Shown here: one piece after another, positions 1 through 64,000 of the stretch
Position numbering within the stretch: position 1 is the first letter of the stretch
How the letters are laid out: each line of letters opens with the position of its first letter
NCBI GenBank assembly: GCA_963847705.1
Contig: CAWKBC010000032.1
Coordinates: 224,001-288,000, forward strand
DNA from: an uncultured Pseudomonadota bacterium
GTDB lineage: Bacteria; Myxococcota_A; Polyangia; Fen-1088
Direction: 5' to 3'
Length of the DNA stretch: 64,000 nt
Notes under the pieces: model-generated
Database searches by the model: none
Seen by the model: only the letters and a program-made list of their open reading frames with translations
Told to the model about the DNA's origin: nothing
Program-made: the position numbers and the translations under genes

Positions 1-986
1 AGCTGGAGCTGGCGTTCGGCGAGGTGCGCCGCCAAGGGTCGGAGACGCCGACGCCCCCGTGGCTGGTCGATCGCATCTTCCGCAACCTGCTGGTCGACGT
101 CAGCGGCAACACGCACCGGACCGAGATCTGCATCGACAAGCTCTACAGCCCCGACAGCGCGACCGGCCGCCTGGGTCTCGTCGAGCTGCGTGCGTTCGAG
201 ATGCCGCCGCACGCGCAGATGAGCCTCACCCAGCAGCTCCTGCTCCGCTCGATGGTGGCCTGGTTCTGGCGCGCCCCCTACCAGCGGAATCCGGTGCGTT
301 GGGGGACGGGCCTCGTCGATCGTTTCACCCTCCCCCACTTCGTCGAGCAGGACTTCGAAGACGTGCTCGACGATCTGCGCAACGCGGGCTACCCATTTGC
401 GACCGATTGGTTCCGGGCCCATCGCGACTTCCGCTTCCCGCTCGCCGGCACCATCGCCGCCGACGGCGTGACCCTGGATCTGCGCCAGGCGATCGAGCCC
501 TGGCACGTGCTCGGCGAGGAGCCTGGTCCCGGCGGGACCGCCCGCTACGTCGACTCGTCGGTCGAACGGCTGGAGGTCAAGACGACCGGGCTGATCGAGG
601 GCCGTCACGTGATCGCCTGCAACGGTCGGCGCGTCCCCCTCCACCCGACCGGCTCGCCCGGTGAGGCGGTGGCCGGCGTGCGTTATCGCGCCTGGCAGCC
701 CCCCTCGGCGCTGCACCCGACCATCGGCGTGCACACGCCCCTGATCTTCGATCTGATCGACAGCTGGACCGGCCGCGCCATCGCGGGCTGCACGTACCAC
801 GTCGCCCACCCGGGCGGCCTCTCGCACGAGCGGCTGCCGACGAACGCGCTCGAGGCGGAGGGGCGGCGCATCGCCCGTTTCACCCCCTTCGGGCACACGC
901 CGGGCGCGCAGGAGGCGCCGCCCGAGGAGCACAACCCCGACTTCCCGCTCACGCTCGATCTGCGCCGCCCACCCCCGCCCCGCTGA
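1..986 (+). CDS. C-terminal part of a DUF2126 / transglutaminase-family protein (putative amidoligase-like); 5' end lies outside the window
   Basis: Motifs [53 protein letters not shown] and [17 protein letters not shown] recognised as DUF2126; frame is open from the window start. Confidence 0.85.
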
Positions 987-1146
987 AGCCGCTCACGCCC
1001 CTCGGCGACGCCGCGCCGCTCCCCCTCCGGGTGGCCGGCAGCCGCGGCTCATTGGGTCCTGGTTCTTGCTTCGTGTAGAATCCAGCCTCAGGTTCTGGCA
1101 GGAAATAATCGATTTTTCAGTAAAAACCCTTGCCTGAGGAGCCCTG

Positions 1147-3876
1147 GTGGCCCGTATCTTCCCTTCACACTCTCTGCGAGTCTCGGTGGCCTCTCTCCTC
1201 GGAGCGGCGCTGGCTTTCGTGGCGCTCTCGGCGCCGGCCAGGGCACAAATTCTCTACGACACCACCGGCTACCCAGCAGGAGGATCGCCGGGTTCGACCG
1301 CAGCCGCCATCGCCACCTTCGACAGTTTGCCCGCGTCGACGACCGGGTACGGTTGCCACACGGTCGCGACCCTCGACGGCGTCAACAACCAGCTCAGCGG
1401 CGGAACGATGTCCAACATCGCGTTCCACGAATCGGCCATCTTCGTGGTGGCGCCGTCGCAGGCGGGTCTCTGGTCGTTCCGCTGGGGCCCCGACTTCGGA
1501 TGGGGCGGAACCCTGCTGCTCGACGGCGTCGAGCTGCAGGCGCGCTGGACCGACATCTGGTGGGGCGGAGCCTTCGTCGATCCCACTCAGTACCTCGCCG
1601 GCAGCGCCAACCTGTCGGCGGGCACGCACATCGTCGAGGTCTTTGGCTTCGAAGACTGCTGCGACGGCGCAGGAAACGCGCAGTTTCTCTCCCCTTTGAG
1701 CTCGACCTGGCAGGACATCTCGGCGGCGAACCTCACGCTGGTCCCCGCCGTCTGCGGCAGCCCGAGCCTTCTGCTGACCGGCAGCGCCTCGCCCAGCCCC
1801 GTGGTCGACGGCAGTCAGCTGACGTTCACGTTCTTCTACGAGAGCACCGGACAGTCGTCGGCGGCCGGCGCGCTGCTCTCGGCCTCGATCCCCGACAACA
1901 CGACCTTCGTCTCGGCGAGCGCGGGGGGCGTTTTCAGCAGCGGAGCGGTCAACTGGAACCTCGGCGCGCTGGGCGTGGGTGCTTCGGGAACTGTGTCGCT
2001 CACGGTTCAGGTCAACGCGCCGCTCCCGGACGGAACGCCGCTGTCCGACGTCGCCACCCTCACCGCGACGGGCGCCACCACGGCGACGGCCACCACGAAC
2101 GTCACGGTCAGCAATTCGGTCCTCACGCTGGAATCGGTCAGCGCGCCCAATCCTGTGATGGCCGGCGCCTCCCTCACGATCAGCCTGGCCTACGCGAACT
2201 CTGGCACCGGCGTGGGCGGGATGGCCACCCTGGTCGATCAGCTTCCCGCCAACACGACCTTCGTCTCGGCCTCGAACGGCGGCACCTACGACGGCACCTC
2301 GAATCAGGTGAGCTGGAACCTCGGGGCGCTGGCGATGGGGACCTCGGGCGGCGTCTCCTACGTCGTTCAGGTCGCGACCCCGTTGGCCGACGGAACGATC
2401 CTCAGTGACCTGGCGACCTTCTCGGCCACCAACAACACCCCGGTCACCGCCACCTCTTCGGCGAAGGTGCTCTACGAGCCTGTGCTGGGCCTGACCGACA
2501 CGCCAGCCCCCAACCCGGTCGCCGCCGGAGGGACGCTCGTCTACACGCTGGCCTTCGCGAACACCGGCTCCGCCGCGGCCTCGGGGGCGACGATCACCTA
2601 CGCCCTTCCGGCGAACGTGACCTTCCAGACCGCCAGCGACATCGGCACGTACAGCACCAGCGCCAACGCGGTGACCTGGAGCCTGGGGTCGATCGCCACC
2701 GGGGCCTCGGGCACCGTGACGGTCACCGTCGTGGTGGCGAGCCCGATCGCCAACGGCACGGTGCTCACCGACGCCGCCTCGTTGTCGACCGGCAACGCGC
2801 CCACCGTGCTGGCCAACGCGACCGTCGCCGTCACCAGCACGGCGGTGCTCTCGTTGACGGAGACGGGTGCGCCCAACCCGGTGGCCGCCGGCACCCAGCT
2901 GGTCTACACGCTCGCCTACGCCAACAACGGCACCGACACGGCGGCCGCGGCGGCGATCGTCGCCGCGGTCCCCAGCAACACCACCTTCGTCTCGGCGACG
3001 AGCGGTGGGACCTACGACAGCGGCGCCAACCAGGTGACGTTCAACCTCGGGGGCGTACCGGCTGGTATCAAGGGGACCGTGGCCTTCACCGTCCAGGTCG
3101 CCGCGCCGCTCGCCAACGCGACCTCGCTGACCGCCTCGTCCACGCTGTCCGCCACCGGCGTCGCCAGCGCACCCGCGATGGCCACCACCTCGGTGGCGAG
3201 CGCGCCGACGCTGTCGCTCACGAACACGGGAGCGCCCAACCCGGTGCTGGCGGGCAACCAGCTGACCTACACCCTGGCGTTCGCCAACCACGGCACCGAC
3301 ACTGCACATGGGGCCACCCTGACGAACCCCTTGCCGATCGGCTCGAGCTTCATCTCGGCCAGCAACGGGGGAAGCTACGACGCTGGCGCCAACACCGTGA
3401 GCTGGAGCCTGGGCGATCTCGCCTCCGGGGCCAGCGGCTCGGTGACCTTGGTCGTGCGGATCGGGAGCAACGCGGTGGTGGGCCTCCTGTCCGACACAGC
3501 CACGCTGGCCGCGACCAACAACGCCACGGCCGTGCCCGCGACATCGATGACGATGGTGAGCTCGCCAGTTCTGCCGGACGCCGGCCCCGACGGGGGAACC
3601 GCCGACGCGGCGACCGGCGGCTCCAGCGGAAGTGGAGCGGGCGCAGGTGGTGCGGCCGGCGGGACGAGCGCCACCGACGCAGGGGGAGCCGCGGGCGGGA
3701 GCGCGCTCGGCACCGGGGGCGGCGGCAGCAAGGGCGCCGCCGGTTCCGGCGGCCAATCGAACGCCTCGTCGGGCTGCGACTGCGCGGTCGGTCAGGCACC
3801 CAGGCCCACCAGCCTCTTCGGACTCGGTGTGGTGGTGGGCCTCCTGCTGGTCGGCCGCCGGAAGCGCCGCCGCTAG
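1147..3876 (+). CDS. Secreted surface protein: CCxG-motif (PA14-like) N-domain, five DUF11-type Ig-like repeats, Gly-rich linker, MYXO-CTERM tail
   Basis: Signal peptide ending APARA; FEDCCDG motif; five repeats starting L-x-L-T...(A)PNPV.AG..L.YT; C-terminus SGCDCAVG + hydrophobic helix + RRKRRR. Confidence 0.85.
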   Translation: MARIFPSHSLRVSVASLLGAALAFVALSAPARAQILYDTTGYPAGGSPGSTAAAIATFDSLPASTTGYGCHTVATLDGVNNQLSGGTMSNIAFHESAIFVVAPSQAGLWSFRWGPDFGWGGTLLLDGVELQARWTDIWWGGAFVDPTQYLAGSANLSAGTHIVEVFGFEDCCDGAGNAQFLSPLSSTWQDISAANLTLVPAVCGSPSLLLTGSASPSPVVDGSQLTFTFFYESTGQSSAAGALLSASIPDNTTFVSASAGGVFSSGAVNWNLGALGVGASGTVSLTVQVNAPLPDGTPLSDVATLTATGATTATATTNVTVSNSVLTLESVSAPNPVMAGASLTISLAYANSGTGVGGMATLVDQLPANTTFVSASNGGTYDGTSNQVSWNLGALAMGTSGGVSYVVQVATPLADGTILSDLATFSATNNTPVTATSSAKVLYEPVLGLTDTPAPNPVAAGGTLVYTLAFANTGSAAASGATITYALPANVTFQTASDIGTYSTSANAVTWSLGSIATGASGTVTVTVVVASPIANGTVLTDAASLSTGNAPTVLANATVAVTSTAVLSLTETGAPNPVAAGTQLVYTLAYANNGTDTAAAAAIVAAVPSNTTFVSATSGGTYDSGANQVTFNLGGVPAGIKGTVAFTVQVAAPLANATSLTASSTLSATGVASAPAMATTSVASAPTLSLTNTGAPNPVLAGNQLTYTLAFANHGTDTAHGATLTNPLPIGSSFISASNGGSYDAGANTVSWSLGDLASGASGSVTLVVRIGSNAVVGLLSDTATLAATNNATAVPATSMTMVSSPVLPDAGPDGGTADAATGGSSGSGAGAGGAAGGTSATDAGGAAGGSALGTGGGGSKGAAGSGGQSNASSGCDCAVGQAPRPTSLFGLGVVVGLLLVGRRKRRR

Positions 3877-3887
3877 GCGGCGGCGGC

Positions 3888-4343
3888 CTAGGTCTGACCA
3901 AGCCGAAGCTGGGCGAGCTTCTCGACCAACTCGGCGGCCTCGAAGGGCTTGGCGATGACCTCGACGTCGCCGAGCCCGGCCGCCGCGAGCCGCGCGCGGA
4001 TCTCCTCCGGATCGTCGCCCGTCATGAGCAGCATCGGGATCCCCCACAGGCGGGCGCTCCTGCGCATCCAGACCAGGAGATCGATCCCGGTCCAGCGCCC
4101 GCCGAGGTTGTGGTCAGTCAACACCAGCGACGGCTCGTGCCTCGCCAGCAGTTGCTGCGCCTCCTCGACCGAAGAGGTCGCCAAACAGGGCCGGTTGCTG
4201 CCGACCAGCAGGCGGCGCAGCGCGTAGCGCACCAGCTCGTCGTCCTCGACCAGCAGCACGTCCGATCGACGGCCATGCGGGCCGTGCGCGGCATCGGCCG
4301 CGGGCCGCGCCATCACGTCGGAGATCGGCAGCGTTCCCATCAC
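3888..4343 (-). CDS. Single-domain response regulator (REC)
   Basis: VLLVEDD, LVLTD (phosphoacceptor), LLMTG, IAKPF; exact start uncertain. Confidence 0.85.
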   Translation of the reverse strand: MMGTLPISDVMARPAADAAHGPHGRRSDVLLVEDDELVRYALRRLLVGSNRPCLATSSVEEAQQLLARHEPSLVLTDHNLGGRWTGIDLLVWMRRSARLWGIPMLLMTGDDPEEIRARLAAAGLGDVEVIAKPFEAAELVEKLAQLRLGQT

Positions 4344-4389
4344 AGTCCTCCTTCACGGTTTCGATACGGCGGCGCCGCGAAGCGTTGCC

Positions 4390-4692
4390 TCAGTTGCCAT
4401 CGGGACGCGGGTGGTGATGCGCCCGCGCCTCGCGAATCGCCGTCTGGCATCCGGCCGACAGCTCGTCCTTGTGCGCGCGCAGACATTCGCGGAGGCGCCC
4501 CTCCCCCGGCTTGACGTCCTTGCACAGACGCTCGACGTCCTCGTGACAGGCTTCGCGCACCTTCGCGAAGTCGCCCGACCCGCCCCCGCCGGGCGGCGGT
4601 GGCGGAGGGGGCGGTGTGCTCTGTGCAAACGCGAGCGATGAAGTGGCGAGCGCCACACCGAAGAGCGTCGTGCGAATGAACTTCGTCGTCAT
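4390..4692 (-). CDS. Small secreted cysteine-rich repeat (GLG1/Cys_rich_FGFR-like) protein
   Basis: GGAGG RBS before ATG 4692; signal peptide ending AFA; ACHEDVERLCKDVKPGEGRLRECLRAHKDELSAGC. Confidence 0.75.
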   Translation of the reverse strand: MTTKFIRTTLFGVALATSSLAFAQSTPPPPPPPPGGGGSGDFAKVREACHEDVERLCKDVKPGEGRLRECLRAHKDELSAGCQTAIREARAHHHPRPDGN

Positions 4693-4905
4693 GTTGACCT
4701 CCGCCCGGGTGGACCCGGCCCGCCCAGCGAAGTTAGGCCCCGGCGGGCGTCGGCGCCCGCGACCCGGAACGGTGAGCGTCAGCGCCCGCGCGCCAGCGCG
4801 AGCTCGATGATCGGTTTTCGCGAGCCCGTTTCGGTTCGACGAGCAACTGCATATACGATGCACTCACCCTCTGACCGGGCCCCGCTTCGAGGGGCCCGAA
4901 CGCGC

Positions 4906-6336
4906 ATGACCCGACCGATGAGCAAGGCGTTTACCTTTTTTCTGGTTCCTCTGGTGACGGTGGGGGTGGCGCTGACCTGCGCCTTCTTCGACCTGCACCT
5001 GGGCGTCGCCCAGGCCGCCGATCAGAAGGCGATCCTCGCCAAGATCAAGGCGCACTATCAGGCGGCCGCGGGTGCCTACGACGACGGAGAGCTCGACAAG
5101 ACGCAGGGCGAGCTCCAGCAGGCGTTGAAGCTGGCGGACGACAACGGACTCGGAGCTCAGAAGCTGGTCGCCCAGGTCTACGTCCTCTACGGCGTCCTGG
5201 AGGTCGCCGGTCTCGGGGACCAGGGGCAGGGCATCAAGTGCTTCGCCAAGGCGCTGGACATCAGCCCCGCCATTCAGGTCCCACCCACGATGGCCTCCAA
5301 GGCAGTCCTGGCAGCCTTCGACCGGGCCGAGAATCAGGAGAGCGAGACGCCGGAAGCGCCCGCGGCGCAAGCAGCTGCGGACGAGGTCACACCGGCCGCG
5401 CTGACCAAGCCCGCCCCGGCGGGGAAGTCGGAGTCTGCGCCGCGAAGGGATCCCGCGCGAAGCGATCCCGCGCGAAGCGATTCGCGGCGAAGCGATCCCG
5501 CGCGAAGCGATTCGGGGCGAAGCGATTCAGAAAAAGAGAAGCTGGTCGAGGACCTGGCCGCCAGCCAGGCCGGCGAGAAGAGAGAACGCGAAGCGAGCAA
5601 CAAGCTGGCGCACGACAAGTCGGAGAGCGACAAGCAGCTCGCCGAGGCGAAGCGCAGCCTGCTGGAGCTGACCAAGCAGAAGGCCGACACCGACCGGCTG
5701 CTCGCCGCCGCGCGCGACGAGGCCAAGAAGGAGCGCGAGGCCAGGGAGAAGCTCCAACAGCAGAAGGGGGAGAGCGACAAGCAGCTCGCCGAGGCGAAGC
5801 GCAGCTTGCTGGAGCTGACCAAGCAGAAGGCCGACACCGACCGACAGCTCGCCGCCGCGCGCGACGACGCCAAGAAGGAGCGCGAGGCCAAGGAGAAGCT
5901 GGCCGCCGCGCGTCGCGAGGCCGACACCCGCGACGCCGAACGCAAGAACAAGGAGCTCCAGGAGCGAACGGCGCGCGAGAAGCTGGCCGAGGGGCCCGAG
6001 CTGCCGGCGCACATCTCCGAGCAGATCGCCTGCACGGTCCCCGACGAGGTCGCGCCGGGCGCCGACCTCTTCGTCCATTGCGTGCCGCGCGCCGGGCTCG
6101 ACGCCAAGGTGGTTGCGCTCTATTACCGCTCGGGCGGCGCCGTCGTGTACAACGCCAGCACGATGGATCGCTCCAAGAAGGGGTGGTACACGGCGCTGAT
6201 TCCCGGCGGAAAGATCGCGGGGAAGGTGTTGCACTACTACGTCGAGGCGCGCGACGGCCGGCAGGACGTGGTGGGCGCGAACGGGCACGCCAACTCGCCC
6301 AACATTGCCACCATCCGCCCGGGCACGGCGCGGTAG
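4906..6336 (+). CDS. Secreted/membrane TPR-like and coiled-coil protein with a C-terminal beta domain
   Basis: N-terminal hydrophobic segment, TPR-like helices (CFAKALDISP), long E/K/R coiled coil with internal duplication; start could be 4906 or 4918. Confidence 0.7.
   Translation: MTRPMSKAFTFFLVPLVTVGVALTCAFFDLHLGVAQAADQKAILAKIKAHYQAAAGAYDDGELDKTQGELQQALKLADDNGLGAQKLVAQVYVLYGVLEVAGLGDQGQGIKCFAKALDISPAIQVPPTMASKAVLAAFDRAENQESETPEAPAAQAAADEVTPAALTKPAPAGKSESAPRRDPARSDPARSDSRRSDPARSDSGRSDSEKEKLVEDLAASQAGEKREREASNKLAHDKSESDKQLAEAKRSLLELTKQKADTDRLLAAARDEAKKEREAREKLQQQKGESDKQLAEAKRSLLELTKQKADTDRQLAAARDDAKKEREAKEKLAAARREADTRDAERKNKELQERTAREKLAEGPELPAHISEQIACTVPDEVAPGADLFVHCVPRAGLDAKVVALYYRSGGAVVYNASTMDRSKKGWYTALIPGGKIAGKVLHYYVEARDGRQDVVGANGHANSPNIATIRPGTAR
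5449..5523 (+). repeat. In-frame 15-bp tandem repeat x5 (GAT(C/T)C..GCGAAGC; D-P/S-x-R-S)
   Basis: Read directly from the sequence. Confidence 0.9.
5623..5900 (+). repeat. Near-identical internal duplication with a 147-bp (49-aa) period in the coiled coil
   Basis: GAGAGCGACAAGCAGCTCGCCGAGGCGAAGCGCAGC starts at both 5623 and 5770. Confidence 0.9.
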
Positions 6337-6349
6337 TCTGCGTCGACCG

Positions 6350-6838
6350 TCAGCCCGCGACGGGCGTGCCGATCATCGTCGTCATCGGAATCTTGTCGGC
6401 GGCGACGCTCACCGCGCTCGGCATCGGCGCCGGGGCCGATCCCTCGGCCAGCTGGAGCCGCTCCTTGACCTCCGTCGTCTCCTTCAGATCCGCCTCCAGC
6501 GAGGCGATCTCCTGGCGGTGCGCCTCGAGCTGCTTCTCCAGCTCGGCGTTCTTCGCGTGAAAGTCGGCGATGCGATCCCGCGTGAACTTCTCCTTGCGGG
6601 TCGCGTCCTCGATGATCTCCGGCAGCCGCACGTTGAGCGACGCCAGCGTGGCGCGCACGACGCGCACGACCAGCTCGACGTTCTGATCGGCCGGCAGCGA
6701 CCGCATCAGATGGATCGTCTCGGCGATCCCGTATTTGAGGGGCTGCCCCGGTTTTGCCGGCAGCGGGGCCGGTGCAGGACCACCAACCTCCGCCGCGACC
6801 TTCTGCTCCCAGTTCTCTTTTTTTGCGAACATGGCCAT
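6350..6838 (-). CDS. Hypothetical coiled-coil protein
   Basis: Strong GC3 bias, GAGGGGAGG RBS upstream, heptad-rich C-terminal half. Confidence 0.7.
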   Translation of the reverse strand: MAMFAKKENWEQKVAAEVGGPAPAPLPAKPGQPLKYGIAETIHLMRSLPADQNVELVVRVVRATLASLNVRLPEIIEDATRKEKFTRDRIADFHAKNAELEKQLEAHRQEIASLEADLKETTEVKERLQLAEGSAPAPMPSAVSVAADKIPMTTMIGTPVAG

Positions 6839-6944
6839 CTTCCGCCTCCCCTCGCCTTTTCGGCAGATTCTGGCAGAGCTTGACCCGGCCCGCAGGCGGG
6901 GCTCCGACCGGCGCGGTCCCGTATGGTAGTTTCCCAGTGATCAC

Positions 6945-7619
6945 ATGAAGATCCTGGTCATCGACGTGGGTGGGACCCACGTCAAAGCGCAAGCCACCGG
7001 ACAGCGTTCGCGGCGCAAGCTCCCGTCCGGGCCCGGGATGACGCCCCATCTGATGGTGCGCGAGGTGGGAGATCTCATCACCGATTGGCAGTACGACGTG
7101 GTGTCGATCGGGGTTCCGACGCGCGTCCTCCGCGGACAGATCGCCGCCGAGCCGGCGAACCTCGGACGCGGGTGGGTCAAGTTCGATTTCGCCCGCGCCT
7201 TCGAACGACCGGTGAAGCTGATCAACGACGCGGCCATGCAGGCCCTCGGCGCGTACCAGGGGGGGCGGATGCTCTTCCTGGGGCTGGGGACGGGCCTCGG
7301 GTCGGCGATGATCGCCGACGGCGTGGTCGTCCCGATGGAGCTGGCCCACCTCCCCTACAAGAAGGATCGAACCTACGAGGACCTGGTCGGGCGGCGCGGC
7401 CTCGAACGCAGCGGCAGGAAGAGATGGCGGCGCGACGTGGCCGACGTCGTCAACCGGTTGGCGATCGCGCTCGAGGCCGAGGATCTGGTCCTCGGCGGCG
7501 GCAACGCCAAGCATCTGAAGAAGCTCCCCAAGGGGGCCCGCCGCTGCACCAACGCCGACGCGATCAAGGGTGGATACCGCCTCTGGACCGAGGGCGGCGG
7601 TCAGGGCCGCAAAGACTGA
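6945..7619 (+). CDS. ROK family sugar kinase (polyphosphate glucokinase-like)
   Basis: ILVIDVGGTHVK, INDAAMQALG, LGLGTGLGSA, MELAHLPY, LVLGGGN. Confidence 0.85.
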   Translation: MKILVIDVGGTHVKAQATGQRSRRKLPSGPGMTPHLMVREVGDLITDWQYDVVSIGVPTRVLRGQIAAEPANLGRGWVKFDFARAFERPVKLINDAAMQALGAYQGGRMLFLGLGTGLGSAMIADGVVVPMELAHLPYKKDRTYEDLVGRRGLERSGRKRWRRDVADVVNRLAIALEAEDLVLGGGNAKHLKKLPKGARRCTNADAIKGGYRLWTEGGGQGRKD

Positions 7620-7848
7620 GCGTCCTCGGGACGGCCAACGGCAAAGGTCGTCGCAAGGATTCCCCACTTTCTGGCCGAGGTAGACGCCGAGCTCGTCGCA
7701 GATGAGCTGGTGGTTGTTGATCGGCTCGCCGCTCTTCTCGTCGACCGAACCATGGTGAAGATCTCGCCTTCGTCGATGTCGTCGTTGCGGCCGGTCGCCT
7801 GCTGGGGTTCGACGGCCGCGCGGACATCGCCCCCAACATATCCGTGTC

Positions 7849-7854
7849 TATACT
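7849..7854 (+). promoter_or_regulatory. -10 box TATACT 7 nt before ATG 7862 (probable leaderless promoter)
   Basis: TATACT-tctcccc-ATG with no Shine-Dalgarno. Confidence 0.55.
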
Positions 7855-7861
7855 TCTCCCC

Positions 7862-8581
7862 ATGCATGATCGGGGGAACGGGCGGCAGGACGGGGGCCGT
7901 GACGGGCGCCGGGAGTTCTTGGTGGGCGTGGCCGGCGCCGGTGCCGTGCTGATCTCGACGGCGGCCGCGGGCGCCGAGTCCAGGCATGGCGGTGCCGGCG
8001 GCGACGTCCCCCCCACCGAGGATCTGATGCGCGAGCACGGCGTGCTGCGACGGCTCCTGCTCGTCTACGAGGAGGCGATCCGGAAGCTGCCCTCGGGCGA
8101 CGCGGCGATGGTCGACGTGATTGCGGGCGCCGCGAACATCGTTCACCGGTTCGTCGAGGGGTATCACGAGAAGCTGGAAGAGGACTTCGTCTTCCCCAAG
8201 CTCGAGCAAGCCGGGAAGCTCGTCGACCTGACCCAGGTGCTGCGCATCCAGCACGCGGCCGGGCGCAAGGTGACCGACGCGATCCGCGAGGCGACCAGGC
8301 AGAAGTCGCTGGGGCCGGAGCGGCGCCAGTCGCTGACCGCCAACCTCCAGGCCTTCATCCGCATGTATGCCCCCCACGCCGCCTGGGAGGACACCGAGCT
8401 CTTCCCTGCCTTCCGCCAGCTCTACACCGCAGCGGAGCTCGACCGTCTCGGCGATCGCTTCGAGGCGCAGGAGCACAAGTTGCTGGGCGGCGGCGGCTTC
8501 GAGGGATCACTCGCGGAGGTGGGCGAGCTCGAGAAAGAGCTGGGGATCCACGACCTCAGCAAGTTCACGCCCGGCGTTTAG
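7862..8581 (+). CDS. Tat-exported hemerythrin (HHE) domain protein
   Basis: GRREFLVG twin-arginine signal; LMREHGVLRR, YHEKLEEDFVFP, QH, PHAAWEDTELFP hemerythrin motifs. Confidence 0.85.
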   Translation: MHDRGNGRQDGGRDGRREFLVGVAGAGAVLISTAAAGAESRHGGAGGDVPPTEDLMREHGVLRRLLLVYEEAIRKLPSGDAAMVDVIAGAANIVHRFVEGYHEKLEEDFVFPKLEQAGKLVDLTQVLRIQHAAGRKVTDAIREATRQKSLGPERRQSLTANLQAFIRMYAPHAAWEDTELFPAFRQLYTAAELDRLGDRFEAQEHKLLGGGGFEGSLAEVGELEKELGIHDLSKFTPGV

Positions 8582-8729
8582 GCCCGCCTCCATGCCCAAT
8601 CCCAATATCTGACGCGCTGACGCGATGACGCGCGGCGACCGGACGCCGCAGAAGCTCGGCCGTTCATTGCCGCTGCGCGCGAGCAGCACGCGATTGCCAA
8701 AACCGCGCTCAGTTCGGATAAAATGAGGC

Positions 8730-9197
8730 GTGCACGAACGGATGTCGCGCTCGCGTTCATTGTTCCACCAGGCGGCGCTGGCCATCGCCATCGGGGGGCT
8801 CTCCTCGACGGCCTGTTACGAGGCCAAGCCACTGCACCTCACGGTTCAAACGGCGGCCACGACGCTCGACTGCGCCAGCACCGCGGATCGCGTCTTCTTC
8901 GACGCGTCCTACGTCCGCATGAGCAACGTGCTCGGCCCGAGCGTGTTTTACACACCCCGCGTCGGCCCGCCCCGACAGACGACGTCGACGCGCACCGGGA
9001 GCCTCGGATGGGGCATCGGCGTCTGGCTCACGGAGCGCGCGCCCCAGGGGGACCACGGCTCCTGTGGCTTCGCGCTGGAGGGGCTCTCGCCCGATCCGGC
9101 CTGCGGCCCGACCTGTCCCTATTCTTCGCAGCGCGGCGCCGACGTCGATCAGGCGCTGCGGGACATGACGCGGCGGCTGGCCGCGGCGTTCGAGTAA
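8730..9197 (+). CDS. Hypothetical lipoprotein
   Basis: Hydrophobic stretch plus STAC lipobox-like motif; TAAAAT 5 nt before the GTG start. Confidence 0.6.
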   Translation: MHERMSRSRSLFHQAALAIAIGGLSSTACYEAKPLHLTVQTAATTLDCASTADRVFFDASYVRMSNVLGPSVFYTPRVGPPRQTTSTRTGSLGWGIGVWLTERAPQGDHGSCGFALEGLSPDPACGPTCPYSSQRGADVDQALRDMTRRLAAAFE

Positions 9198-9238
9198 CCG
9201 CCAGCAACCTCCAGGACCTCGAGGCACCGCCCCGCGCG

Positions 9239-11422
9239 TCAGGGCCGGTCGATGACGATCGGTGGCGGGGGCGGCGGCGGGGGGGGCGGCGGCGGCGGCG
9301 GAACGGCCGCGGCCGGCGGCGTCGGCGCCGAGCCGGGCGGCGGGATCGGCGGCAGCATCTGCGTCCCGGTCTGGACCGTCACGCAGGACGACAGATCGAA
9401 GAACATGAACTCCAGCGCCAGCTCCGGCGGCGTCATCGTGGTGGTCGCCTGACAGCCCATCGGGAAGGCGATCTCCGGGTGCGAGGTGTCCCCCGCCGCG
9501 ACGTGCACGTCGGTGAAGGTGACGCTGCCGCACTGGTTGGCGGCCGGCGCCTCGACCGGCGTGTTGAACGACATGTACTGCGTGGTCGCCTTGGTCGGAC
9601 TGGCGGTGTGGAGCCACTGCTGCGCGGGCGGATTCACGCTGTCGATGGAGTTCTCCACCGCCGCCGCCGAGATCTGGCCGCGCGTGGTCGAGGCCTTCGT
9701 GGTCACCAGCCAGTCGGCCATCGCCATCCCCTTGGGGAAGGTGGTGTCGACGTACTCGGTGACCGGCGGGTCGCCCTTGGAGGGATCGGCCAGATCGGGC
9801 AGGACGCTCTGGGCCCAGGCGCCGGTGGCCGGCCAGGGGGGCAGGCCCTTGTTGATCCAGTACGAGTGGAGGTGCTCGGCGAAGACCTTACCGCCGCTGT
9901 CGGCGTAGCGCTTCATGTTGAGCAGGTACGGATCCTTGGAGTCCGCGAGCTGCGAGCTCTCGCAGGTCAGCACGATGATGTCGTACTTCGACATCTGCGC
10001 GAAGCTGGGGAAGAGCTTGCTGTACGAGTTCGCCAGCGTCGCGCCCGAGGCCAGCGTGGTCGACCCTTCGTTGGCCGACATCCCGTCGCCGCCGGCGTAC
10101 ATGTGCACGCGGCCGGTGCCGGTGTCGGCGGTGAACTCCGCGTCGTCGATGCCGACCCGGCGCAAGAAGCAATCCAGCGCGTCGGCATGACCGGTGGAGA
10201 TGGCGATCTGGGGCAGGTCGCCTTCGCTCTGCTTTCGCGGCAGCCGGAAGGTGGTGGGGTCGCTGAACGGGTTGTCCTGGCAGGCGGTCACCTTGGCGAG
10301 CGTGACCTGCCGCCGCCACTTGCCGATCTGGATGACCAGCGGAACGTTGGTGCCGTGCGGGGCGTTGTGAATGACGAAGTGCCCGGTGGCGTCGCTGAGC
10401 CCCGCCGCCACCGGCGTGCCGGAGATCGGCGAGTTGCAGGTGTTGCAGGAGACACCCTGCGGGATCGGATCGACCGCCGTGTTGGGGACGTAGAGGAGCA
10501 CGTTGTAGAGCGGATTGAGCCCGGCGGGGTCATAGACGGTGCCGCTGATCGAGGTCTCGGCGGTGCCGCTGCAATGATCGAGGTTGCACTGCAGGTTGGT
10601 GCAGGTGGTCGCGGTCGAAGGGCAGACGTGGGCCAGCGTGCCGGTGGTGGCGCAGGCCATCCCGTTGGCGCAGGCGCCGCAGTCCTCGGTCCCGCCGCAG
10701 CCGTTCCCGATCACGCCGCAGTACTGCCCGCCCGAGGGGGTGCAGCTGACCGGCGCGCAGCTGGCGTTGACGGCGCCGCAGACGCCGGTGATGCCGCCGC
10801 CACCGCAGGTGTTGGCCCCCGTGCAGGCGCCGCAGTCGAGCGAGCCGCCGCAACCGTCCCCGATGGCGCCGCAATATTGCGCGCCGCCGCCCGCGTTGCA
10901 GGTGGCCGGCACGCAGCCGGAGACGACACAGACGCCGCCGTTGCAGGTCTGCCCGCCCGGGCAGGCGCCACAGTCGACCGAGCTGCCGCAGCCGTCGCCG
11001 ATCGTGCCGCAGTACTTCGCGCTGCCCGAGCTGCAGGTCAGCTTCACGCAGCTCGCGCCGCCCAGGCAGATCCCCTGGCTGCCGCAGGTCTCGTCGCCAG
11101 GGCAGGCGCCGCAGTTGATCGACCCGCCCGGGCAGCCGTTGCCGATCGTGCCGCAGTACTCGCCGCCGGCCGGCGTGCAGGTGACGGTCGAGGTGCAGGC
11201 GGCGTCGCCGCTCGAGCCGCCGCTGCCGGTCATGACCGCTGACCCGCCGGTGCCCGTCACGCCGGAGCCGCCGCCGCCGGTCGGGTGGTTTCCCCCATCG
11301 ACACCGCCTCCCACATTGGCCCCCTGCCCTCCGCTGCCGCCGGTCGAAACGCCCGACTTGACCCCGGCGCACCCGAGCGAGAACAGCAACGCGACGCCCG
11401 CAACGAAATGAGGTCGGTTCAT
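9239..11422 (-). CDS. Lipoprotein with Gly-rich linker, Cys-rich repeats and a carboxypeptidase-regulatory-like domain (myxobacterial family)
   Basis: SLGC lipobox; repeated YCGxIGxGCGGxxxCGAC; ISGTVYDPAG...LVIQIGKWRRQV; poly-Pro tail. Confidence 0.8.
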   Translation of the reverse strand: MNRPHFVAGVALLFSLGCAGVKSGVSTGGSGGQGANVGGGVDGGNHPTGGGGSGVTGTGGSAVMTGSGGSSGDAACTSTVTCTPAGGEYCGTIGNGCPGGSINCGACPGDETCGSQGICLGGASCVKLTCSSGSAKYCGTIGDGCGSSVDCGACPGGQTCNGGVCVVSGCVPATCNAGGGAQYCGAIGDGCGGSLDCGACTGANTCGGGGITGVCGAVNASCAPVSCTPSGGQYCGVIGNGCGGTEDCGACANGMACATTGTLAHVCPSTATTCTNLQCNLDHCSGTAETSISGTVYDPAGLNPLYNVLLYVPNTAVDPIPQGVSCNTCNSPISGTPVAAGLSDATGHFVIHNAPHGTNVPLVIQIGKWRRQVTLAKVTACQDNPFSDPTTFRLPRKQSEGDLPQIAISTGHADALDCFLRRVGIDDAEFTADTGTGRVHMYAGGDGMSANEGSTTLASGATLANSYSKLFPSFAQMSKYDIIVLTCESSQLADSKDPYLLNMKRYADSGGKVFAEHLHSYWINKGLPPWPATGAWAQSVLPDLADPSKGDPPVTEYVDTTFPKGMAMADWLVTTKASTTRGQISAAAVENSIDSVNPPAQQWLHTASPTKATTQYMSFNTPVEAPAANQCGSVTFTDVHVAAGDTSHPEIAFPMGCQATTTMTPPELALEFMFFDLSSCVTVQTGTQMLPPIPPPGSAPTPPAAAVPPPPPPPPPPPPPPIVIDRP

Positions 11423-11424
11423 GG

Positions 11425-12513
11425 TCAATTGCTCCCAGCAGTCCAATCAATGGCCGCGCTGAACAACTTGAAGCCGTCGATGGTGAGGTTCTGAACGGCA
11501 TTGGTCTTCCAGCCGAGCCCCACCCGACGCGCCGGGGCCGTCCCGGTCGCCATCGCGGAGCCTTTTTCGTAGGCGAAGTCGATGAGCTCGGTCGGCGCGC
11601 CCATGACCGAGGCGACGTTGATGGGCGCGCCCCCCGGCGTCCCCCAGTAGAGCGACGTGCTCTGCGTCGAGAGGATCAGCGCGAAGCTGACCCCGGCCGT
11701 CAGGTCGGAGGCCAGCGGCGTCGACACGTTCCCCACGCTGACGTTGGTCGTGCTGGCCACGGTCCCCTTGGCCGACGACGAGGCCGTCCACCCGAGCGTC
11801 TGAAACGCCGAGTTCCCGAACACGATCATCGGCACGGCGACGCTGCCAAAGATCGGCACGAAGTCCCCGGCGCCCGAGGAATCGGAGACCACGACGACGT
11901 TCTGGCCCGCCGCCAGCGACGCCGGCCCGGTGGAGGCACCGACGGTGACGACCATGCCGCGCTCCTGCAGCACCTCCTCGACGATGGTCTCGCCGTCGCT
12001 CATGCTGCTCGGCGAGTCGACGACCAGCAGCGCCTTGCGTCCGGTGAGGTCGATGGGGCCGGTGGTGGTGCCGCCGGTGCCGGTGCCGGAGGTGCCGGCG
12101 CCGCCGGAGCCGGAGGTGGTCGTCCCGCCCGTTCCAGGAGTGCCGCCGGTCGCGTGTGCGCCACCGGCGCCGGGGGTTCCGCCGGTGGCCGTGCCACCGG
12201 TGCCGGTCGTCCCGCCGTGACCGGTCGAGCCGCCTGTCGCAGTCGCCCCACCAGTGCCGGTTGCGCCGCCGGGGGCGGGCGTACCACCCGTGCCCGTCGC
12301 AGGAGAACCGCCCGTCCCCGTCGCGCCCCCGGCAGCAGTCACGCCGCCTGTGCTCGTCACGCCGCCGGAGCCAGTCAGACGACCGCCCGTGCCACCAGAT
12401 ATGCCCGATTCCCCGCCGGTTCCCGGCCCGCCACCGACGTTGGGCGCACAGCCCAGGATCCACGAGGCGAGAACGAACACGCAGCCGCCGATCGGACGGC
12501 AAGGGGCCCTCAT
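11425..12513 (-). CDS. Lipoprotein with long Gly/Thr linker and a C-terminal alpha/beta domain; probably co-transcribed with 9239-11422
   Basis: ILGC lipobox, GGT repeats, 2-nt gap to the next gene. Confidence 0.75.
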   Translation of the reverse strand: MRAPCRPIGGCVFVLASWILGCAPNVGGGPGTGGESGISGGTGGRLTGSGGVTSTGGVTAAGGATGTGGSPATGTGGTPAPGGATGTGGATATGGSTGHGGTTGTGGTATGGTPGAGGAHATGGTPGTGGTTTSGSGGAGTSGTGTGGTTTGPIDLTGRKALLVVDSPSSMSDGETIVEEVLQERGMVVTVGASTGPASLAAGQNVVVVSDSSGAGDFVPIFGSVAVPMIVFGNSAFQTLGWTASSSAKGTVASTTNVSVGNVSTPLASDLTAGVSFALILSTQSTSLYWGTPGGAPINVASVMGAPTELIDFAYEKGSAMATGTAPARRVGLGWKTNAVQNLTIDGFKLFSAAIDWTAGSN

Positions 12514-12659
12514 ACCCCGTGAGTGTCCGGAGGCTCACCGAACGGCGCAGCAACTAGGACCAGTCGACTCGGTCATGCATGGCCGTTCATATCGTGGTCG
12601 GCGGCCAAATGTTTCTCGCCTGCTGTCGATGAGCTGACTCCTTCACCAATGGAGAGCCG

Positions 12660-13010
12660 ATGCGTCGTGCCGTTCTGTTCGGGTTCCTGGAGATCGCCAT
12701 GGCGGTCAGTGGATGCGGAGGTTCATCCGGGGCCGCTGGGACTAGCGGGTCGGGCATGGGAGAGTCGGGCGCCTCCAATCCGACCGGCACCGCAGGAGTG
12801 AGCGGAAACAGGGGCGGGAGCGGCGGAGCGGGATCGAGCAGATCCGGGAGTACCGGCGGCAGCGCCGGCGCGAGCGCGAATCGAAGACGCGAATACCACG
12901 ATGTCAGGGCACACAGATCGCTTGGCGACCTAACTGCCTTCGGATCGGTCTCTCAGCCCAACCGGAGCAGATCGAGGGCCTGTCAGGACTATCGAGACCG
13001 TTCAGGATGA
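12660..13010 (+). pseudogene. Probable truncated lipoprotein (signal plus Gly-rich linker only)
   Basis: GGAGAG RBS, VSGC lipobox and GS-rich linker, then non-coding-like sequence with atypical codon use. Confidence 0.4.
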
Positions 13011-13258
13011 TTTCTTCTGCGCTCTCGCTTCCCAATACTCCAAGGATGGAAGAACGCGATCATCCGGCGGATCCTTTCCGATCGCTCTCCAGTCCTCCCT
13101 CTCCTGTTCTCTGAGGAATCTGACGAACACGACAATCGCCGTGATCTGTTCCTGGTCGAATCCGCCGACTCGGCTCTGAAACCACTCCCAGCGTTCGCAG
13201 CTCGCTTCTTTGGCGCGTGAGATTGAAGATCACGGAATCCCACGCCACATCAATTAGC
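13002..13258 (-). pseudogene. Lower-GC frameshifted gene remnant (possibly DUF6714-like)
   Basis: Two frames join as ...DVAWDSVIFNL / ...RWEWFQSRVGGFDQEQITAIVVFVRFL...LEYWEARAQKKSS*; 5' end missing. Confidence 0.3.
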
Positions 13259-13448
13259 CTTCAAACTCGCGGTCGTGCTGGAGGCGGACGCGGCTCCGGG
13301 CGGTGCGTCAATTTCTTCCCAGGACGCACCAATCGGGCCCGCCCCGCCCCTAAAGCGAAGAGGGCCTTTCTCGAGAACCGGCGGACGGGTCTGCCGACAC
13401 CTCTCAGTCAGCCCCAGTCCCCCTGCCCCACGGCACCGAAGAGGTAAA

Positions 13449-15437
13449 ATGACGATGAGCCGCCGAACGACGATCGGAAGCGCGCTGCTGGTTCTGCTGT
13501 TTCCGCTGGCGGCTTCGGCGGCGACCACCTGGTATGTCGCGCCGACCGGCAGCGACACGGCGGCCGGCACGATGGCGGCGCCGTTCGCCACCTGGGCGCG
13601 GGCCCAGACGGCGGCGGCCGCCGGCGACACGGTCTACTTTCGCGGCGGGACCTACAAGTACACCAGCGCGACCAACACCTGCGGCGGGAGCACCACTGCC
13701 ACGGTGGACGCCGTCGTGCTCAGCAAGAGCGGCACCTCGGGCAACATGATCAACTACTGGGCCTACCCCGGCGAGACCCCGGTGTTCGACTTCTCCGGCA
13801 TCACCGACATGAGCAACTACAACTGCCGGCACTCCAGCGTGCGCGTCGAGGGGAGCTACCTCTACCTGAAGGGGCTGGAGATCACGGGGACGCTCCAGCT
13901 CAACATGGACAACCACGAGTCGTGGGGCGTGTACATCACGGGCGGCAGCAACAACAAGTTCGAGCTCATCAACTCCCACCACAACATGGGCCCCGGCTTC
14001 TTCCTGCTGACGGGGGGTAACAACACCTTCCTGAACTGCGACTCGCACGAGAATGAAGACACGCTGACCTCCAACGGCGACGGGCAGAGCGCCGACGGCT
14101 TCGGCTGCCACCCCAACAAGGCCGGCAACACCGGCAACATCTTCCACGGCTGCCGCGCCTGGTGGAACAGCGACGACGGTTGGGACTTCATCAATTCAGA
14201 GGAAGCCTGCACGGTCGAGTATTCCTGGGCCTGGTATCAAGGGTACAAGCCCGACGCCATCGGGCCAGTCGCCCTTAGCGCTGGCAACGGCAACGGGTTC
14301 AAGGGTGGCGGCTACGGCGACCCGGCGACGAACGTCCCGGCAACGCCCCCCCAGCACGTGATCCGGTTCGACGTCTCGTTCTACAACAAGGCGAACGGCG
14401 TCTACGCCAACCACGGTCCCGTCAACGCCATCTTCTACAACAACACGTCGTACAACAACGGCGTCGACTTCGATATGCTGGGCCTGATCGGGACGGTCGA
14501 TTCTTCGGTCGGCCTCTTGCGGAACAACCTGGCCTTCGGCAAGACGCTGACCAGCGACTTCGGCAACAGCGGTCCGATCGACGACAAGTTCAACTCCTGG
14601 GACTCGAGCACCGGAGTGACCGTCTCGGCCGCCGACTTCGTGAACACCACTCTCTCGCCGCCCACCTCCTGCCCGGCGGCCTACTCCGCGGGCGGGAAGG
14701 TCTGCGTGCTGCCGACCGATACCACCAGCTTCGCCGGGATGGCCAGCGCGCGGCAGGCCGACGGCAGCCTGCCGGTGTTGACGTTCCTGCACCTGGCAGC
14801 GGGGAGCGATCTCATCGACAAGGGGACTGACGTCGGGTTGCCGTACGTCGGCAAAGCACCCGATCTGGGGGCGTTTGAATATGGCGCCGCCACGGGCGGA
14901 AGCCCCGGGACCGGCGGCAGCACCGGCACGGGAGGCGGCACCACCGGGACAGGTGGGACGCCGGCCACGGGCGGCACCACCGGCAGCGGGGGCACCGGGA
15001 CCAGCGGAGCGGCCGGCAAGGGCGGCGCGGGCGGCGCGAAGGGCGGGACCAGCGGGACCGGCACCGCCGGTGCCAATGGGGCTGGCGGAACGACCGAGAC
15101 CGGCACCGGCGGCACCACCACCACGGGAACCGGCGGGAGCGGCACGACCGGCACCGGCGGAGCCTCGGGCGGGAGCAGCGGCACCGGCGGCAGCATCGCG
15201 ACCGGGTCGGGCGGAGGCAACGGAACCGGCGGGACCTCGGCCGGCACGGGCGGGACCGGCACTGCAACCGGCACGGGCGGCTCGTCCAACACGGGCACCG
15301 GCGGGACTGGCGAGACCGACACCGCCAGCGGATGCTCTTGCGACACCGGCCCGGCCGGCGGCGGCAACTTCGCTGGATTGATGATGCTGTCGCTGCTCGG
15401 GCTGACTGCTTTGCGGTCGCGCAAGCGCGCCCGCTGA
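13449..15437 (+). CDS. Right-handed beta-helix polysaccharide lyase (PL9/Pel9A-like) with Gly/Thr linker and MYXO-CTERM
   Basis: WYVAPTGSD, GDTVYFRGGTY, ADGFG, WWNSDDGWDF, GNGNGFKGGG, APDLGAFEY; tail SGCSCDTG + TM + RSRKRAR; GAGG RBS. Confidence 0.88.
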   Translation: MTMSRRTTIGSALLVLLFPLAASAATTWYVAPTGSDTAAGTMAAPFATWARAQTAAAAGDTVYFRGGTYKYTSATNTCGGSTTATVDAVVLSKSGTSGNMINYWAYPGETPVFDFSGITDMSNYNCRHSSVRVEGSYLYLKGLEITGTLQLNMDNHESWGVYITGGSNNKFELINSHHNMGPGFFLLTGGNNTFLNCDSHENEDTLTSNGDGQSADGFGCHPNKAGNTGNIFHGCRAWWNSDDGWDFINSEEACTVEYSWAWYQGYKPDAIGPVALSAGNGNGFKGGGYGDPATNVPATPPQHVIRFDVSFYNKANGVYANHGPVNAIFYNNTSYNNGVDFDMLGLIGTVDSSVGLLRNNLAFGKTLTSDFGNSGPIDDKFNSWDSSTGVTVSAADFVNTTLSPPTSCPAAYSAGGKVCVLPTDTTSFAGMASARQADGSLPVLTFLHLAAGSDLIDKGTDVGLPYVGKAPDLGAFEYGAATGGSPGTGGSTGTGGGTTGTGGTPATGGTTGSGGTGTSGAAGKGGAGGAKGGTSGTGTAGANGAGGTTETGTGGTTTTGTGGSGTTGTGGASGGSSGTGGSIATGSGGGNGTGGTSAGTGGTGTATGTGGSSNTGTGGTGETDTASGCSCDTGPAGGGNFAGLMMLSLLGLTALRSRKRAR

Positions 15438-15504
15438 GGCATCCTCGAATGGGTTGAGACGACGCCGGGCGCGGAGGCGCGCTGGGCGTTCGTCGACGAT
15501 CCGG

Positions 15505-16584
15505 ATGAGAACAGCGCACAAGATTGTCGCGGCGGCTGGCTGCGTGGCGCTCGCTGCCGCTGGGCTCGGTCTCATCAGACACCAACGGAGCGCGACCACG
15601 GCGGTCGCGGTTCGACCGGCGACGCCGGCGCTTCCCGCCATCGCGCTGGACAGGGCCGACGCCGAGAGGCTCACCAAGATCGAGCTGACCCGACCCGCCG
15701 ACCACGACGATGACCCCGCCGCCGACCACACCGGCGACGGTGCCGGCGCACGCAGCCTCAGGCTCACGATGGAGAGACGCGGGTCCGGCTGGGAGATGAC
15801 CACGCCGATCGTGGGCGAGGCCAGCTCCGCGAAGGTCGCCGAGGCGATCCAGAACCTGGAGACGCTCCACCTCTGGAAGCAGCTCGACCCCGGCACCAGC
15901 TACTACGATCAGTACGACCTCACCGACGAAAAGGCGCTGCACATCGTGGCCTGGCGAGGGGCGGAAAAGGTCGTCGATCTGTTCTGCGGCAAGGGAAGCA
16001 CCGACGGGCAGCTGGTCCGTCTTCCCGATCGGGATGGGATGTTCGCCCTCGTCAACTGGGGGCCGCAGGGCTACGCCGGTTTTCTGTTCACGCGCACGCT
16101 GCACGACTGGCGCGAGACGTCGATCTTCAACTTCGCCCCCGAGCACGTCGTCGGAATCGAGATCAGCAACCCGGCGGGCGACCTCACCTTCGCGAAGGTT
16201 GACGGGCGGTGGCTGGCCACGCGCCAGAGACCGAAGCCGGCTGGCCACCTCGGTCGAGCGAAGCCATGGTTCGGCTTCGACGCGACGAAGATAGAAAATC
16301 TCCTGCGCGACTACCGGGCGCTCGCCGCCGAGGACTTCGGCGACGGGGTGAGCCGCGCCGAGGCCGGCATCGACGACGCCAAGCGAGCCGGCGGCGTCAT
16401 CCGCATCACCCTCGAGGGCGGCGCCGCGCTGACCCTGCGGGTCGGAAAGCTGGCAAACAGCGGGACGCGCTGGGCAATGAAGGACAGCCGCTGGGCGAGC
16501 AAGGATGGCGGCGACGGAACGCTCTACGCGCTCGCGCCGTGGCCGGCCGCCTGGGCCACCGCCGACGCCCACAAGTTCGAATGA
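15505..16584 (+). CDS. DUF4340-like exported protein
   Basis: N-terminal TM; duplicated DUF4340-like pattern (KIELT...WEMTTP...A...; GIEI...LTFAKVDGRW). Confidence 0.65.
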   Translation: MRTAHKIVAAAGCVALAAAGLGLIRHQRSATTAVAVRPATPALPAIALDRADAERLTKIELTRPADHDDDPAADHTGDGAGARSLRLTMERRGSGWEMTTPIVGEASSAKVAEAIQNLETLHLWKQLDPGTSYYDQYDLTDEKALHIVAWRGAEKVVDLFCGKGSTDGQLVRLPDRDGMFALVNWGPQGYAGFLFTRTLHDWRETSIFNFAPEHVVGIEISNPAGDLTFAKVDGRWLATRQRPKPAGHLGRAKPWFGFDATKIENLLRDYRALAAEDFGDGVSRAEAGIDDAKRAGGVIRITLEGGAALTLRVGKLANSGTRWAMKDSRWASKDGGDGTLYALAPWPAAWATADAHKFE

Positions 16585-16591
16585 ACATTTC

Positions 16592-17905
16592 TCAGGCGAG
16601 CGCGCCGGTGACGACGGCACCGGTCGCGACGTCGCTGGAGATGGTCGCGGACGACACCCCCACGGCGGCCAGCATCGTCTGCCCGAACGCCGCCAGGCTG
16701 TTCACCGCCGAGATGTCGCCGCTGGCCGACGCCGCGCCGGACTTGGAGTCGATCGCCAGCGCGCCGTAGTCGCCCGCCACCGGCGCCACGCCGCCGATGA
16801 TCCCGCCCTTGAACGGCTTGCCGATGGTGATCGACACCTGGTGGTTGGGATTGTGTTGCCGGCCGTCGGTGTTGCCGGGGCCAATGGTGCGACCGAAGAC
16901 GTTGAGCGACATGAGCGTCACCTGGTCGGACAGGCCGGCCCCCGCCAGCTGCTGCATGAGCGACGCGATGGTCGCCACGCCCGAGACCGTCTGGGCCGTC
17001 TCGGCGGCCAGCCCCACGTCGCGGTGGTTGTCGCCGCCGAAGGGGATATGGATGGAGATGACGGGGGCGACCTTCATCTGGATGAGGGTGATCGCCGCCA
17101 GGATCTGCGAGTTGGCCGTGTTGTCGGTGATGGAGCCGAGCGCATCGAGCAGGCTCTGGTTGATGTTGCGGACCTGCTGTTGCGAGGTAACCAGCGAATC
17201 GACGTAGGCCTGCTGCGCGGGGCTGGCGCCGTTCTTGTAGAGGTCGTAGAGCTGGTTCATCGTCTGGTCGCGCAACGCCTGCAGGTTGGTGAGCGCGCCC
17301 GGAGCGCTGGTCAAGGTCGCCTTCAGCGCCAGCGCGGGAATGATGGGGAGCGGCGCTCCGTCGAAGGAGATCCCCTCGGACGGCGTCGTCGCGCCCATGC
17401 AGATCGGCTGCGACTGGATGGTGCCCAGGCAGGGGGCGAGCTGCCGCGCCAGCAGCGAGGGGAGCATCTCGCCCGCGGCCGTCACGCCCATCAGCTTGAG
17501 GACGTTCGGCTCCTGCGGGTGCACCGGCGTGTTGGTCATGAGGTGCCAGAAGCAGGTCCGGTCGAGCACGTTCTGGGGGAGCGTCGCCCAGGGAGCGGCG
17601 GCGGTGGTGCTCTGACCGTTGAGCGTCAAGGCGGTCGCCGCCATCGACGGATCGGCGCTGTGGACGATGTTGGGATCGTCGTAGGTCCCTGGGACGCTGG
17701 CGTTGATCGGATCGCCGTTGCCCGAGGTGTTGAAGATGATGTACTGGGCCTTGGCGTTCGCTCCGCACATCGAGGCGTCCCCGCTGGCGAACGCGCGCCG
17801 CGGGTTGAGCAGGAACGAAGGCGGCAGGCCGGTCGCCAGCGCCCGCAGCCCGACCAACCCCGCTCCGAAGAGCGTCGTCTTGACTCCTTGGCGGCGGGTG
17901 ATCAT
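16592..17905 (-). CDS. Tat-exported DUF1501-like protein
   Basis: ITRRQGVK Tat motif; IPFGGDNH, SLNVFGRT, GRQHNPNH. Confidence 0.7.
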   Translation of the reverse strand: MITRRQGVKTTLFGAGLVGLRALATGLPPSFLLNPRRAFASGDASMCGANAKAQYIIFNTSGNGDPINASVPGTYDDPNIVHSADPSMAATALTLNGQSTTAAAPWATLPQNVLDRTCFWHLMTNTPVHPQEPNVLKLMGVTAAGEMLPSLLARQLAPCLGTIQSQPICMGATTPSEGISFDGAPLPIIPALALKATLTSAPGALTNLQALRDQTMNQLYDLYKNGASPAQQAYVDSLVTSQQQVRNINQSLLDALGSITDNTANSQILAAITLIQMKVAPVISIHIPFGGDNHRDVGLAAETAQTVSGVATIASLMQQLAGAGLSDQVTLMSLNVFGRTIGPGNTDGRQHNPNHQVSITIGKPFKGGIIGGVAPVAGDYGALAIDSKSGAASASGDISAVNSLAAFGQTMLAAVGVSSATISSDVATGAVVTGALA

Positions 17906-17919
17906 GGGTCTTCTGTCTC

Positions 17920-20010
17920 CTACATTCCGATCGAGACGGCGGACGGCGCCAGGCAGGCCGCGACGAAGGTCGACTGCAGCGCGGCGGTCGCGGTGGCGCC
18001 CTGCTGCATCGCCGCCGTGAAGTGGGCGTGCAGGAGGCTGCTGGCCGCAGCGGAGCGCGGATCGGCCGGAACCAGCGCCATCACCGTCGAGACGAAATCG
18101 GCGATGGCGCCGTCGGGATCGCCGCTCGACCAGTACGTCCCGGCGTCGGTCTGCTTGGCGGCCGCCACGTCGATGACCTGAGCGGCCACCGCCGCGCAGA
18201 TGTTCTCGGTCGCCGCGCGATAGAACAGCGACGGCTGATTGGGCAGGACGGGAATCGTCGACCCGCGGCCGTAGCCGTCCGACGGCAGGCCGCTGACGAT
18301 CTGCGGGACCGTGGCTGTCATCTGCTTCTTGGTGGTCGCCTGGAGGCCGCAGACGTCGTTCAGCCCCAGCCGGTTGTCGAGCGCCGCGCAGAGGTGGTCG
18401 CGGCGCGACACGGCGACGGTCTCTCCGTGCGCGGTCGTCGTCTCGGTGGGCGTCGCGTTGGTGGTGAGCGGCGAGGCGAACAGCTCGGCGACCAGCGTGT
18501 TCCACGAATAGTTGGAGCTCTTGAACAGCGACACCAGGCGCTGGAACTCGGGATCGGCGGCGTCGCAAGGGCCGGAGTTCGCGTAGTAGCAGAGCTTCTC
18601 CACCCAGGCGGCGGCGAAGAAGGGGTGCGCGGCCAGCGTGCTGCCGAGGTCGGCCATGCTGGCGACCGGCTGGACCACCCCCTGGAAGATGAACTCGCCC
18701 GGCTGGCCCGACCAGGTGGTGTCGAGCTGGTCATGGTAGTTCCAGGAGTAGCTGGCGGCGAAGATCGAGCGGGTCGGATCGAGCGTGACGTGGCAGTGGG
18801 CGCAGGCCCCGTTGGACGCATGGACCGTGTCGAGCCCGGGCGGCGGGTTGGTCGGCGGCGCCGTCGGATCGGTCCCGTCGACCGAGGCCCCCAGCGCCAC
18901 GATCAACGTCTGGTTCATCGTCACCCGCATCTGGTTGCTGGTGTTGGTCTGCCAGTTGGCGAAGAAGGCCGGCGTGCTGAAGAACCCGACGCGCGGGATC
19001 GAGAGGACCAACGTGGTCGCGCTCCGCAGCGCCGGCAGATCGTAGAAGGTGCTGACCGCCTCGCCGCTCTTGGGCGGGCGGATGGTCACCAGCGTCCAGT
19101 CGGTGAAGTCGCTGGCCGCGAGCTGCGCCGCCGTCGCGCTGCCGTTGGCGTTGGGACAGTTGGTGCCGTCGGCGAGGTTGCGACCGTCGAGGGTACCGTA
19201 GAGCAGCCAGTGCAAGGTGAAGGCGCTCGGTGGATAAACGATCGGATCCATCGCGCAGCCGGCGATCGCCGAATCCTCCGTGGCGGCGTCCGGATTGTAC
19301 CAGTGCATGTAGTTGGCGCTGGTCGGGTCGAGCGTCTCGGCGATGGGGATCGGGCCCCCGGCGGTCTCGACGGTGATCTGCAGCTTGGGGTTGGCCTTCT
19401 TGAAGCGGTCGGTGACCGTGCTGTTGTCGTCCACCTCCCAGACGTCGAGGAAGGAATACAGCTCCTTGAGCGCGGTGGTCATCATCAGCTGATTGGTCGT
19501 CGTCGCCGCGGTGAGCGGCTGGCCGGCGGCGATCAGCGCCAGCATCGTGCGGGCGAAGCTCTCCTGGAGGTTTTGCAGGAGCAGCGGCGTCGTCGCGGCG
19601 TTTTCGTCGAGCTGCTTCGGATAGACCTGATCGGCATAATCGGCCGACGTCACCTGGGTCTGCTGAAACGCCAGCTCGAAGAAGCGCTGCATCTTCGAGG
19701 CGTACTGCGGCAGCTGCATCCAGCCCTGGACCAAGGATTTGAGCTGCGTCGGATCCGCGGTGACGGCGGCGACCTCGTCGCTGGTGGGCGGCAGCCCCAC
19801 CAGCAGGTTCTTGACCTTGGCGAGGTAGACCGTGGGAGGGTCAGGCTGAAAAGCGAGTGCCGCGACGTCCGGCGGTGCGCCGTCCAGGCGGCTCGCGTCC
19901 AGCGTCGTCTGCGGCGCTCCGCCGTCGGACCTGGGCCTGGCGCTTCCCCCGCTCGTGCAGGACGCCGCCGTCGCCAGCAACGTCAGCCAAGCTATTGCAA
20001 GACGCCGCAT
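17920..20010 (-). CDS. Lipoprotein partner of the DUF1501 gene with a single CxxCH (c-type heme) motif
   Basis: AASC lipobox; YLAKVKNLLVGLPPT; GACAHCHVTLDP. Confidence 0.75.
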   Translation of the reverse strand: MRRLAIAWLTLLATAASCTSGGSARPRSDGGAPQTTLDASRLDGAPPDVAALAFQPDPPTVYLAKVKNLLVGLPPTSDEVAAVTADPTQLKSLVQGWMQLPQYASKMQRFFELAFQQTQVTSADYADQVYPKQLDENAATTPLLLQNLQESFARTMLALIAAGQPLTAATTTNQLMMTTALKELYSFLDVWEVDDNSTVTDRFKKANPKLQITVETAGGPIPIAETLDPTSANYMHWYNPDAATEDSAIAGCAMDPIVYPPSAFTLHWLLYGTLDGRNLADGTNCPNANGSATAAQLAASDFTDWTLVTIRPPKSGEAVSTFYDLPALRSATTLVLSIPRVGFFSTPAFFANWQTNTSNQMRVTMNQTLIVALGASVDGTDPTAPPTNPPPGLDTVHASNGACAHCHVTLDPTRSIFAASYSWNYHDQLDTTWSGQPGEFIFQGVVQPVASMADLGSTLAAHPFFAAAWVEKLCYYANSGPCDAADPEFQRLVSLFKSSNYSWNTLVAELFASPLTTNATPTETTTAHGETVAVSRRDHLCAALDNRLGLNDVCGLQATTKKQMTATVPQIVSGLPSDGYGRGSTIPVLPNQPSLFYRAATENICAAVAAQVIDVAAAKQTDAGTYWSSGDPDGAIADFVSTVMALVPADPRSAAASSLLHAHFTAAMQQGATATAALQSTFVAACLAPSAVSIGM

Positions 20011-20185
20011 GAGACTCAAAGGCTCCAGACACCGCAACCGTCGAAAACCAGATCATTGTGCTCGCGGAATCAATAAATTGCAGGTGACAGCAATCACCAG
20101 GAGCAACGATTGCCAAACACTGCGAGGGCGATCTTGCGTGCGGCGACGATCACGGGCGGCGGCTCACGATTTCAGGCGGTCGCTC

Positions 20186-21490
20186 TCACATCTCCATCCG
20201 ACGGAAGCTGCCGTCGAGCATCCACATCCCGAACAGATGCAGCCCGAGGTCCAGCGTCACCGCGGTCGAAGAGGGATAGTAGGGGGGAGGGCCCAGCAGC
20301 TCCGCCGGGATGTGAATGAAGGTGCCCTCGCCGTAGACGCCGACCTGCAGCCCCTTGCGGTGACCGCCCGCGATGACGCGCTCGTACCCGAACGTCTCGA
20401 ACAGCCAGGGGCTGCTGACGATGCCGCCGCGCGATGCCGGCTCCTCGCGCTGGTTGAGCTCGCTGCGCCCCCAAAAGACGTCGCGCAGGGAGGCGTCGCG
20501 CACGGCGAGCTCGGCGAGCGCACCGTTGGCGTTGGCGCCCACGTCGGGGACGTCGATCGCCCAATCGACGAGCCCGTCGAGCCGCCAGCCGCCCAGGAAT
20601 CCCCAGGCGGTCACGCTGGCGCTCCATTGCGTGGCGTCGGGCTCACCGTTGCCCTGGTCGCGCAATCGCTCGCCTGAAAACTGGGCCTCGACCGTCCCCG
20701 CGAACAGGTGGCGGATCCGGGCGGCGTACGACGAGGGGGTCCCGGGATGCGGGGCCCATCGTGTGTCGGCCGGCGTCAGCTCCTTGGCGCTGAAGAGCGA
20801 CGCCTCGAGCGTCGTCGCGCCGTAGCGGAAGGCGGCGCCGAACACCGGGAACGTCTCGTGCGGGTTTTCCCCCTTGTGATGCTTGCGGGGCACCGTCGGC
20901 CCGGGGTTGCTCGCGCGGTGCATGAAGATGGGCGGGCCGATCGTGGCGCTCCCCTGCCCTCCGAAGATCGACAGATCGTAGGCCCCCTCGCTCATCATGC
21001 TGGCGGCGCCGCCCGCGGTGCCGGCCAGGGGATGAAAGGCGATCACCGCCTGGTGCAGGAACTGGTGCGAATGCTGCGCGTCCCACAGCCCCTCGCCCGA
21101 CTGCCCGAGCTCCGGGTAGCCGGCCGGGCCGACGGTGGCGGGCTCGAAGTCGAGCATGAGCAACCCCTCGACCCAGCCGTGGGCCTCGCGGCCGTAGGCC
21201 ATCACCCAGTCGTCGGTGATGAGCGGCTGCGTGCTCCCGGCGTCGAACGTGCGCGGGGTGCCGGGGTTGTCGATCGTGTAGCCCGAGAGGCCAGGGTTGT
21301 TGAGGTGCGCGAACCCGTTCACCATCAGGTGAAAGCCGCCGGCCATCCCCGGCGTCCCGGGGATGAGCGTCTGGCGCGGCGTCGCGTAGGGCATCGACGC
21401 GAGATCGTCGTCGGCGGCCTCGGCGCTGGCCGGCCGCGGCGCCAGTGACAGCGCGAGACAGACGACGATGATCGAGAGCGCCGAACGAAT
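20186..21490 (-). CDS. Putative outer-membrane beta-barrel with His-rich motifs; signal peptide lies upstream of the annotated ATG 21394 (possible ATT start at 21490)
   Basis: GYPELGQSGE..DAQHSHQFL, PPIFMHRAS, PRKHH; alternating aromatic beta-strands; in-frame IRSALSIIVVCLALSLAPRPASA upstream of the ATG. Confidence 0.65.
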   Translation of the reverse strand: MRSALSIIVVCLALSLAPRPASAEAADDDLASMPYATPRQTLIPGTPGMAGGFHLMVNGFAHLNNPGLSGYTIDNPGTPRTFDAGSTQPLITDDWVMAYGREAHGWVEGLLMLDFEPATVGPAGYPELGQSGEGLWDAQHSHQFLHQAVIAFHPLAGTAGGAASMMSEGAYDLSIFGGQGSATIGPPIFMHRASNPGPTVPRKHHKGENPHETFPVFGAAFRYGATTLEASLFSAKELTPADTRWAPHPGTPSSYAARIRHLFAGTVEAQFSGERLRDQGNGEPDATQWSASVTAWGFLGGWRLDGLVDWAIDVPDVGANANGALAELAVRDASLRDVFWGRSELNQREEPASRGGIVSSPWLFETFGYERVIAGGHRKGLQVGVYGEGTFIHIPAELLGPPPYYPSSTAVTLDLGLHLFGMWMLDGSFRRMEM

Positions 21491-21560
21491 GACCCCCGCG
21501 TTTTAACACGCGCCCGGGGTCGGCCGGAGCAGGGCCGACCGAGCTCCTCTCGACAGGCGA

Positions 21561-22910
21561 CTAGGCCGCGATGTCCGGGAGCGGCGTTTTGCTCGCGCCG
21601 GTCAGGCCGGGATCGCCGAAGCCGGTGAAGTTGGTGATCCCGAAGGCGTCGCAGACGTTCAGCAGGATGCGCTCGTGCCGCTCGGTCGACTTCACGTAGC
21701 GCCCGCCGCTGGCGAGCTTGAGGTAGCCGGCGTTGCCGCTGGCCAGGACGAAGCGCATCGATTGCTGGTTGTGGTTCTGGGCGTCGCCCATGTCGCGCGC
21801 CCAGATCATGAGGGTGTTGTCGAACAGCGTCGTCTGACCGGTTGCATCGAGCGGGTCCTGGATCGCCTTCAGGGCATTGATCAGGTTGACGAACTGGGTC
21901 GCCAGGTAGGCCTCGAACTTCACCAGGTTCGCGTAGTTCGAGGCGGCGCCGCTGTGGATGTAGCCGCCGTGCTGATCGTCGTAGGGGAGGCTGTAACTGG
22001 ACGGCGCGTTGACCATCAGCTTCTGATCGTTGCCGTACTCGAGACAGGCCACCCGCGTGTAGTCGCAGGCGAAGGCGCTGACGATGATCTGCTGGTGGAG
22101 CAGGTTGGCCGCCAGCGCGTCGAGGTCGCCCATCACCTGAATCGTACTGTCGGCGCCCGGGGTCGACGGCTTGGTGCACCCGCCGCCCGACGAGGACGTG
22201 CTGGCGTTCAGCTTGTTCTCGAGCTGGGAGATCGAGTCGAGGTGTTGGTCGAGCTTGGCCTTCTCGTTGCTGCCGAGGGTCCCTTCGAGCGATTTGATCT
22301 CGGCGGAGACCGTATCGAGGATGCTCATCCGGCGGGTGAGCAGCGACGAGGCCGACATCCCGGTGGGGAGCGCGGTCCCGAACACGGTGTTGAAGGCCGA
22401 CAGCGGCGAGCTGATCGTGGGGAGGTTCCCGCCGTTGGAGCCGCCGTAGAACTGGGAGAGGCCCCCGCTCTCGTTGGCGTTCGCCCCGAGCAGCAGCGAG
22501 CCGATCGGTCGGTTGATCCCGGCGGCGACCAGGTTCTTGGCCACGAACTGATCGACGGAGATCTTGATGACCGGGACGTTGTTGACGGCGTAGTAGCCGA
22601 ACCCCTGACCGGTGAGGCTGTCGGAGCTGCCGTGGTTGTCGTTGGGGTTGCCGCTCGGCATCCCCTCGACCAGGACCACGTTGCTCGCCACCGCCGACAG
22701 CGGCTGGGTCATGGCGCTCCAGGCGGTGATCGTCTCGCCCGACACGGTCGGCGTCCAGAGCGGCGGATAGGTCCCCATCGTGCAGAAGACGAGGAGACGC
22801 TTGGACTGTTTGCTGCCGGCCTGCGCCTTCCGCGCGAGCCCCATGTTGATGAACGGCGCCAACAGGAGACTGGCGCCGACGCTGCCCACGAACTGTCTGC
22901 GGCTAGGCAT
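21561..22910 (-). CDS. Tat-exported DUF1552 domain protein
   Basis: SRRQFV Tat motif; ISVDQFVA, KLDQHLDSISQLE, AFACDYTRVA, TLFDNTLMIW. Confidence 0.88.
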   Translation of the reverse strand: MPSRRQFVGSVGASLLLAPFINMGLARKAQAGSKQSKRLLVFCTMGTYPPLWTPTVSGETITAWSAMTQPLSAVASNVVLVEGMPSGNPNDNHGSSDSLTGQGFGYYAVNNVPVIKISVDQFVAKNLVAAGINRPIGSLLLGANANESGGLSQFYGGSNGGNLPTISSPLSAFNTVFGTALPTGMSASSLLTRRMSILDTVSAEIKSLEGTLGSNEKAKLDQHLDSISQLENKLNASTSSSGGGCTKPSTPGADSTIQVMGDLDALAANLLHQQIIVSAFACDYTRVACLEYGNDQKLMVNAPSSYSLPYDDQHGGYIHSGAASNYANLVKFEAYLATQFVNLINALKAIQDPLDATGQTTLFDNTLMIWARDMGDAQNHNQQSMRFVLASGNAGYLKLASGGRYVKSTERHERILLNVCDAFGITNFTGFGDPGLTGASKTPLPDIAA

Positions 22911-22925
22911 GTCTCGTCGTTCTCC

Positions 22926-24824
22926 TTATTGGTCCTGCACGCGGGTCGTGAAGTTGGGTGCGTGGAGGATCGCCATCAACACGCTCTTGAGCCCGAACCC
23001 GTTGGTCTGCGACTCGTTGTAGATCGCGTCGTAGGTGCAGCCATCCTGCGCCCAGGAGCTCGACCCGTAGGTGTAGTAGGTCCAGTACCTCTCCATGCAG
23101 TGGGTGACCGTGTTGCTCTGGGCCAGATAGGCCGGGAGGCTCCCCGCGCCGGAGAGGCCGGTCACCGGGTCATCCTGCCCGTCGTCGGGAGAGGAGTAGA
23201 TGATCGCGGTGTCGACGGTCGGCAGGCCATTGTCGGTGGTGCGGTAGCGCCCCCATCCGTCGTAGTTCTCGAAGGCGAAGCCGATCCAGTCCATCGCCTT
23301 GTGGCAGCCGGCGCAGGCCCCTTGCTCGTGCTCGTTGATGAAATGATCGCGGGTCGTCTCGACGGTCGTCGACGGCATGAAGGTGGTGTTCAGCCCGGCC
23401 GGCGGCGGGTTGATGTTCTGACAGAGCATCCGCGAGCGCACCAGGTGGCCGCGCTGGGTGGGCGAGTCGGTGTTGGGGCGGGCGTAGCCGTTCAGGATCG
23501 TCCCGGTCGCCAGCAGCCCCGGATCGCGGGTGATCGGCGCGGTGTACTTGACGCTGGTGAACGAGGTCCCGAGGCCGTTGGTCACGCTGGTCGGAAAACC
23601 GTAGAAGGTCGCCAGGTCCTTGTTCAAGAACGAGTGATCGGCGGTCAGCACCGAGCCGAAGGTCCCGCTGCCGTTGAACGCCTCCATGATGAGATCCTGC
23701 GACTCCGTCTGCATCTCGTTCTGCGTGGTCGCCGATATGGTGTAGACGGTGGTGTCCTTGGCCGTCGTGAAGAGCCGCGGCAGCCCCAGCCAGCCGTTCA
23801 TGAAGCCCATCACCGCCGTGGAGTTGCTGGCCGAGCTCGAGCCGACGAGCCGCATCGCCTGCGCGTCGATCATCGCCGACATTTGCGTGCTCCCCGAGTT
23901 GACCGAATCGGCGGCCGTCAGGAGCGTGCTGTCGGGCGTGGTTCCGGTCAGCGTGTAGGCGAGCTCGGTGGCGACCTCGTACGGCGTCAGCGCGAAGCTG
24001 CTCCCGCTCTGCTTGCCGAGCTCGAGGCGATAAAGGAAGTACGGCGATTGCAGCATCGCGGAGATGACCGCCTGCGCGCCGTCCGAGTTCGAGCTGCCCG
24101 CCATGAACAGCTTGCTGTAGGTCGTGAGGCGCGCGTCGCCCGTCGCCAGCGTGGTGCGGAACGCGACCCGACCGAAGGCCTGGATGAACGAGGTGGCGCA
24201 TGAGGACGCCGGTGCCCCCGTCGCCGTCGCAGCGCAGCTGGCAAACTGCGCCAGCTTGCCAGCGGACGCCGCCCAGGCCGCGACCGCCTCCGCGTTGTCC
24301 TCGAGCTGCGAGGCGTTCAGGCCCTGAACGAGAAGCCCATTGGCATCGATCGAGAAGCCGAGCACCGCCGTATCGCTGAATACGGTGGCCACCGGCGCGG
24401 CGTTGGCGGTGTCACCAAAGATGCTGTAAATGCTGGCCGCGAACTCCGGGGCCGAGAGCCGCCAGATCTTCCGCGGGCCCGGAGCATTGCTGGTGCAGGG
24501 ATCGGGGTCCGCCAGCGCGCTCGGCAGGAGCTGAACACCGCCGTCGGCGGCGTTCGCGCCACCGGTCCCGGTCGACGTTCCATCGCCGCCGGTGCCGCTG
24601 GTGCTTCCACCGCCGGTGGTGCTGCCGGTGCCGCTGGTGCTTCCGCCGCCGGTGGTGCTGCCGGTGCCGCTGGTGCTTCCGCCGCCGCTGCCGGTGCCGG
24701 TGACGCTTCCGCCGCCGCTGTTTCCCCCTGTCCCCGTGATGAAATTTTGATCACCACGGCCAGCGCAACCACCGGCAAAGGCGAACACGGTGGAAGAAAT
24801 TACAAGGAGAGAGAACCGTTGCAT
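22926..24824 (-). CDS. DUF1587/1595/1592/1588 domain lipoprotein with a CxxCH motif
   Basis: AGGC lipobox; MLQSPYFLYRLE, LTPYEVATELAY, SPTQRGHLVR, CAGCHKAMD.IGFAFENYD..GRYR. Confidence 0.88.
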   Translation of the reverse strand: MQRFSLLVISSTVFAFAGGCAGRGDQNFITGTGGNSGGGSVTGTGSGGGSTSGTGSTTGGGSTSGTGSTTGGGSTSGTGGDGTSTGTGGANAADGGVQLLPSALADPDPCTSNAPGPRKIWRLSAPEFAASIYSIFGDTANAAPVATVFSDTAVLGFSIDANGLLVQGLNASQLEDNAEAVAAWAASAGKLAQFASCAATATGAPASSCATSFIQAFGRVAFRTTLATGDARLTTYSKLFMAGSSNSDGAQAVISAMLQSPYFLYRLELGKQSGSSFALTPYEVATELAYTLTGTTPDSTLLTAADSVNSGSTQMSAMIDAQAMRLVGSSSASNSTAVMGFMNGWLGLPRLFTTAKDTTVYTISATTQNEMQTESQDLIMEAFNGSGTFGSVLTADHSFLNKDLATFYGFPTSVTNGLGTSFTSVKYTAPITRDPGLLATGTILNGYARPNTDSPTQRGHLVRSRMLCQNINPPPAGLNTTFMPSTTVETTRDHFINEHEQGACAGCHKAMDWIGFAFENYDGWGRYRTTDNGLPTVDTAIIYSSPDDGQDDPVTGLSGAGSLPAYLAQSNTVTHCMERYWTYYTYGSSSWAQDGCTYDAIYNESQTNGFGLKSVLMAILHAPNFTTRVQDQ

Positions 24825-25051
24825 CAGACCTCCGAGGGGGCGACAAAAGCGGGAGGCAGAGAGGCCGCTGAGAGTGGTTAACGCTAGCGCCGTGCATGCT
24901 CGAGGTCAATTGTGCATTGCTCCTCACCGACGGGAAACGCGGTGTGATACCCAGCTGCAACCACTCTGGCGGCAGCACACCTACATGGTGGCTGCGACCT
25001 TGCGCACGACCGATGTGGGACGACCACCCACCTCCCACCGGCGTTCCACCT

Positions 25052-25444
25052 CTACCGGAAGTCTCTGAGGTGCCGCCGCCCGCCCTGCCGAGGCGAACCG
25101 TCCTTCGCCTGCTGGCACTCGACGCAAAGCTCGACGTACGGCATCAACTCGAGCCGCCTGGCGGCGATCGGCTCGTCGCACTCGGCGCAGTTGCCGAAGC
25201 CGTCCGGATCGTCCTCGAGCCGGGCCAGCGCGGCCAGCACGCGCGCCAGCACGCCGGCCCGGTTGCGGTTTCGCGAGGAGGCGATCGACTGCGACATCTC
25301 GGCCAGGGGTTGCGCGTCCTCGTCGTTGCCGACCGCCGTGTCGTCCTCGCGCGCCGCCTCCGGCTCGATGTCGCCCGCGGCCAGGATCTCGACCTTGAGC
25401 GCCAGCAGCCGCTGGCGGTGACGTTGGGCTGCCGAAGCGTCCAT
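25052..25444 (-). CDS. TraR/DksA family C4 zinc-finger protein
   Basis: FGNCAECDEPIAARRLELMPYVELCVECQ; preceded by TAGAAT-6nt-ATG. Confidence 0.9.
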   Translation of the reverse strand: MDASAAQRHRQRLLALKVEILAAGDIEPEAAREDDTAVGNDEDAQPLAEMSQSIASSRNRNRAGVLARVLAALARLEDDPDGFGNCAECDEPIAARRLELMPYVELCVECQQAKDGSPRQGGRRHLRDFR

Positions 25445-25494
25445 ACCGTCATTCTAAGGTAGCGTGCCCAGCCGGTTCGAGCAGATTGGGCTGG

Positions 25495-26823
25495 TCAGAC
25501 CGCGGGCCGGCGCCGCACCATGTTCGCGTAGGCGATCGCGGCCGCGACCGCCACCACGGCCAGCCAGAGCAACGCCCGCGGATCGTCGGTGAGCGTGTAC
25601 CAGAGCATCCACGCCGCGCCGGCCAGGTAGACGATCGCCGCGCCGACCACGACCGGTGACGGGCGGGGAAATTGGGTCCGCCCGAAACGGAGACGCAAGA
25701 CCAGCGCCACGGTCAGGGTCGAGTCCAGGGTCAGGATGGCGCCCACCGAACGGAGCAGCGCCTCGAAGCTGTTCGTCGCCAGGAGGGCGAGCGCGAGGGC
25801 ACTTTGCAGCAACACCGACCAGACCGGCGGGCGTCCCGCGCGACCGGCCAGTGCCCGCGGCAGGAACCCCTCCTCCGCCATGGCGGAAGCGACGCGCGGG
25901 CCGGCCATCGTCATCGCGATCACGGACGAGGCCAGCGAGAGCACCACGCAGAGCGACGTCGCCCGGGCCGCGCCCGCGCCCGCCAGCTGCTCCATCAACA
26001 GATGGGCCAGGGTGATCCGCGTGGTGTCCTGCCCCAGCCAGCCGGCCAGGCGCTGGCCCGACAGGTTGGCGACGAAGATGGCGTTGACGACCAGGTAGAC
26101 GACCGTCACCAGCGCCGTCCCCCAGAGCATCGCGCGGGGCACCGTCCGCCGGGGATCGCGAAACTCCTCGGCGGCATAGGCGACCGCGTTCCAGCCCGAG
26201 TAGGCAAAGGCGACGTAGACCAGCGACACGGCGAACGGCTCGAGGGGGAGCGTCGATGGGGCCTCCGGCGCCCGCCAGGTCGGCACGGCGTGGGCGCCCA
26301 GCGCCACCCCCACGACGATGAAGCCGGCCAGGAGCAGCCCCTTGACGATGGCCAGCGCGTCCTGGGTCCGCTTCGACCACCGCGCGTCGAAGGCCTGGGA
26401 GGCCGTCGCCAGGACGATCAGCGCGGCCCCGGTCAGCCGCGGCGGCGCAGCAGGGACGAGCGTCGCGACGAACGGGCCCGCCGTCGCCGCCGCCAGCGCC
26501 ACCGGCGCCGAGAACCCCACCAGCAGCGAGGTCCACCCCGACAGCGTCCCGAAGAACGGATGCAACAGCTCGGAGAGATACCGGTACTCGCCACCCGAGC
26601 GGGGGATCGCCCGCGCCAGCTCGGCGTAGCAAGCCGCGCCGGCAATCGCCAGCGCGCCCCCCACCAGCCAGCCGAGGAGAATGGCGCGTGGCCCCAGCTG
26701 CAGGGCCATGTAGCCGGTGTTGGTGAGGACGCCGACGCCGATCACGTTGCCGACGACCAGGCCGATCCCCGACCACAGCCCCAGCTTGCCGGGCTGGGCA
26801 CGCTGCCTCTCCACGCGCTTCAC
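25495..26823 (-). CDS. APC family amino acid permease
   Basis: GLVVGNVIGVG, YAELARAIPRSGGEY, FAYSGWN..AYAAEEFRDP; about 12 TM; GTGA overlap with the upstream stop. Confidence 0.9.
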   Translation of the reverse strand: MKRVERQRAQPGKLGLWSGIGLVVGNVIGVGVLTNTGYMALQLGPRAILLGWLVGGALAIAGAACYAELARAIPRSGGEYRYLSELLHPFFGTLSGWTSLLVGFSAPVALAAATAGPFVATLVPAAPPRLTGAALIVLATASQAFDARWSKRTQDALAIVKGLLLAGFIVVGVALGAHAVPTWRAPEAPSTLPLEPFAVSLVYVAFAYSGWNAVAYAAEEFRDPRRTVPRAMLWGTALVTVVYLVVNAIFVANLSGQRLAGWLGQDTTRITLAHLLMEQLAGAGAARATSLCVVLSLASSVIAMTMAGPRVASAMAEEGFLPRALAGRAGRPPVWSVLLQSALALALLATNSFEALLRSVGAILTLDSTLTVALVLRLRFGRTQFPRPSPVVVGAAIVYLAGAAWMLWYTLTDDPRALLWLAVVAVAAAIAYANMVRRRPAV

Positions 26824-27719
26824 CTGCCGCGAAAACCGCCCCCCGCGCGCCCGCCGGCCTCGATCCAGGCGTGGGCCATGCGGGCCGTGTCGAAGGCGAA
26901 GCCGACCCTCCCCGCGACGTCGACGCAGATGAGCCCGCCGGAGCCGCCCTGGCGGCGGACCGCCGGCAGCACGTCTCGGGCGGCCTCCGTCGGAGACCGG
27001 CCAGCCCGCAGCGCCTCGACCGCCTGCCTGGCCGCGGCGGCCTTGATGAACGCCTCGCCGTGGCCGGTGCACGAGACCGCTCCGGCGCCGTCGTCGGCGT
27101 AGGTCCCGGCGCCGATCAGCGCCGAGTCCCCCACCCGCCCGCGTCGCTTGAGCATCGTCCCGCCGGTCGAGGTGGCGGCGGCGAGGCGGCCCGCGGCGTC
27201 GCGCGCCACGCAGCCGACCGTACCGCCGGAGGGCGCTGCCGCCGCGCGGGCCACGGCCGCGCGCCACTTGCCGCGCATCCCCTCGGTCACCAGCGTTCCG
27301 GGCGGAAGCGGGGTCAGACCGCATTCGGCGGCGAAGGCCCCGGCGCCCGCGCCGACCAGCAGGACGTGGGGCGTCTTCTCCATCACCAGGCGCGCCAACC
27401 GGATCGGGTTCTTCACGTCGCGCAGCGCCCCCACGGCGCCGGCGCGGCCGTCGCCGCACATGACGGAGGCGTCGCACTCGACCTCGCCGTCGACGGTCAG
27501 CGCCGACCCGGTCCCGGCGTTGAACCGAGGATCGTCCTCCAGAACGACGACCGCGGCCGTCGCCGCGTCGAGCGCCGAGCCCCCCGCGCGGAGAATCTCG
27601 AAGCCGGCCTGCGCGGCGGCGCCACAGACCGCCACCAGCGCCTCGCCCTCGCCGTCCTCGGACGACCAATCGCCGGCACCGCCGTGCACGATGAGAGCGG
27701 GTTCGAGGGAAGCCGACAT
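26820..27719 (-). CDS. iaaA: Isoaspartyl peptidase / plant-type L-asparaginase (Ntn hydrolase)
   Basis: IVHGGAG, LEDDPRFNAGTGS, GGTVGCVA (Thr nucleophile), ATSTGG, GRVGDS, SCTGHGE. Confidence 0.9.
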   Translation of the reverse strand: MSASLEPALIVHGGAGDWSSEDGEGEALVAVCGAAAQAGFEILRAGGSALDAATAAVVVLEDDPRFNAGTGSALTVDGEVECDASVMCGDGRAGAVGALRDVKNPIRLARLVMEKTPHVLLVGAGAGAFAAECGLTPLPPGTLVTEGMRGKWRAAVARAAAAPSGGTVGCVARDAAGRLAAATSTGGTMLKRRGRVGDSALIGAGTYADDGAGAVSCTGHGEAFIKAAAARQAVEALRAGRSPTEAARDVLPAVRRQGGSGGLICVDVAGRVGFAFDTARMAHAWIEAGGRAGGGFRGR

Positions 27720-27776
27720 CGCGAGGCCGCGATCATAGACCGGGCCGACCTCTTCGGCGACAGACGGCGCACAGCC

Positions 27777-27935
27777 CCCCTCGAACGAATCCTCCGCGAG
27801 CTCCCGGGAGATCCGCGGGCGCCGCTGGCCGCGCTCGCCCTCGGCCGGCTGGAGCTGGGTTCGTAGAACCGGCCCGCCAGGGCCGCGACGGCGCTCAACC
27901 TGGCGCTGTCGCTCGGCGTTCCGCAGCATCGTCGA
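27777..27935 (+). pseudogene. Remnant of a TPR-like C-terminus typical of myxobacterial FecR-type anti-sigma proteins, with an in-frame TAG
   Basis: PLERILRELPGDPRAPLAALALGRLELGS*NRPARAATALNLALSLGVP; stop at 27864-27866. Confidence 0.45.
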
Positions 27936-27959
27936 GTCGCAAATGCGATAAGTTGGCCC

Positions 27960-28790
27960 ATGCGGCCTTTCCGGCTACCGATCCTGATCGCTGTCTCGGT
28001 CGCGCTGCGGGTCACGCTCTCGATCGACCCGTGCGACGCGAGCGCCGCCGCGGTCGACGTTCGGGTGCGCGATCCGGGCCGCCCGGCCGACCTGGCACGG
28101 CGGGTCGGCCTGGGCGACGTCCCGCTCGAGGCGCGGCCGCGGGCGCTCGCCCTGGCCGTGGCGGAGCTGGCGCACTCTGCGACCGCCTCGCCACCGGCGG
28201 CGCCGGCCGTGACCGCGCCCGCACCTCCACCCGCCTCGAGCGCCGGCACGGGCGATTCCGGCGGGGTGCCCCGACCGCGCGTCCCCTGGATCTTCATCTC
28301 CGGGATCGTCGAGCTCGAGACCCACCCGGGAAACAACATGACCTTGTGGGGCGTGCGCCCGTCCGTGGCGGTGGCACGCGGCCACTGGCAGGGGGCGCTG
28401 GACGTCGACCTCATGGCCGGCAATCCATCGATCCCGCTCGGCGACGTCGGCACCCGGATGCTGGCCGCAACGTTGGCGGTGGGTCCGCGCCTGACGCTCG
28501 GGCACCTGGTGGTCGACCTGGCAGCCTGCGGCCGTTTCGGCTGGGCCTGGATGGCCGGGAACACGAGCGACGCGAACGCCGTCGCCAGCTCGGGCTCGGC
28601 GCCGGTCGCCAGCGCGGGCGGCCGGCTCGGGATCTTCCTTCCGACCGCCGCGAAGGTGAGCCACGTGCGCGCGCTGGTGGAAGCCGGCGCGATGATTCAT
28701 GGGCTCGACGCCACCGTCAACGGAGCCACCGCGGCGGGCCTGACGGGCGGTTACGTTCTGTTGGGCGTCGGCTTCGGTGAGAACAGATAG
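27960..28790 (+). CDS. Hypothetical protein with a C-terminal OMP-like beta region, possibly N-terminally truncated
   Basis: ARPRALALAVAEL motif, Pro-rich linker, amphipathic strands ending GVGF. Confidence 0.6.
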   Translation: MRPFRLPILIAVSVALRVTLSIDPCDASAAAVDVRVRDPGRPADLARRVGLGDVPLEARPRALALAVAELAHSATASPPAAPAVTAPAPPPASSAGTGDSGGVPRPRVPWIFISGIVELETHPGNNMTLWGVRPSVAVARGHWQGALDVDLMAGNPSIPLGDVGTRMLAATLAVGPRLTLGHLVVDLAACGRFGWAWMAGNTSDANAVASSGSAPVASAGGRLGIFLPTAAKVSHVRALVEAGAMIHGLDATVNGATAAGLTGGYVLLGVGFGENR

Positions 28791-28865
28791 CTCCGCTCGC
28801 CCGCGGCGGCGCCATCGCCGGCAATTGGGCCACATAGGGGAGATCCCCAAAGTCGCGGCGGCGAA

Positions 28866-28893
28866 TTGACCGCCGTTCCCAACGACGTACCTT
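28866..28893 (+). promoter_or_regulatory. Sigma70-like promoter TTGACC-N16-TACCTT, 7 nt before the hypA ATG (leaderless)
   Basis: Both hexamers read directly; no SD before ATG 28901. Confidence 0.6.
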
Positions 28894-28900
28894 GGGCGCC

Positions 28901-29230
28901 ATGCACGAGCTGGCCCTGATGGGGCGGGTGGTGGCGGCGGTGGAGTCGCGGGTTGGGCCCGCGCGCGTCGCCCGCCTCCGCATCCAGATCGGAAGGCTCG
29001 CCGGGGTTCTGCCCGAGACGGTCCAGTTCTGCTTTGCCATCTGCGCGCGCGGCACGGCGCTGGATGGCGCGCAGCTGGAGATCGACGAGGTTCGCGGCCG
29101 CGGGCACTGCCGCCGTTGCGGCGCCGACGTCGCCATGGAGACGTTCGTCGATCCCTGCGCCTGCGGCAGCCGGGAGATCGACGTGGTGGGTGGCAAGGAA
29201 CTGCAAATCGAAACCGTGGAGGTCCAATGA
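28901..29230 (+). CDS. hypA: Hydrogenase maturation nickel metallochaperone HypA
   Basis: MHE N-terminus, GTALDGAQLEI, CRRCG...CACGS, GKEL. Confidence 0.92.
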   Translation: MHELALMGRVVAAVESRVGPARVARLRIQIGRLAGVLPETVQFCFAICARGTALDGAQLEIDEVRGRGHCRRCGADVAMETFVDPCACGSREIDVVGGKELQIETVEVQ

Positions 29231-29778
29231 GCGCGCGGATCTTGATTGCGGGCATCGGCAACGTCTTTCACGGCGACGGCGGATTCGGGGTGGAGGTCGC
29301 CCGACGGTTGGAAACCTATCCCCTGCCGGACGGCGTCACCGTCACCGACGTGGGGATCCGTTCGCTGCACCTCGCCTACGCCATGCTCGAACGCCCCGAC
29401 CTGTTGCTGGTGATCGATGCGGTCCGGCGTGGCGGCGCGCCCGGCACGATCTACCTGATGGACGTCTCCGAGCTGGCCAGCGCCCCACCGCGCGATCTGC
29501 CCGAGACGCGCGGGATGAGCATCACCACGGTGGTGACCGCGGCCTGGACGTTGGGCGGCAAGTCTCCCCCCATCGTGCTCGTCGGCTGCGAACCCCAGTT
29601 CGTGGGCGAGCGGTTGGGATTGAGCCCCGTCGTCAAGAGCGCGGTCCCCAAGGCCGAGGATCTGATCCGCGGAACCATCGCCCGCTGGCTGGGGAGCGGG
29701 GTCGGTCAGCCGAGCGTGATCGGGGGGATCGCGAAGTCGTCCCAGGACGGCGTGTGGTTGCCGTCGCTCGACGGCTGA
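29227..29778 (+). CDS. Hydrogenase maturation protease (HybD/HyaD family)
   Basis: ILIAGIGNVFHGDGGFGVEV, VIDAV, LVGCEP, GLSPVV; ATGA overlap with hypA. Confidence 0.88.
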   Translation: MSARILIAGIGNVFHGDGGFGVEVARRLETYPLPDGVTVTDVGIRSLHLAYAMLERPDLLLVIDAVRRGGAPGTIYLMDVSELASAPPRDLPETRGMSITTVVTAAWTLGGKSPPIVLVGCEPQFVGERLGLSPVVKSAVPKAEDLIRGTIARWLGSGVGQPSVIGGIAKSSQDGVWLPSLDG

Positions 29779-31418
29779 TTCCACAGATAGAGCGCCGGGG
29801 TGGTGGTGATCTGGCCGACCTCGTCGACCACCACGCCGGTGATGTAGAGCTGCGCGTTGCCCGAGCCGGTCCGCTTCGACGAAAAGGTCAGCCAGTAGTA
29901 GGTCTTGCCGTTGGCGGTGACCGCCTGCGGTGACCACTTGGGCCAGTCGTTGGTGAGGCCGGGGCTCACCGTCGTCGTCTGACAGGCGGCCGCATCGTTG
30001 GCCGCCAGGCGGATCGCCGTGCCCCCCACGCCGCCGTTGAACGGCAGCAGGTAGACCTCGGCGTCGGGATTGCTGTACGCCGACTCGGAGCCAGGCACCC
30101 GCGTGAAGGCGACGAAGGTGTCGTCGGGCGAAAAGGCCGGGTAGTACTCGGTGAAGTTGGGGTCGGACGCGCCGGGCAGCGGGGTGGCGGTCCCGCCGGC
30201 GCGGTTCTGGTACGGAACGGTGTAGAGGTCGGCCGGGCCGGTGTCGAGGCGGCCGTCGACGATCGCCGTGGCCGAGGCGTAGACCACATTCTTTCCATCG
30301 TGGCTGAAGGCGGGCTCGGTCGCCTTCTGGGCGTCGCCGGTGCGCGCCAGCGTCCCGCTGGTGGTTCCGTCGACCTCCACCCAGTGCAACGTCCCGGTGT
30401 CGCTGAGCAGCGCGATCCGATCGCCGTCGCTCCAGTGCGACGTCGAATAGGCGGGGATGCCGTGCAGCGTCTGCATCGTCGCCAGCGCGGCCGGCGTGGC
30501 GTACGACGGCGTCACGCCCACGGCGCCGGCGGTCACGTTGGAGAGCTGGTTGAAGTAGTTGTTCGGCCCCATGTTGAACCCGACCGAGTTTCCGTCGGGC
30601 GTCGCCGCGTGGCAGCCGATGCAGGTGTCGTTCGAGGCGCGCGTCTGCACCTGGCTGGGGACCAGCACGTCTTCCACCGATTCTTCTCCGATGCCGAACC
30701 CCTTGAGCGAGCCGACCTTGGTCCCCATGTCGTCCGCCAGCGCCCAGTAGACGATCTTCCCGGGGGCCTCCACCGGCGCGATCGTGAAGGTGGAGGTCGC
30801 GGGCGCCGAAGGGGCCAGCTGGACCGCGCCGGCGGCGTCGAGGGTCAACGCGCGCATCGTCACGGTGATCGGCTTGTCGATGACCGACCCGCGCAGCCCG
30901 TCCCAGGTCGCGGCGTCGAGCGCGTAGGTCGGGTTGGCGGTGAAGATCCGGAGCGTGTGGGCGAACCCGACCACCGAGAGATCGATCTCGAACAGGTTCT
31001 CGCCGGCGGCGGCGCTGAGCTCGAAGCGCGGCCGCAGCCAGTTGCGCGGCATCAACGTCCCGGCGATGGGCGCAGTGACGCAAGGGGCGCCGTCGCTGCG
31101 CGGCGTGCTGCCGTCGAACAGCGCGGCGGCGTTGGGCGGCGCCGACGGATCGACCACTGGCGTCGCGGGGAAATCGGAGAATGTTGCCCCAGGGCCAGCG
31201 GCATCGGGGCTCGAGCCTCCGGTGGCGCCGCCGGAGGCACCTCGGCCGGCGCCGCCCAGCCCGCTCGAGGTTCCAGCATCGCTTCCCCCCGTGCCGGGTC
31301 CTTGCGCGACCGAACGAGACCCGGCGGAGAAGCCACACCCGGCGGCGGCAACCAGGCAGAGAGCGACGATCGGCGAGGCGACCGGAAACCGGGAGACTCT
31401 TCGCACGTGGGAGGGCAT
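29706..31418 (-). CDS. TolB-like / PD40 beta-propeller lipoprotein
   Basis: AAGC lipobox, CIGCH, PAFSHDG, YPAFSPDD, WPKWSP, WLTFSSKR. Confidence 0.8.
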   Translation of the reverse strand: MPSHVRRVSRFPVASPIVALCLVAAAGCGFSAGSRSVAQGPGTGGSDAGTSSGLGGAGRGASGGATGGSSPDAAGPGATFSDFPATPVVDPSAPPNAAALFDGSTPRSDGAPCVTAPIAGTLMPRNWLRPRFELSAAAGENLFEIDLSVVGFAHTLRIFTANPTYALDAATWDGLRGSVIDKPITVTMRALTLDAAGAVQLAPSAPATSTFTIAPVEAPGKIVYWALADDMGTKVGSLKGFGIGEESVEDVLVPSQVQTRASNDTCIGCHAATPDGNSVGFNMGPNNYFNQLSNVTAGAVGVTPSYATPAALATMQTLHGIPAYSTSHWSDGDRIALLSDTGTLHWVEVDGTTSGTLARTGDAQKATEPAFSHDGKNVVYASATAIVDGRLDTGPADLYTVPYQNRAGGTATPLPGASDPNFTEYYPAFSPDDTFVAFTRVPGSESAYSNPDAEVYLLPFNGGVGGTAIRLAANDAAACQTTTVSPGLTNDWPKWSPQAVTANGKTYYWLTFSSKRTGSGNAQLYITGVVVDEVGQITTTPALYLWNQPSSDGNHTPSWDDFAIPPITLG

Positions 31419-31600
31419 GTCGGATCTACGGGCCGAGCCGGCAGACAGACGTATGCTTGCTCACGGCTGGCCGCCGCGTTACCCATCTGGGCCTGGCACT
31501 GCTACCAGACGGTGCCAGGATTGGGGCAACGACGCATGGTTGCCGTGGTCCAGCTCAGGCATGAACCCTGCATTCTCTTGCTGCTGCAAAGGAGAGAGAG

Positions 31601-31891
31601 ATGACCCAGCGATTGCCCACCGCAGTGGCCCGCAAGGATTTCGCGAACGTGCTCCGTGATTCGGCGGCAGGCGAACGGATCAAGCTGACCCGCTACAACA
31701 AGACCGTCGCCGTGATCATCCCTAAGCAGGATCTCACCGACCTCGAGGACTGCCAGAAGCTCCACGGGGGCCGAGCGCCCTCGCAAGAGGCGCAGACCGA
31801 CAAGCCGGCACGAGCCCAGGCCGCGAAGCCGAAGGGGCACAAGAAGAGCGAAAAGCAGCGCCCGGACAGCGGCGGGCGCACCGAGCCTTAG
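31601..31891 (+). CDS. Phd/YefM family antitoxin-like protein
   Basis: ARKDFANVLRDSAAGERIKLTRYNKTVAVIIP; GGAGAG RBS. Confidence 0.75.
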   Translation: MTQRLPTAVARKDFANVLRDSAAGERIKLTRYNKTVAVIIPKQDLTDLEDCQKLHGGRAPSQEAQTDKPARAQAAKPKGHKKSEKQRPDSGGRTEP

Positions 31892-32094
31892 GGAGGCGAT
31901 TCGTCGCCGCTCGACCCGGTCTGATCGTCTCGTTCCAGCGCGCGCAGCTCCCGGCGCGTGAGACGATCGAGGTGAACCAGGGCGGCGACGGGACGCCCGT
32001 ACCTCACCACCACCACCGTCTCGGCCGTCTCACGCACGGCCTCGAGAACGCTGGCGAATCCACCGCGGACTCTCGATGCGTCCATCGTCTTCAT
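31888..32094 (-). CDS. Phd/YefM family antitoxin-like protein
   Basis: MKTMDASRVRGGFASVLEAV...VVVVRYGRPVAALV. Confidence 0.75.
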   Translation of the reverse strand: MKTMDASRVRGGFASVLEAVRETAETVVVVRYGRPVAALVHLDRLTRRELRALERDDQTGSSGDESPP

Positions 32095-32167
32095 CCGACA
32101 CGGCTGAGGTTAGTCGGGTCGTCTCCAGGCCGTCAAGGGAATATACCCTCAACAGCATGAGCGCCCG

Positions 32168-32473
32168 TCAGACGTCCAGGAGCACGATGTGCTCGACGCC
32201 GATCTCGGCGACGACGCGAATGTCGCCGCCCAGGGCGCGGACGTACTTGCGCAGCGTGGAGACCAGGTGATCGCGACGACCCTCGATCCGCGACAGCTGC
32301 GGCTGCGTGACGGCGGCTCTGCGCGCGACGTCTCCCTGGGTCTTGCGGACGTGCTCGCGCAGCTGCTGCAGGTTCATGGCGCTCCGGCCTCTCGCCGAGC
32401 TCCTGACCTTCTTGACGCCGACGAGGTCGGCCTTCTTGTTCCGGACCTTGCTCGGGAGACTGACGCGCTTCAT
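32168..32473 (-). CDS. XRE-family HTH protein (HigA-like antitoxin)
   Basis: LQQLREHVRKTQGDVA...VTQPQLSRIE...STLRKYVRALGG. Confidence 0.82.
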   Translation of the reverse strand: MKRVSLPSKVRNKKADLVGVKKVRSSARGRSAMNLQQLREHVRKTQGDVARRAAVTQPQLSRIEGRRDHLVSTLRKYVRALGGDIRVVAEIGVEHIVLLDV

Positions 32474-32632
32474 TCGTCGAGGAGACCGCGTGGCGGCAAA
32501 CCCAAGCTAACGCGCGACGATTATCTTGTACAACAATATCGGTCCGTCGACCCGCCGACGCCCGACCCTGGGCCGTTGCGGCCGGCAACGCCACCCGTCC
32601 GATGTTCCCGATGTTAAGGTCGCGCGAGGACC

Positions 32633-33268
32633 ATGCCCCACAAGAAGCCGCCTGAAACGTCACCGCTGGTCGCTGCGGCGGAGGCGTTCGACGAATCGCT
32701 GCGCAGGTTCGCTGCGCTGGCGGAGGGCCTGCGAAGCGCCGCGCTCGACTCCAGCCACGGCCTCGGGCGCGCCGCGGATGCCCTCAAGGAGGTCGCCGAC
32801 TGCGAGGAGGATCTGCAGTCTCGGGCCAGGACGCTCATCGGCGCGCTCGGCACGGCGCGGGCGGCGCAGGAGGGACAGGCAGAGCTGGTGCGCACCCGGG
32901 CGCTGGAGATTCAGGCACGGAGCGGAGAGTACGCGGTGCTGCTGGGCCGCTTCGAAGCCATCGGGGTCGACGCCGCCGAGCTCAACACGGTGACCCAGCG
33001 GCTGGCCTCGCAGCGCAAGCTCAGCGAGCAGGGGCTGACGGAGGGCGACGTCTCCTCGCTTCTGTCGGAGCTGGGCGAGATCGAGGAGAGGATGGCCAGC
33101 GTCGTCTCCAGCAGCGAGGGGCTGGCCAACGACGCGCGCAGCGCCCATTTCGACGAGCTCCACCGCAAGACGGACGCGCTTCGCCAGCAGCTCCTGGCGG
33201 CGCGCAACAGGATCGGCCTCCTCAAGGAAGCTCTGGTCAAGGCCGTCCCCCGCACGCTCTTTTCCTGA
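32633..33268 (+). CDS. Hypothetical all-helical coiled-coil protein
   Basis: GAGG RBS, strong codon bias, heptad pattern. Confidence 0.7.
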   Translation: MPHKKPPETSPLVAAAEAFDESLRRFAALAEGLRSAALDSSHGLGRAADALKEVADCEEDLQSRARTLIGALGTARAAQEGQAELVRTRALEIQARSGEYAVLLGRFEAIGVDAAELNTVTQRLASQRKLSEQGLTEGDVSSLLSELGEIEERMASVVSSSEGLANDARSAHFDELHRKTDALRQQLLAARNRIGLLKEALVKAVPRTLFS

Positions 33269-33313
33269 TTCGCCCGGTCCGCTTCGGCCGCTCGGGTCGC
33301 GCTCGCGCCTGGG

Positions 33314-34906
33314 TCAGGCGGTGACCGTGCGCAGAACCTTGTCCAGACTGTCGACCGCCACCGGCTTCACCAGGTGGTGGTCGAACCCCGCCTCGCGCGT
33401 GCGGCGATGATCCTCCTCGCGCCCCCAACCGGTGATGGCCACCATCAAGGGAGGATTGGCGATGGGCAGAGCGCGAATCCGGCGACAGATCTCCACGCCG
33501 CCCATGTGGGGTAGCCCGAGATCGCACAGCACGACGTTGGGGCGGACCTGCTGAACCAGATTGATTCCGTCCGATCCGGAAAGGGCGGCCCAGACCGTAT
33601 GGCCCGTGTCCTCGAGGAGATCCTTGAGCGACTCGGCGACGTCCTCGTTGTCCTCGATGATCACGATGCGAAGACCGTTCGTCACGCCGACCGTCTCCTT
33701 CGGCTGCTGAAGCGGCACGATCGACACTGGCGCCCTCGGTGACGCGGGAAGCGAAAGCGTGAAGGTGCTCCCGGCGTTCTCACCCGCGCTGGCGACGCTC
33801 AGCTCACCACCGTGCATCTCCGCCAGGCGCCGGGCCAGGGCCAACCCGATGCCCAGCCCCACGGGCCCGTCGGCATCGGCCCGTTTGACCCGGGCAAACA
33901 TTCCGAAGATGCGATCGATCTGATCCGCCGGGATCCCGGCGCCGGTGTCGGTGACCCGAATCAGCGCCCGATCGTCGTCGCGCGAGAGCGCGATGGTGAT
34001 CCGCCCGTTCTCGGGCGTGAACTTGGAGGCGTTGGTGAGCAGGTTCGTCACGATCTGGGCCACCCGCGTGGCATCGACCAGCGCCTCGATCGTCTCCGGG
34101 TTCTCCAGCGCCAGCTGCTGGTGGTGCTGCTCGAACATCGGACGCAAGGATTCGACCGTCGTGGAGAGGACCTCGCCCAGATCGACGGGCGCTTTCTTCA
34201 GCTCCAGCAATCCCCGGCTGACCCGGGAGATGTCGAGCAGATCGTCGATCAGGCGAACCATGTGGTGGAGCTGACGGTTCATCGTCCCCAGCGTGCGCGC
34301 GATGACCGGCTCGGCGTCCTTCCGGCGCAGCAGCAGGTCGAGGCCGCTGCGCAGGGGCCCGAGCGGGTTGCGCAGCTCGTGGGCGAGGATCGCCAGAAAC
34401 TCGTCCTTTTGCTGCGCGGCCGCCCGCAGGGCCGCCTCGGAGCGCTCGAGCTCCAGGGTGCGCTCCTTCACCCGCTCCTCCAGCTTCTCGTTCAGCTCGG
34501 CCAGCTCCCGCGTCTTGCGGAACAGCTCGGCGAACACGGCGACCTTGTGCTTGAGGATCTGCGAGTTCACCGGCTTGGTCAGGTAGTCGACCGCGCCGGC
34601 GTCGTAGCCGGCGATCATGTGCTGATCGTCGATGAGGTGGGCGGTCAGAAAGACGATGGGCGTCTCCCGAAACCGCCGGGTGTTCTTGATCATCTGCGCC
34701 AGCTCGAAGCCGTCCACCTGCGGCATCTTGATGTCGAGGACGATGGCCGCGACGTCGTTCTCCAGGAGCAGGCGCAGCGCCCGATCGGCGTCCTGGGCCC
34801 GCAGGAGCCGGTAGTTGGGGCTCTCCAGGATCGCCTCCAGCGCGTCGAGGTTCCGGGCCTCGTCGTCAACCAGCAATATGTCGATGGGGCGGGACATCTG
34901 CGGCAT
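33314..34906 (-). CDS. Hybrid histidine kinase REC-HisKA-HATPase-REC
   Basis: ILLVDD/VLDIKMP; LAHELRNPL; NLLTNASKFT, DTGAGI, GLGIGL; VLCDLGLP, HLVKP. Confidence 0.93.
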   Translation of the reverse strand: MPQMSRPIDILLVDDEARNLDALEAILESPNYRLLRAQDADRALRLLLENDVAAIVLDIKMPQVDGFELAQMIKNTRRFRETPIVFLTAHLIDDQHMIAGYDAGAVDYLTKPVNSQILKHKVAVFAELFRKTRELAELNEKLEERVKERTLELERSEAALRAAAQQKDEFLAILAHELRNPLGPLRSGLDLLLRRKDAEPVIARTLGTMNRQLHHMVRLIDDLLDISRVSRGLLELKKAPVDLGEVLSTTVESLRPMFEQHHQQLALENPETIEALVDATRVAQIVTNLLTNASKFTPENGRITIALSRDDDRALIRVTDTGAGIPADQIDRIFGMFARVKRADADGPVGLGIGLALARRLAEMHGGELSVASAGENAGSTFTLSLPASPRAPVSIVPLQQPKETVGVTNGLRIVIIEDNEDVAESLKDLLEDTGHTVWAALSGSDGINLVQQVRPNVVLCDLGLPHMGGVEICRRIRALPIANPPLMVAITGWGREEDHRRTREAGFDHHLVKPVAVDSLDKVLRTVTA

Positions 34907-41242
<6,336 letters not shown>

Positions 41243-41434
41243 GATCACTCGCCCCCAAGGTCTGGGAAACGGTGAGCGTAGCATTGACCGCCTGCTGATC
41301 ACTCCTCAAGAAAAACGTCAAGCGTGTTGTACAAAACCGCGACGAAATTCTTGGCAAGCGCCTCTTGCGCTTTCACGAGAAGGCCGAACGAAGCAAAAGG
41401 CGGTGGACGACCGCCGAACTGCCCCTAAAGCAGG

Positions 41435-41977
41435 TCAGGCGGTCGCGCGCATCGAGGTCAAGGCCTCGCGGCGCCTGGGCGCGCGGTGGCTTCGCAGCGC
41501 GCGCTCGACGTCGGCCCGGGACACGGCGCCGAGCAGGAAGGCGCCGGCCGCGACCGGCAGCGCCGAGGTCCGGGAACGGACGAACAGCTCCTGGGCACGC
41601 TCCGCCGTGGTCGTCGGACCGAGGCAAAGCTCGATGGAGCGGAGACAGTGGGCGACGCCGGCCTCGTCGGAGGCCTCGACCAGCTCGTGCTCGTCCAGCG
41701 TCCCCAGCAGCTGACCGTCACGCTCGACGAAAAGAACGTTCGCCCGCTTGAGCTCGGCGATCTTGCGTGCCGCCGCCATCGACAGGTGGGCCGGGATGAC
41801 CGGAACGGCCCGGATCGGCAGATCGCCGACCCGGGGCACACAGGACTCCCCGCCGCTCAGCCCGACTGCCCCAACGCCCGTCGTCGCCGCCACAAAAGCT
41901 CTGCTCTCCCCGCGCCGCCCCTTCGACCATGCCGCTCGTGCGGCGGAGAGTCCTGCGTGTCCCGAGTTCTCGTCCAT
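41435..41977 (-). CDS. CBS-pair domain protein
   Basis: VERDGQLLGTLDEHEL and LPVAAGAFLLGAVSRADV CBS-like motifs; start uncertain. Confidence 0.7.
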   Translation of the reverse strand: MDENSGHAGLSAARAAWSKGRRGESRAFVAATTGVGAVGLSGGESCVPRVGDLPIRAVPVIPAHLSMAAARKIAELKRANVLFVERDGQLLGTLDEHELVEASDEAGVAHCLRSIELCLGPTTTAERAQELFVRSRTSALPVAAGAFLLGAVSRADVERALRSHRAPRRREALTSMRATA

Positions 41978-42118
41978 GTCGACGCCATTGCTCTTCAATC
42001 CCCGTGCCAGCCCGCCGGGCCACCAAAACCGCGAGGTTCCGCGGGAAAATGTTCCCCCGTCTAAGAAAGTCTCGTAACGTCGCTGGTCGAGCTGTTACGA
42101 AAAGCGGAATCTTCCCGG

Positions 42119-43627
42119 GTGCCCGCAATCGCCCTGGCGTGCGCTGCGGCGCTCGTGTCGGCGATGGGGGCCTGTGCGCCGGCCCAAAACCGGACGGGTG
42201 ACCGGCCGGATGGCCGAGCTCTGGCGCAGATCGCGGCGCGCGGGGAGCTCCTCTGGGGCGCCGACGAACAGGGGGGCGAGCCCTACGCCTACGAGGACCC
42301 CGCGCGCGGAGGGGCGTTGAGCGGCTTCGAGGTCGACCTGGCGGATGCCCTGGCGCGCTCGCTGGGGGTGCGCGCGCGCATGGTCCAGAATGACTGGCCG
42401 ACGCTGATCCCCTCGCTCGAGCGGGGGACCTTCGACGTCGCGCTCAACGGCATCGAGGTGACGCCGGCGCGCGCGGCCCGCGTCAGCTTCACCCGCCCGT
42501 ACTACATCTTCGGCGAGCGGCTGGTCGGCCGCCGCGGCGACGCTCGGGTGCGCGACTTGCGCTCGTTGCGCAACTTGCGCGTCGGAACGCTGGCCAACAC
42601 GCAGGCCTGGGATCTGCTGCGCGAGACGGGCGCCGTCCCGGTCCCTTACGAAGGGGTCGATGAACAGTTCGTGGATCTCGAGCACGGTCGGACGGACGCC
42701 GTGCTGCTCGACGACATCATCGTCGCCCGCTACGTCGGCCGGCATCCGACGTTGACCGCGGTGGCCGACGTCGCCGAGGGGCGTTACGCGATCGCCGTGC
42801 GCCCCGCCGACGCCGAGCTGCGGGCGGCCCTCGACCGCTCGCTCGACGAGATGATCGCCTCGGGCGCCTGGCGAAGAACGCTGGCCCGCTGGGGCATCGA
42901 CGGCGAGCGCGAGCGGGCGCTGGCCGCGCCGGGCGGCGCCAGTCCACCCGCCGTGGTGGCCGCCGGCGGCGGCGCGGCCCGTCTCCCGCTGACGCTGCCG
43001 CAGCTCCTGTTGTTCGCGGACGGGGCCCTGGTGACGCTGCTGATCTCTCTGGCGGCGATGGCGCTGGCCGCGCCCTTCGGGCTGGCGCTGGCGCTGGTCC
43101 GTCTCGAGAGCCCGCGGCTCGCGCCGCTGGCGACGATCTACGTCGAGATCGTGCGCGGAACGCCGGTGCTCTTGCAGCTCTATCTCCTCTACTACGGCCT
43201 GGCGGGGATTCTTCCGCTCGGCCCCTGGACCGCCGCGGTCGTCGGCCTCGGGCTCAACTACGCGGCCTACGAAGCGGAGATCTACCGCGCGGCGATCACC
43301 TCGGTGCCGCGCGAGCAGTGGGAGGCGGCGCTGGCCATCGGCGCGCCCCGCCGCGCGGCCTTCCGCCAGATCATCCTGCCGCAGGCCCTGCGCCTGGCTC
43401 TCCCCGGGGTGACCAACGACTTCATCTCGCTGCTCAAGGACAGCTCGTTGGTCTCGGTCCTCACCGTGGTCGAGCTGACCAAGCGCATGACGATCACCGC
43501 CGTCGACAACCGCGGCTGGATCGTCCCCGGCGCGCTCTGCGCCGCCCTCTACTTCGCGCTCGGCTTTCCGTTCACGCGCCTCGCCCGTCGGCTCGAGCGC
43601 CGGCTGGGCGCCCACGCCCAGCCCTGA
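42119..43627 (+). CDS. Polar amino acid ABC transporter, fused substrate-binding (SBP_bac_3) and permease domains
   Basis: GFEVDLA, FTRPYY, VRGTPVLLQL, AAYEAEIYRAAI...QWEAA..IG (EAA loop), LLKDSSL. Confidence 0.9.
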   Translation: MPAIALACAAALVSAMGACAPAQNRTGDRPDGRALAQIAARGELLWGADEQGGEPYAYEDPARGGALSGFEVDLADALARSLGVRARMVQNDWPTLIPSLERGTFDVALNGIEVTPARAARVSFTRPYYIFGERLVGRRGDARVRDLRSLRNLRVGTLANTQAWDLLRETGAVPVPYEGVDEQFVDLEHGRTDAVLLDDIIVARYVGRHPTLTAVADVAEGRYAIAVRPADAELRAALDRSLDEMIASGAWRRTLARWGIDGERERALAAPGGASPPAVVAAGGGAARLPLTLPQLLLFADGALVTLLISLAAMALAAPFGLALALVRLESPRLAPLATIYVEIVRGTPVLLQLYLLYYGLAGILPLGPWTAAVVGLGLNYAAYEAEIYRAAITSVPREQWEAALAIGAPRRAAFRQIILPQALRLALPGVTNDFISLLKDSSLVSVLTVVELTKRMTITAVDNRGWIVPGALCAALYFALGFPFTRLARRLERRLGAHAQP

Positions 43628-44010
43628 CGGGGCTGGCGGCGGCGGCGCGCCCTGCCGTTCTGCCGTTCTGCCGACTTGGGTCGAGCTCAGAACGCGGCAG
43701 CGGCGCCGGCGGCCAGCGAGCGCTCGCCAAGAGGGAGCCCCTCGACGAAGAGGTCCACACGGTGGACGACGACCGACGTCAGGCCCCGCCCACCCGGGAC
43801 GCGAGCCTGGCCCATCGCCGGTCGGCCCGCCGGGCGAAATCGGCCAGCGGCGCGGTCACATCCACCGCCGGCGGGCGTGCGCGCCGCCCACCTCTCGGAA
43901 CGCCGGCGGCCCCGCGGCCGCTCCGTCACGAACCTGACACCCCGGTCACACAGACGCGTTTCGGAGTTGGCAGATCGCGCCTGGTCACGAAGACCTAAGC
44001 TCCGCGCGCG

Positions 44011-44604
44011 ATGCGGATCCGCCCACGCCAGGCCACCGTGAGGCAGAGGACCCTCCGGTGGTGCGCGAGCCTGTGGGTGCTGGCCGCCGGCGGATGCTGG
44101 GGGACCGATCTTCCCTCGGTGGTGGGCCGGGACTCCGCCGACGCCGCCCCCCCAGCTCCCCCGCCGATCCGAGCCTCCGTCGGTGACGTCGAGGACGGTT
44201 CGCTGGCGGACAACCTCGAGGTCCCCGACGCGTCACAACCCTCGGTCTCCGAGAGCGGCACAATCACTCTGACGATAGGCCTGCCGATCGACACGGTGAC
44301 CGGTCAGGTGGCCAGCTTCGGTTCGCTGACCGTTCGGCTCTGGTCGGATGGGCAGGCACCGAGATCGTTGACCTTGCAGCTCAGTCATTCATCCGGCGAG
44401 ATCACCCTGAGCCTGGCCAACATCGCGGCCGGCGGTCCCTACACCCTCGACGTCACGACGACTGCGAATGGGAGCTTGGCCTGCGCGGGGTCCAGTCCCC
44501 CCTTCTTCGTTCCTGCCCTGCAGACGGTCCGCGTCCTGGAGTCGATCCTCTGCGGCGCCGACGCCGGCCTCACCGCGACCCTCTACGCCGGTCCGTCGCT
44601 CTAA
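44011..44604 (+). CDS. Hypothetical lipoprotein
   Basis: AGGC lipobox, beta-rich C-terminal domain. Confidence 0.6.
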   Translation: MRIRPRQATVRQRTLRWCASLWVLAAGGCWGTDLPSVVGRDSADAAPPAPPPIRASVGDVEDGSLADNLEVPDASQPSVSESGTITLTIGLPIDTVTGQVASFGSLTVRLWSDGQAPRSLTLQLSHSSGEITLSLANIAAGGPYTLDVTTTANGSLACAGSSPPFFVPALQTVRVLESILCGADAGLTATLYAGPSL

Positions 44605-44630
44605 GACCGAGACCCGCGCGCCGGGAAAGA

Positions 44631-45131
44631 TCAGCCAGCCGCGCGGGTGGGCGCCATCGGGCCCAGCCAGGCCCGGGCGCGCCAGCGCCGGAGCGAGCGG
44701 CGAAGCTCGAACGCGGCGACCACGGCCAGGCGACCGAGAAGCCCCGCCGTCACTTCGAGGTCGACGCGCCGGCCGGCGCGCTCCACGGCGATCACGCGGC
44801 CACGAACCTCGGCGGCGGTCACGGGGCGGTCGATCTCCAGCGCCGCGTCTCCGCACAAGGTCAGGCGGGGAGCACGGGATGCGTCTTTTTGGATGGAGAG
44901 AACTCGATGCGCCACCGACCGCGATCCCGTCTGGCACAAAACCACGTCGGCGACATCGACGTCAGCGGCGGCGACCGGGGCGACGATCAGAACCTCGCTG
45001 TCCTCGATCGTCGGCGTCATGCTGCGCCCTCCGGCGCGGAATCGAACGCCGATCCCTTCAGCGAGCAACCCTTCGACGACGGATGCGAAGGCCCCTCGAT
45101 GCAGAGCGCTGTGGCCGTGACTCGATCTCAC
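44631..45131 (-). CDS. S24/S26 family peptidase (Ser/His, Sec11/SipW-like)
   Basis: GRSMTPTI (Ser), DVVL, VAHRV (His), LCGDA. Confidence 0.8.
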   Translation of the reverse strand: MRSSHGHSALHRGAFASVVEGLLAEGIGVRFRAGGRSMTPTIEDSEVLIVAPVAAADVDVADVVLCQTGSRSVAHRVLSIQKDASRAPRLTLCGDAALEIDRPVTAAEVRGRVIAVERAGRRVDLEVTAGLLGRLAVVAAFELRRSLRRWRARAWLGPMAPTRAAG

Positions 45132-45267
45132 GCCTCAACACATCGGAGTTTCCGTCGAGAAAATGAACGATCGGCGCGCGATTCTCGCTCGTGACCGCGG
45201 CGGAGATCTGACGGACGCGGGTGTCACATTTCAGACACGCCTCGACCAGGAGTGCACGGTTCAGTTG

Positions 45268-45443
45268 GCCGCGCGCTCGGTTTGCCGCGCGCTCGGTTTG
45301 CCGCCCGGCCCGTTTGCCGCGCGCTCGGTTTGCCGCCCGGCTCAGGTTTGCGGCGCGCTCGGTTTGCCGCGCAGCCCAGTTGCCGCGCGCTCGGTTTGCC
45401 GCCCGGCCCAGTTGCGGCGCGCCCAGTCGCTGCGCGCTCAGTT
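45268..45443. repeat. About 11 degenerate ~16-bp tandem units (consensus GCCGCGCGCTCGGTTT)
   Basis: Read directly; the last unit overlaps the kinase stop codon at 45438. Confidence 0.85.
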
Positions 45444-46314
45444 GCTGCGGACGAACGCCGGCGCGGCCGCGTCCGGAACGAAGCCGAGCTCGACCGAGCG
45501 GCAGCGGGCGGCGATGCGCTCCAGGGAGCCGAGCATGTCGTCCAGGCCGGCCGCGTCGTAGAACGGCGGAAAGCAGCAGGCGAAGAGGCGCGCGATCGAT
45601 TCGGTGGCCGCCACCGCCGTCATCTGGTTGCGGGGCGCGTGGCGCAGAAAGCAGATCCGATCGAGCGGGGCGCGCCCCTGATTCGAGATGCGCCCATCCC
45701 CATGCCAGGGTGTGCCGTACATCCAGACGACATCGCCTTCCTGGCGCAGCACGACGCGCTCGTCGCTCAGGATCTTCACGCCCGGCTCGGGGAGCCAAAG
45801 GCGGGCCATCGTCGTCTTGCCTGCGCCGGACTGGCCGGCGAACAGCGTCCCGCGGCCGTCGGCGTCGACCACGCCGCTGCCGTGGATGGCGACGCCGCGC
45901 CCCCGGGCCAGCAGGTGCACCATCACCAGCTCGTCGAGCGGATACTGCAACGGGTAGAGCGGCAGCCGCCCGGCGAAGACCTCCCGTCGCACCGAGACCT
46001 CCCCCTCGGTGAAGTCCGGGCTGAACGACGCCATCTGGTAGGGTCGCGTCCCGAGCGGCGCCGAGGTGAACACGAACTGAAGGCCCAGGCCGCCGCGGTA
46101 GAGGCGCCAGAGCCCCTTGCCCGAATCGAACAGCAGATCGCTTGCGTCGGGCTCGCGCGGGTCGCCCCAGTCGGCGCGAATCCGCACCTCGGGCCGCTCG
46201 GCGTCCGAGACGAACTTGGCGGCGGCGCCCGCGGCGGCGATCGGCAGAATCCTCCGCCCCGGACGAGAGCGCAATCTTGATTCCGGCGATGTCGAGCGCG
46301 AACGCTCCGCTCAT
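45438..46314 (-). CDS. HPr-kinase-related P-loop protein (RiPP-associated kinase) with an apparent 1-nt frameshift near 46249
   Basis: AIHGSGVV, FAGQSGAGKTT, ILSDERVVL, YGTPWHG; ATG 46314 overlaps the precursor stop (ATGA) but is out of frame with the body. Confidence 0.75.
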
Positions 46315-46493
46315 GAGCCGAACGTCATGCAGCCGCCGAGCGAGGTGCAGTCGGACTCCGCTGGTCCCGCCACCCCCATCGTCTTGCAGTTGCCGAGCAC
46401 GGCCTCTTCGGGGCGCAAGGCCACCTGCGACAGCGTCGGCTTCTCGTACGGTTTTCGTCCGGAGCCGGGCTCCGGTGGAGACTCTGGTGTCAT
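46311..46493 (-). CDS. RiPP precursor peptide (60 aa): leader with KPYEKPTL RRE-binding motif, core with three Cys and C-terminal Ser
   Basis: GGAG RBS 6 nt before the ATG; MTPESPPEPGSGRKPYEKPTLSQVALRPEEAVLGNCKTMGVAGPAESDCTSLGGCMTFGS; lies between the rSAM and kinase genes. Confidence 0.85.
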   Translation of the reverse strand: MTPESPPEPGSGRKPYEKPTLSQVALRPEEAVLGNCKTMGVAGPAESDCTSLGGCMTFGS

Positions 46494-46502
46494 CCGATGC
46501 TC

Positions 46503-47786
46503 CTATGTCCCTTCCGCGGCGCCACAGGCACCGCACCCACCGCTCGAACAAGACGACGACGAAGCGGTGCTCAAGACTTTGAGTGAGCTGGCCCGCGCCA
46601 GGGGCCGCAGCGCGCCAGCGGCCGCCTGGCCCGCCTGCACGCTGTCGACCGCGCGCAGGAGGCGTTCGTGGTGGGCGCCGCCCTCGCAGAACGCGCACTC
46701 GCCATGCGCCGGCGGCGTGAAGCCGACGACGCGGGCGCGCAGGTGGGCCACCTCGCAGAAGAACTCCACCGGCGCCTCCGGATCGCCATGCTCCAACTCG
46801 CTGGTGGCCGCGCAGGCGGAGCAGAGCGAACGAATGTGGCAGTCGGTGCACTTGGTCGGGCGGGTGATGGTCTTGTCGCGCACCTTGGCCAGGAAGCCCT
46901 CCCACCCCTCCTTGAAGCTCCCCCGGCGCAGATCGAACTGGTCGCTGTGCGACAGCACGCAGATGCTCATCTTCCCTTCGGGATCGATGGCGAAGGAATT
47001 GATGCCGCCGCCGCACTGGTAGACCTTGTCGCGGGTGCCGACCACCGGGCGCGCCCGGGAGGCCAGCTCGGCCCATCCGGCGCGGCGCACCGGATCGAGG
47101 ACGTCGAGCTCGACCATCTCGGCCGGGGAGAGCCGCACCTCGAGCGGGCTGTGCGAGCAGTCGATGCGGGCGTTGATCATCCCGTCGAACTTGAACTCCA
47201 CCCCCAGCTCCTCGGCGAACTGCTGCATCTGGGGGACCTCGTGGCGGTTGATGCTCACCGCGACGGTCTTGAGCCGCAGCGGCAGGCCGCGCTCGGTGAG
47301 CAGGCGGATGCCGCGCATGCAGCGATCGAACGAGCCCGGCACGCCGGTGAGGCGCTCGTAGGTCTCGCGCGTGCGGCCGTAGAGGGTGATCTCCACGGCG
47401 AACGGGCGCCACTCGGCCAGCATGTCGGCGAGCTCCGCCGTCAGCTGCGTGCCGTTGGTGAACAGCGTCACCAGGAGGCCGCGGCGCTTGGCGTGCTGGT
47501 AGATCTCCACGAAGTCGCGGCGGGCCAGGATCTCCCCGCCGGTGAGCAGCAGCCAGAGGCAGCCGGCGTCGGCCATCTCGTCGATGATCCGGAAGACCTC
47601 GGCGGTCGACAGCTCGCTCGCGCGCGCCGCCGCGTCCCCGACCGGGAGGTTGTTGTAGCAGTGCGCGCAGGCCAGCGGGCAGCGGTGGGTGAGCTCGATG
47701 GTGCCGTTGGTGGGCAGGCGTCCGCCTCGCGCCCGCCGGTAGATCTGCGCGCTGAAGTCGCCGTAGCTCCGGAGCGCGGCGTTCAT
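46503..47786 (-). CDS. Radical SAM/SPASM peptide maturase
   Basis: CPLACAHC (CxxxCxxC), TGGE, TNG; SPASM YQCGGG...GKMSIC and CTDCHIRSLCSAC...FFC; ATGA overlap with the PqqD gene. Confidence 0.93.
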   Translation of the reverse strand: MNAALRSYGDFSAQIYRRARGGRLPTNGTIELTHRCPLACAHCYNNLPVGDAAARASELSTAEVFRIIDEMADAGCLWLLLTGGEILARRDFVEIYQHAKRRGLLVTLFTNGTQLTAELADMLAEWRPFAVEITLYGRTRETYERLTGVPGSFDRCMRGIRLLTERGLPLRLKTVAVSINRHEVPQMQQFAEELGVEFKFDGMINARIDCSHSPLEVRLSPAEMVELDVLDPVRRAGWAELASRARPVVGTRDKVYQCGGGINSFAIDPEGKMSICVLSHSDQFDLRRGSFKEGWEGFLAKVRDKTITRPTKCTDCHIRSLCSACAATSELEHGDPEAPVEFFCEVAHLRARVVGFTPPAHGECAFCEGGAHHERLLRAVDSVQAGQAAAGALRPLARASSLKVLSTASSSSCSSGGCGACGAAEGT

Positions 47787-48100
47787 GGGGAGACCTCGCT
47801 GACGAGACCCTTGGCCAGCAGCAGCGCCACGAACTCCTGGACGTCGGCGGCGGCCTCGGCCTCGCTGACTTCGTACTCGCGCGACAGCGCGGCCGCCAGC
47901 GCCTGCACCGAGCTCTTCCCGTCGATCCATTTCCAGATCGAGGCGCCCACCGCGTTGAGGGTGAAGATCGACTCGAGGTCGCCGACGCCGCCGCGGACAG
48001 GAACGATGATGACGTCGTCGGCGATCGTGCGGCTGACGAAGCCTTCGGCCTTGCGAGGGAAGCGGGCAGACGAGATGCCTTCGGTGCTCAACACGTACAT
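47783..48100 (-). CDS. PqqD family RiPP recognition element (RRE)
   Basis: IFTLNAVGASIWKWIDG..SV..LA..L..EYEV...A..DV.EFV..L...GLV. Confidence 0.92.
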   Translation of the reverse strand: MYVLSTEGISSARFPRKAEGFVSRTIADDVIIVPVRGGVGDLESIFTLNAVGASIWKWIDGKSSVQALAAALSREYEVSEAEAAADVQEFVALLLAKGLVSEVSP

Positions 48101-48104
48101 AGTA

Positions 48105-50552
48105 TCAGCTGTCTGCCCTCGAACCTTGAGCCGCGTCAGCAAGATGGCGACGCTCGAGGCGCCTCCGACGTCGCAGCCCGGCCACCCCGCCGGAGGCCAT
48201 CAGGGCCCAGAGCACGAGCTGGCCCGGCCGCCCCCGCCCCGAAAGCTCGCATCCGCAGCCATCGCCGCTGGGAGGCAGGAGCGAGGCCGCGTCTTGGGAA
48301 CCGTCGCTGCCGCCGTGGCCGCTTGCACCGTCGCCCCGACCGGCGTCGGGCATTGTGGCGACCGACGCATCGGCGACCACCCCGGCGTCCGGCCCGGCGG
48401 CGTCGGTCCCGGCCCCGTCGGGGCCGAGGCCCGCGTCGCCCGGCGCCGGCGGCGGCGTGGGCAGGCCAAAAATTGTCGGATCGGCGAACAGGATCCAGGT
48501 CCGTTGCGCGTCGACGTCGGTGATGGCGTGCTTGGCCGCGATGGCGGCCTCGCCGAGCGAGGTGTGGGTCAAGCGCGCGACGAACGCCTGGTCGAGAACC
48601 CCCTGCTGGTCGAACGAGGTGAGCGTCGAGGAGGCCCAGACGGCGACGGCGCCGCCGGCGGGCGCCTTGGTGAGCGTCTCGGCCAGGCTCTCGGTGTACA
48701 CGTCCTGAAAAAAACCGTTCAGGCAGTTCATGCTGACGTAGATGGAGAGGGGGGCGTTGGTGAGCGCCGCGGCGTCGCTGCCCGAGAAGAGGCCATCCCA
48801 CACCGAGACCGATCCGTGGCCCATGTAGTTGACCAGGAACGGCCCGGCATCGAGCAGCGGAAGCAGGGCCGCCTCCGTCGAGCTCGGCTGGCTGAGAAAA
48901 AAATTGCTGGTCGGCATCGAGCCGGCGACCGACGCCGCGCTCGCCTGACTGTCCTCCTCGAACGAGAGGCCGGTCTCATCGGCGTCCGCGATGAAGAGCC
49001 CGCCCTGCGGCAGGTCGGCGGCGCCGCCGTAGCCCAGGATCTTCCCCACCACCGTCGACGCCTCCGAGGCCGTGCGGACCGAGAGTCGTCCGATGGCGAT
49101 GTCCTCGACGCCGTCGGCGTCCCAGTCGACGAACCAGCCATCGGAGGCGGTCTCCATCTGCTGCGTGTCGACGAGCTTGGTGGGGGCGAAGTCGAAGTCC
49201 CCCTGCCCCAGGAAGTTGCGCGGATCGAAGGAGGCGTCGCCGACCAGCAGCACGAACCGCGGCGCCGGCGTCCAGCTGCCGTGAACCGCCTGCAGAAAAT
49301 CGCGCACCGCGAAGGGCGTCTTGTCGCCGGCGCCGAACTCGTCGTACACGTCCTGCAGGTCGACCAGCTGCACCGACCAGCCCTGCTGCCGCCGCGCCGT
49401 CACCAGCGGCGCCAGCGCGTCGATGAAGAGAGCGTTCGAGAGGATCACCATCTCGCCGGCGCGCGGGTCCGTCCAGCGGGACGGCCGGCTGGCGGTGACC
49501 GACGAGGGCGCCACGACGGCGGCGCCGGTGAAGGCGTACAGCGCCGGCCAGGAGGTCTCCCCCGGTGTGTTCACCGTGACGGTGGTGCTCGACCCGGCGG
49601 TGACCACGCTGGTCACGAGCTCGATCGGGCTGGTCGGATCGGTCACGTCCATCACCCGCACGTCGGACGACGAGAACCCCGCGATGGCGATCGGCGTGGC
49701 GGGCGGCGCGGTCAGGTTGAGCGCGTTCCCGTCGGCGACGAACAGGTGCTGGTAGTCGATCTCCACGCTGGCCACCAGCGACTCGTCGGGAGAATCCCCC
49801 TCCCCGACCAGCAGAACGTCGTTGGCCCCCTCGCGCACGCTGACCGGCGAGAGCGCGCAGGTCTGGGAGTCCTGCCCGGCGAACGCGCAGACGCCGACCG
49901 GCTGGCCGTCGAGCGAGATCGCCACCTGGTGGTCTCCGGCCGTGACCCCCTGCAGGACGACCTGCAGCCCGGCCGGCTGCGCCCCGTCGAGGTGAGTGAC
50001 CGACACCGACTCGGTCACGCCGGCGGGGCCGACGACGTCGCCGAAGAAGTTGCTGGCTTCGCCGTTCTTCAGCGCCGCGAAGTAGTTGGTTCGCTGGCGC
50101 AGCACCGCGGCACCTGGAAAATCCTGGGGCGCCGCTCCGCTGGCCGGATACGCCGAGAGGGGGACGCGTTTGCCGGCCGTCCCCGGTCCGACGACCAGCC
50201 AGTAGGTGCGCGCCCCCGTCCAGAGCGTATCGCGCCCCTGGCCGTAGAACTCGATCGCCTCGCCGCTGTCGAACACCGCGTCGCCGTTGCCGGTGATCGA
50301 CAGCGCCTGTTCGACGCCGTCGGCGAAGAGCTGGAGCTGCGCCGGGTCGACCCCTGGAGCGAGCCCGGCCGCGACCAGGGCCGGCTGCGAGACGTGTTGC
50401 CACCCCGTCGAGGTCACCACCAGCTTGACGGCGGGCATCGCGGCCAGCTCCAGCTGGCTCGGCGCGCCCGGGCTGGCCGCAAATGCCGCGGGCGTCGCTG
50501 GCAGGCCGAACGCGCCGAACGCGCCGGCCACGACGAGAGACCAGCGCGCCAT
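48105..50552 (-). CDS. C25 family (gingipain/PorU-like) cysteine peptidase with signal peptide and MYXO-CTERM
   Basis: VKLVVTSTGW, IEFYGQG, DVYDEFG, VLLVGDASFDP, IAIGRLSV, catalytic NYMGHGS and SMNCLNG, WILFADP; tail GCGCELSG + TM + RRRRR. Confidence 0.9.
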   Translation of the reverse strand: MARWSLVVAGAFGAFGLPATPAAFAASPGAPSQLELAAMPAVKLVVTSTGWQHVSQPALVAAGLAPGVDPAQLQLFADGVEQALSITGNGDAVFDSGEAIEFYGQGRDTLWTGARTYWLVVGPGTAGKRVPLSAYPASGAAPQDFPGAAVLRQRTNYFAALKNGEASNFFGDVVGPAGVTESVSVTHLDGAQPAGLQVVLQGVTAGDHQVAISLDGQPVGVCAFAGQDSQTCALSPVSVREGANDVLLVGEGDSPDESLVASVEIDYQHLFVADGNALNLTAPPATPIAIAGFSSSDVRVMDVTDPTSPIELVTSVVTAGSSTTVTVNTPGETSWPALYAFTGAAVVAPSSVTASRPSRWTDPRAGEMVILSNALFIDALAPLVTARRQQGWSVQLVDLQDVYDEFGAGDKTPFAVRDFLQAVHGSWTPAPRFVLLVGDASFDPRNFLGQGDFDFAPTKLVDTQQMETASDGWFVDWDADGVEDIAIGRLSVRTASEASTVVGKILGYGGAADLPQGGLFIADADETGLSFEEDSQASAASVAGSMPTSNFFLSQPSSTEAALLPLLDAGPFLVNYMGHGSVSVWDGLFSGSDAAALTNAPLSIYVSMNCLNGFFQDVYTESLAETLTKAPAGGAVAVWASSTLTSFDQQGVLDQAFVARLTHTSLGEAAIAAKHAITDVDAQRTWILFADPTIFGLPTPPPAPGDAGLGPDGAGTDAAGPDAGVVADASVATMPDAGRGDGASGHGGSDGSQDAASLLPPSGDGCGCELSGRGRPGQLVLWALMASGGVAGLRRRRRLERRHLADAAQGSRADS

Positions 50553-50649
50553 GCGTTCCCCACATCGGGAGTCCCCTGACGGACTAAAGATGCGAATTCG
50601 GTCACCAACCGCTAAGGCCAGGCGGCAGCTCGACCGATTTCGGGTGAAG

Positions 50650-53600
50650 ATGACTCGGAGGAGAGCTCTGTTCGGCGTCTCGGGGGGAGTCCTGGCGCTC
50701 GCCATCGCCTGGCCGGCCGCCGTCCAGGCCGCCGCCTGCGCCACCACCGCCTGCGGTTCCGCCACCAGCGTGACCTACAACGGCGCGGCCTTGACCTTTG
50801 CCGGCGCTTCGACGAACGGGACGGTGCGCAGCGAGCTCTGGTACCTGGTCGCGCCGACGAGCGGCGTCCACAACGTGGTGGTCACCGCGCCCAACGCCGA
50901 CGCGGTCACCGCCACCTCGATGTCGTTCACCGGCGTCAACCAGACCACCCCCCTCGGCACCACGGTCTCGGCGATCGGCACCGGCACGACCACGTCGGTC
51001 TCCACCACCAGCGCGGTCGGCGAGCCGCTGTTCGACGTCGTCGGCGCCGTCGGAACCACCCCACCGACCGTGGCCGGCGCGACCCAGACCGTTCGCCAGA
51101 CCAACACCACCGCGACCGGCCTCGACCAGGTGGTCCTCGGCTCCAGCACCGCGCCGGGCGCGGGCGCCACGTCGATCAGCATGTCCTGGACCATCCCCAG
51201 CGCCGACTGGGCCCAGATCGCGGTCCCCATCCAGGCCTCCACCGCACTGACCGCCGTCGCGGTGAGCGCTCTGACCGCGACGTTGCAGCCCGACGGCGTG
51301 CTGGTCCAGTGGAGCGATGGCTATGAGCCGTCGTCGCTGGGATTCTACGTCTACCGCAGCGACGGTACCGGAGGCCGCGTCCGGCTGAACGCCTCGGTCA
51401 TCGCCGGCGGCGCGCTCGGCACGGGAGCGTCGTCGTTCTCCTGGAAGGACGCCTCGGCGGGCTGGGACGGCGCGGTGTCGTACTGGGTCGAAGACGTCGG
51501 CCTCGACGGCTCGATGAGCTGGTACGGTCCGGTCACCCCACGACCCGCCGGCGCCATCGACGCAACGGGCGGCGCGGCCGCGAGCTCGTCCGGCGGCGCC
51601 GCCAGCAGCTGGTCCGGCGCGGGCGGCCAGGCGCCGGCAGAATCGGCCGGGGCGGGCGGGTGCACGGTCGCCGCGCGCGATCCGCGCAGCACGCTGCTGC
51701 AGCTGGTGCTGGCGCTCGGCCTGGTCGCCGGCGTGCGGCGGCGGAAGCGGCTCGCCGCGCTGGTCGTCCTCTACGCCCTGGCGGTCGCCGCCAGCGGGCT
51801 GCTTTCGCCCCGGACCGCCGCAGGCGCGGGCGGCGTCGCCGTCGACGCGACCGCCACCGGGTCGGGCGCCAGCGGATTGACCTTCTCGCACACGATGGGC
51901 GCCGGCGCGAACGGGCTCCTGATCGTGGGGGTGGTCGTCCCGATCACCTGCGACGACACCACGACCGACGGGGCCAACTGCGGGGCCTGCGGCACGACCT
52001 GCGCGCAGGATGTCGGAGCTTCGCTCGGCACGGGTCTGCTCGGCCTGTGGCGCTTCGACGAGGGGAGCGGCACCACCTCGGCCGACTCGTCCGGCAACGG
52101 CAACACGGCCACCCTCTTCAACAGCCCGAGCTGGACCACCGGTTACTCCGGCGACGCCGTCGAGGGGAACGGCACCAGCAGCTACGTCGCGGCCAACATC
52201 GGGACCTGGTTCGGGGCGAACAACACCCTGTCGGTCTCCGCCTGGACCTACGTCAACGCCAGCTCCAGCGGCCCGGTGGTCGGGATCGCCGGGACCAACG
52301 GCTGGAACATGCCATTCCTCAGCGTCAACGGCTCGACCGTCTACGGTTGGCTGTGGGGCGTGCCCGGAACCGACCCGGCCAGCAGCCCCCTCGCGGCGAC
52401 GGTCACCCTCGACGCCTGGCACTTCCTGGCCATCACCTACGATCCGAACGGTGGTGGCGCGGGGATCGGCCAGGAGATCTTCTACGTCGACGGCATGGTC
52501 TCCAGCTCGGCCACCGGGACCTACCAGCCGTCTGGAACGAGCGACGTCTTCACCACGCAGATCGCCGGCGCAAAGCCCAACGGAGGCGCCATGGACAGCG
52601 TCCTGCTCGGCAAGGTCGACGAGGTGCGCGCCTACAACCGGACTCTGAGCGCCGCAGACATCACCGCGCTCTACGGCGGGCGGCTCACCTGCGCGGCCAG
52701 CACCTGCGCGGCCTGCTCCGGGGGCCAGACCGCTTGCAGCGGCAGCTGTACCGACACGTCGACCGACATCGACAACTGCGGCGGCTGCGGACACGCCTGC
52801 AACATCGCCGGCGGCGAAACCTGCGTGGGGGGAACTTGCACCTGCACCACCGGCACCGACTGCAGTGGCGTCTGCTCCACCACCTCCAACGATCCCAACA
52901 ACTGCGGTGGCTGTGGCATCGCTTGCGGAATGCCGACCAGCGCCGCCATCGACAGCGGGCTCATCGGGCACTGGAACCTCGATGAGGGGTCCGGCACGAC
53001 CTCGGCCGATTCGTCGGGGAACGGCAACACGGCGACACTCTCCGGCGCGACCTGGACCACAGGCTACTCCGGCGACGCGGTCGCGGGTGACGGCAGCTCT
53101 ACCTACGTGAGCGCCAACCTGGGGAGCTATTTCGGCACCAACGCCGCCCTCACCGCCAGCGCCTGGGTCTACGCCACCGCGACCACCAACGGTCCTGTCT
53201 TCGGCGTCACCTCCATCCCGGCGGGCGGCGGCTGGAACATGCCCTTCCTCAGCATCGCCGGCTCAACCGCTTACGGATGGTTGTGGGGGGTCCCGGGGAT
53301 CGACGGCGGCTCGAGCCCGCTGGCCGCCACCGTCAGCCTCGACGCCTGGCACTTCCTGGCCATCACTTACACGCCGTCGGGAGGGTCAGGGACGGAGAGG
53401 TTCTACGTCGACGGCGCGCTGGCCGGCACCGCGACCGGCGCCTACCAGCCCTCGGGCCAGGTCGACACCTGGTCCACCACCATCCCCGGCGCCAGGCCAA
53501 GCGCCGTCACCAACAGCTTCCTCAACGGCAAGGTTGACGAGGTGCGCGCCTACAGCCGCGCGCTCAGCGCCGCCGAGATCTCGATCCTCTACAACGCCCG

Positions 53601-54657
53601 CCAGACCTGTTCGTCGTCGATCTGCGGCGGCTGCACCGGCGGCGAGTCGCTCTGTGGCGGCGATTGCACCGACAAGACCATCGACGCCAGCAACTGCGGC
53701 GCCTGCGGCACCAGCTGCAACATCTCCGGCGGTGAGAGCTGCATCTCCAGCAGCTGCGGCTGCGCCAGCGGCACCGACTGCAGCACCGTCTGCGTCGACA
53801 CCACCTCCGATCAGAACAACTGCGGCGGCTGCGGCGCCCCCTGCGGCGCTGTCACCTGCGCCTCCTGCGGCAGCGGGATGGCGGGCCTGTGGCACCTCGA
53901 CGAGGGCTCCGGGTCGACGTCGGCCGATTCATCCGGCAACAACCACACCGCCACGCTCAACAGCAGCCCCGGCTGGGTGACGGGCGAGGCGGGCAACGGG
54001 CTGGCGTTCAACGGCACCAGCTACATGACGGCCACGCTGGGAAGCTGGTTCGGCAACAACAACCCCCTCTCCGCCAGCGCCTGGGTCTTCGCCACCTCCA
54101 CCACGAACGGGCCGATCTTCGGCGTCACCGACACCCTGCCGGGGACGAACTGGAACATGCCTTTCCTGAGCATTGCCGGGTCGACCGTCTACGGCTGGCT
54201 CTGGTCGATGGCCAACAACAATCCCCTGTCGGCGACGGTCTCGCTGAACGCCTGGCACCTCCTCACGATCACCTACGATCCGAACGGAGGCGCCGCCGGC
54301 ACCGGCCAGGAGATCTTCTACGTCGACGGCGCGGTGTCGCAGTCCTCGGACATCACCTACTGGCCCTCGGGCAACAGCGACTTCCTCACCACGCAGATCC
54401 AAAACGCCAAGCCGAGCGGCGTGAACAACATTCTGACCGGCACCATCGACGAGCTCCGCGCCTATACCCGCGTCCTCTCGGCGGGTGAGATCGCGCTGCT
54501 CTACAACGCGCGTCAGACCTGCGTGGGCTCCGTCTGCACCGGCTGTCCGACGGGGACCACCAGCTGCGGCGGCGGCGTCTGCCAGAACACCGCCTGCGGT
54601 GCCTGCGGAAGTCCCTGCTCGGGCACCCAGCAGTGCGTCTCCGGCACCTGCATGTAG
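50650..54657 (+). CDS. Large secreted polyprotein-like adhesin: signal peptide, beta domain, C25-associated TAV domain, internal MYXO-CTERM, second signal peptide, three LamG domains with Cys-rich repeats
   Basis: Signal ending AVQA; TAVAVSALTA...GFYVYR...YWVEDVGLDG..WYGPV; GGCTVAA-TM-RRRKR-TM; three W.(F/L)DEGSG.TSADSSGN...(V/I)DE(V/L)RAY.R.LS LamG units. Confidence 0.85.
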   Translation: MTRRRALFGVSGGVLALAIAWPAAVQAAACATTACGSATSVTYNGAALTFAGASTNGTVRSELWYLVAPTSGVHNVVVTAPNADAVTATSMSFTGVNQTTPLGTTVSAIGTGTTTSVSTTSAVGEPLFDVVGAVGTTPPTVAGATQTVRQTNTTATGLDQVVLGSSTAPGAGATSISMSWTIPSADWAQIAVPIQASTALTAVAVSALTATLQPDGVLVQWSDGYEPSSLGFYVYRSDGTGGRVRLNASVIAGGALGTGASSFSWKDASAGWDGAVSYWVEDVGLDGSMSWYGPVTPRPAGAIDATGGAAASSSGGAASSWSGAGGQAPAESAGAGGCTVAARDPRSTLLQLVLALGLVAGVRRRKRLAALVVLYALAVAASGLLSPRTAAGAGGVAVDATATGSGASGLTFSHTMGAGANGLLIVGVVVPITCDDTTTDGANCGACGTTCAQDVGASLGTGLLGLWRFDEGSGTTSADSSGNGNTATLFNSPSWTTGYSGDAVEGNGTSSYVAANIGTWFGANNTLSVSAWTYVNASSSGPVVGIAGTNGWNMPFLSVNGSTVYGWLWGVPGTDPASSPLAATVTLDAWHFLAITYDPNGGGAGIGQEIFYVDGMVSSSATGTYQPSGTSDVFTTQIAGAKPNGGAMDSVLLGKVDEVRAYNRTLSAADITALYGGRLTCAASTCAACSGGQTACSGSCTDTSTDIDNCGGCGHACNIAGGETCVGGTCTCTTGTDCSGVCSTTSNDPNNCGGCGIACGMPTSAAIDSGLIGHWNLDEGSGTTSADSSGNGNTATLSGATWTTGYSGDAVAGDGSSTYVSANLGSYFGTNAALTASAWVYATATTNGPVFGVTSIPAGGGWNMPFLSIAGSTAYGWLWGVPGIDGGSSPLAATVSLDAWHFLAITYTPSGGSGTERFYVDGALAGTATGAYQPSGQVDTWSTTIPGARPSAVTNSFLNGKVDEVRAYSRALSAAEISILYNARQTCSSSICGGCTGGESLCGGDCTDKTIDASNCGACGTSCNISGGESCISSSCGCASGTDCSTVCVDTTSDQNNCGGCGAPCGAVTCASCGSGMAGLWHLDEGSGSTSADSSGNNHTATLNSSPGWVTGEAGNGLAFNGTSYMTATLGSWFGNNNPLSASAWVFATSTTNGPIFGVTDTLPGTNWNMPFLSIAGSTVYGWLWSMANNNPLSATVSLNAWHLLTITYDPNGGAAGTGQEIFYVDGAVSQSSDITYWPSGNSDFLTTQIQNAKPSGVNNILTGTIDELRAYTRVLSAGEIALLYNARQTCVGSVCTGCPTGTTSCGGGVCQNTACGACGSPCSGTQQCVSGTCM

Positions 54658-54697
54658 CGCCGGAGCGTCGCGCTTCAGAAGACGCAGCGCTTCGTCG

Positions 54698-57379
54698 ATG
54701 AGTCTGCAACAGATGCGCACCAATCTCAGGCTCACCAAAGGTCTCGCCTTGCTGGCGATGAGTGGCATGTTCCTGGTTGCCTGCGGCGACGCGTCCCCCG
54801 GAAGCTCGGGCGGCGCCGCCGGCGCCGGCGGTGCCCAGACAGGCGGCGCGGGTGGGTCAGGGACCGGCGGCACGACCGGGACGGGTGGGCTGGCCGGCGG
54901 CTCGGGAGGCGGCAGCGTCGGGACGGGCGGCGGCGGCGGCACGGGCGGGGGCGGCGGCGGCGGCACGGGCGGCGGCGTCGGCACGGGCGGCGGCGTCGGG
55001 TCGGGCGGCGGCGTCGGCACGGGCGGCGTGAGCGGTGCGGCCGGCAGCCAGGCGACCGGCGGCAGCGGCGGCGCGGCCGGGGGCGCGACGGGCGGAGGCA
55101 GCGGTGCTGGCGGTTCGGCGATGGCCGGCGCAGGCGGCGGAACCACGGACGCGGGGGCGGTCGACACCGGAATCGACGTCCCGCCCCCTCCCCCGGCGCC
55201 AGCGACGACCATTCCCACCACCCCGATCGACTTCGGAGCGATCGACTGCGGCGCGGCCGGCGGAACGCTTCCCTTCTCCTTCACCAACACGGGAACCGCC
55301 AGTCTCCATTACCGCGCCGCCATCGATCTGGGCGGCACCTTCTCGCTGCAGGGGGCCGCGGCCGACGGCTCCCTCACCGGCGACGTTGCCCCCGGCTCGA
55401 CCGCACAGCTGACGATCGTGGCCGGGATCATCCCGACGACCAGCGCCGTCGGCGCCGTCCTCACCGGAGCGTTGACGGTGGCGACCAACGCCGCCGGTGC
55501 CGACAACACGCAGATCGCCATCGCCATGACCGCCCAGGGAAGCACCTGCACGCTCACCTGTGGCGCGTTCACCAAGTGTACGCCCAGCAGCGCCTCTCCC
55601 TATTGCGCCAACACGGAGACCGACAACATCAACTGCGGCGCCTGCGGTCACACCTGCGGCACCGGTGAGGTCTGCACCAACGGCAGCTGCGAGCTCACCT
55701 GTGGCGCGCTCACCAAGTGCTCACCGTCGTCCGGCAGCGATTACTGCGCCAACACCACCACCGACAGCAACAACTGCGGTGCCTGCGGCAACGTCTGTGG
55801 CACGGGGCAAGTCTGCAGCGGCGGCGTCTGCACCCTCTCTTGCGGCGCGCTCACCAAGTGCTCGCCGTCGACGGGCGCCCCCTATTGCGCCAACACGCTG
55901 ACCGACAACGCCAACTGCGGCACCTGCGGCAACCCCTGCACCGGCGCCGACGTCTGCTCGAACGGCGTCTGTACGCTCACCTGCGGCGCGCTCACCACCT
56001 GCGCTCCCACCAGCGGCGCCCCCTACTGCGCCAACACGCTGACCGACAACGCCAACTGCGGCACCTGCGGCAATCCCTGCACCGGCGCCGACGTCTGCAC
56101 CAACGGCGTCTGCACCATCGCCTGCGGCGCGCTCTCGACCTGCACGCCGTCGAGCAGCGCCCCCTACTGCGCCAACTTCGCCACCGACAACGCCAACTGC
56201 GGCAGCTGCGGCAACGTCTGCGGCGCCGGCCAGGTCTGCAGCGGCGGCGGCTGCACGCTCACCTGCGGCGCGCTCTCGAAGTGCACCCCCACGAGCGGCA
56301 CCCCCTACTGCGCCAACTTCGCCACCGATACCGCCAACTGCGGCAGCTGCGGCAACGTCTGCGGCGCCGGCCAATCCTGCATGGGCGGCGTCTGCCAGGC
56401 CAACTGCTCGGGGAGCGAGACGGCCTGCGGCGGGTTGTGCACCAACACCTCGTTCGATCCGAGCAACTGCGGCGCCTGCGGCAACGGCTGTGCGTTCGCG
56501 CAGGGCTCCGCGGCCTGCGCCGGTGGGGGGTGCTTCCTCACCGCCTGCAACGCCGGCTACGCCGACTGCAACCACGCCCAGTCGGACGGCTGCGAGACCA
56601 ACACCGACAGCGACGCCGCCAACTGCGGCGCCTGCGGCAAGTCCTGCGCGCTCGGGGAGACCTGCGTCTCGGCCGTCTGCACCGCCAACCTCTCGCAAGG
56701 GCTCATCGGCTACTGGAAGATGGACGACGCCCCGGGCTCGACCAAGGCCGCCGACAGCGGCCCCAACAACCTCCCCGGGTTCGTCCAGGGGAACGTCACC
56801 TTCCTTCCCACGGCCGGCAAGCAAGGCTCGGGCGCGATCTCCCTGGCGGGCAGCGGCTACATCCGCGTCCCCTTCCCCAACAACGCCATCAACCAAGGGA
56901 CCGGCATCGCCATCCCGCAGGGAAACATGACCTTCTCGATGTGGTTCAAGACCAACACCACGGGCCCGGGCGGCTTGCAGGTCGTGGAGGGGAACGCAGC
57001 CTGGGGCTCGGGCTACGATCGCGTGGTGGGCAGCGGAACCGGCTCGACGTTGCAGTACAACGCTTGGCACGAGGTCAACATGACAGGGGTCGTGACCGTC
57101 AACGACGGCAACTGGCACCTCATGACCTACGTCCTCGACGAGTCGAACGGCTTCCTGACCTATATCGACGGCAGCCCCGACGCCAGCTCTTCGACGCTGA
57201 CCGACAATTGCGGCGAAGGGTGCAGCGGCTTCAACTGGGCCGCGGAGTACTGGATCGGCACCGGTGCCGACGGCCGTTTCAGCGCCGGCAACTTCAGTGG
57301 CCTCATCGACGACGTGCGCATGTACAACCACGTCCTTTCGCCGGCCGCGGTGATGCAGCTCTACAACGCCACCAAGTAG
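54698..57379 (+). CDS. Lipoprotein with Gly-rich linker, Ig-like domain, about eight Cys-rich (D..NCG.CG) repeats and a C-terminal LamG domain
   Basis: LVAC lipobox; six repeats at a 120-bp period; GLIGYWKMDD...GLIDDVRMYNHVLS. Confidence 0.85.
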   Translation: MSLQQMRTNLRLTKGLALLAMSGMFLVACGDASPGSSGGAAGAGGAQTGGAGGSGTGGTTGTGGLAGGSGGGSVGTGGGGGTGGGGGGGTGGGVGTGGGVGSGGGVGTGGVSGAAGSQATGGSGGAAGGATGGGSGAGGSAMAGAGGGTTDAGAVDTGIDVPPPPPAPATTIPTTPIDFGAIDCGAAGGTLPFSFTNTGTASLHYRAAIDLGGTFSLQGAAADGSLTGDVAPGSTAQLTIVAGIIPTTSAVGAVLTGALTVATNAAGADNTQIAIAMTAQGSTCTLTCGAFTKCTPSSASPYCANTETDNINCGACGHTCGTGEVCTNGSCELTCGALTKCSPSSGSDYCANTTTDSNNCGACGNVCGTGQVCSGGVCTLSCGALTKCSPSTGAPYCANTLTDNANCGTCGNPCTGADVCSNGVCTLTCGALTTCAPTSGAPYCANTLTDNANCGTCGNPCTGADVCTNGVCTIACGALSTCTPSSSAPYCANFATDNANCGSCGNVCGAGQVCSGGGCTLTCGALSKCTPTSGTPYCANFATDTANCGSCGNVCGAGQSCMGGVCQANCSGSETACGGLCTNTSFDPSNCGACGNGCAFAQGSAACAGGGCFLTACNAGYADCNHAQSDGCETNTDSDAANCGACGKSCALGETCVSAVCTANLSQGLIGYWKMDDAPGSTKAADSGPNNLPGFVQGNVTFLPTAGKQGSGAISLAGSGYIRVPFPNNAINQGTGIAIPQGNMTFSMWFKTNTTGPGGLQVVEGNAAWGSGYDRVVGSGTGSTLQYNAWHEVNMTGVVTVNDGNWHLMTYVLDESNGFLTYIDGSPDASSSTLTDNCGEGCSGFNWAAEYWIGTGADGRFSAGNFSGLIDDVRMYNHVLSPAAVMQLYNATK

Positions 57380-57503
57380 CCTCGAGGCGGAACAGCGCGC
57401 CTGTGCCAGCGGCGAAGCTGACAGTCCAGCTCTCTTCGCGCGCGCCCGGAGGGTCGTGTCCCTCGTCATAGGTGTGGGCGCCGCCTTGGACTAGTCTCAG
57501 GCG

Positions 57504-58064
57504 ATGAGATTACCTGCCGCTTTCGTTGCGTCGCTCGTCCTGGCCGTCACAGCTTGTGGCGGTTCATCGGGAGGTGGGAGCGCGACCGATGGTGGCAAGG
57601 ATCGCGCGGGCAACACGGGCGGTAGCTCCGGCGGCGGCCAACCAGGCCAGGGAGGCATTGCCGGCGCCGCGGGAAACTCCGGTCGCGGAGGAGCCGCGGG
57701 CGCCGCCGGCGGCAACGCGGGGCTGGGCGGAGCGGCTGGCGCAAGCGCCGGTGGTGCGGCCGGATCCGCCAACCTCGACGGTGGCGCGGCCGGCGCGGGC
57801 GGAGGCGCCGGGCAAGGTGGCGCCGGGCGCGACGGCGGCGCCGACGCGCGGGCAGACGGCGGCAACTGCCCCAGCCAGAATCCCGACCCCTGCCTCTGCG
57901 GACGCCCCGACGCGAACCCGGTCTCGGCGTCCGACTGCACGCGCGAGAAGGCCTGTCGCGCGGCCGGAGGCATCTGGGAGCCATACGTCGTCTACCTGGC
58001 CGAGGGCGGAGTGTACGGACCGCGCTGCCAGTCCGTCGACGGCGCCGCCTTCGACGCCCCCTGA
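57504..58064 (+). CDS. Small lipoprotein with Gly-rich linker and a Cys-rich C-domain
   Basis: VTAC lipobox; TAGTCT-6nt-ATG. Confidence 0.7.
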   Translation: MRLPAAFVASLVLAVTACGGSSGGGSATDGGKDRAGNTGGSSGGGQPGQGGIAGAAGNSGRGGAAGAAGGNAGLGGAAGASAGGAAGSANLDGGAAGAGGGAGQGGAGRDGGADARADGGNCPSQNPDPCLCGRPDANPVSASDCTREKACRAAGGIWEPYVVYLAEGGVYGPRCQSVDGAAFDAP

Positions 58065-58117
58065 GCCCGCGCTCGCCACTGCCAAACCGGACCTGACCGA
58101 GAGCCTCTCGATTTTAA

Positions 58118-58439
58118 CGAGCGAGAGCTCCGCGTGGCTTGGCCACGCGGAGCGGAGGGGGACCGGGCAGAGCGAGCACAGCGTGACGGACGGGGATGCG
58201 AGCGCAGCGTGGCGGACGGGAGAGCGAGCGCAGCGTGGCGGACGCGAGAGCGAGCGCAGCGTGGCGGACGCGAGAGCGAGCGCAGCGTGGCTCTGCCACG
58301 CGGAGCGAGGGGGGACCGGGGGGTGCGAGCGGCAGCGAGCCGCCCCCCGTAAAATCAAAGGGGTGCGAGCGGCAGCGAGCCGCCCCCCGTAAAATCAAAG
58401 GGGTGCGAGCGGCAGCGAGCCACCCCCCGTAAAATCAAA
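58118..58439. repeat. Composite intergenic REP-like element: 11-bp hairpin, 26-bp unit x3.5, 40-bp unit x3
   Basis: CTCCGCGTGGC-ttg-GCCACGCGGAG near 58128; GCGAGCGCAGCGTGGCGGACGCGAGA at 58198-58291; GGGGTGCGAGCGGCAGCGAGCCGCCCCCCGTAAAATCAAA at 58320-58439. Confidence 0.85.
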
Positions 58440-59052
58440 GCACGAAGTTGACCAGCAGCTTCTCCTCGCCGCGCAGAAGCTCGGTCGGGAACCGCCACTT
58501 CTTGAGATGACTGCTGTAACAGTGGCGGACGTCTCGGGCCGCACCGTCGGCGCCCAGGATCTGCACCAGCTCGACGGCGCCGTTGGCGCCAATCTCGAAG
58601 GCGGCGCCGAGCTCGAGCGGTGGGCCGCGATCGGGATCGTCGAGGCACTCGCGCAGCTCGGGTGCCCGCTCGGCGGCGAAGGCGCGCAACGCCTTCGTGC
58701 GCTCCCCCTCTTCGAGCGGCTTCCCGGCGGGCAGCGGCGTGAGCGCCGCAAGGGCGGCGCGCCCCACCTTGCCATGCCGCGCGACGTGCGACGCGCCGAT
58801 GGCGCCGCCGCCGCCGCTCGCCGCCGGCGGCGCGACGCAGGCGACCGTGGGGGGACAGACGGCGGGCGGCGTGGTGACCGCGGGAACCGCGCGCCTCAGA
58901 GCCAGCAGGTAGCCGGCGCCGCCGCCGGCTGCGAGCAGCAGGAGGGCCAGCGCCGCCAGCGCCGGCCCGCGCGGTCGACCGCCCCCGCGCCGGCCCGGCG
59001 CGCCGCCGCCGGAATGGCGCAACCAGGCGGGGAGATCGGCGGAGGGTGCCAT
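58435..59052 (-). CDS. Single-TM protein with a C-terminal AgmX/PglI (TonB-C-like) domain
   Basis: TM ALAALALLLLAAGGGAGYLL; ELRECL...AFEIGANGAVELV...VRHC....KKWRFP. Confidence 0.6.
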   Translation of the reverse strand: MAPSADLPAWLRHSGGGAPGRRGGGRPRGPALAALALLLLAAGGGAGYLLALRRAVPAVTTPPAVCPPTVACVAPPAASGGGGAIGASHVARHGKVGRAALAALTPLPAGKPLEEGERTKALRAFAAERAPELRECLDDPDRGPPLELGAAFEIGANGAVELVQILGADGAARDVRHCYSSHLKKWRFPTELLRGEEKLLVNFVL

Positions 59053-59072
59053 GGCGTGTCTGCGTCGATCGC

Positions 59073-60152
59073 TCAGTGGCTCGTCGCCAGCGTGGCGACG
59101 CTGCTGCCGAGCTGCTGGATGGCGGCGGCCGGCATCGAACCGATGAGCTGGCAGAAATCGGCGCTCTGCCCGGTGCCGGGATTGGCGGCGTTGAGCGCCG
59201 CCATGAGTGGCGTGAAGTAGAGGTTCGGCGACGGGCCGATGTCGTCGAGCACGTTGAGCGGGAACCCCGTCACCGCTTTGCACTTGGCCTCGAAGTCGGT
59301 CTGGCTCTGCCCTTCGGCGGTGGCGATCGCCACCTGCACCACCTGCGACGGCGAGATGCTGGTGCCGCTCGAGAACGAGAGCCAGGTGACGCCGCCGGAG
59401 GCGTCGGTGTCGAGGAAGATGTCCGTGGGCGAGCGGCCGTTGACGTTGCAAGCGTCGCTCGGCAGCGCGCAGCGCCGGGCGACCGGCTGCAGGTAGACGA
59501 CGATGAACAGATCGCGGGGGCTGTCGAAGAAGGCGCTGCGATCGATCCCACCCTGCCCCGCCGGCAGCGCGGCCGAGTCGAGGCCCTGCCCGAAGCCGAT
59601 CAGGTTTTTCGCCTCGCAGGACTGGCCGTCGCCGTCGAAGTTCCCCGATCCGGCCAGGATCTGCAGCGCCAGCGGCAGGTCGGCGTCGTCGATGTTCGCC
59701 AGCGTCGGCGCGATGATCGGCAGCAGGCTCTGGTAGTTGCTGAGCCCCGCGTCTGCCCCCAGGAGGCCCAGCAGCGCCAGCGCAGGGGGGAGCGACTGGC
59801 TGGAGCTCGAGCCCTGGCGGCCGAGCAGCAGCCGCGGCCCGAACTCGTCACCGTAGGTCGAGATGAGCCCCATGTTCGCGATCGAGAGCCCCCGCGAGCC
59901 CAGGTAGTTCATGAAGCCGGTCATGATCCCGGCGTACTGGTTGGAGAGGTTCACCGAGGTTCGCGCGAGGTTGGCGACGAAGAGGATGCTCGCCGTCAAG
60001 GGAGGTGGCTGCGGCAGCGCGTCGGGGCGGACGGGAAACGGGACCGGGATGTAGATCTTCTTGGTCATCCCGCCGTCGGGGCTGGCGGGCGTGATGATCG
60101 TGCAACCGGCCCCCGCCAGCACCAGAATCAAGAGGAGCGATCGGGTCTTCAT
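59073..60152 (-). CDS. Lipoprotein with a degenerate vWA-like fold
   Basis: GAGC lipobox; SILFVANL...F..YL....MGLIST resembles the vWA beta1-alpha1-beta2 region without a MIDAS; ATGA overlap with the upstream gene. Confidence 0.6.
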   Translation of the reverse strand: MKTRSLLLILVLAGAGCTIITPASPDGGMTKKIYIPVPFPVRPDALPQPPPLTASILFVANLARTSVNLSNQYAGIMTGFMNYLGSRGLSIANMGLISTYGDEFGPRLLLGRQGSSSSQSLPPALALLGLLGADAGLSNYQSLLPIIAPTLANIDDADLPLALQILAGSGNFDGDGQSCEAKNLIGFGQGLDSAALPAGQGGIDRSAFFDSPRDLFIVVYLQPVARRCALPSDACNVNGRSPTDIFLDTDASGGVTWLSFSSGTSISPSQVVQVAIATAEGQSQTDFEAKCKAVTGFPLNVLDDIGPSPNLYFTPLMAALNAANPGTGQSADFCQLIGSMPAAAIQQLGSSVATLATSH

Positions 60153-61957
60153 AGTGCCACCATCTTTCCCTTGTCCTTCGCCGTCGCGGAGCCACTGCCG
60201 GACTTTCCACTCTCGGCGTGCGACGTTTGGGGCGCCTGCAGGCCACGGGCGCGCAGCGTCTGTCGCAGCGCCGCGTAGAGCGCGCGGCGGGCCTCGGCCG
60301 TCTCGCGCGGCGTCGGCGTGACGACCAGCGAGAGATCCTCCTCCAGCGCCGCGGCCACCGTCCGTGGCAGCGTGGAGAGCGTGCGCGAGGCGACCGTCGC
60401 CGAAGCGGTGCGCAGAAAGCGCGCCAGGATCTCCGTCGGGACCCCCACCACCGTGGCCCCGAGCACCTCCTCGGAGACCAGCTCGAACGACTGCTCGGTG
60501 ATGAGCGCGGCCTCGATCGCGCGCGCCTTGACCGGATCGGCGCGCCGCATGGCGTCCAGGATCTCGGCCTGCTCGTCCATCGGCCGCTCCTCGACCAGCT
60601 CCACCGCCAGATCGATGTCGCCGGTCTGGCCCGAGTCGAGGTGGGCCTGTTCGATGGCCCGCGCCCGCAACGTGGCCGCCACGTCGAGCAGGTGCTCCTT
60701 CGAGAGCGACTTGGGAGAGGCGATGGCCGCCGCCAGCGCCGCGCGCTCGCCGGTGGAGCGCGACTCGAGATAGGTCGAACGCAGATGGGCGGGCGCGTAG
60801 CGCAGCGCCGCCGCCCGCACGCTGGGCGGCTCGGGGTCGAGCACCGCGGCCAGCCGCGCCGGCGACACGCCGAGCAGAAACGCGAACTCCTGCTCGACCG
60901 GATCGTCGGCGCCGACCATCCGGTGTTTGAGGATGCGCCGGTGCAGCTGGTCGACGATCTCGCGCGTGTCCGAGCGGGGCCGTCCGTCGACGAGCAGCGC
61001 AGCGGCCTCGCGCAACGCCGAGGCGCAGGCCGGATCGCCGCGGAGATCCTCCACCACGCCGGGGCCGATGAGCTCGACGGCGACGGCGACCTTTTCGATC
61101 TGGTTCTCGCGCAGGAGCTCCCCCATCACGCGCCGGGCCAGCACCCGATCCTCGCGCAGGGCGCGCCGCACCTCGGGGAGATGATCGACCGCCGCCGGCA
61201 GCGCGCCGGCACCGGAGGCCTCGCCGCGCCGATCGGGGGCGGTCCCCTGCTGGATGTTGCGCCGGGCGCGCCGGTCGGCGAGCGCGCTCAGCAGCGCAAA
61301 GCCGAGCGCCCCGATGAGCAGGCCCAGGACGCCGAGCGCGATGGCCACCACCCAGGGGATTCCATGCGTCCCGTTGTCGACGGCCGGCGCGGGCGGCGGC
61401 GGGGGGATCGGGTACGGCTGCGGCGCCGGCTGCTCCCGCTCACGCTGCGGCGCCGGCTGGGGCGGGGGCGGATAGGCGTAGGGAGACATCTCACGCTGTT
61501 GCGGCTGAGGCCGCGGCGTCGGAAAGGCGATCACGCTCTCGGTGATCTCGACGGGAACGTCGAGCATGTCGAGCTTGCTCTTGAGGAGGTTCTTGAGGTC
61601 CTTGCGAAACTGGGCGGGGAGCTTGGCGTCGAGCGTCACCGCCACCTCGACCCGCTCCGCCACGAACTCGGTCCCGGGCGTCAGCTCCTCGAAGCCGGGC
61701 GCCGCGCCGGCCGGCAGCGCCGTGGGGCGATTGACCCGGACGTCGACGTACTTGAGCTCGGCCTGGCCGGGCGCCATCTCCTCCAGCACCGGGGCGATGC
61801 GCCGCGTGACCTCATCGCGCACGTTCGCTTCCAGCAGCTGCGCGTCGTTGCCGAACGGTGGTCGCCGCTCCGCGCGCGCGGAGCCCGCCGCCAACAGGGT
61901 CGCCAGCGCCACCGCGGCCGCCCCCATCCCGGTTCTCATATGAATGATGCGCTTCAT
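60149..61957 (-). CDS. FliF-like (RBM3 + TM + C-tail)-FliG fusion protein (putative rotor)
   Basis: Signal peptide; RRIAPVLEE...ERVEVAVTLD...LKNLL; TM; REDRVLARRVM; EKVAVAVELIG (FliG-N); FAFL...EPPSV (FliG-M); DPVKARAIE...LPRTVAAALEEDL (FliG-C). Confidence 0.7.
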   Translation of the reverse strand: MKRIIHMRTGMGAAAVALATLLAAGSARAERRPPFGNDAQLLEANVRDEVTRRIAPVLEEMAPGQAELKYVDVRVNRPTALPAGAAPGFEELTPGTEFVAERVEVAVTLDAKLPAQFRKDLKNLLKSKLDMLDVPVEITESVIAFPTPRPQPQQREMSPYAYPPPPQPAPQREREQPAPQPYPIPPPPPAPAVDNGTHGIPWVVAIALGVLGLLIGALGFALLSALADRRARRNIQQGTAPDRRGEASGAGALPAAVDHLPEVRRALREDRVLARRVMGELLRENQIEKVAVAVELIGPGVVEDLRGDPACASALREAAALLVDGRPRSDTREIVDQLHRRILKHRMVGADDPVEQEFAFLLGVSPARLAAVLDPEPPSVRAAALRYAPAHLRSTYLESRSTGERAALAAAIASPKSLSKEHLLDVAATLRARAIEQAHLDSGQTGDIDLAVELVEERPMDEQAEILDAMRRADPVKARAIEAALITEQSFELVSEEVLGATVVGVPTEILARFLRTASATVASRTLSTLPRTVAAALEEDLSLVVTPTPRETAEARRALYAALRQTLRARGLQAPQTSHAESGKSGSGSATAKDKGKMVAL

Positions 61958-61971
61958 GAAACCACTCCCAG

Positions 61972-62685
61972 CTAGTGGACCCTAATCACGACCCTGCGAT
62001 TTTCGCTGCGGGCGCGCGTCTGCGCGGAGGCATCGCCCTGCACGGGCGTGGCCGGCCGCGTGTCGGCGTATCCCTGGGCGGAGAGTCGCTGCGGACTGAC
62101 CCCCGCCGCGGTGAAGGACTTGAGCACGTTGATCGCCCGCGCCGAGGAGAGCTCCCAGTTCGAGTCGAACCGGCCCGTGTGGATCGGGACATCGTCGGTG
62201 TGCCCCTCGATGGCGATCTGGTAGCGGTTGTCGATGGTGGGGAGCAGCTTCCCCACCCGATCGATCGCCGCGCGCCCGGTCGGCGTGATGTCGGCCTGGC
62301 CGCTGTCGAACAGCAGCGCATTCTTCAGCTCCATGCGCAGCCCCTCGTCGTCGACGACGGTCTTCACCTGCTGGGTCAGCCCCTGCGCCGCGATCACCGC
62401 GTCGATCTTCTCCTTCAGCACGTCGAGCGAGGGCGGCGGTGCCTGATGCGAGATCGCCGCGGAGACCATCTCGAACTTGCGCAGGTTCACCTTCGACATG
62501 GCCAGCGCCAGGATCAGAAACGCCAGCAACAGGCTGACCACGTCGACGTAGGGGATGAGCCAGGAGGTGTCGTCCTCCTCGCCGTAGGCCAGCAGATCGC
62601 TGGCATCGGGGCCCCGGCTGGGGCTGGCCTTGGCGGAGCGCTTGGCGCCGCCGCCGGGCCCGCCGCCGGTCTCGAGGCCGATCAC
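61972..62685 (-). CDS. motB: MotB family stator protein (TM with conserved Asp, plug, OmpA-like PG-binding domain)
   Basis: WLIPYVD..SLLLAF; LLFDSG; IEGHTD; NWELSSARA; GYADTRP; NRRV; GTGA overlap with the motA stop. Confidence 0.9.
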   Translation of the reverse strand: MIGLETGGGPGGGAKRSAKASPSRGPDASDLLAYGEEDDTSWLIPYVDVVSLLLAFLILALAMSKVNLRKFEMVSAAISHQAPPPSLDVLKEKIDAVIAAQGLTQQVKTVVDDEGLRMELKNALLFDSGQADITPTGRAAIDRVGKLLPTIDNRYQIAIEGHTDDVPIHTGRFDSNWELSSARAINVLKSFTAAGVSPQRLSAQGYADTRPATPVQGDASAQTRARSENRRVVIRVH

Positions 62686-63443
62686 GCGGCCTCCGCGGCG
62701 GAGGGGGCACCGCCGCCCGCGCCGGCCAAGAGGCGCAGGTCGTAGAGCGACCGCCCCTCGGCGATGCTGGTGAGCCCGCGCTCGAGCAGGCGCGCCGACA
62801 CCGAGAGGTTGCGTCCGTAGTTCTCGATCCGCTTGGCGAACGGCGACCAGATCGCATACGCCAGGATGAGGCCGTAGAACGTCGCCAGCTGCGCCACCGC
62901 CATCGCCGGGCCCAGCTGCTCGAAGTTCTTCAGGTTGATGAGCATGTTCACGAGGCCAACGATGGTCCCCATCAGGCCGACGGCCGGCGTGGTGCGGGCC
63001 AGAAAGCGGAACACCTCCTCCGCCTCTTTGACCTGCGACAGGCGCGCGTACGACAGCGTCAGCACGGTCTCGCGCGCATCGGCGCCGCCGCCCGGCTGGA
63101 GCAACAACGGACCGACCTCGCGCAGCAGCGGATCCTCGGCCTCGGCGAGCACCTTGGAGGCCTCGACCGTTCGCCCCTGCTTGAGCTCGCGGCCGAACCG
63201 ATAGAGATCGGCGATCATGCGCGACTCGGCCCGCCGCGCGTTGTAGCGCAGCGCCTGGGCCAGGGTCACCACGCCGCGCCAGATCTCGCGCACGTCGTGC
63301 CCCACCAGCAGGATCGACGGCGGCGCCCCCAGCAAGAGGATGAGCGCGGCCGGGTGAAAGAAGCCGGTGAACCCGTTCGGCATGTGGCTGCGCGTGGAGA
63401 CCAGCGTCGCCCACAATCCCGCCAGCCCGATGATGATGTGCAT
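62682..63443 (-). CDS. motA: MotA family stator protein
   Basis: PAALILLLG; DPLL; PAVGLMGTIVGLVNML..L; LGPAMAVA..ATFYG; PFAKRI. Confidence 0.88.
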   Translation of the reverse strand: MHIIIGLAGLWATLVSTRSHMPNGFTGFFHPAALILLLGAPPSILLVGHDVREIWRGVVTLAQALRYNARRAESRMIADLYRFGRELKQGRTVEASKVLAEAEDPLLREVGPLLLQPGGGADARETVLTLSYARLSQVKEAEEVFRFLARTTPAVGLMGTIVGLVNMLINLKNFEQLGPAMAVAQLATFYGLILAYAIWSPFAKRIENYGRNLSVSARLLERGLTSIAEGRSLYDLRLLAGAGGGAPSAAEAA

Positions 63444-63452
63444 CTTCCCTTT

Positions 63453-64000
63453 CTACTTTCCGAGGCGCTGAAGCGCCTCCAGCACCGCGAGGTTGAAGGG
63501 GTTCAGCCGCAGGGCTTCTTGCCAGGCTTCCCGCGCCAGGTTCTTGTTGCCGAGGCGCTCGTAAAGGGACCCCTTCATCGAGAGGATGTGCTCGTCTTCG
63601 GGGTACTGCCTCTCGAGATCGACCAGCTCCACCAGCCCCAGCTCGTAATGGCGCGTGCGATAGAGATCCTTCACCCGCGCCAGCGTCAGCAGATAGCTCG
63701 CCTTCGCCGCAGGCGGCGTCCCGGCCGCGCCCGGGACCTTGTCGCCCGGCCGCGCGGTCCTCTGTGCCAGACTCCGGTTGGCGTCGCGGTCGGTCGGATG
63801 GGCCGCCCCCTCGTCGACCGCGTCGTCCGGGCCGGGAGCATCGCTCTTGGCGCGCTCGGCGGCCGCCATGTTGTCGGCCATGATCTCGCGATCGGCGGCG
63901 GTCGCCGTGGCCATGTCGATGGACATGGGCGCCGCCGGCTTCCCGCTGAGTGGAACCTTGACCTCGTAGGCGGTCGCGATCTCCGGGAGCTGAATCTCCC
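63453..64000 (-). CDS. TPR-containing protein; 5' end lies outside the window
   Basis: Frame open to the window edge; LSMKGSLYERLG..NLAREAWQEALRLNP. Confidence 0.75.
   Translation of the reverse strand, partial: EIQLPEIATAYEVKVPLSGKPAAPMSIDMATATAADREIMADNMAAAERAKSDAPGPDDAVDEGAAHPTDRDANRSLAQRTARPGDKVPGAAGTPPAAKASYLLTLARVKDLYRTRHYELGLVELVDLERQYPEDEHILSMKGSLYERLGNKNLAREAWQEALRLNPFNLAVLEALQRLGK

Follow-up and report, generated by a model that had tools for sequence, protein, structure and literature searches.

Why does a RiPP cassette lie in one tight gene array with a secreted cysteine peptidase of family C25, and what might such a peptidase do with a modified peptide? The question is raised by a locus of the window, i.e. 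the whole stretch of 64,000 nucleotides that was analysed. Its minus strand encodes a PorU-like C25 peptidase (815 aa; 48105..50552, with ATG at 50552 and stop at 48105), a discrete RRE of the PqqD family (105 aa; 47783..48100; PF05402 E 2.5e-19), a radical SAM enzyme (rSAM) with SPASM-type cysteines (427 aa; 46503..47786; PF04055 E 2.4e-20), a 60-aa precursor peptide (46311..46493), an HprK-like kinase (45438..46314) and an S26, archaeal-type signal peptidase-like protein (44631..45131). A gene for a protein with a TAV domain (50650..54657, plus strand, ATG at 50650) is divergent from them. This gene content and the compact layout had been claimed in an earlier note on the same DNA, and both were borne out by coordinates and profiles. 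All junctions from C25 through the kinase are ATGA overlaps or gaps below 10 nt: 4 nt between C25 and RRE, an ATGA overlap between RRE and rSAM, 9 nt between rSAM and precursor, and again ATGA between precursor and kinase, which starts at 46314. The S26 gene begins 306 nt past the kinase stop, with imperfect tandem copies of a 16-nt unit (45247..45442, strand undefined) lying between the two genes. The ATGs of the TAV and C25 genes are 97 nt apart, also as claimed. Among the 19 ORFs scanned between 34910 and 63926 we found neither an exporter nor an immunity gene, in agreement with the earlier note, the sole transporter being an amino-acid ABC importer; no NTase or polysaccharide gene is present at the locus.

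The C25 peptidase and the divergent TAV protein

The C25 peptidase (PF01364 E 5e-63) is composed of a signal peptide, N-terminal beta domains, a catalytic domain and a MYXO-CTERM tail. Its catalytic His579 (YMGHG, 48816..48818, minus strand) and Cys610 (MNCLNG, 48723..48725, minus strand) are invariant in 74 homologues. The MYXO-CTERM sorting signal (48159..48263, minus strand) scores 20.6 bits with TIGR03901.2, against a cut-off of 20, when the tail alone is the query, and goes unreported with the whole protein. The intact dyad and the tail described earlier are thereby confirmed. The name "gingipain-family" proved correct as to family C25, but not as to the closest kin: the best solved-structure relative is PorU (PDB 6ZA2; E 5.5e-36 by profile, 6.7e-32 by fold), with the gingipains behind, and the match, in sequence as well as in fold, extends to the N-terminal region. 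The reading as a true PorU ortholog was rejected; the score is 158.7 bits against the NF033707 cut-off of 420, and for NF052324 the values are 127.8 and 450. The T9SS families TIGR04189 and TIGR04183 (SprA and CTD families) were not found in the genome of the window, which is 85% complete and was searched with no positive control.

According to the accessible text of PMC11969387 and PMC7468200, PorU cuts in a linker ahead of a seven-strand domain, with preference for a small +1 residue, and transfers its cargo to the amine of an amino-acyl group borne by a sugar; that of PMC12860637 gives no T9SS cut-site sequence. The C25 enzyme shares with PorU the family, the His-Cys dyad and a partner domain which is a seven-strand sandwich placed after a linker with a small +1 residue. 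Unlike PorU, it is anchored by MYXO-CTERM or, elsewhere in its family, fused to its own substrate, and its neighbours are RiPP genes instead of Wbp/Vim genes.

The TAV protein consists of a signal peptide, one half of a passenger domain, the TAV domain, a membrane hairpin of CTERM-like or second-signal type, the other half-domain and three LamG domains separated by Cys-rich spacers. An internal Cys/TM/Arg, CTERM-like segment (51646..51750, plus strand; JDVT-CTERM 18.8 bits, cut-off 27) and then a second hydrophobic segment precede the LamG domains. The earlier note took this protein for a likely substrate adhesin; a likely substrate it remains, but with this series of segments and domains it is not a simple adhesin.

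The TAV domain (51223..51546, plus strand; motif TAV...GFYVYR...YWVED...YGPV) is an FnIII-like, seven-strand beta-sandwich and, judged by its profile matches, homologous to the domain which precedes the T9SS signal. Two cargo proteins of Hymenobacter are matched by the profile over the whole domain just ahead of that signal with 38-42 bits (maximum of 1000 shuffles, 7.2 bits); the match is to the domain before the CTD, rather than to the CTD proper. The fold search gave generic FnIII/Ig matches with Z up to 10.5 and no CTD among the best 50 rows, and the ESM Atlas search returned only unnamed clusters (0.82). The profile also matches tandem FnIII-like repeats (69,874 clusters at E 0.001), so part of the TAV family is a plain structural module. 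A conserved Thr ahead of the first strand (51250..51252, plus strand) is the predicted P1 residue of a C25 cut at T/AV, the slash marking the bond. The Thr motif occurs in 125 of 131 passenger-bearing TAVs, a raw count with no chance rate for Thr-rich linkers, from which short fragments were omitted and in which four rows have no anchor; an in-register Pro-Thr is absent from the passenger-less full-length proteins shown. TAV has the look of a sorting domain whose cut position would be of the PorU type.

Coupling of the cassette with C25 genes

The gene set recurs in 38 loci of other genomes, which places the arrangement beyond chance. With profiles built from the same loci, RRE was counted in 37 of them, the precursor in 35, kinase in 31, S26 in 30, TAV in 25, C25 in 23 and NTase in 11. 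Of the 23 homologous loci of at least 15 kb, 18 have a C25 gene at a distance of no more than 10 kb, and its placement varies: upstream, downstream, divergent or convergent. In Acidobacteriota passenger, TAV and C25 form a single chain, with S26 also fused to it in L016 and L019.

The same association is seen at the level of genomes, where it persists even if the genes lie apart. In a sample of 281 Acidobacteriota genomes C25 is present in 27 of 33 with the rSAM versus 75 of 247 others (seed excluded, related genomes not being independent), and among the matches listed it stands within 12 kb of 22 of 38 rSAM matches. Among 121 Polyangia-type relatives 19 have both genes, 5 the rSAM only, 6 C25 only and 91 neither, i.e. 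C25 is found in 19/24 with and 6/97 without this patchily distributed rSAM (24/121). All eight genomes with a close rSAM outside the alignment seeds possess C25. A phylum sample around G000, with 4 matches in 301, does not look Polyangia-like and was used for three distant loci only.

The reverse search started from 40 C25 loci of genomes devoid of this rSAM, 21 of which adjoin other RRE/kinase peptide cassettes; after removal of a passenger-less subfamily (11 of 12 such loci have no cassette genes) the ratio is 20 of 28. The first 20 loci contain cassette genes in 6 cases, the misses being five paralogues in two genomes which have a cassette elsewhere and nine passenger-less ones, and in the further 20 a kinase, RRE, rSAM, S26 or NTase gene occurs within the stretch in 15. 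A kinase signature was noticed in 11 of 14 C25 loci, the background being about 6 kinase-like matches across the 6.1-Mb genome of the window. The kinase profile had no match in 10 C25 genomes, and since in five of these (G520, G359, G443, G483, G444) an RRE or rSAM gene has a more distant kinase of HprK-rel-A type next to it, this blank reflects limited sensitivity. In genomes without this particular rSAM the partners of C25 are different peptide families, with rSAMs of other clades, precursors that are lasso-like or have no rSAM, and RRE-Tat-Cys fusions; in L058, L099 and L101-L104 C25 is placed between kinase and S26. In the tree, C25 clades follow the cassette type, with the Polyangia enzymes nested among those of Acidobacteriota (support 90-91, unstarred).

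The coupling of the cassette with C25 is thus well supported, and it is non-obligate. No C25 was found in five or six cassette genomes (G418, G586, G588, G469, G507, G499) in a follow-up with no positive control; G418 is nearly whole in one contig, and its cassette gave no RRE and S26 matches. Nor was C25 found in G301, which has a cassette, or within 20 kb in L042-L043. Conversely, the genome of the window has a second C25-TAV gene (C47) with no cassette within 20 kb. The synteny of C25 and TAV with rSAM-precursor sets of other genomes, on which the earlier note had staked its proposal, exists in both directions. Of that proposal, a RiPP-dependent protein-sorting or decoration system, the coupling, the likeness to PorU and the sorting-type domain stand; C25-free cassettes and cassette-free C25 genes both occur.

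Known peptide pathways and possible roles of the peptide

The precursor has a YxxP RRE motif, PEEAVLG, invariant Cys36, Cys49 and Cys55, an invariant Lys37 and a terminal Gly-Ser; in all 51 matches the last residue is Ser (49 cases) or Thr (two cases, one of them a frameshifted copy). The rSAM scores 17 bits for SPASM PF13186, below the cut-off of 21.5, its SPASM-type cysteines being invariant in 28 homologues, and for all NCBIfam families shown it stays below threshold. An rSAM-SPASM enzyme, an RRE and precursor cysteines that are conserved are traits of sactipeptides and ranthipeptides, but the scores against AlbA (68 bits vs 850) and StsB (91 vs 625) are low, the RRE is discrete and not fused, and the partners are kinase, S26 and C25. 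CteB and PapB are further maturases of the same sactipeptide/ranthipeptide type, akin to AlbA and StsB. Sets of RRE, rSAM/SPASM and kinase-like genes are also found in the SynChlorMet (TIGR04248-04251) and HPr-rel-A (TIGR04352/04353) cassettes, yet every score is far below cut-off. Membership in SynChlorMet was rejected (ScmC 16.5/125, ScmD 30.9/100, ScmE 88.4/400, ScmF 74.7/400, with one rSAM here); that cassette was reportedly defined by Haft and Basu in 2011 by genomics only, with two rSAMs.

What the cassette amounts to is a version, with a radical SAM enzyme, of the pathway of linear polyphosphorylated peptides (LPP) described in 2026 from Bacillota (LppA/K/B/S/D/N; main text of Popov et al. 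2026, PMC13381572). It has in common with LPP a discrete RRE, a YxxP leader, an HprK-like kinase and a soluble SpI-like, archaeal-type signal peptidase, the S26-like protein with invariant Ser-His-Asp and no N-terminal membrane segment; family members often have a PF14907 NTase and lie in polysaccharide loci. By analogy with LppS, shown in the same main text to be the LPP leader peptidase, the S26-like protein is a predicted leader peptidase; S26 proteins resembling this family belong to SSN cluster 3 there, which is unstudied. Strict LPP membership was set aside: the leader consensus YxxPxVLxHQxIxFETxxS is shared in YxxP alone (PEEAVLGxCK replaces HQxIxFETxxS), the scanned ORFs include no NTP transferase or MsbA-like exporter, and an rSAM with three invariant Cys and the coupling to C25/TAV are added. 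The conserved Ser is terminal here and at core position 3 in LPP; this and the presence of the rSAM suggest that the product probably differs from the linear, core-Ser3-polyphosphorylated LPP peptide.

Paeninodin and pseudomycoidin resemble our system in HprK-like kinase, RRE, a precursor ending in Ser and, for many family loci, a PF14907-type NTase. Our locus has rSAM and S26 in place of the macrolactam cyclase and B2 peptidase of lasso peptides, which are absent from the scanned ORFs, and lasso membership was rejected. In the accessible text of PMC6993621 pseudomycoidin phospho-Ser is hexosylated in a PsmN-dependent manner, and neither this peptide nor paeninodin showed antibacterial activity. 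The main text of PMC13381572 states the roles of such HprK/RRE/NTase phosphopeptides as unknown (2026); it does not mention C25/TAV, and C25 occurs only as one of the 834 columns in a domain matrix.

The locus is best read as a RiPP-linked system for protein sorting, given the two-way synteny, a C25 enzyme nearer to PorU and a sorting-type domain with a PorU-type cut position. Genes, intact catalytic residues, the PorU-like fold, TAV homology and two-way genomic coupling were observed. Tentatively, and with somewhat less than even confidence, we propose that the predicted cross-linked phosphopeptide is an acceptor or handle tying passengers to the polysaccharide coat through a PorU-like transpeptidase, rather than an antibiotic. 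The covalent mechanism, put forward by analogy and with the same reserve, would run as follows. The RRE would bind the YxxP leader, as in LPP and lasso systems; the rSAM may form thioether cross-links, predicted from the three invariant Cys; the kinase would phosphorylate the terminal Ser, as for paeninodin and pseudomycoidin. The S26 protein, like LppS, might cut near EEA/VLG or AVLG/xC and free an N-terminal amine, with Lys37 as a second possible nucleophile. The phosphate would be joined to sugar, as with PsmN, with the help of a PF14907 NTP transferase encoded elsewhere: the sole such gene of the genome is on another contig, among sugar oxidoreductase, acetyltransferase, glycosyltransferase and AsnB-like genes. 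Outside the inner membrane C25, similarly to PorU, would cut T/AV and transfer the passenger's newly formed C-terminus to the peptide amine. A slightly bolder version, to which we give a little less credence, is a widespread T9SS-independent sortase system in which TAV-tagged proteins are put on the peptide amine, the phosphoserine at the end of the peptide is bound to glycan of the capsule or of LPS, and interchangeable cassettes (those of several rSAM clades, linear, lasso-like and RRE-Tat-Cys ones) supply the linker.

A point against the anchor is that the acceptors known for PorU are not peptides but single amino acids attached to sugars. C25 might instead cut at T/AV and join passengers straight to LPS or exopolysaccharide, at an amino-acyl sugar, the phosphopeptide being a separate matrix component or a primer for the same polysaccharide and the genes travelling as a cell-coat module with no peptide-protein bond, which we consider doubtful, if a serious contender. 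It has the PorU precedent, many cassettes located in Wza/Wzc/Wzy/glycosyltransferase loci with or without C25, the existence of C25-free cassettes and the sugar-related surroundings of the PF14907 gene in its favour. Moreover, the capsule loci of Bacillota are where LPP and paeninodin clusters lie, and the core set of these has no C25 (main text of PMC13381572), so the true partner shared by C25 and cassette may be polysaccharide, and a common tie to it could account for much of their co-occurrence. This is opposed by the tight C25-cassette operon of the window and its Polyangia relatives with no adjoining polysaccharide gene, by insertion of C25 between kinase and S26 in several lineages, and by the fusion of S26 to passenger-TAV-C25.

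Peptide ligases and autoproteases activated by ligands are found among the proteases of clan CD, and C25, with its intact dyad, could be an autoprocessing or maturation protease with the peptide as its regulator or substrate, releasing passengers by hydrolysis at T/AV on activation or de-repression by the peptide, or trimming or cyclising the exported peptide into a free signal. Single passenger-TAV-C25 chains with highly varied passengers and several paralogues per genome would suit this idea, which we regard as unlikely: the nearest structure is the sortase PorU, a leader peptidase is already predicted in the cassette, and unrelated cores beside related C25s have in common RRE, kinase and mostly terminal Ser/Thr, a set more in keeping with a linker than with a specific ligand. 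Least probable is an ordinary secreted antimicrobial or signalling RiPP which merely moved with surface-protein genes on a mobile island. The patchy distribution and the nesting of Polyangia C25s would be explained, but the linkage holds through fusions, a wide variety of gene orders and four or more unrelated families of precursors, co-presence is kept where genes are apart, the locus has no immunity or exporter gene, and the related phosphopeptides tested in PMC6993621 were inactive against bacteria.

In the literature covered by our search, outside which most subscription papers lie, we found no description of a RiPP cassette coupled to a C25/gingipain-like sortase and nothing on targets of PorU-like C25 enzymes outside Bacteroidota; the main text of the myxosortase preprint (its supplements are closed) does not mention C25, gingipain or PorU. 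The locus links two questions, the role of HprK/RRE/NTase phosphopeptides and the targets of such C25 enzymes, in a compact testable operon with a predicted cut site, a catalytic Cys and a precursor with one terminal Ser, where enzyme and substrate on separate genes allow a clean Cys-to-Ala control. If true, the anchor would be a new, structural RiPP function, in abundant soil phyla a new route of Gram-negative surface display, and possibly a protein-peptide ligase tool, and a phosphopeptide-linker sortase could account for the capsule-locus setting of LPP and paeninodin clusters.

Reading frame of the kinase gene

In the assembly one extra base near 46247-46249 throws the kinase ORF, which starts at the ATGA overlap, out of frame. 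Six close loci do not have this base, and 7/7 contigs of relatives spanning the site, from four public runs, are one base shorter. The frameshift is likely an assembly error, a conclusion short of proof because the compared sequences come from relatives and not from the same strain; a real pseudogene as the default reading was set aside. The earlier note overlooked this frameshift, as well as the predicted leader-peptidase role of S26, the invariant terminal Ser and the polysaccharide context.

Gene order and the kinase reading frame

All six genes on the minus strand, and the TAV gene that diverges from them (TAV being a predicted sorting domain), lie where the earlier note had placed them. 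The secreted, PorU-like cysteine peptidase (C25) has, as claimed, its His579/Cys610 dyad and a MYXO-CTERM tail, which is narrowly over the family cut-off, together with a signal peptide. The peptide cassette comprises an RRE of the PqqD family, a radical SAM enzyme (rSAM), a 60-aa precursor, an HprK-like kinase and an S26-like peptidase. The tight spacing from C25 to the kinase (4 nt, ATGA, 9 nt and ATGA, in that order) was confirmed, and no exporter adjoins the cassette in the window. The S26 gene begins 306 nt past the kinase; in the gap, which is about 150 nt shorter in loci L001 and L002, we noticed seven overlapping copies of a GC-rich 16-nt-unit repeat (window:45247-45442). The kinase frame contains one extra base near window:46247-46249, absent from six close loci and from 7 of 7 contigs of relatives spanning the site (four runs), which is likely an assembly error. 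Directly 3' of the TAV gene is a Cys-rich STIG1/MXAN_6577-like and LamG lipoprotein-like ORF (window:54485-57379), and in L022 a similar gene comes after S26. Gliding-motility-like genes (AgmX/PglI C-terminal, GltJ-like, FliG-C, MotA/TolQ) occupy the minus strand at window:57500-63926.

Association of the peptide cassette with C25

The cassette and the C25/TAV pair are likely to be functionally linked, taking together the linked forms of the first three readings weighed below. The synteny of C25/TAV with homologous rSAM-precursor sets, named beforehand as a check, was found: C25 lies within the fetched stretch at 18 of 23 loci of at least 15 kb, and four of the other five have it elsewhere in the genome. 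Its position relative to the cassette varies (upstream, downstream, divergent, convergent, fused), and C25-adjacent rSAMs include ones remote from the query clade, with precursors of their own. Among 281 genomes sampled from the phylum Acidobacteriota, 34 had the rSAM and 103 had C25; with the centre genome removed, C25 was present in 27 of 33 rSAM genomes versus 75 of 247 others, an odds ratio of 10. Kinship inflates this ratio, and one or more of the other genomes also served as a seed of the search profiles. A listed C25 lies within 12 kb of 22 of 38 rSAM matches. The 121 relatives of a Polyangia genome divided into 19 with both genes, 5 with rSAM only, 6 with C25 only and 91 with neither. 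C25 accompanied 19 of 20 close rSAMs and rSAM 19 of 19 close C25s, about 12 of these genomes having served as seeds; all 8 non-seed genomes of this close set had both.

The reverse sample comprised 40 C25 loci, all in genomes that lack this rSAM: the 20 best scores, followed by a second 20. Cassette genes were found beside C25 in 6 and 15 loci, respectively. By subfamily, they occurred at 1 of 12 loci whose C25 lacks a passenger (the part preceding TAV) versus 20 of the 28 remaining, the background in the own genome being about one kinase-like match per Mb. Five of the eight misses among the latter are paralogues in G520 and G359, genomes that carry kinase-RRE-NTase sets elsewhere or next to another C25 copy. 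Partner cassettes vary (other rSAM clades whose precursors end in Ser/Thr, precursors without an rSAM, lasso-like ones, RRE-Tat-signal-Cys-rich fusions), while RRE and HprK-like kinase are constant and NTase and S26 frequent. C25 clades track cassette type, with 20 changes versus 42.5 for shuffled labels, a contrast inflated by near-copies.

The passenger-less clade (signal-TAV-C25, about 900 aa) almost never adjoins a cassette (L053-L057, L060-L064, L116, L117). Fusions of an RRE, a twin-arginine-like signal and a Cys-rich core (about 165 aa; L047:7054-7563, L093:8900-9406, L086, L089-L095) occur in genomes lacking this rSAM, with an HprK-rel-A-like kinase and NTase, adjoining TAV-C25 genes; none of the five checked matched an NCBIfam model at 1e-6. 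At L109:6761-7336 and L111:8740-8967 a lasso-like precursor and a kinase stand directly downstream of a giant TAV-C25 gene.

C25, PorU and the TAV domain

In a profile search of solved structures PorU was the best match to C25 (E 5.5e-36), followed by gingipain R (3.6e-26), and the predicted structure (pLDDT 96) again placed PorU over gingipain R in a fold search (6.7e-32 vs 2.8e-17). As a PorU ortholog C25 fails the family cut-off, and a search of the own genome, run without a positive control, found neither SprA (T9SS translocon) nor C-terminal sorting domain families. PorU is described as cleaving the linker preceding a seven-strand domain, with a small +1 residue preferred, and as coupling cargo to the amine of Ser, Gly or Ala on sugar (PMC11969387, PMC7468200). 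The TAV fold is modelled as a seven-strand FnIII-like sandwich beginning right after an invariant Thr. The Thr motif is present in 125 of 131 passenger-bearing TAVs, preceded by Pro in 74 and followed by Ala in 57; the passenger-less proteins of about 900 aa have no in-register Pro-Thr. A predicted cut at T|AV would agree with the PorU cleavage pattern.

Two Hymenobacter cargo proteins match the TAV profile over the full domain that immediately precedes their T9SS signal, at 38 and 42 bits, with no score above 7.2 bits in 1000 shuffles. The profile reaches 94 bits on the C-terminal domain of a Herpetosiphon protein; all three proteins were chosen as top matches from a plasmid search, and tandem FnIII-like repeats are matched as well. 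The operon of a Herpetosiphon plasmid protein with C-terminal TAV (L121:5925-8348) also holds a gene whose annotation reads sortase family protein. In Acidobacteriota passenger-TAV-C25 is usually a single chain, with nucleases, LamG, Ig, DUF11 and others as passengers.

The passenger domain of the TAV protein (window:50650-52000) shows a circular permutation, in which the second half opens the protein and the first follows a membrane hairpin; in proteins P0363 and P0325 both halves form one domain in normal order. The permuted order is conserved in 20 close relatives, and therefore the LamG part may be held through domain complementation. The hairpin (window:51640-51830; also L039, L023) is a CTERM-like segment followed directly by a second signal-like segment within one ORF. 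It links C25 to passenger-TAV in L023 and in a second C25 gene of the own genome (L039:8295-13925; 1876 aa, order C25-CTERM-signal-DUF2341/LamG-TAV-CTERM), which adjoins a MacAB/TolC-like exporter and has no peptide cassette within 20 kb.

Predicted product and readings of the link

Close rSAM relatives are from Polyangia, Myxococcales or uncultured proteobacterium, and the next from Acidobacteriota and others, which makes a Polyangia-type myxobacterium the probable host. Across 38 loci of other genomes we counted RRE in 37, precursor in 35, kinase in 31, S26 in 30 and NTase in 11, some loci being short contigs and the profiles deriving from the same loci. The precursors (28 aligned rows) share YxxP, P-x-EA-x-L, CK and two more Cys, and all 51 matches end in Ser or Thr. 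The rSAM scores below all NCBIfam cut-offs shown, with SPASM-type Cys invariant. In S26 (21 rows) Ser, His and Asp are invariant and a membrane segment is absent, as in LppS, the leader peptidase of the linear polyphosphorylated peptides (LPP) of Bacillota. LppS has been shown to cleave the LPP leader with assistance of an RRE (PMC13381572); the terminal Ser of pseudomycoidin receives its phosphate from HprK-like kinases, and hexoses on that phosphate require the NTase PsmN (PMC6993621). From this conservation and these precedents, the cassette most likely yields a peptide with thioether cross-links, a phosphorylated terminal Ser and a free N-terminus. Strict LPP membership was ruled out, the leader consensus, NTase and exporter tests all having failed; the cassette is most likely an rSAM variant outside LPP proper. 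S26 is fused, depending on lineage, to a Wza-like polysaccharide export protein (L084:3552-5000), NTase (L015, L035) or passenger-TAV-C25 (L016, L019).

The most economical mechanism, which we put forward tentatively, is that the peptide would be amine acceptor and glycan tether for the PorU-like transpeptidase. It is possible, if somewhat doubtful, that polysaccharide is the shared partner, with no peptide-protein bond: several C25-free cassettes, and many others, sit in Wza/Wzc/Wzy/glycosyltransferase loci, LPP and paeninodin clusters are described in similar surroundings with a core set that lacks C25 (PMC13381572), and the sole NTase of the own genome lies on another contig, in a sugar-modification locus. 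A regulatory or maturation-related link seems unlikely. Against the coupling speak the cassette genomes where our search found no C25 (G418, G586, G588, G469, G499, G507, G301), the solitary second C25-TAV gene of the own genome and the lack of an exporter beside the cassette. Chance co-transfer of cassette and C25 is very unlikely.

Taken singly, the parts are related to known systems (LPP, PorU); we found no description of their combination in the literature, and if the peptide-protein bond is real, the combination would be categorically new. Around the sole PF14907 NTase (L118:6257-17447) there are oxidoreductase, hexapeptide acetyltransferase, FkbM, GT1 and AsnB-like genes, gene types that resemble those of the Wbp pathway by which P. 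gingivalis makes its linking sugar. The own genome also holds a second, distant rSAM cassette (L040:8318-11404; kinase, RRE and rSAM with a precursor whose last residue is Ser), close to GDP-mannose dehydratase, epimerase and GT2 genes.

What the first reader, a model, noticed from the sequence alone, without database searches (positions are those of the whole stretch)
46311..46493. Unannotated-size RiPP precursor with a lasso-type leader, three-Cys core and terminal Ser
Seen: YEKPTL (YxxPxL), then EEAVLG, then core NCKTMGVAGPAESDCTSLGGCMTFGS with Cys36, Cys49, Cys55 and a final Ser. Established: YxxPxL leaders bind PqqD-like RREs; SPASM rSAMs form sactionine/ranthionine thioethers; HPr-kinase-like lasso kinases (PadeK type) phosphorylate a C-terminal Ser. 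Inference: a thioether-crosslinked, C-terminally phosphorylated peptide that combines ranthi/sactipeptide and phospho-lasso logic without a lasso cyclase.
Basis: partly seen in the sequence, partly recalled or inferred. Interest (0 to 1): 0.72.

Follow-up and report, generated by a model that had tools for sequence, protein, structure and literature searches.

The report
Modified peptide tied to surface proteases
This tiny gene is real and belongs to a conserved, experimentally unstudied family of three-cysteine peptides that are likely cross-linked, phosphorylated and trimmed by neighbouring enzymes, and 37 of 38 tested genomes with this gene set also encode predicted exported cysteine proteases, which the peptide may help anchor or control.

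Summary
Confirmed. The 60-aa ORF (46311-46493, minus strand) is a genuine RiPP precursor: 1,181 protein clusters match its profile; 161 of 167 distinct cores keep three Cys and 159 end in Gly-Ser. It sits in a conserved operon: C25 protease, PqqD/RRE, SPASM radical SAM enzyme, precursor, HprK/ScmC-like kinase, S26 peptidase. It is not a lasso peptide. The leader fits the LPP system (PMC13381572) better: a model docks S26 on RRE plus leader (0.83 vs best control 0.00), and the LPP register predicts cleavage after Ala31, not Gly34. The radical SAM active-site profile and a Cys-x3-Gly pattern favour sactionine over ranthionine links (inferred). Ser60 is the only near-invariant hydroxyl residue, so the likely phosphosite. 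Distant relatives are listed as uncharacterised predicted sactipeptides in PMC10288494's supplement; no experimental study was found. This scan reported the same system before on other genomes.

The parts
46311..46493 (-). Precursor peptide gene, 60 aa
46500..46504 (-). Shine-Dalgarno AGGAG, 6 nt before the precursor ATG, overlapping the rSAM stop codon
   Evidence: sequence
46431..46448 (-). RRE-binding motif YxxPxL (Tyr16-Leu21); Tyr16 and Pro19 invariant
46314..46400 (-). Predicted 29-aa core Val32-Ser60 (LPP register; alternative start Asn35), with Cys36, Lys37, Gly43-Pro44, Cys49, Cys55, Gly59-Ser60; Gly at +4 of each Cys
   Evidence: (LPP register); boundary inferred
46503..47786 (-). 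Radical SAM/SPASM enzyme, 427 aa: CxxxCxxC at 36/40/43, seven invariant SPASM Cys, extra Cys-rich C-terminal extension
47783..48100 (-). Stand-alone PqqD/RRE, about 105 aa (start uncertain)
   Evidence: (PF05402 E 3e-19)
45438..46314 (-). HprK/ScmC-like kinase; one extra base at 46248 shifts the frame near codon 22 in this assembly; His131, Walker-A Lys153, Asp171, Asp/Glu172 conserved in homologs (numbering of the 278-aa downstream frame)
44631..45131 (-). Soluble S24/S26 (signal peptidase I-like) peptidase, 166 aa, Ser37/His75/Asp95; predicted leader peptidase
48105..50552 (-). C25 cysteine peptidase, 815 aa, PorU-like N-terminal region, His579/Cys610, signal-like N-terminus, MYXO-CTERM-like tail (tail judged by eye)
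51229..51546 (+). Unnamed 7-stranded beta-sandwich ('TAV' domain, invariant Thr near its start) in the divergent LamG-repeat protein; always found with C25
50650..54657 (+). Divergent large exported LamG/Cys-rich protein carrying the TAV domain
45261..45449 (.). 16-bp tandem repeat (about 9-12 copies) between kinase and S26; related contigs skip it, so not a conserved part

Best explanation
The gene encodes a conserved peptide precursor whose YxxPxL leader likely binds the neighbouring PqqD protein, whose three cysteines are likely joined to glycine alpha-carbons by the radical SAM enzyme, whose last serine is likely phosphorylated by the HprK-like kinase, and whose leader is predicted to be cut off after Ala31 by the S26 peptidase. 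The product would be a 29-residue phosphorylated sactipeptide, most simply with three short i to i+4 rings (Cys36-Gly40, Cys49-Gly53, Cys55-Gly59; inferred). Its job is probably tied to the exported PorU-like C25 proteins that travel with the cassette, and not to free antibiotic action. Shown: gene, operon, conservation, catalytic residues, co-occurrence, two S26-C25 fusions. Modelled: the RRE-leader-S26 complex. Inferred: every chemical step, the ring pattern, the cut site, export and function.
For: Gene order PqqD, rSAM, precursor, kinase recurs across Polyangia, Acidobacteriota and other records. Precursor and rSAM are in the same 14 of 40 relatives. LPP precedent: RRE-dependent SpI peptidase LppS (S29/H68/D93) cuts after leader position -1 with Tyr at -16, and an HprK-like kinase phosphorylates a Ser; here Tyr16 at -16 puts Glu30/Ala31 on LPP's E-2/T-1, both invariant in 24 diverse precursors; S26 keeps Ser 30/30, His 30/30, Asp 28/28. 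Complex model: S26 on RRE+precursor 0.83 vs best control 0.00; the mark was reached by 116 of 157 solved complexes and 2 of 215 mismatched pairs (counts hold only roughly, own alignments, three chains); runs agree in at least 92% of contacts, partner pLDDT at least 83; precursor residues 24-36 touch S26, whose interface includes the catalytic Ser. Six active-site-proximal positions of PMC10288494, mapped by me by motif: Y-T-F-T-V-L (30-34 of 34 each) vs sactisynthase StsB Y-T-I-S-K-L and ranthisynthase CteB F-F-T-S-H-Q; SkfB reads Y-T-F-S at the first four. Gly at Cys+4 in 32, 38 and 75 of 76 dereplicated cores against a 0.21 background, nearly absent at +1 to +3; StsA has Cys-Gly sactionines. 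Ser60 is the only near-invariant hydroxyl residue; lasso kinases act on a C-terminal Ser with a His-Lys-Asp-Asp motif, matched here by H131 32/34, K153 33/34, D171 31/34, D or E172 31/34. C25 present in 37 of 38 tested cassette genomes.
Against: No family cut-off is met: best rSAM scores are heme enzymes AhbD 118.9 and NirJ2 109.1, MftC 100.6, PqqE 98, StsB 90.6 of 625. Fold matches tie SuiB (Z 24.6, rmsd 3.6, 310 aligned; a C-C linker) with SkfB (Z 24.1, rmsd 4.0, 277 aligned). Only 3 of 6 profile positions are identical to StsB. The Cys-x3-Gly pattern was found after the fact; only 17 of 76 cores have Gly at all three sites, and Gly43 (72 of 76) is another candidate acceptor. LPP is phosphorylated at core Ser3, not the C-terminus; the kinase here scores only 16-31 bits on HprK/ScmC models. 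No exporter lies in this cassette (ABC family in 6 of 40 loci). The kinase is frameshifted in this assembly. The model may pass through likeness to solved RRE-leader complexes and does not name the scissile bond.
Confidence: 0.52

Rival explanations
1. Same pathway, different radical chemistry: the rSAM forms ranthionines or no thioether at all (for example oxidation or decarboxylation at the C-terminal Gly-Ser, or a link involving invariant Lys37), and the Cys residues form a disulfide or bind metal.
For: Highest HMM scores are non-thioether enzymes AhbD, NirJ, MftC, PqqE; closest solved sequence is PqqE (E 2e-19); SuiB and anSME are among the top folds; Lys37 is in 105 of 105 cores; the enzyme has five extra conserved Cys of unknown role.
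Against: Three Cys with fixed spacing in 161 of 167 cores; active-site profile closer to StsB and SkfB than to PqqE (S-S-I-S) or CteB; 44 of 105 cores have no aromatic residue and 25 no Asp/Glu, so aromatic or Asp/Glu acceptors are not general.
Confidence: 0.25
2. The mature peptide is the anchor or nucleophile for self-processing surface proteins: C25 domains cut beside the invariant Thr of the TAV domain and join the passenger to the peptide's new N-terminus or Lys37, while phospho-Ser60 is coupled to surface polysaccharide or lipid by the nucleotidyltransferase. (Concerns function; compatible with the best explanation.)
For: C25 in 37 of 38 tested cassette genomes, including 10 of 10 where it is not in the fetched locus; 1 to 28 C25 matches per genome; S26 fused in frame to a signal-like segment, passenger, TAV and C25 in 2 loci; TAV in all 23 C25-bearing loci; His-Cys dyad in 23 of 23; better match to PorU than to gingipain by length aligned; T9SS cargo proteins are amide-bonded to a seryl or glycyl sugar; NTP_transf_5 in 9 loci and polysaccharide genes nearby; the paralogous cassette on C17 is present in 11 of 12 genus genomes without full-length C25, so the link is specific to this peptide type.
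Against: G011 has three C25 matches and a TAV domain but no cassette; G023 has the cassette and no C25 found. 5 of 14 class-level genomes without this precursor have C25. Polyangia C25 proteins already carry MYXO-CTERM-like tails. No export route for the peptide is evident. Only 4 independent pairs on the recA tree (p 0.125).
Confidence: 0.27
3. The peptide is a free signal or antimicrobial, or a regulator/inhibitor of C25; the C25 genes are co-inherited as part of a cell-surface module or trim the exported peptide (for example after Lys37).
For: LPP and paeninodin clusters also sit in capsule loci with unknown roles; exceptions to co-occurrence exist in both directions (G011, G023); sister cassettes exist without C25.
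Against: Co-occurrence persists when unlinked; S26-C25 fusions; no immunity gene or regular exporter in the cassette.
Confidence: 0.25
4. In this particular genome the pathway is decaying: the kinase frameshift is real and the peptide is made unphosphorylated or not at all.
For: One extra base at 46248 relative to 5 of 5 aligned relatives.
Against: All 5 contigs from 3 public runs that report a difference there lack the base (the fourth run shows no such row); all other genes are intact and 96-97% identical to relatives with an intact kinase; several other loci show scattered frameshifts typical of assembly error. The organism's own reads were not available.
Confidence: 0.2
5. It is a lasso peptide completed in trans by a cyclase and B2 peptidase encoded elsewhere.
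For: Lasso-type RRE and leader motif; contig C41 has a PqqD-containing gene, a weak B2-like gene (25 bits, under cut-off) and an Asn-synthase-like gene.
Against: No Asp/Glu at core positions 7-9 under either start; 25 of 105 cores lack Asp/Glu; among 58 neighbour proteins scanned a B2 domain occurs near the cassette in 1 locus only (L048); the cassette has its own peptidase.
Confidence: 0.02

Closest known systems
Linear polyphosphorylated peptides (LPP; LppA/B/K/S/D/N, Popov et al. 2026, PMC13381572)
   Same: Discrete lasso-type RRE, YxxP leader, SpI-like Ser/His/Asp leader peptidase, HprK-like kinase, no cyclase; NTP transferase and polysaccharide genes near many homologous loci.
   Different: LPP has no radical SAM enzyme or C25 (0 mentions in the main text), a FET leader end, phospho-Ser at core position 3 and variable C-termini; here PEEA at that register, Gly at +3, a fixed three-Cys core and terminal Gly-Ser; other phyla.
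Phosphorylated lasso peptides (paeninodin/PadeK, ThcoK; review PMC9266682)
   Same: RRE leader motif, HprK-like kinase with His-Lys-Asp-Asp-type motif, conserved C-terminal Ser.
   Different: No B2 peptidase or cyclase in the cassette, no ring acceptor; rSAM and S26 instead.
Sactipeptides (StsA/StsB, SkfB) and the uncharacterised precursor groups 6, 16 and singletons of Precord et al. 2023 (PMC10288494 supplement)
   Same: SPASM rSAM with discrete RRE, Cys-rich core, similar active-site profile, Gly-rich acceptors; supplement rows such as OGR25482.1 and group 6 share the leader end and Cys-Lys start by eye.
   Different: StsA is a hairpin with clustered Cys; here Cys are spread 12 and 4-6 apart. 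Kinase, S26 and C25 are not mentioned in that paper's main text. No member near this family was tested there as far as the text seen shows.
SynChlorMet (ScmC/D/E/F) and HPr-rel-A/B cassettes (NCBIfam models only)
   Same: Kinase-like + PqqD + SPASM rSAM; kinase's nearest Atlas clusters carry Pfam ScmC (51% and 22% of members, score 0.98).
   Different: All models far below cut-off; one rSAM, not two; no substrate or function known for those cassettes in the papers searched.
[quoted passage not shown]
   Same: C25 His-Cys dyad, PorU-like N-terminal region, an Ig-like domain on partner proteins.
   Different: 158 of 420 bits; C25 often fused to its own passenger; acceptor unknown; T9SS presence not tested.

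Membership tests
Lasso peptide | [Y/W]xxPxL leader and discrete RRE | tested here: met
Lasso peptide | B2 peptidase and macrolactam cyclase in the cluster | tested here: not met
   none among cassette genes; genome matches lie on other contigs
Lasso peptide | Asp/Glu acceptor at core position 7-9 (rule recalled) | tested here: not met
   Thr-Met-Gly or Val-Ala-Gly at those places; 25 of 105 cores lack Asp/Glu
LPP | RRE + SpI-like peptidase + HprK-like kinase, no cyclase | tested here: met
LPP | Leader consensus ending FET and Ser at core position 3 | tested here: not met
   PEEA and Gly34 at that register
LPP | NTP transferase and MsbA-like exporter in the cluster | tested here: not met
   absent from this cassette; NTP_transf_5 on contig C23; in 9 distant loci
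Sactipeptide | SPASM/twitch rSAM with RRE and a Cys-containing precursor | tested here: met
Sactipeptide | Sactisynthase-like active-site profile or family score | tested here: inconclusive
   3 of 6 identical to StsB, 3 of 4 to SkfB; StsB model 90.6 of 625 bits
Sactipeptide | S-to-alpha-carbon thioether in the product | not testable with these tools
   needs mass spectrometry
Ranthipeptide | CteB-like active-site profile | tested here: not met
   0 of 6 positions identical; no SCIFF/CteB model among the best 25 of 66 shown
Ranthipeptide | S-to-beta/gamma-carbon thioether in the product | not testable with these tools
   needs chemistry; Gly acceptors would exclude it
Phospho-RiPP (PadeK type) | His-Lys-Asp-Asp kinase motif and conserved C-terminal Ser | tested here: met
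   fourth residue is Asp in 16 and Glu in 15 of 34; my mapping, PadeK itself not aligned
SynChlorMet cassette | ScmC, ScmD, ScmE and ScmF above cut-off, two rSAM genes | tested here: not met
   16.5/125, 30.5/100, 87.9/400, 74.2/400 bits; one rSAM
PorU sortase (for the C25 gene) | C25 His-Cys dyad and PorU-like N-terminal region | tested here: met
PorU sortase (for the C25 gene) | NF033707 above cut-off | tested here: not met
   158.2 of 420 bits
PorU sortase (for the C25 gene) | Transpeptidase activity and a type IX secretion system | not tested
   T9SS genes were not searched; activity needs bench work

The most novel reading that the evidence does not exclude
A ribosomally made, cross-linked phosphopeptide serves as the covalent anchor of a sortase-like protein display system outside Bacteroidota: one cassette makes the peptide, and up to dozens of passenger-TAV-C25 surface proteins per genome cut themselves beside the TAV domain and attach to it, with phospho-Ser60 tying the peptide to the cell surface. 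This would be a RiPP used as an envelope building block, in the role that the seryl sugar of A-LPS plays for PorU.
Probability: 0.27. Interest if true: 0.92.

Novelty: new variant of a known kind. Interest (0 to 1): 0.66.

Why it matters
It defines the substrate, likely cut site and likely chemistry for a large uncharacterised class of kinase + RRE + radical SAM cassettes (over 1,100 precursor clusters), joining LPP-type leader handling to sactipeptide-type cross-linking; the five small genes can be co-expressed directly. The genetic tie to PorU-like C25 proteins (37 of 38 genomes, two S26-C25 fusions, up to 28 C25 matches in one genome) gives a handle on two open questions at once: what phosphorylated RiPPs such as LPP and paeninodin do (stated as unknown in PMC13381572), and what C25 proteases attach their cargo to outside Bacteroidota.

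Tried and rejected
No Pfam or NCBIfam family matches the precursor or three homologs and two sister precursors. No RNA holder was listed among sequencing runs; no statement on expression follows. Promoter and terminator scans gave chance-level counts. A profile search of 200 phylum-level genomes gave 4 weak matches (E 7e-4 to 9e-3), none taken as members. The TAV domain has no NCBIfam match, a Pfam RGI_lyase beta-sheet match in 6 of 17 members, and only generic FnIII/Ig folds (best E 8e-4), so no T9SS CTD homology was shown; the wide structural search and the Atlas look-up for it did not run. Fold search did not separate thioether from C-C chemistry. The S26 had no solved-structure match by sequence. 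The independent-pairs test had only 4 pairs and cannot reach significance; the tree held 21 of 27 genomes, and G011, the C25-only exception, was among the six left out. The leader position table returned nothing (faulty pattern). The search of 50%-identity representatives never ran. Literature searches; none listed a study of this cassette; exact leader strings gave 0 papers; one search was swamped by unrelated acronyms. Subscription papers are not covered, the PadeK primary paper was not held, and the SI PDF of PMC10288494 (Figures S26-S30) and the supplements of PMC13381572 were not seen; they may discuss this family. Rejected: lasso membership, LPP membership, CteB-type ranthipeptide, and C25 cutting after Lys37 by a gingipain-type acidic pocket (alignment too weak to place that residue).

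Full report
Observation. The finding is correct on the minus strand: 60 aa, YEKPTL at 16-21, EEAVLG at 29-34, Cys36/49/55, Ser60, with a good ribosome-binding site. The motif set alone is not rare (14 such ORFs in the genome), but conservation is strong. A single-sequence search scored 95 of 95 candidates and a 24-sequence profile found 1,181 clusters at E<=0.01 among 1,259 candidates. Among 105 distinct cores, Cys-Lys opens all 105, 98 have three Cys and 98 end in Ser; in a larger set of 167, 161 have three Cys and 159 end Gly-Ser. These sets were collected by similarity, which favours conservation. No Pfam or NCBIfam model knows the peptide.

The cassette. On the minus strand: C25 peptidase (48105-50552), PqqD (47783-48100), rSAM/SPASM (46503-47786), precursor, HprK-like kinase (45438-46314), S24/S26 peptidase (44631-45131). 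The order PqqD, rSAM, precursor, kinase recurs in 40 loci from records titled Polyangia/Myxococcales, several Acidobacteriota classes, Planctomycetes and others, except where contigs end or genes are displaced. Among 40 relatives the precursor and the rSAM occur in the same 14; 200 phylum-level genomes gave only 4 weak matches, so the system is patchy. On a recA tree of 21 of 27 genomes it needs 6 changes, at least 4 on starred branches.

Kinase frameshift. The natural start overlaps the precursor stop, but one extra base at 46248 shifts the frame near codon 22. Five of five aligned relatives lack it, as do 5 contigs from 3 of 4 public runs laid there. An assembly error is more likely than decay, but the source reads were not available.

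Leader and cleavage. The RRE's closest solved relative is lasso TbiB1, so 'lasso-type leader' holds for the motif. Lasso membership fails: no cyclase or B2 in the cassette and no ring acceptor. The better model is LPP (PMC13381572; I read the abstract and sections 6, 7, 9, 11, 12), where a discrete RRE presents the leader to an SpI-like peptidase (S29/H68/D93) that cuts 16 residues after the leader Tyr. The S26 here keeps Ser37, His75, Asp95 in 30/30, 30/30 and 28/28 rows. The same register puts invariant Glu30 and Ala31 at -2 and -1 and predicts a 29-aa core from Val32; aligning on the conserved Leu with sister precursors shifts this by one, and Val-Leu-Gly34 also fits the classic signal peptidase rule (recalled), so the site is not fixed. 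A three-chain model placed S26 on RRE plus precursor with score 0.83 against a best control of 0.00 (mark reached by 116 of 157 solved complexes and 2 of 215 mismatches; counts hold only roughly here; at least 92% contact agreement; partner pLDDT at least 83), with precursor residues 24-36 in contact and the catalytic Ser in the interface. This supports binding; it does not show it.

Radical SAM chemistry. The enzyme has the SAM motif and seven invariant SPASM Cys (34 of 34); by my recalled comparison with anSME this leaves one auxiliary-cluster site open, as in thioether-forming enzymes, unless Cys210 (27 of 34) fills it. Family scores are all far below cut-off and led by heme enzymes, MftC and PqqE; StsB scores 90.6 of 625. 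The model (pLDDT 86) matches SuiB and SkfB equally. Using the six active-site positions of PMC10288494 (sections 7, 9, 10 and passages read), mapped by motif, the enzyme reads Y-T-F-T-V-L: 3 identical to StsB, 3 of the first 4 to SkfB, none to CteB. In this peptide every Cys has Gly four residues later; across 76 dereplicated cores Gly stands at +4 in 32, 38 and 75, against 0.21 background, and is nearly absent at +1 to +3. A Gly acceptor can only give a sactionine. The pattern is post hoc and complete in only 17 of 76 cores. I put sactionine formation at about two in three.

Kinase target. In LPP the phosphosite is core Ser3; here that position is Gly. Ser60 is the only near-invariant hydroxyl residue, and lasso kinases act on a C-terminal Ser through a His-Lys-Asp-Asp motif (review passages), which the homologs keep with Asp or Glu last. 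The intact kinase's nearest Atlas clusters carry Pfam ScmC in 51% and 22% of members. Phospho-Ser60 is likely, not shown.

The C25 link. C25 lies in 23 of 40 loci (18 of 25 loci of 15 kb or more), always with an unnamed beta-sandwich domain that has an invariant Thr near its start. Ten further cassette genomes without C25 in the fetched locus all have it elsewhere, 1 to 28 matches, and four more were positive. That makes 37 of 38 tested; G023 (80% complete) lacks it and L064, L068 were not tested. In the genus, 11 of 12 cassette genomes have full-length C25 and 1 of 12 without the cassette does (G011; one more has a weak partial match); at class level 5 of 14 genomes without the precursor have C25. 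The background rate in Acidobacteriota was not measured. A sister cassette on contig C17, with its own LPP-like precursor, is in 21 of 24 genus genomes, including 11 of the 12 without full-length C25, which argues that the joint absences are not mere incompleteness and that the link is specific. In two Bryobacterales loci the S26 is fused in frame through a signal-like segment to passenger, TAV and C25. The catalytic His and Cys are kept in 23 of 23 loci. The independent-pairs test is underpowered (4 pairs, 3.8 concordant, p 0.125, G011 left out). T9SS cargo is amide-linked to a seryl or glycyl sugar (abstract of PMC7468200) by PorU transpeptidation (search listing), which suggests the anchor reading; G011, the membrane tails on Polyangia C25 proteins and the missing exporter weigh against it.

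What is known. Nine literature searches listed no study of this cassette. The supplement of PMC10288494 lists look-alike precursors as 'Other Uncharacterized' (group 6, group 16, singletons such as OGR25482.1; compared by eye), and the text predicts sactisynthases for six unassigned groups; I infer that groups 6 and 16 are among them but could not see the figures. RRE-Finder notes about 300 lasso-type RREs beside rSAM genes as false positives (passages). Earlier notes of this scan describe the same system in other genomes; they gave me the LPP paper and the anchor wording, and I tested the co-occurrence myself.

Verdict. Real precursor of an unstudied RiPP family; works like LPP for leader handling, probably like a sactipeptide for cross-linking and like paeninodin for phosphorylation, but is a member of none by the tests run. 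New variant of a known kind; interest 0.66, with a 0.27 chance of a much larger story in surface protein anchoring.

Noticed in passing
window 46248: One extra base frameshifts the kinase gene in this assembly; relatives and related contigs lack it.
   Followed up: yes
window 46503-46742 (rSAM residues 349-427): C-terminal extension with conserved His361, Cys364, Cys367 (30 of 34) and a Cys-x-x-Gly-Gly-Cys-x-x-Cys-like tail (22-23 of 34); possible extra metal site; absent in the two most distant homologs (L029, L030).
   Followed up: partly
L070:6339-9407 (G000 contig C17): Second cassette: 52-aa precursor with a WxxP leader, LPP-like leader end, two Cys and final Ser, then kinase, PqqD, rSAM; its rSAM is in 21 of 24 genus genomes and is not tied to C25.
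   Followed up: partly
L069:6295-11922 (G000 contig C47): Second C25 protein, 1,876 aa, with an internal weak MYXO-CTERM match, LamG and Cys-rich repeats and a TAV domain near the C-terminus.
   Followed up: partly
L071:6100-8000 and G000:C41:13943-15073: Lasso-like locus: PqqD-containing genes, weak B2-like gene, Asn-synthase-like gene, methyltransferase; no precursor sought.
   Followed up: no
L046:12331-16089 and L049:3380-7126: S26 peptidase fused in frame to signal-like segment, passenger, TAV domain and C25; S26 fused to NTP_transf_5 in L045:12823-14460.
   Followed up: partly
G243 (genome of L047): 28 C25 matches in one Blastocatellia genome, most full length in ORFs of 600-2,500 aa.
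   Followed up: no
window 50650-54657: The LamG protein has a MYXO-CTERM-like membrane segment in its middle followed by more extracellular domains; the same read-through is in 5 relatives, so it is not an assembly error.
   Followed up: partly
L043, L046, L062, L066: A second kinase-PqqD-rSAM cassette lies within 10 kb of the first; L046, L062 and L066 show candidate precursors of other types, and L066 has two rSAM genes like SynChlorMet.
   Followed up: no
window 45261-45449: 16-bp tandem repeat between kinase and S26, skipped in related contigs.
   Followed up: partly
window 34907-41302: 2,131-aa hybrid histidine kinase with a long run of HAMP-like repeats (judged from the translation), next to a response regulator-kinase; unrelated to the cassette.
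   Followed up: no
window 17920-24824: DUF1552 (HXXSHH) and DUF1585/1587/1588/1592/1595 gene cluster typical of Planctomycetes and Myxococcota.
   Followed up: no
window 60149-63443: FliG-like C-terminal domain protein and MotA-like protein on the minus strand.
   Followed up: no

Follow-up and report, generated by a model that had tools for sequence, protein, structure and literature searches.

The window, a 64,000-nucleotide stretch of a myxobacterial genome, contains the open reading frame P0001, a gene for a PorU-like peptidase C25, and a conserved cassette (Table 1). P0001 is read as one stop-free frame, including the stretch of aa 335-393 (51652-51828), and its GC3 is 0.87-0.96 over the entire length. 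Its orthologues span 1242-1393 aa; in 12 other genomes the C25 gene lies next to them on every contig that is long enough. The TAV domain has no Pfam or NCBIfam match; an Fn3-like identity is a weak lead. A lipobox in the first signal peptide was considered and rejected, as V, T, or Q precedes Cys30 in 14 of 46 orthologues.

Table 1. Features of P0001 and of the neighbouring C25 locus (positions in the window).
Feature	Position	Strand	Description
Conserved cassette	44631..48142	-	
S26-like peptidase	44631-45131	-	cassette
HprK-like P-loop protein	45438-46274	-	cassette
Radical SAM/SPASM	46503-47780	-	cassette
PqqD	47783-48142	-	cassette
Peptidase C25 (PorU-like) gene	48105..50552	-	divergent; signal peptide, terminal MYXO-CTERM, His and Cys dyad motifs
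Whole ORF P0001	50650..54657	+	1335 aa; myxobacterium
Signal peptide 1	50650..50730	+	aa 1-27; Sec/SPI type by sequence; 33% mean identity
CysA	50731..50757	+	C1, C2 (Cys30, Cys35) of first eight-Cys repeat
A2	50758..51240	+	aa 37-197; domain A: later strands of beta-sandwich 1 and whole beta-sandwich 2
TAV domain	51241..51540	+	unnamed beta domain of ~100 aa; precedes peptidase C25 in intact relatives
Gly/Ala/Ser-rich flexible linker	51541..51654	+	aa 298-335; pLDDT <50; 28% identity
Internal MYXO-CTERM-like tag	51655..51750	+	GGC with Cys338 (51661-51663); helix aa 348-362; basic patch aa 363-367
Signal peptide 2	51736..51825	+	aa 363-392; basic patch in common with tag; predicted cut after Gly392
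A1	51826..51945	+	aa 393-432; domain A beta-strands 1-3; 79% identity
CysB	51946..52005	+	C3-C6 (Cys434, 444, 447, 451) of first repeat
LamG domain 1	52021..52686	+	interrupts repeat 1 between C6 and C7
Cys segment	52687..52944	+	repeat 1 C7-C8, repeat 2, repeat 3 C1-C6
LamG domain 2	52945..53604	+	
Cys segment	53605..53871	+	repeat 3 C7-C8, repeat 4, start of repeat 5
LamG domain 3	53872..54516	+	
C-terminal end	54517..54657	+	rest of repeat 5, repeat 6, stop; without C-terminal anchor

The original prediction held that a beta domain is split and circularly permuted in P0001, and a profile of 43 intact homologues agrees with it. The second part of domain A is N-terminal (profile 70-310 on aa 37-295, E 1e-61), and the first part follows signal peptide 2 (profile 16-64 on aa 381-431, E 9e-11). 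The two matches do not overlap, and their order is reversed in all 46 family proteins tested. Homologues elsewhere carry the halves contiguously in the opposite order: of 176 A2 matches, spread over 151 proteins, 108 directly follow the end of an A1 match, with a gap of typically 2-9 residues. Six have A1 387-419 aa downstream and represent the permuted family, three further negative offsets are tandem copies, and 59 lack an A1 call at the threshold used or have A1 from another copy only.

Structure prediction and covariation are consistent with A1 being part of the same fold as A2. In the AlphaFold model of an intact homologue (pLDDT 94), A1 forms the first strands of a compact sandwich, and A2 alone is short of the three core strands that A1 supplies. 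The predicted model of P0001 aa 29-771 (pTM 0.53) contains A1 as three strands (pLDDT 81-86) and two membrane helices; because this single-chain model lacks a contact map, docking of A1 was judged from pLDDT alone. Across 181 intact domains, 17 of the 60 top covarying pairs link A1 to A2 in strand ladders. The coupling score of the permuted proteins’ own pairs is 8.9, between those of held-out intact pairs (12.0) and mismatched pairs (5.0-5.9), in a test confined to one clade, whose depth is weak (Meff 168) and whose spreads overlap (SD 3-6). Neither sequence search nor Foldseek found a solved relative of domain A. The best comparison with solved structures gives Z 7.9 and rmsd 3.2 over 95 aligned residues, and strong fold matches (E to 1e-19) come solely from predicted phage proteins, many of them annotated as minor tail protein. 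LamG matches took up the results of fold searches with the single-chain model, and the ESM Atlas matches all stayed below 0.9.

Judged by cysteine count and position, the first eight-Cys repeat is also split, with C1-C2 on the prospective chain 1 and C3-C8 on the prospective chain 2. This second split domain is new here and had escaped the original prediction; with domain A also split, two domains would cross between the chains. Compared with 181 intact repeats, CysA corresponds to the half with C1-C2 and CysB to that with C3-C6, and repeat 1 reaches eight cysteines only if Cys30 and Cys35 (present in 45/46 and 46/46 orthologues) are counted. The 40 aa upstream of CysB hold no Cys in 45 of 45 cases. 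Cysteine co-loss over 256 repeats gave no pairing information, and no solved relative of the repeat was found by sequence search or Foldseek. Against the STIG1 and MXAN_6577-like families the repeat scores below the curated cut-offs (NF041328, 96.1 vs. 100; PF04885, 21 vs. 24.1), and PF04885 is present in orthologues. The three LamG stretches exceed the Pfam cut-off (PF13385, 163 bits), and their fold matches the sugar-bound domain 5hon_B (Z 20.4, rmsd 2.8, 191 aligned).

Between the two parts of domain A lies a sorting tag fused in frame, without a stop codon, to a second signal peptide, and the basic patch RRRKR serves both, as originally proposed. On its sequence features, the tag is a divergent, MYXO-CTERM-like one. 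Cys338 is kept in 45 of 46 orthologues (P0166 has lost it) and the preceding G in all 46. A membrane helix, present in the predicted model, is followed by an Arg-rich cluster; the best 11-residue Kyte-Doolittle mean is 2.7, and at least four R/K occur in 44/44 scored. The tag scores 18 bits against TIGR03901 (14.9 bits in the genome scan), below the cut-off of 20. Of nine orthologue tags, counted without L045 (cut at the wrong place), none reaches the cut-off and four have no match at all. The C25 neighbour's own terminal tag scores only 19 and 20.2 bits, which makes this a strict cut-off for the lineage. The genome also encodes a myxosortase-family protein (G000:C14:16618-17508; NF040914, 143.3 bits, cut-off 100), which falls under the MrtX, MrtC, and MrtP cut-offs.

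The second signal peptide has a basic n-region and a hydrophobic h-region, and its -3 and -1 positions are small in all 46 orthologues; these are features of the cleavable type that had been predicted. Position -1 is G (24) or A (22), -3 is A (37), V (5), or S (4), and +1 is A (39), T (6), or S (1), with Pro at -6 in 31/46; the basic patch lies 25-31 aa from the first Val of A1. Over the 46 orthologues, signal peptide 2 drifts like signal peptide 1 (mean identity 33% each), yet its -1 and -3 residues remain small, while A1 and CysA average 79% and 81%. The signal region of the intact-domain profile itself aligns onto signal peptide 2.

The open junction recurs in 13 of 89 family genomes, from two genera, and is shared by about 40 protein clusters whose identity is roughly 47-92%. 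In a quick tree of 24 of the 46 permuted and 50 of the 160 intact rows, a branch with SH-aLRT 98 separates the permuted proteins from the intact ones. A search of 16 genomes from other families of the class gave no match. A stop codon or misassembly near the junction, or chance stop loss in one genome, has a precedent in a probable chance fusion of like kind on contig C8 of the same genome, where most relatives are two genes, but conservation in the 12 other genomes makes it next to impossible here.

As an origin of the arrangement, the duplication, fusion, and trimming first suggested is possible, but it needs a new signal peptide exactly before C1, and the intermediate was not found. Insertion of the permuted unit into a Cys-repeat gene is possible too and explains the same order in one step; its intermediate was likewise not found. 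No uninserted Cys/LamG parent gene was found with the query used in the 89 family genomes. All matches at E 1e-25 lie in the 13 genomes; two on separate contigs (G016:C219, G059:C118) were taken as continuations. Ongoing DNA rearrangement was rejected, as the repeat list has no recombinase or direct repeat at either crossover point. A search of sequencing runs matched eight DNA runs, each with at most 0.10 of the words, and no RNA run.

The precursor is probably cut into two exported chains that would lock together as a lipid-anchored, branched adhesin. Signal peptide 1 would start Sec export and be cut after about Ala27; helix 348-362 would act as a stop-transfer, with RRRKR in the cytoplasm, and signal peptide 2 would restart export. 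Signal peptidase I would cut after Gly392 and, by analogy with the published TraA model, Cys338 would be lipidated and a myxosortase would cleave after it, so that aa 28-338 become chain 1 and aa 393-1335 become chain 2. By homology, the three A1 strands of chain 2 may complete beta-sandwich 1 of chain 1, and Cys30 and Cys35 of chain 1 may supply the cysteines missing from the first eight-Cys repeat on chain 2, where disulfides between the chains are probable. A folded, closed 1:1 heterodimer would reach the surface, where the Cys-rich stalk and three LamG lectin-like domains would project from a loop of the base domain. A single ORF would fix the stoichiometry and keep both halves at one translocon during folding.

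Re-association by strand complementation, the central point of the original prediction, is likely, A1 corresponding to the three strands that A2 lacks. Two of its corollaries are not supported. A released 3xLamG adhesin is not expected: chain 2 holds part of the shared Cys repeat and three of the base domain's core strands, and is therefore predicted to be clamped to chain 1. Polymerisation is not expected either, since after cutting chain 1 would carry the acceptor (A2) only and chain 2 the donor (A1) only; the domain order does not put donor and groove on one mature subunit, as in a donor-strand polymerising pilin.

More tentatively, P0001 can be described as a branched protein, in which a permuted, anchored unit sits in the loop of another protein, closed by a disposable membrane hairpin. 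The two cuts would turn this loop into a four-way junction made of the beta-sandwich and the disulfide repeat, each with one half from either chain.

The main alternative to two locked chains, though unlikely, is that the hairpin stays uncut or is cut at one site, leaving a single permuted chain held in the inner membrane by a two-helix anchor and facing the periplasm. The geometry is feasible with the 38-aa flexible linker ahead of helix 1, which is short, has conserved Gln/Arg, and is better conserved (46%) than either signal peptide. The sub-threshold tag, the single loss of its Cys, and the absence of a natural two-gene form among the 14 of 37 shorter matches inspected fit this arrangement as well. 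However, the constant small residues at -1/-3 and the near-invariant Cys338 argue for cleavage, helix 2 drifts as a disposable signal would, and LamG and phage-tail-like domains would suit surface adhesion better than the periplasm.

Processing by the neighbouring C25 peptidase, which would cut at the A2/TAV boundary or re-ligate the chains and attach or polymerise the adhesin, is improbable. Its His and Cys motifs are intact, it adjoins P0001 orthologues in every locus that reaches far enough, A, TAV, and C25 form one protein in the unpermuted family member L065, and gingipains mature Mfa1 fimbriae (PMC5954841). However, the same cassette also stands beside proteins without a split domain (L030-L036, L065), and no chain would hold both donor and acceptor after cutting. 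Models for such a role would be a concanavalin-A-like permutation at the protein level or a type V pilus-like maturation.

It is very improbable that both cuts occur and the chains then part, leaving the base on the cell, a free LamG protein, and half-domains as relics. Chain binding is itself deduced from homology, which leaves room for parting, but no other part of the N-terminal half is as well conserved as A1 and CysA, which would be unexpected of relics, and A2 without A1 would miss three core strands. An internal start codon just ahead of the basic patch, from which chain 2 would arise without a cut, is highly improbable. In the window a GTG does precede RRRKR and would open a textbook signal peptide. 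However, that codon is a start codon in only 3 of 12 loci, in-frame GTG/ATG positions vary, a ribosome-binding-like motif occurs in one of the 12 (48 nt away), and the lack of a stop after the tag in all orthologues would go unexplained.

The closest published parallel is MXAN_5598 of Myxococcus xanthus, which, in the part of the report consulted, has a MYXO-CTERM motif inside its ORF as P0001 does, thought to come from gene fusion, and an N-terminal part proposed to be processed and surface-anchored (Guo, Haft and Wall, mBio 2025, PMC11980579). There it joins two complete units (an adhesin, and a beta-barrel with OmpA), whereas the predicted P0001 products are incomplete, with two domains split and crossed; that part mentions no second signal peptide or split domain. 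By its title, PMC5350275 deals with a non-terminal archaeosortase tag. With MYXO-CTERM/myxosortase sorting (TraA, MrtX), P0001 shares the Cys motif, membrane helix, Arg-rich patch, N-terminal signal peptide, disordered linker, and a myxosortase-family gene in the genome (PMC11980579; bioRxiv 10.1101/2023.06.07.544157). However, its tag scores below the TIGR03901 cut-off and is followed by 968 residues, hence is not at the C-terminus.

Bradyrhizobium FbcH (cytochrome b-c1) and flavivirus prM-E are polyproteins cut at internal signal peptides. Like P0001, they have a stop-transfer helix followed by a signal that signal peptidase cuts, and their products stay in one complex, but those products are whole domains, and neither sorting-tag lipidation nor a permuted domain is known from them. 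Geobacter PilA-N and PilA-C are encoded by two genes. They form a heterodimeric pilin of two separate proteins (PMC11046646), and in this pilin, as in type V pili, where a C25 protease is involved (PMC5954841), a fold is completed by strands of another chain. Unlike P0001, with one gene and a predicted closed 1:1 pair, type V pilins polymerise, each subunit having both a donor and an acceptor. L065 and L032 (SP-domain A-TAV-peptidase C25-MYXO-CTERM, with PqqD and radical SAM genes) share A, TAV, C25, the cassette, and the genome family with P0001, but their domain A is intact, C25 is in-chain, the tag is at the true C-terminus, and the Cys/LamG stalk is missing; no named family was found for this protein type.

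No description of a polyprotein with a domain split across a tag-signal joint was found in the literature searched; subscription papers and supplements (such as Table S1 of PMC11980579) may list further internal tags. If correct, P0001 would be a bacterial polyprotein whose products are obligate halves and not independent proteins, and a permutation whose linker is excised by housekeeping membrane proteases. It would allow direct tests of whether internal signals are substrates of myxosortase and signal peptidase, of whether a heterodimer completed by strand complementation is carried by the type II system, and of the way in which circular permutations are fixed. The 39-aa A1 with the four-Cys segment would be a docking tag in a compact split-protein display module. 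Under the branched description, a C-terminal lipid anchor would display the stalk by the stalk’s N-terminal end, with an exchangeable payload. In one relative, P0004, the same base is combined with a payload of other domains.

P0001, a 1335-aa protein encoded by a single frame of 1335 codons without an internal stop (GC3 0.87-0.96 over its full length), is, judged from its sequence, a circularly permuted unit (signal 2-A1-A2-TAV-tag) lodged in a Cys-repeat protein at its C2-C3 turn. A1 (aa 393-432) comprises the first three strands of a domain termed A, A2 (aa 37-197) is its later part, and TAV is a beta domain of ~100 aa.

In 108 of 176 A2 matches, A1 ends directly upstream of A2. In the P0001 family, A1 lies ~400 aa downstream, and a profile test found reversed, non-overlapping matches to domain A in 46/46 family proteins. 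The original prediction of two halves of one beta domain, contiguous and in the opposite order in homologues, is thus borne out. The permuted sequences form one branch in a quick tree of a subset of rows. The AlphaFold model of an intact homologue (43 rows; pLDDT 94.3, pTM 0.89) folds into a pair of beta-sandwiches spanning roughly residues 16-120 and 121-220; sandwich 1 opens with the three strands of A1, and the break falls at a hairpin turn. When P0001 aa 29-771 was modeled (pLDDT 76.1, pTM 0.53), the same three strands appeared for A1 (pLDDT 81-86), flanked by a low-confidence two-helix hairpin and LamG 1; this model comes without a contact map, and we infer that A1 docks onto A2. Across 181 intact domains, 17 of the top 60 covarying pairs link A1 to several A2 strands. 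Permuted A1/A2 pairs keep part of this coupling (8.9; native pairs score 12.0 and mismatched ones 5.0-5.9), a comparison within one clade and with wide spreads.

The stalk of P0001 is made of eight-Cys repeats; repeats 1, 3, and 5 each hold a LamG domain between C6 and C7, and repeat 5 has one additional Cys pair. Repeat 1 has just six Cys past the junction; the absent C1 and C2 are Cys30 and Cys35, directly after signal 1. Compared with 181 intact repeats, the surroundings of these two residues correspond to the first half and the segment that follows A1 to the second. By these matches, the first Cys repeat is a second domain split across the junction, which the original prediction had missed. 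The order is therefore signal 1-CysA (C1-C2)/A2-TAV-tag-signal 2-A1/CysB (C3-C6)-LamG stalk. The C2-C3 turn accepts length change, with 3 residues in P0001 repeats against about 8 in the downstream Cys protein. In the intact fold, a hairpin places A1 next to A2; the new ends of the permuted unit would therefore adjoin and suit this turn.

By profile alignment, signal 2 is the native signal of domain A: the signal region in the profile of intact homologues aligns onto it. Averaged over pairs of 46 orthologues (three N-terminally cut ones swapped for P0199-P0201), signal 1 and the hydrophobic stretch of signal 2 are each 33% identical, the linker 28%, and helix 1 (the membrane helix of the tag) 46%; A2, A1, and CysA reach 66%, 79%, and 81%. 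All 46 have G/A at -1 and A/V/S at -3 of signal 2.

The tag-to-A1 junction is matched at full length and stop-free in 13/89 family genomes (10 of the same genus, 3 of a second), which upholds the predicted in-frame fusion against a stop or misassembly. Of two further weak matches, one is an unpermuted relative and the other an unrelated Cys protein. A protein search at E 1e-20 gave 49 matches, about 40 spanning the N-terminal half (~47-92% identity); all of the latter examined share the domain order of P0001. In genome G021, LamG 1 is frameshifted and the junction intact. A search of 16 genomes from other families gave no match. As a control, 3/52 tag matches in the same genome carry a Cys motif and have an in-frame second signal after the tag (control cases in the table). 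This control and the junction conservation indicate that fusions occur by chance, whereas that of P0001 is fixed.

Features of the window and control cases
Feature	Position	Strand	Observation
Cassette	44631-50552		PqqD, radical SAM/SPASM, HprK-like, and S26-like genes accompanying C25-TAV surface proteins
P0001 ORF	50650-54657	+	Control case 1
TAV domain	51241-51540		No Pfam or NCBIfam model
Tag-to-signal segment	51652-51828		Residues quoted in the original prediction, found inside the stop-free frame
Downstream lipoprotein	54698-57379		Gly-rich linker, 47-aa Cys repeats, one LamG; adjoins only in G001, G017, and G021 among loci examined
Intergenic region	57900-58500		Strong A skew (0.35); apparent repeats as repeated peptides in opposite-strand frames
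Minus-strand gene group	60149-63999	-	By their motifs, presumably MotA/MotB-like and FliG-like genes and a TPR-like protein
C25 polyprotein	L030:2286-7925 (G000:C47:94285-99924)		Control case 2; signal-C25-MYXO-CTERM-basic patch-second signal-DUF2341/LamG passenger-TAV-tag; junction near full-length, stop-free, in 8/89 genomes
Lipoprotein pair	L067 (G000:C8:103150-106287)	-	Control case 3; two tandem paralogues fused in frame via tag and lipoprotein-type signal; a pair of separate genes in most relatives; G094:C324 has a 1174-aa open frame

The internal tag is divergent: its MYXO-CTERM score (TIGR03901) stayed below the curated cut-off every time (18 bits against 20), and it scores 20.9 against 27 for JDVT-CTERM. 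By position and score, P0001 falls outside the canonical MYXO-CTERM members. Cys338 of the tag is kept in 45/46 orthologues, and the genome encodes a myxosortase-family gene. We favor a reading, reasonably probable, in which cleavage occurs at both signals and the resulting chains remain joined as a closed 1:1 complex. Three complemented strands, probably with interchain disulfides, would form the joint, and a lipid on Cys338 would anchor the complex by the route proposed for TraA (PMC11980579). The divergent, sub-threshold tag would also suit an uncut hairpin that holds the protein in the inner membrane as one permuted chain, the main rival, although an improbable one. Further processing by the neighboring C25 enzyme and separation of the chains after cutting are lesser alternatives. 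Production of chain 2 from an internal start is disfavored, as only 3/12 loci have a start codon at that position. Polymerization, raised as a possibility in the original prediction, is unsupported, and P0001 is not a polymerizing pilin, because no mature predicted chain has donor and acceptor together. Adhesion to glycans is the likely function, since the LamG fold (three domains; Pfam, 163 bits) has a sugar-bound domain as its closest match. P0001 scores 96.1 against NCBIfam MXAN_6577-like Cys-rich proteins, near the cut-off of 100; its relatives are labeled Polyangia or Myxococcales by their sources.

P0001 is read as working like an internal-signal polyprotein; FbcH and viral polyproteins are analogues. 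No bacterial polyprotein built this way came up in full-text literature searches. An internal MYXO-CTERM is described for MXAN_5598 (PMC11980579); that protein joins complete units, whereas in P0001 two domains are split. The double crossed split of domain A and the Cys repeat appears new.

The present order could have arisen by duplication, fusion, and trimming, as originally proposed, or by the insertion of a permuted unit within a Cys-repeat gene; a parent form for either route was not found among the A2 matches, protein relatives, and family genomes searched. Locus L065 encodes an unpermuted member (signal-intact A-TAV-C25-tag) followed by PqqD and radical SAM genes, as does L032. The P0001 lineage encodes C25 in a gene of its own, divergent and with its His and Cys motifs intact, next to conserved PqqD, radical SAM, HprK-like, and S26-like genes. 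A literature search on this cassette returned no paper combining the three terms searched. P0004 has the base of P0001 with a different payload, the sole such case among the 120 payload relatives listed. The C25 polyprotein, a second conserved case, can be read as a permuted version of passenger-TAV-C25-tag proteins; in relatives it adjoins the same PqqD/radical SAM cassette.

Domain A has no Pfam model and no clear solved fold relative (best Z 7.9); its fold does match those of predicted phage proteins, of which many carry the name minor tail protein. Stand-alone copies of intact domain A exist as well (P0041, P0065, P0080, P0114, and similar proteins of 210-240 aa without a signal peptide), likewise resembling phage minor tail proteins in fold, and P0196 unites an S24/S26-like domain with domain A and C25 in a single chain. 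TAV, which we guess may be the recognition module of the PorU-like C25, recurs ahead of C25 or of a terminal tag, and P0055 consists of signal, TAV, and tag alone.

Follow-up and report, generated by a model that had tools for sequence, protein, structure and literature searches.

A flagellar-type stator, MotA and MotB, is encoded on the minus strand at the end of the 64,000-nucleotide stretch of DNA analysed here (the window), directly followed by gene I, a 602-residue homologue of the middle (M) and C-terminal (C) domains of FliG. We judge it slightly more probable than not that the operon encodes a switchless, ion-driven ring motor that moves an outer-membrane adhesion platform. Wall-anchored MotA/MotB stators would turn a ring assembled from gene I protein, and this ring would move or tension an outer-membrane platform composed of barrels and a possibly adhesive lipoprotein of von Willebrand A (vWA) fold, with coupling through the periplasmic proteins F, C and E and the TonB-C-like protein K. 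Stator and rotor would touch through a retained charge pair of the R90/D289 type; rotation would be one-way because neither a FliM/FliN partner nor an EHPQ motif is present, and the machine may help cells to attach to surfaces, move over them or contact prey. No candidate for an axle or rod was identified. The broader proposal, to which we give not quite even chances, is that MotA, MotB and a one-piece FliF/FliG rotor form a self-sufficient rotary engine of three genes, which drives a Sec-built outer-membrane adhesion platform in place of a filament and, in two or more types of operon, is found in about one tenth of the Myxococcota genomes sampled. A literature search retrieved no description of such a system. 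If the proposal is right, the engine would be the first machine outside the flagellum to be driven through FliG. It would also serve as a minimal natural model for the gearing of stator and rotor, and predatory bacteria might owe to it a new way of moving on surfaces or of handling prey. The analysis supports the interpretation given in the initial annotation of this DNA; rotation, ring formation and biological role are what we infer from it.

Operon layout and stator

Six open reading frames lie on the minus strand as the initial annotation had described, but the operon comprises 11 genes (A to K), five of which (A to E) are situated wholly beyond the window. Gene F (256 aa) extends from position 63453 to past 64000 (287453-288223 on contig C32 of the source genome, G000) and has its start 223 bases beyond that position, so that its 5' part lies outside. 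It is followed by motA (62682-63443, 253 aa), motB (61972-62685, 237 aa), gene I (60149-61957), gene J (59073-60152, 359 aa) and gene K (58435-59052, 205 aa), all on the same strand. The junctions from F to K measure 9 nt, a GTGA overlap, 14 nt, an ATGA overlap and 20 nt, in accordance with the overlaps and the gaps of at most 20 nt reported before. The upstream genes, which bear out the expected continuation past the window together with the 5' part of F, are also encoded on the minus strand of contig C32: gene E (288229-289671), with an LpoB/CsgG/TolB_N-like domain and a predicted barrel; gene D (289655-290485), a predicted small barrel; gene C (290482-292566, 694 aa), with no function assigned; gene B (292563-293354), a TIGR04565-type barrel; and gene A (293351-295171), a Cys-rich probable lipoprotein. 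No sigma-70 promoter-like site was found at the operon, and terminator-like sites occurred at chance level. Long opposite-strand reading frames over the operon were discarded on codon bias. In one metatranscriptome 0.05 of the words were present, and its contigs were short pieces of relatives, 87% of them continuing unlike the operon; neither observation is counted as evidence of expression.

Its sequence places MotA among the flagellar-type stator A subunits and not with the ExbB/TolQ or TolQR type. The MotA_ExbB domain matched at 1.7e-15 (Pfam), the top NCBIfam models were PomA, MotP and MotA, and profile comparisons gave E values of 1e-35 to 5e-16 for flagellar MotA/PomA against 5e-6 or worse for ExbB/TolQ. 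In a phylogenetic tree, the operon MotAs grouped with flagellar MotA against TolQ-like sequences (support 100/99). This tree did not show a single origin of all operon MotAs (two changes, long branches), and their union in a single clade was neither shown nor rejected (p-AU 0.63). MotB scored above the Pfam/NCBIfam cut-offs for MotB_plug and the OmpA-type wall-binding domain and retains the ion-binding Asp in 28 of 28 orthologues, confirming both features read from the sequence earlier. Values of dN/dS between 0.08 and 0.27 across motA, motB and gene I indicate purifying selection on all three.

The 602-residue protein and its contact with MotA

Gene I consists of a signal peptide, an RBM3-like domain, a Pro-rich linker, one membrane helix, FliF-C-like helices, a helical FliG-N-like stretch, FliG M and FliG C, the order expected if FliG were appended to the C-terminal half of FliF. 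Residues 345-575 (60233..60925, minus strand) comprise the FliG middle and C-terminal domains and aligned to residues 104-323 of Aquifex FliG with a profile E value of 6e-25; FliG_C was above cut-off at residues 469-567 (Pfam/NCBIfam). Structural comparison of the M and C domains with VIA gave Z scores of 13.8 and 11.5, at rmsd values of 1.8 and 1.6. Profile and structure thus both identify gene I as a FliG M+C homologue, the similarity on which the claim of a rotor depended, and its dN/dS was 0.13-0.27 in three of three pairs.

The FliF part is shorter than the proposed one-protein FliF-FliG rotor implied: the FliG M and C domains stand, and the FliF portion reduces to the RBM3-like domain and FliF-C-like helices. 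An RBM3-like fold is predicted for the periplasmic domain (61520..61852, minus strand) from VIA matches of Z 10.9 and 10.4 (rmsd 2.7-2.9, 95-97 residues aligned) and a Foldseek match to FliF (E 4.5e-3); in profile comparison it matched only weakly, around FliF residues 233-261 (E 0.035). In VIA the C-terminal domain of CDF, neither ring-forming nor flagellar, tied at Z 9.9 over 83 aligned residues. A complex prediction with four copies of this domain scored 0.26 against a mark of 0.42 and is counted neither for nor against. The sole internal membrane helix was assigned to residues 200-228 (61274..61360, minus strand) as a hydrophobic segment (202-237 as a helix in the model), and a single such segment occurs in 15 of 15 orthologues. 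With hhalign, residues 254-287 aligned to the C-terminal helices by which FliF binds FliG (probability 41%, E 3e-4). Residues 255-350 gave no profile match to FliG-N, and VIA superposed residues 285-573 on residues 5-321 of Salmonella FliG at an rmsd of 17.5. A full FliF has RBM1-2-3 and two membrane helices; gene I has a single domain in the periplasm and a single internal helix, lacks RBM1-2 and any YscJ_FliF match, and carries a signal peptide in place of the first membrane helix of FliF.

Proteins that join a ring-building and a FliG domain in one membrane protein have been described as engineered fusions in Vibrio (PMC10941966, PDB 8z4d) and as a natural fusion in the non-flagellated Chlamydiaceae (10.1101/023564). 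The engineered fusions form rings, and FliM/FliN were suggested to be needed for a stable FliG ring (PMC10941966). The chlamydial protein, of about 330 aa, has two membrane helices, RBM2 but not RBM3, and of FliG only the M domain, and no stator is mentioned in the available portion of that report (10.1101/023564); gene I, in contrast, combines an RBM3-like domain, one helix and FliG M+C with adjacent motAB.

Charge-pair positions were mapped through profile alignments of gene I and MotA, with motifs that we presume to mark them. The R90 equivalent of MotA is retained as K88 (R/K in 34/34) and the D289 equivalent of FliG as D541 of gene I (D/E in 29/29, and in 51/53 of a wider set), so that this type of pair is conserved on both partners. 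The other pair is lost: the E98 equivalent is S96 (acidic in 3/34) and the R281 equivalent T533 (Arg in 1/29; 17/53 in the wider set), whereas flagellar controls keep it in 5/5 MotA and 8/8 FliG. The FliM-binding EHPQ motif, seen in six of eight flagellar FliG controls, is not conserved among 53 gene I-family sequences. The E98/R281 pair has been reported as the more important one for torque (PMC4030992). Retention of only the stator-positioning pair would fit a static scaffold, in which gene I docks and switches on MotA/MotB without turning and the stators energise the envelope by pulling via the TonB-like protein K, as in Ton, Tol and Agl systems. The absence of a rod and the TIGR04565-type barrel of gene B also agree with such a scaffold. 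Against it stand a complete FliG M+C kept under selection and a flagellar-type MotA with a wall-anchored MotB instead of an ExbB/TolQ-type stator, and we regard it as unlikely, while still giving it appreciable weight.

Compared with the flagellar motor core (MotA5B2/PomA5B2, FliG and the FliF MS ring), the operon shares flagellar-type MotA, a MotB with the ion-binding Asp, the plug and the wall-binding domain, both FliG M and FliG C, and the R90/D289-type pair; its RBM3-like domain, its membrane helix and its FliF-C-like helices follow each other as in FliF. It differs in combining the rotor parts in one polypeptide with a signal peptide and without RBM1-2 or the first membrane helix, in the loss of the E98/R281 pair, in lacking FliM/FliN, EHPQ, rod, hook, filament and a linked export gate, and in eight partner genes not known from flagella. 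Flagellar-type stator and FliG are kept together outside a flagellum, under selection and with envelope partners of their own.

Envelope partners and related ion-driven machines

Most of the operon partners are exported or outer-membrane proteins, three of them predicted barrels. Gene F shows TPR matches and a lipobox at Cys31, with the Cys nearly invariant. For the lipoprotein encoded by gene J, a vWA fold is predicted from a model with pLDDT 83, whose top VIA match was an integrin I-domain (Z 12.3, rmsd 3.6, 185 aligned); the protein is possibly adhesive and adhesin-like, and no conserved MIDAS was found in it. Profiles of E and J retrieved no solved relative by sequence. Gene B scored 42-61 bits against TIGR04565 (cut-off 60), a family presumably linked to GltA/H. 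We count against a ring motor the loss of E98/R281, the tie of the RBM3-like domain with CDF, the undetected FliG-N, the absence of FliM/FliN, the missing axle or rod candidate and the lack of a conserved MIDAS in J.

Gene K has a single membrane helix, a Pro-rich linker and an AgmX/PglI (TonB-C-like) domain at residues 122-204, in line with the earlier assignment, though below cut-off (NF033768, E 5.9e-6, 26 bits against 40). This layout again suits pulling by a static scaffold. However, the SxxxH motif, which we take to be that of TonB and TolA, occurred in none of 25 gene K helices, and the operon differs from the Ton/Tol energisers both in this respect and in lacking an ExbB/TolQ-type A subunit. 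To our knowledge, the other stator relatives (ExbBD, TolQR, AglRQS, ZorAB) work without FliG.

Among the known systems closest to the proposed ring motor with an adhesion platform is the Agl-Glt machine of Myxococcus (AglRQS, the GltA/B/H barrels, GltG/J and CglB), which likewise combines an ion motor with barrels of the outer membrane, a lipoprotein of vWA fold, TPR proteins and a TonB-C-like protein in the membrane (PMC9946355, PMC13104615); the barrels and the vWA lipoprotein form its outer-membrane end (PMC9946355). Its motor is of TolQR type, whereas that of the operon is MotAB with a FliG rotor candidate. The operon partners gave no NCBIfam match at cut-off to Glt/Cgl families, including GltD/E/F/G, and gene K shares with the GltD/E/F/G core only the AgmX/PglI tail, below cut-off. 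Elsewhere in the source genome we read GltG-like clusters and an AglRQS-like triplet, and the operon is therefore not needed as the gliding motor, a further point against our reading. The GldLM-GldKN system of Bacteroidota type IX secretion and gliding also relies on a 5:2 motor powered by ions, which is proposed to move a belt carrying surface adhesins (PMC13104615), but it is not homologous and its driven part is at the outer membrane; in our case the candidate ring would be an inner-membrane structure that receives its drive on the cytoplasmic side.

Flagellar and secretion genes and distribution of the operon

In the source genome (84.7% complete), no flagellin, rod/hook protein (Flg_bbr_C) or second FliG was detected, and no flagellar gene set was found upstream of the operon, consistent with the self-contained system proposed initially. 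The absence of an export gate, claimed for the window, holds for genes linked to the operon; export-gate-like genes of type III secretion (T3SS) type do occur elsewhere. The T3SS-type genes encode SctV, SctQ (the only FliMN_C match) and an SctJ-like protein of 261 aa, and include a block resembling sctRSTU that contains a fliO-like gene. We considered assigning the FHIPEP, FliP, YscJ and FliMN_C matches to a flagellum but dropped this: NCBIfam names SctV and SctQ for two of the four, and the genome gave no match to flagellin or to rod and hook proteins. These domains complement gene I, and a split basal body could be imagined in which gene I (RBM3 and FliG) joins needleless T3SS parts (SctJ for RBM1-2, SctRSTUV and SctQ) in a motor-coupled secretion machine, much as the chlamydial fusion was proposed to act with its T3SS (10.1101/023564). 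However, the T3SS genes are scattered over four sites distant from the operon, gene I has lost the EHPQ motif that binds FliM/SctQ, and the operon supplies its own exported partners, which leaves this arrangement decidedly improbable.

The family of gene F was present in 47 of 401 genomes of the phylum, and the operon has a patchy distribution. Among 37 loci, the order A-K was complete in 20, the same but cut by contig ends in 16 and rearranged in one. In this survey of gene neighbourhoods, of a kind suggested earlier, it thus holds in 36/37, and most carriers lack flagellin. In the distant group gene I identity falls to 23-30%. The patchiness and the reduced torque interface might point to an envelope sensor that reports membrane or surface state, or to a defence system similar to the Zorya-type ion motors, performing no mechanical work on adhesins; MotAB-like parts do serve in phage defence (ZorAB; PMC12505986). 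Yet no signalling, nuclease or helicase family matched among the conserved 11 genes, the partners are mostly exported or outer-membrane proteins and their order is fixed over deep divergence, and we consider a sensor or defence function improbable.

Of the 24 distant carriers, 19 had neither flagellin nor rod/hook genes (Flg_bbr_C), and 13 of these 19 are at least 90% complete; flagellin was missing from 21 of 23 close carriers. All five flagellated carriers tested possess a separate motA elsewhere, and these five form their own branch (98/92). Within the source family, nine of the 11 other genera have flagellin and the operon occurs in one genus; this pattern is close to a single event and hence is not treated as a correlation. 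Together with the incomplete source genome and the three flagellated carriers of a second operon type, it might suggest that the genes are left over from a lost flagellum, or provide additional stators for a flagellar cluster missing from the assembly. This is largely refuted and very improbable, given purifying selection, an intact, conserved operon with eight partner genes not known in flagella, the coexisting flagellar motA in 5/5 genomes and the absence of flagellin from near-complete carriers. Independence of the operon from the flagellum also holds across genomes. The motor proposed here offers a concrete case for what rotor proteins do in filament-less genomes, a question raised in section 14 of PMC12199754.

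In the second operon type, all three carriers tested being flagellated, comparison of three-sequence profiles linked only gene I (96%) and gene E (97%) to the first type, and gene K was not detected. Likenesses seen by eye to A, B/D and C were unsupported by these profiles. A subgroup of longer gene I homologues had no adjacent motA/motB or partner gene in 20/20 loci, which we also count against a ring motor; no plasmid match was found for a long homologue. For reconstitution, MotA, MotB and gene I would be the smallest combination of stator and rotor available from nature, and a cultured carrier exists: Lujinxingia vulgaris TMQ2 (locus L065), in whose genome no flagellin was found, encodes the operon.

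Extent and components of the operon

Six open reading frames were confirmed on the minus strand where the initial annotation had placed them. They encode a TPR lipoprotein (gene F), MotA, MotB, a 602-aa protein (gene I), a lipoprotein (gene J) and gene K, with junctions of 9 nt, GTGA, 14 nt, ATGA and 20 nt. The proposed six-gene operon proved too short: since gene calling past the window added five further genes in the same orientation, overlapping or narrowly spaced, the unit comprises eleven genes, starting with A (a probable lipoprotein), B (a predicted barrel), C (694 aa), D (a predicted barrel) and E. Close homologs of the 602-aa protein carry the source label Polyangia bacterium. Directly after the operon lie a repeat with a 26-nt period (window 58166-58295) and three near-identical 40-nt copies (58320-58439), the last overlapping the gene K stop. 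On the opposite strand, 50650-57379 encodes a pair of large exported proteins of 1335 and 888 aa, in which Cys-rich repeats and LamG-like domains are seen by eye.

The operon MotA affiliates with the NCBIfam models PomA, MotP and MotA (1e-19 to 1e-10), with TolQ and ExbB behind (1e-4). A 15-sequence MotA profile matched solved MotA/PomA structures with E values from 1e-35 to 5e-16; for ExbB/TolQ the best value was 5e-6. Among the 12 MotA_ExbB matches of the source genome it is the only MotA-type protein; the remaining 11 read as TolQ/ExbB-like, judged from their neighbors. MotB has plug and OmpA domains above cut-off, and its ion-binding Asp, recognized initially, is kept in 28/28 orthologs. 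In 8 pairs, dN/dS was lowest for motA and motB (0.08-0.09), higher for gene I (0.13-0.27) and highest for gene J (0.33-0.54); that the operon is a relic is very improbable.

Gene B matched TIGR04565 at 42-61 bits against a cut-off of 60. Gene K has a single helix and a Pro-rich linker ahead of a tail that matches AgmX/PglI below cut-off. Genes A, C and D had zero matches at cut-off in family searches. Gene E has look-alikes in the Atlas, taken as a lead: families of LpoB/CsgG/TolB_N and barrel type, together with unnamed clusters from Myxococcota and Bdellovibrionota. The gene J model (pLDDT 83) retrieved nothing in Foldseek at E 0.001, the top rows being vWA/integrin I domains; structure comparison by VIA gave a best Z of 12.3 (rmsd 3.6, 185 aligned residues), and the MIDAS is not conserved.

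Gene I and the proposed stator–rotor interface

A FliG similarity of the 602-aa protein was found by three approaches. A 53-sequence gene-I profile matched FliG residues 104-323 (E 6e-25), Foldseek ranked FliG (7e-8) before FliF (4.5e-3) and OsmC (2.9e-2), and VIA aligned the AlphaFold2 model (pLDDT 82.8) with FliG-C (Z 13.8, rmsd 1.8, 89 residues) and FliG-M (Z 11.5, rmsd 1.6, 80 residues). The predicted order starts with an N-terminal helix that in the model looks like a signal peptide. An alpha-beta-beta-alpha-beta domain (residues 36-143) and a Pro-rich linker come next, and a single membrane helix leads into a cytoplasmic part made of helices. Residues 36-146 resembled RBM3, the ring-building domain of FliF (Z 10.9 and 10.4, rmsd 2.7-2.9, 95-97 aligned), in a tie with the C-terminal domain of the CDF protein MamB (Z 9.9, 83 aligned). 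Residues 254-287 aligned with FliF C-terminal helices of the same phylum (probability 41%, E 3e-4), and no match to FliG-N was obtained in the profile comparison. The initial description as a one-protein FliF-FliG thus holds for FliG-M/C and, as far as the models predict, the C-terminal half of FliF only, and not for RBM1-2 or the first FliF helix, in whose place the signal peptide stands.

E. coli residue numbering was carried over through profile alignments to solved FliG and MotA, using motifs that we take to mark the R90, E98, D289 and R281 positions. The R90 position of MotA was R/K in 34/34 sequences and the D289 position of gene I was D/E in 29/29 locus sequences and 51/53 wider ones. 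The E98 position was acidic in 3/34 operon sequences and the R281 position was Arg in 1/29 locus and 17/53 wider sequences, whereas flagellar controls of the same phylum kept E98 in 5/5 MotA and R281 in 8/8 FliG. According to passages of PMC4030992, the R90-D289 pair serves stator positioning and E98-R281 matters more for torque. Since one pair is retained and the other lost on both partners alike, the alignments suggest that MotA and gene I are still in contact through an altered interface. A static stator scaffold with Ton-like pulling would be compatible with the same pattern; we consider this non-rotating role rather unlikely. The FliM-binding EHPQ motif is lost in gene I and hence a switch is not expected.

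Relation to known machines and proposed mechanism

The absence of a flagellar gene set extended from the window (C32:224001-288000) to the source genome (6.1 Mb, 84.7% complete, 6% contaminated): Flagellin_N and Flg_bbr_C gave 0 matches and FliG_C matched gene I only. Its FHIPEP, FliMN_C, YscJ and FliP matches fall in four separate places, namely an orphan sctV (C29:307063-309036), sctQ (C32:431301-432122), a 261-aa sctJ-like gene beside a sigma factor (C32:99091-101129) and a fliO-like/sctR/S/T/U block (C32:532157-536466). Such scattered genes fit the needleless T3SS expected in the phylum according to part of PMC11509652; a split basal body formed by the operon together with this T3SS appears distinctly improbable.

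In its set of partners the operon resembles the outer end of Agl-Glt; there, as portions of PMC9946355 describe, the vWA lipoprotein CglB is held by the barrels GltA/B/H. Nevertheless, clusters of GltG/F/E/D-like genes and a triplet resembling AglRQS were recognized by eye at separate places in the genome (C23:65194-70025, C30:49622-62374 and C17:77639-79396), and therefore the operon is read as an additional machine. It is real and conserved, is neither a flagellum nor Agl-Glt, and is composed of flagellar torque-generator parts. A natural fusion precedent is the Chlamydia FliF-FliG protein, whose architecture, as far as excerpts of 10.1101/023564 show, differs from that of gene I. No description of the operon was found in the literature covered, subscription journals lying outside it; supplements of PMC12505986 and PMC12199754 may list MotAB/FliG homologs without comment. 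On this coverage it is a new system, with a candidate function.

The most likely reading, which we hold with moderate confidence, is a gene-I ring turned by MotA5B2, with the motion passed to outer-membrane barrels and lipoproteins. Sec would insert gene I into the membrane, and the protein would oligomerise through its RBM3-like and FliG domains to give an MS/C-like ring. This ring would be turned one way by MotA5B2 units that are anchored in the wall and engage FliG-C, and periplasmic F, C, E and K would transmit the motion to the barrels B, D and E and the surface lipoproteins J and A. Of this, the parts and their conservation are observed and the folds come from models; ring, stator contact, rotation, coupling and role are inferences. 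A sensor or defence device built from the same parts is improbable.

Distribution and operon types

Full-type gene-I orthologs (23-30% identity) occurred in 24 of 400 other genomes of the phylum, 22 in one family (f21) and 2 in another (f65); the remaining matches listed were FliG-sized or partial. Flagellin and rod/hook genes were searched in 29 genomes: these 24, three carriers of a second operon type and two non-carriers. Neither was found in 19/24 distant carriers, of which 13 were at least 90% complete, and the other 5/24 had both. The second-type carriers and non-carriers were all flagellated. A second motA elsewhere in the genome was found in 5/5 flagellated carriers tested, these five forming a separate branch in the MotA tree (98/92). 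Gene F matched in 47/401 genomes, 24 strongly and 23 at second-type level.

Gene E was present in 23 of 60 relatives (20/25 of the genus, 1/11 of other genera of the family, 2/24 beyond); flagellin occurred in 2/23 of these carriers versus 9/11 of the other genera (38 of the 60 searched). A species-genome scan with gene E yielded 37 loci whose titles name Polyangia, Myxococcales, Bradymonadales and other groups; about ten of these contigs had also been used in building profiles. The A-K order was complete in 20, truncated by contig ends but otherwise unchanged in 16, and rearranged in one (L085: E-F-motA-motB-I-J-K, then A-B-C, its MotA on a long branch). A cultured carrier among them, Lujinxingia vulgaris TMQ2, had no flagellin match in a search where 0/5 genomes passed the cut-off.

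The second type (L045-L047, 11 genes each) shares F, motA, motB and homologs of gene I (96% in profile comparison) and E (97%); its other partners and flanking genes differ. In longer gene-I homologs (680-970 aa) the periplasmic domain is repeated. For one subgroup, 20 loci from metagenomes (1.5-22 kb, of which three extend at least 8 kb to both sides) showed no stator or partner gene nearby, which, judged from these neighborhoods, counts against a fixed stator–rotor linkage in that lineage. These two-repeat homologs (L091-L110) lie amid housekeeping genes, by eye L,D-transpeptidase-, DsbA-, RluA- and MinD-like.

Two operon carriers, G355 and G280, also encode within flagellar clusters a natural full-length FliF-FliG fusion of 858-859 aa (L048:7994-10573 and L049:7851-10427, respectively) with YscJ_FliF, YscJ_FliF_C and FliG_N, M and C all above cut-off; Flagellin_N matched 20 and 25 times in the two genomes, respectively, with several of these matches lying in open frames 1,300-2,300 residues long. 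Possible assembly errors are a single 457-aa frame joining motA and motB (L052:7969-9342, G160) and a run of N splitting motB (L038:8222-9201, G049).
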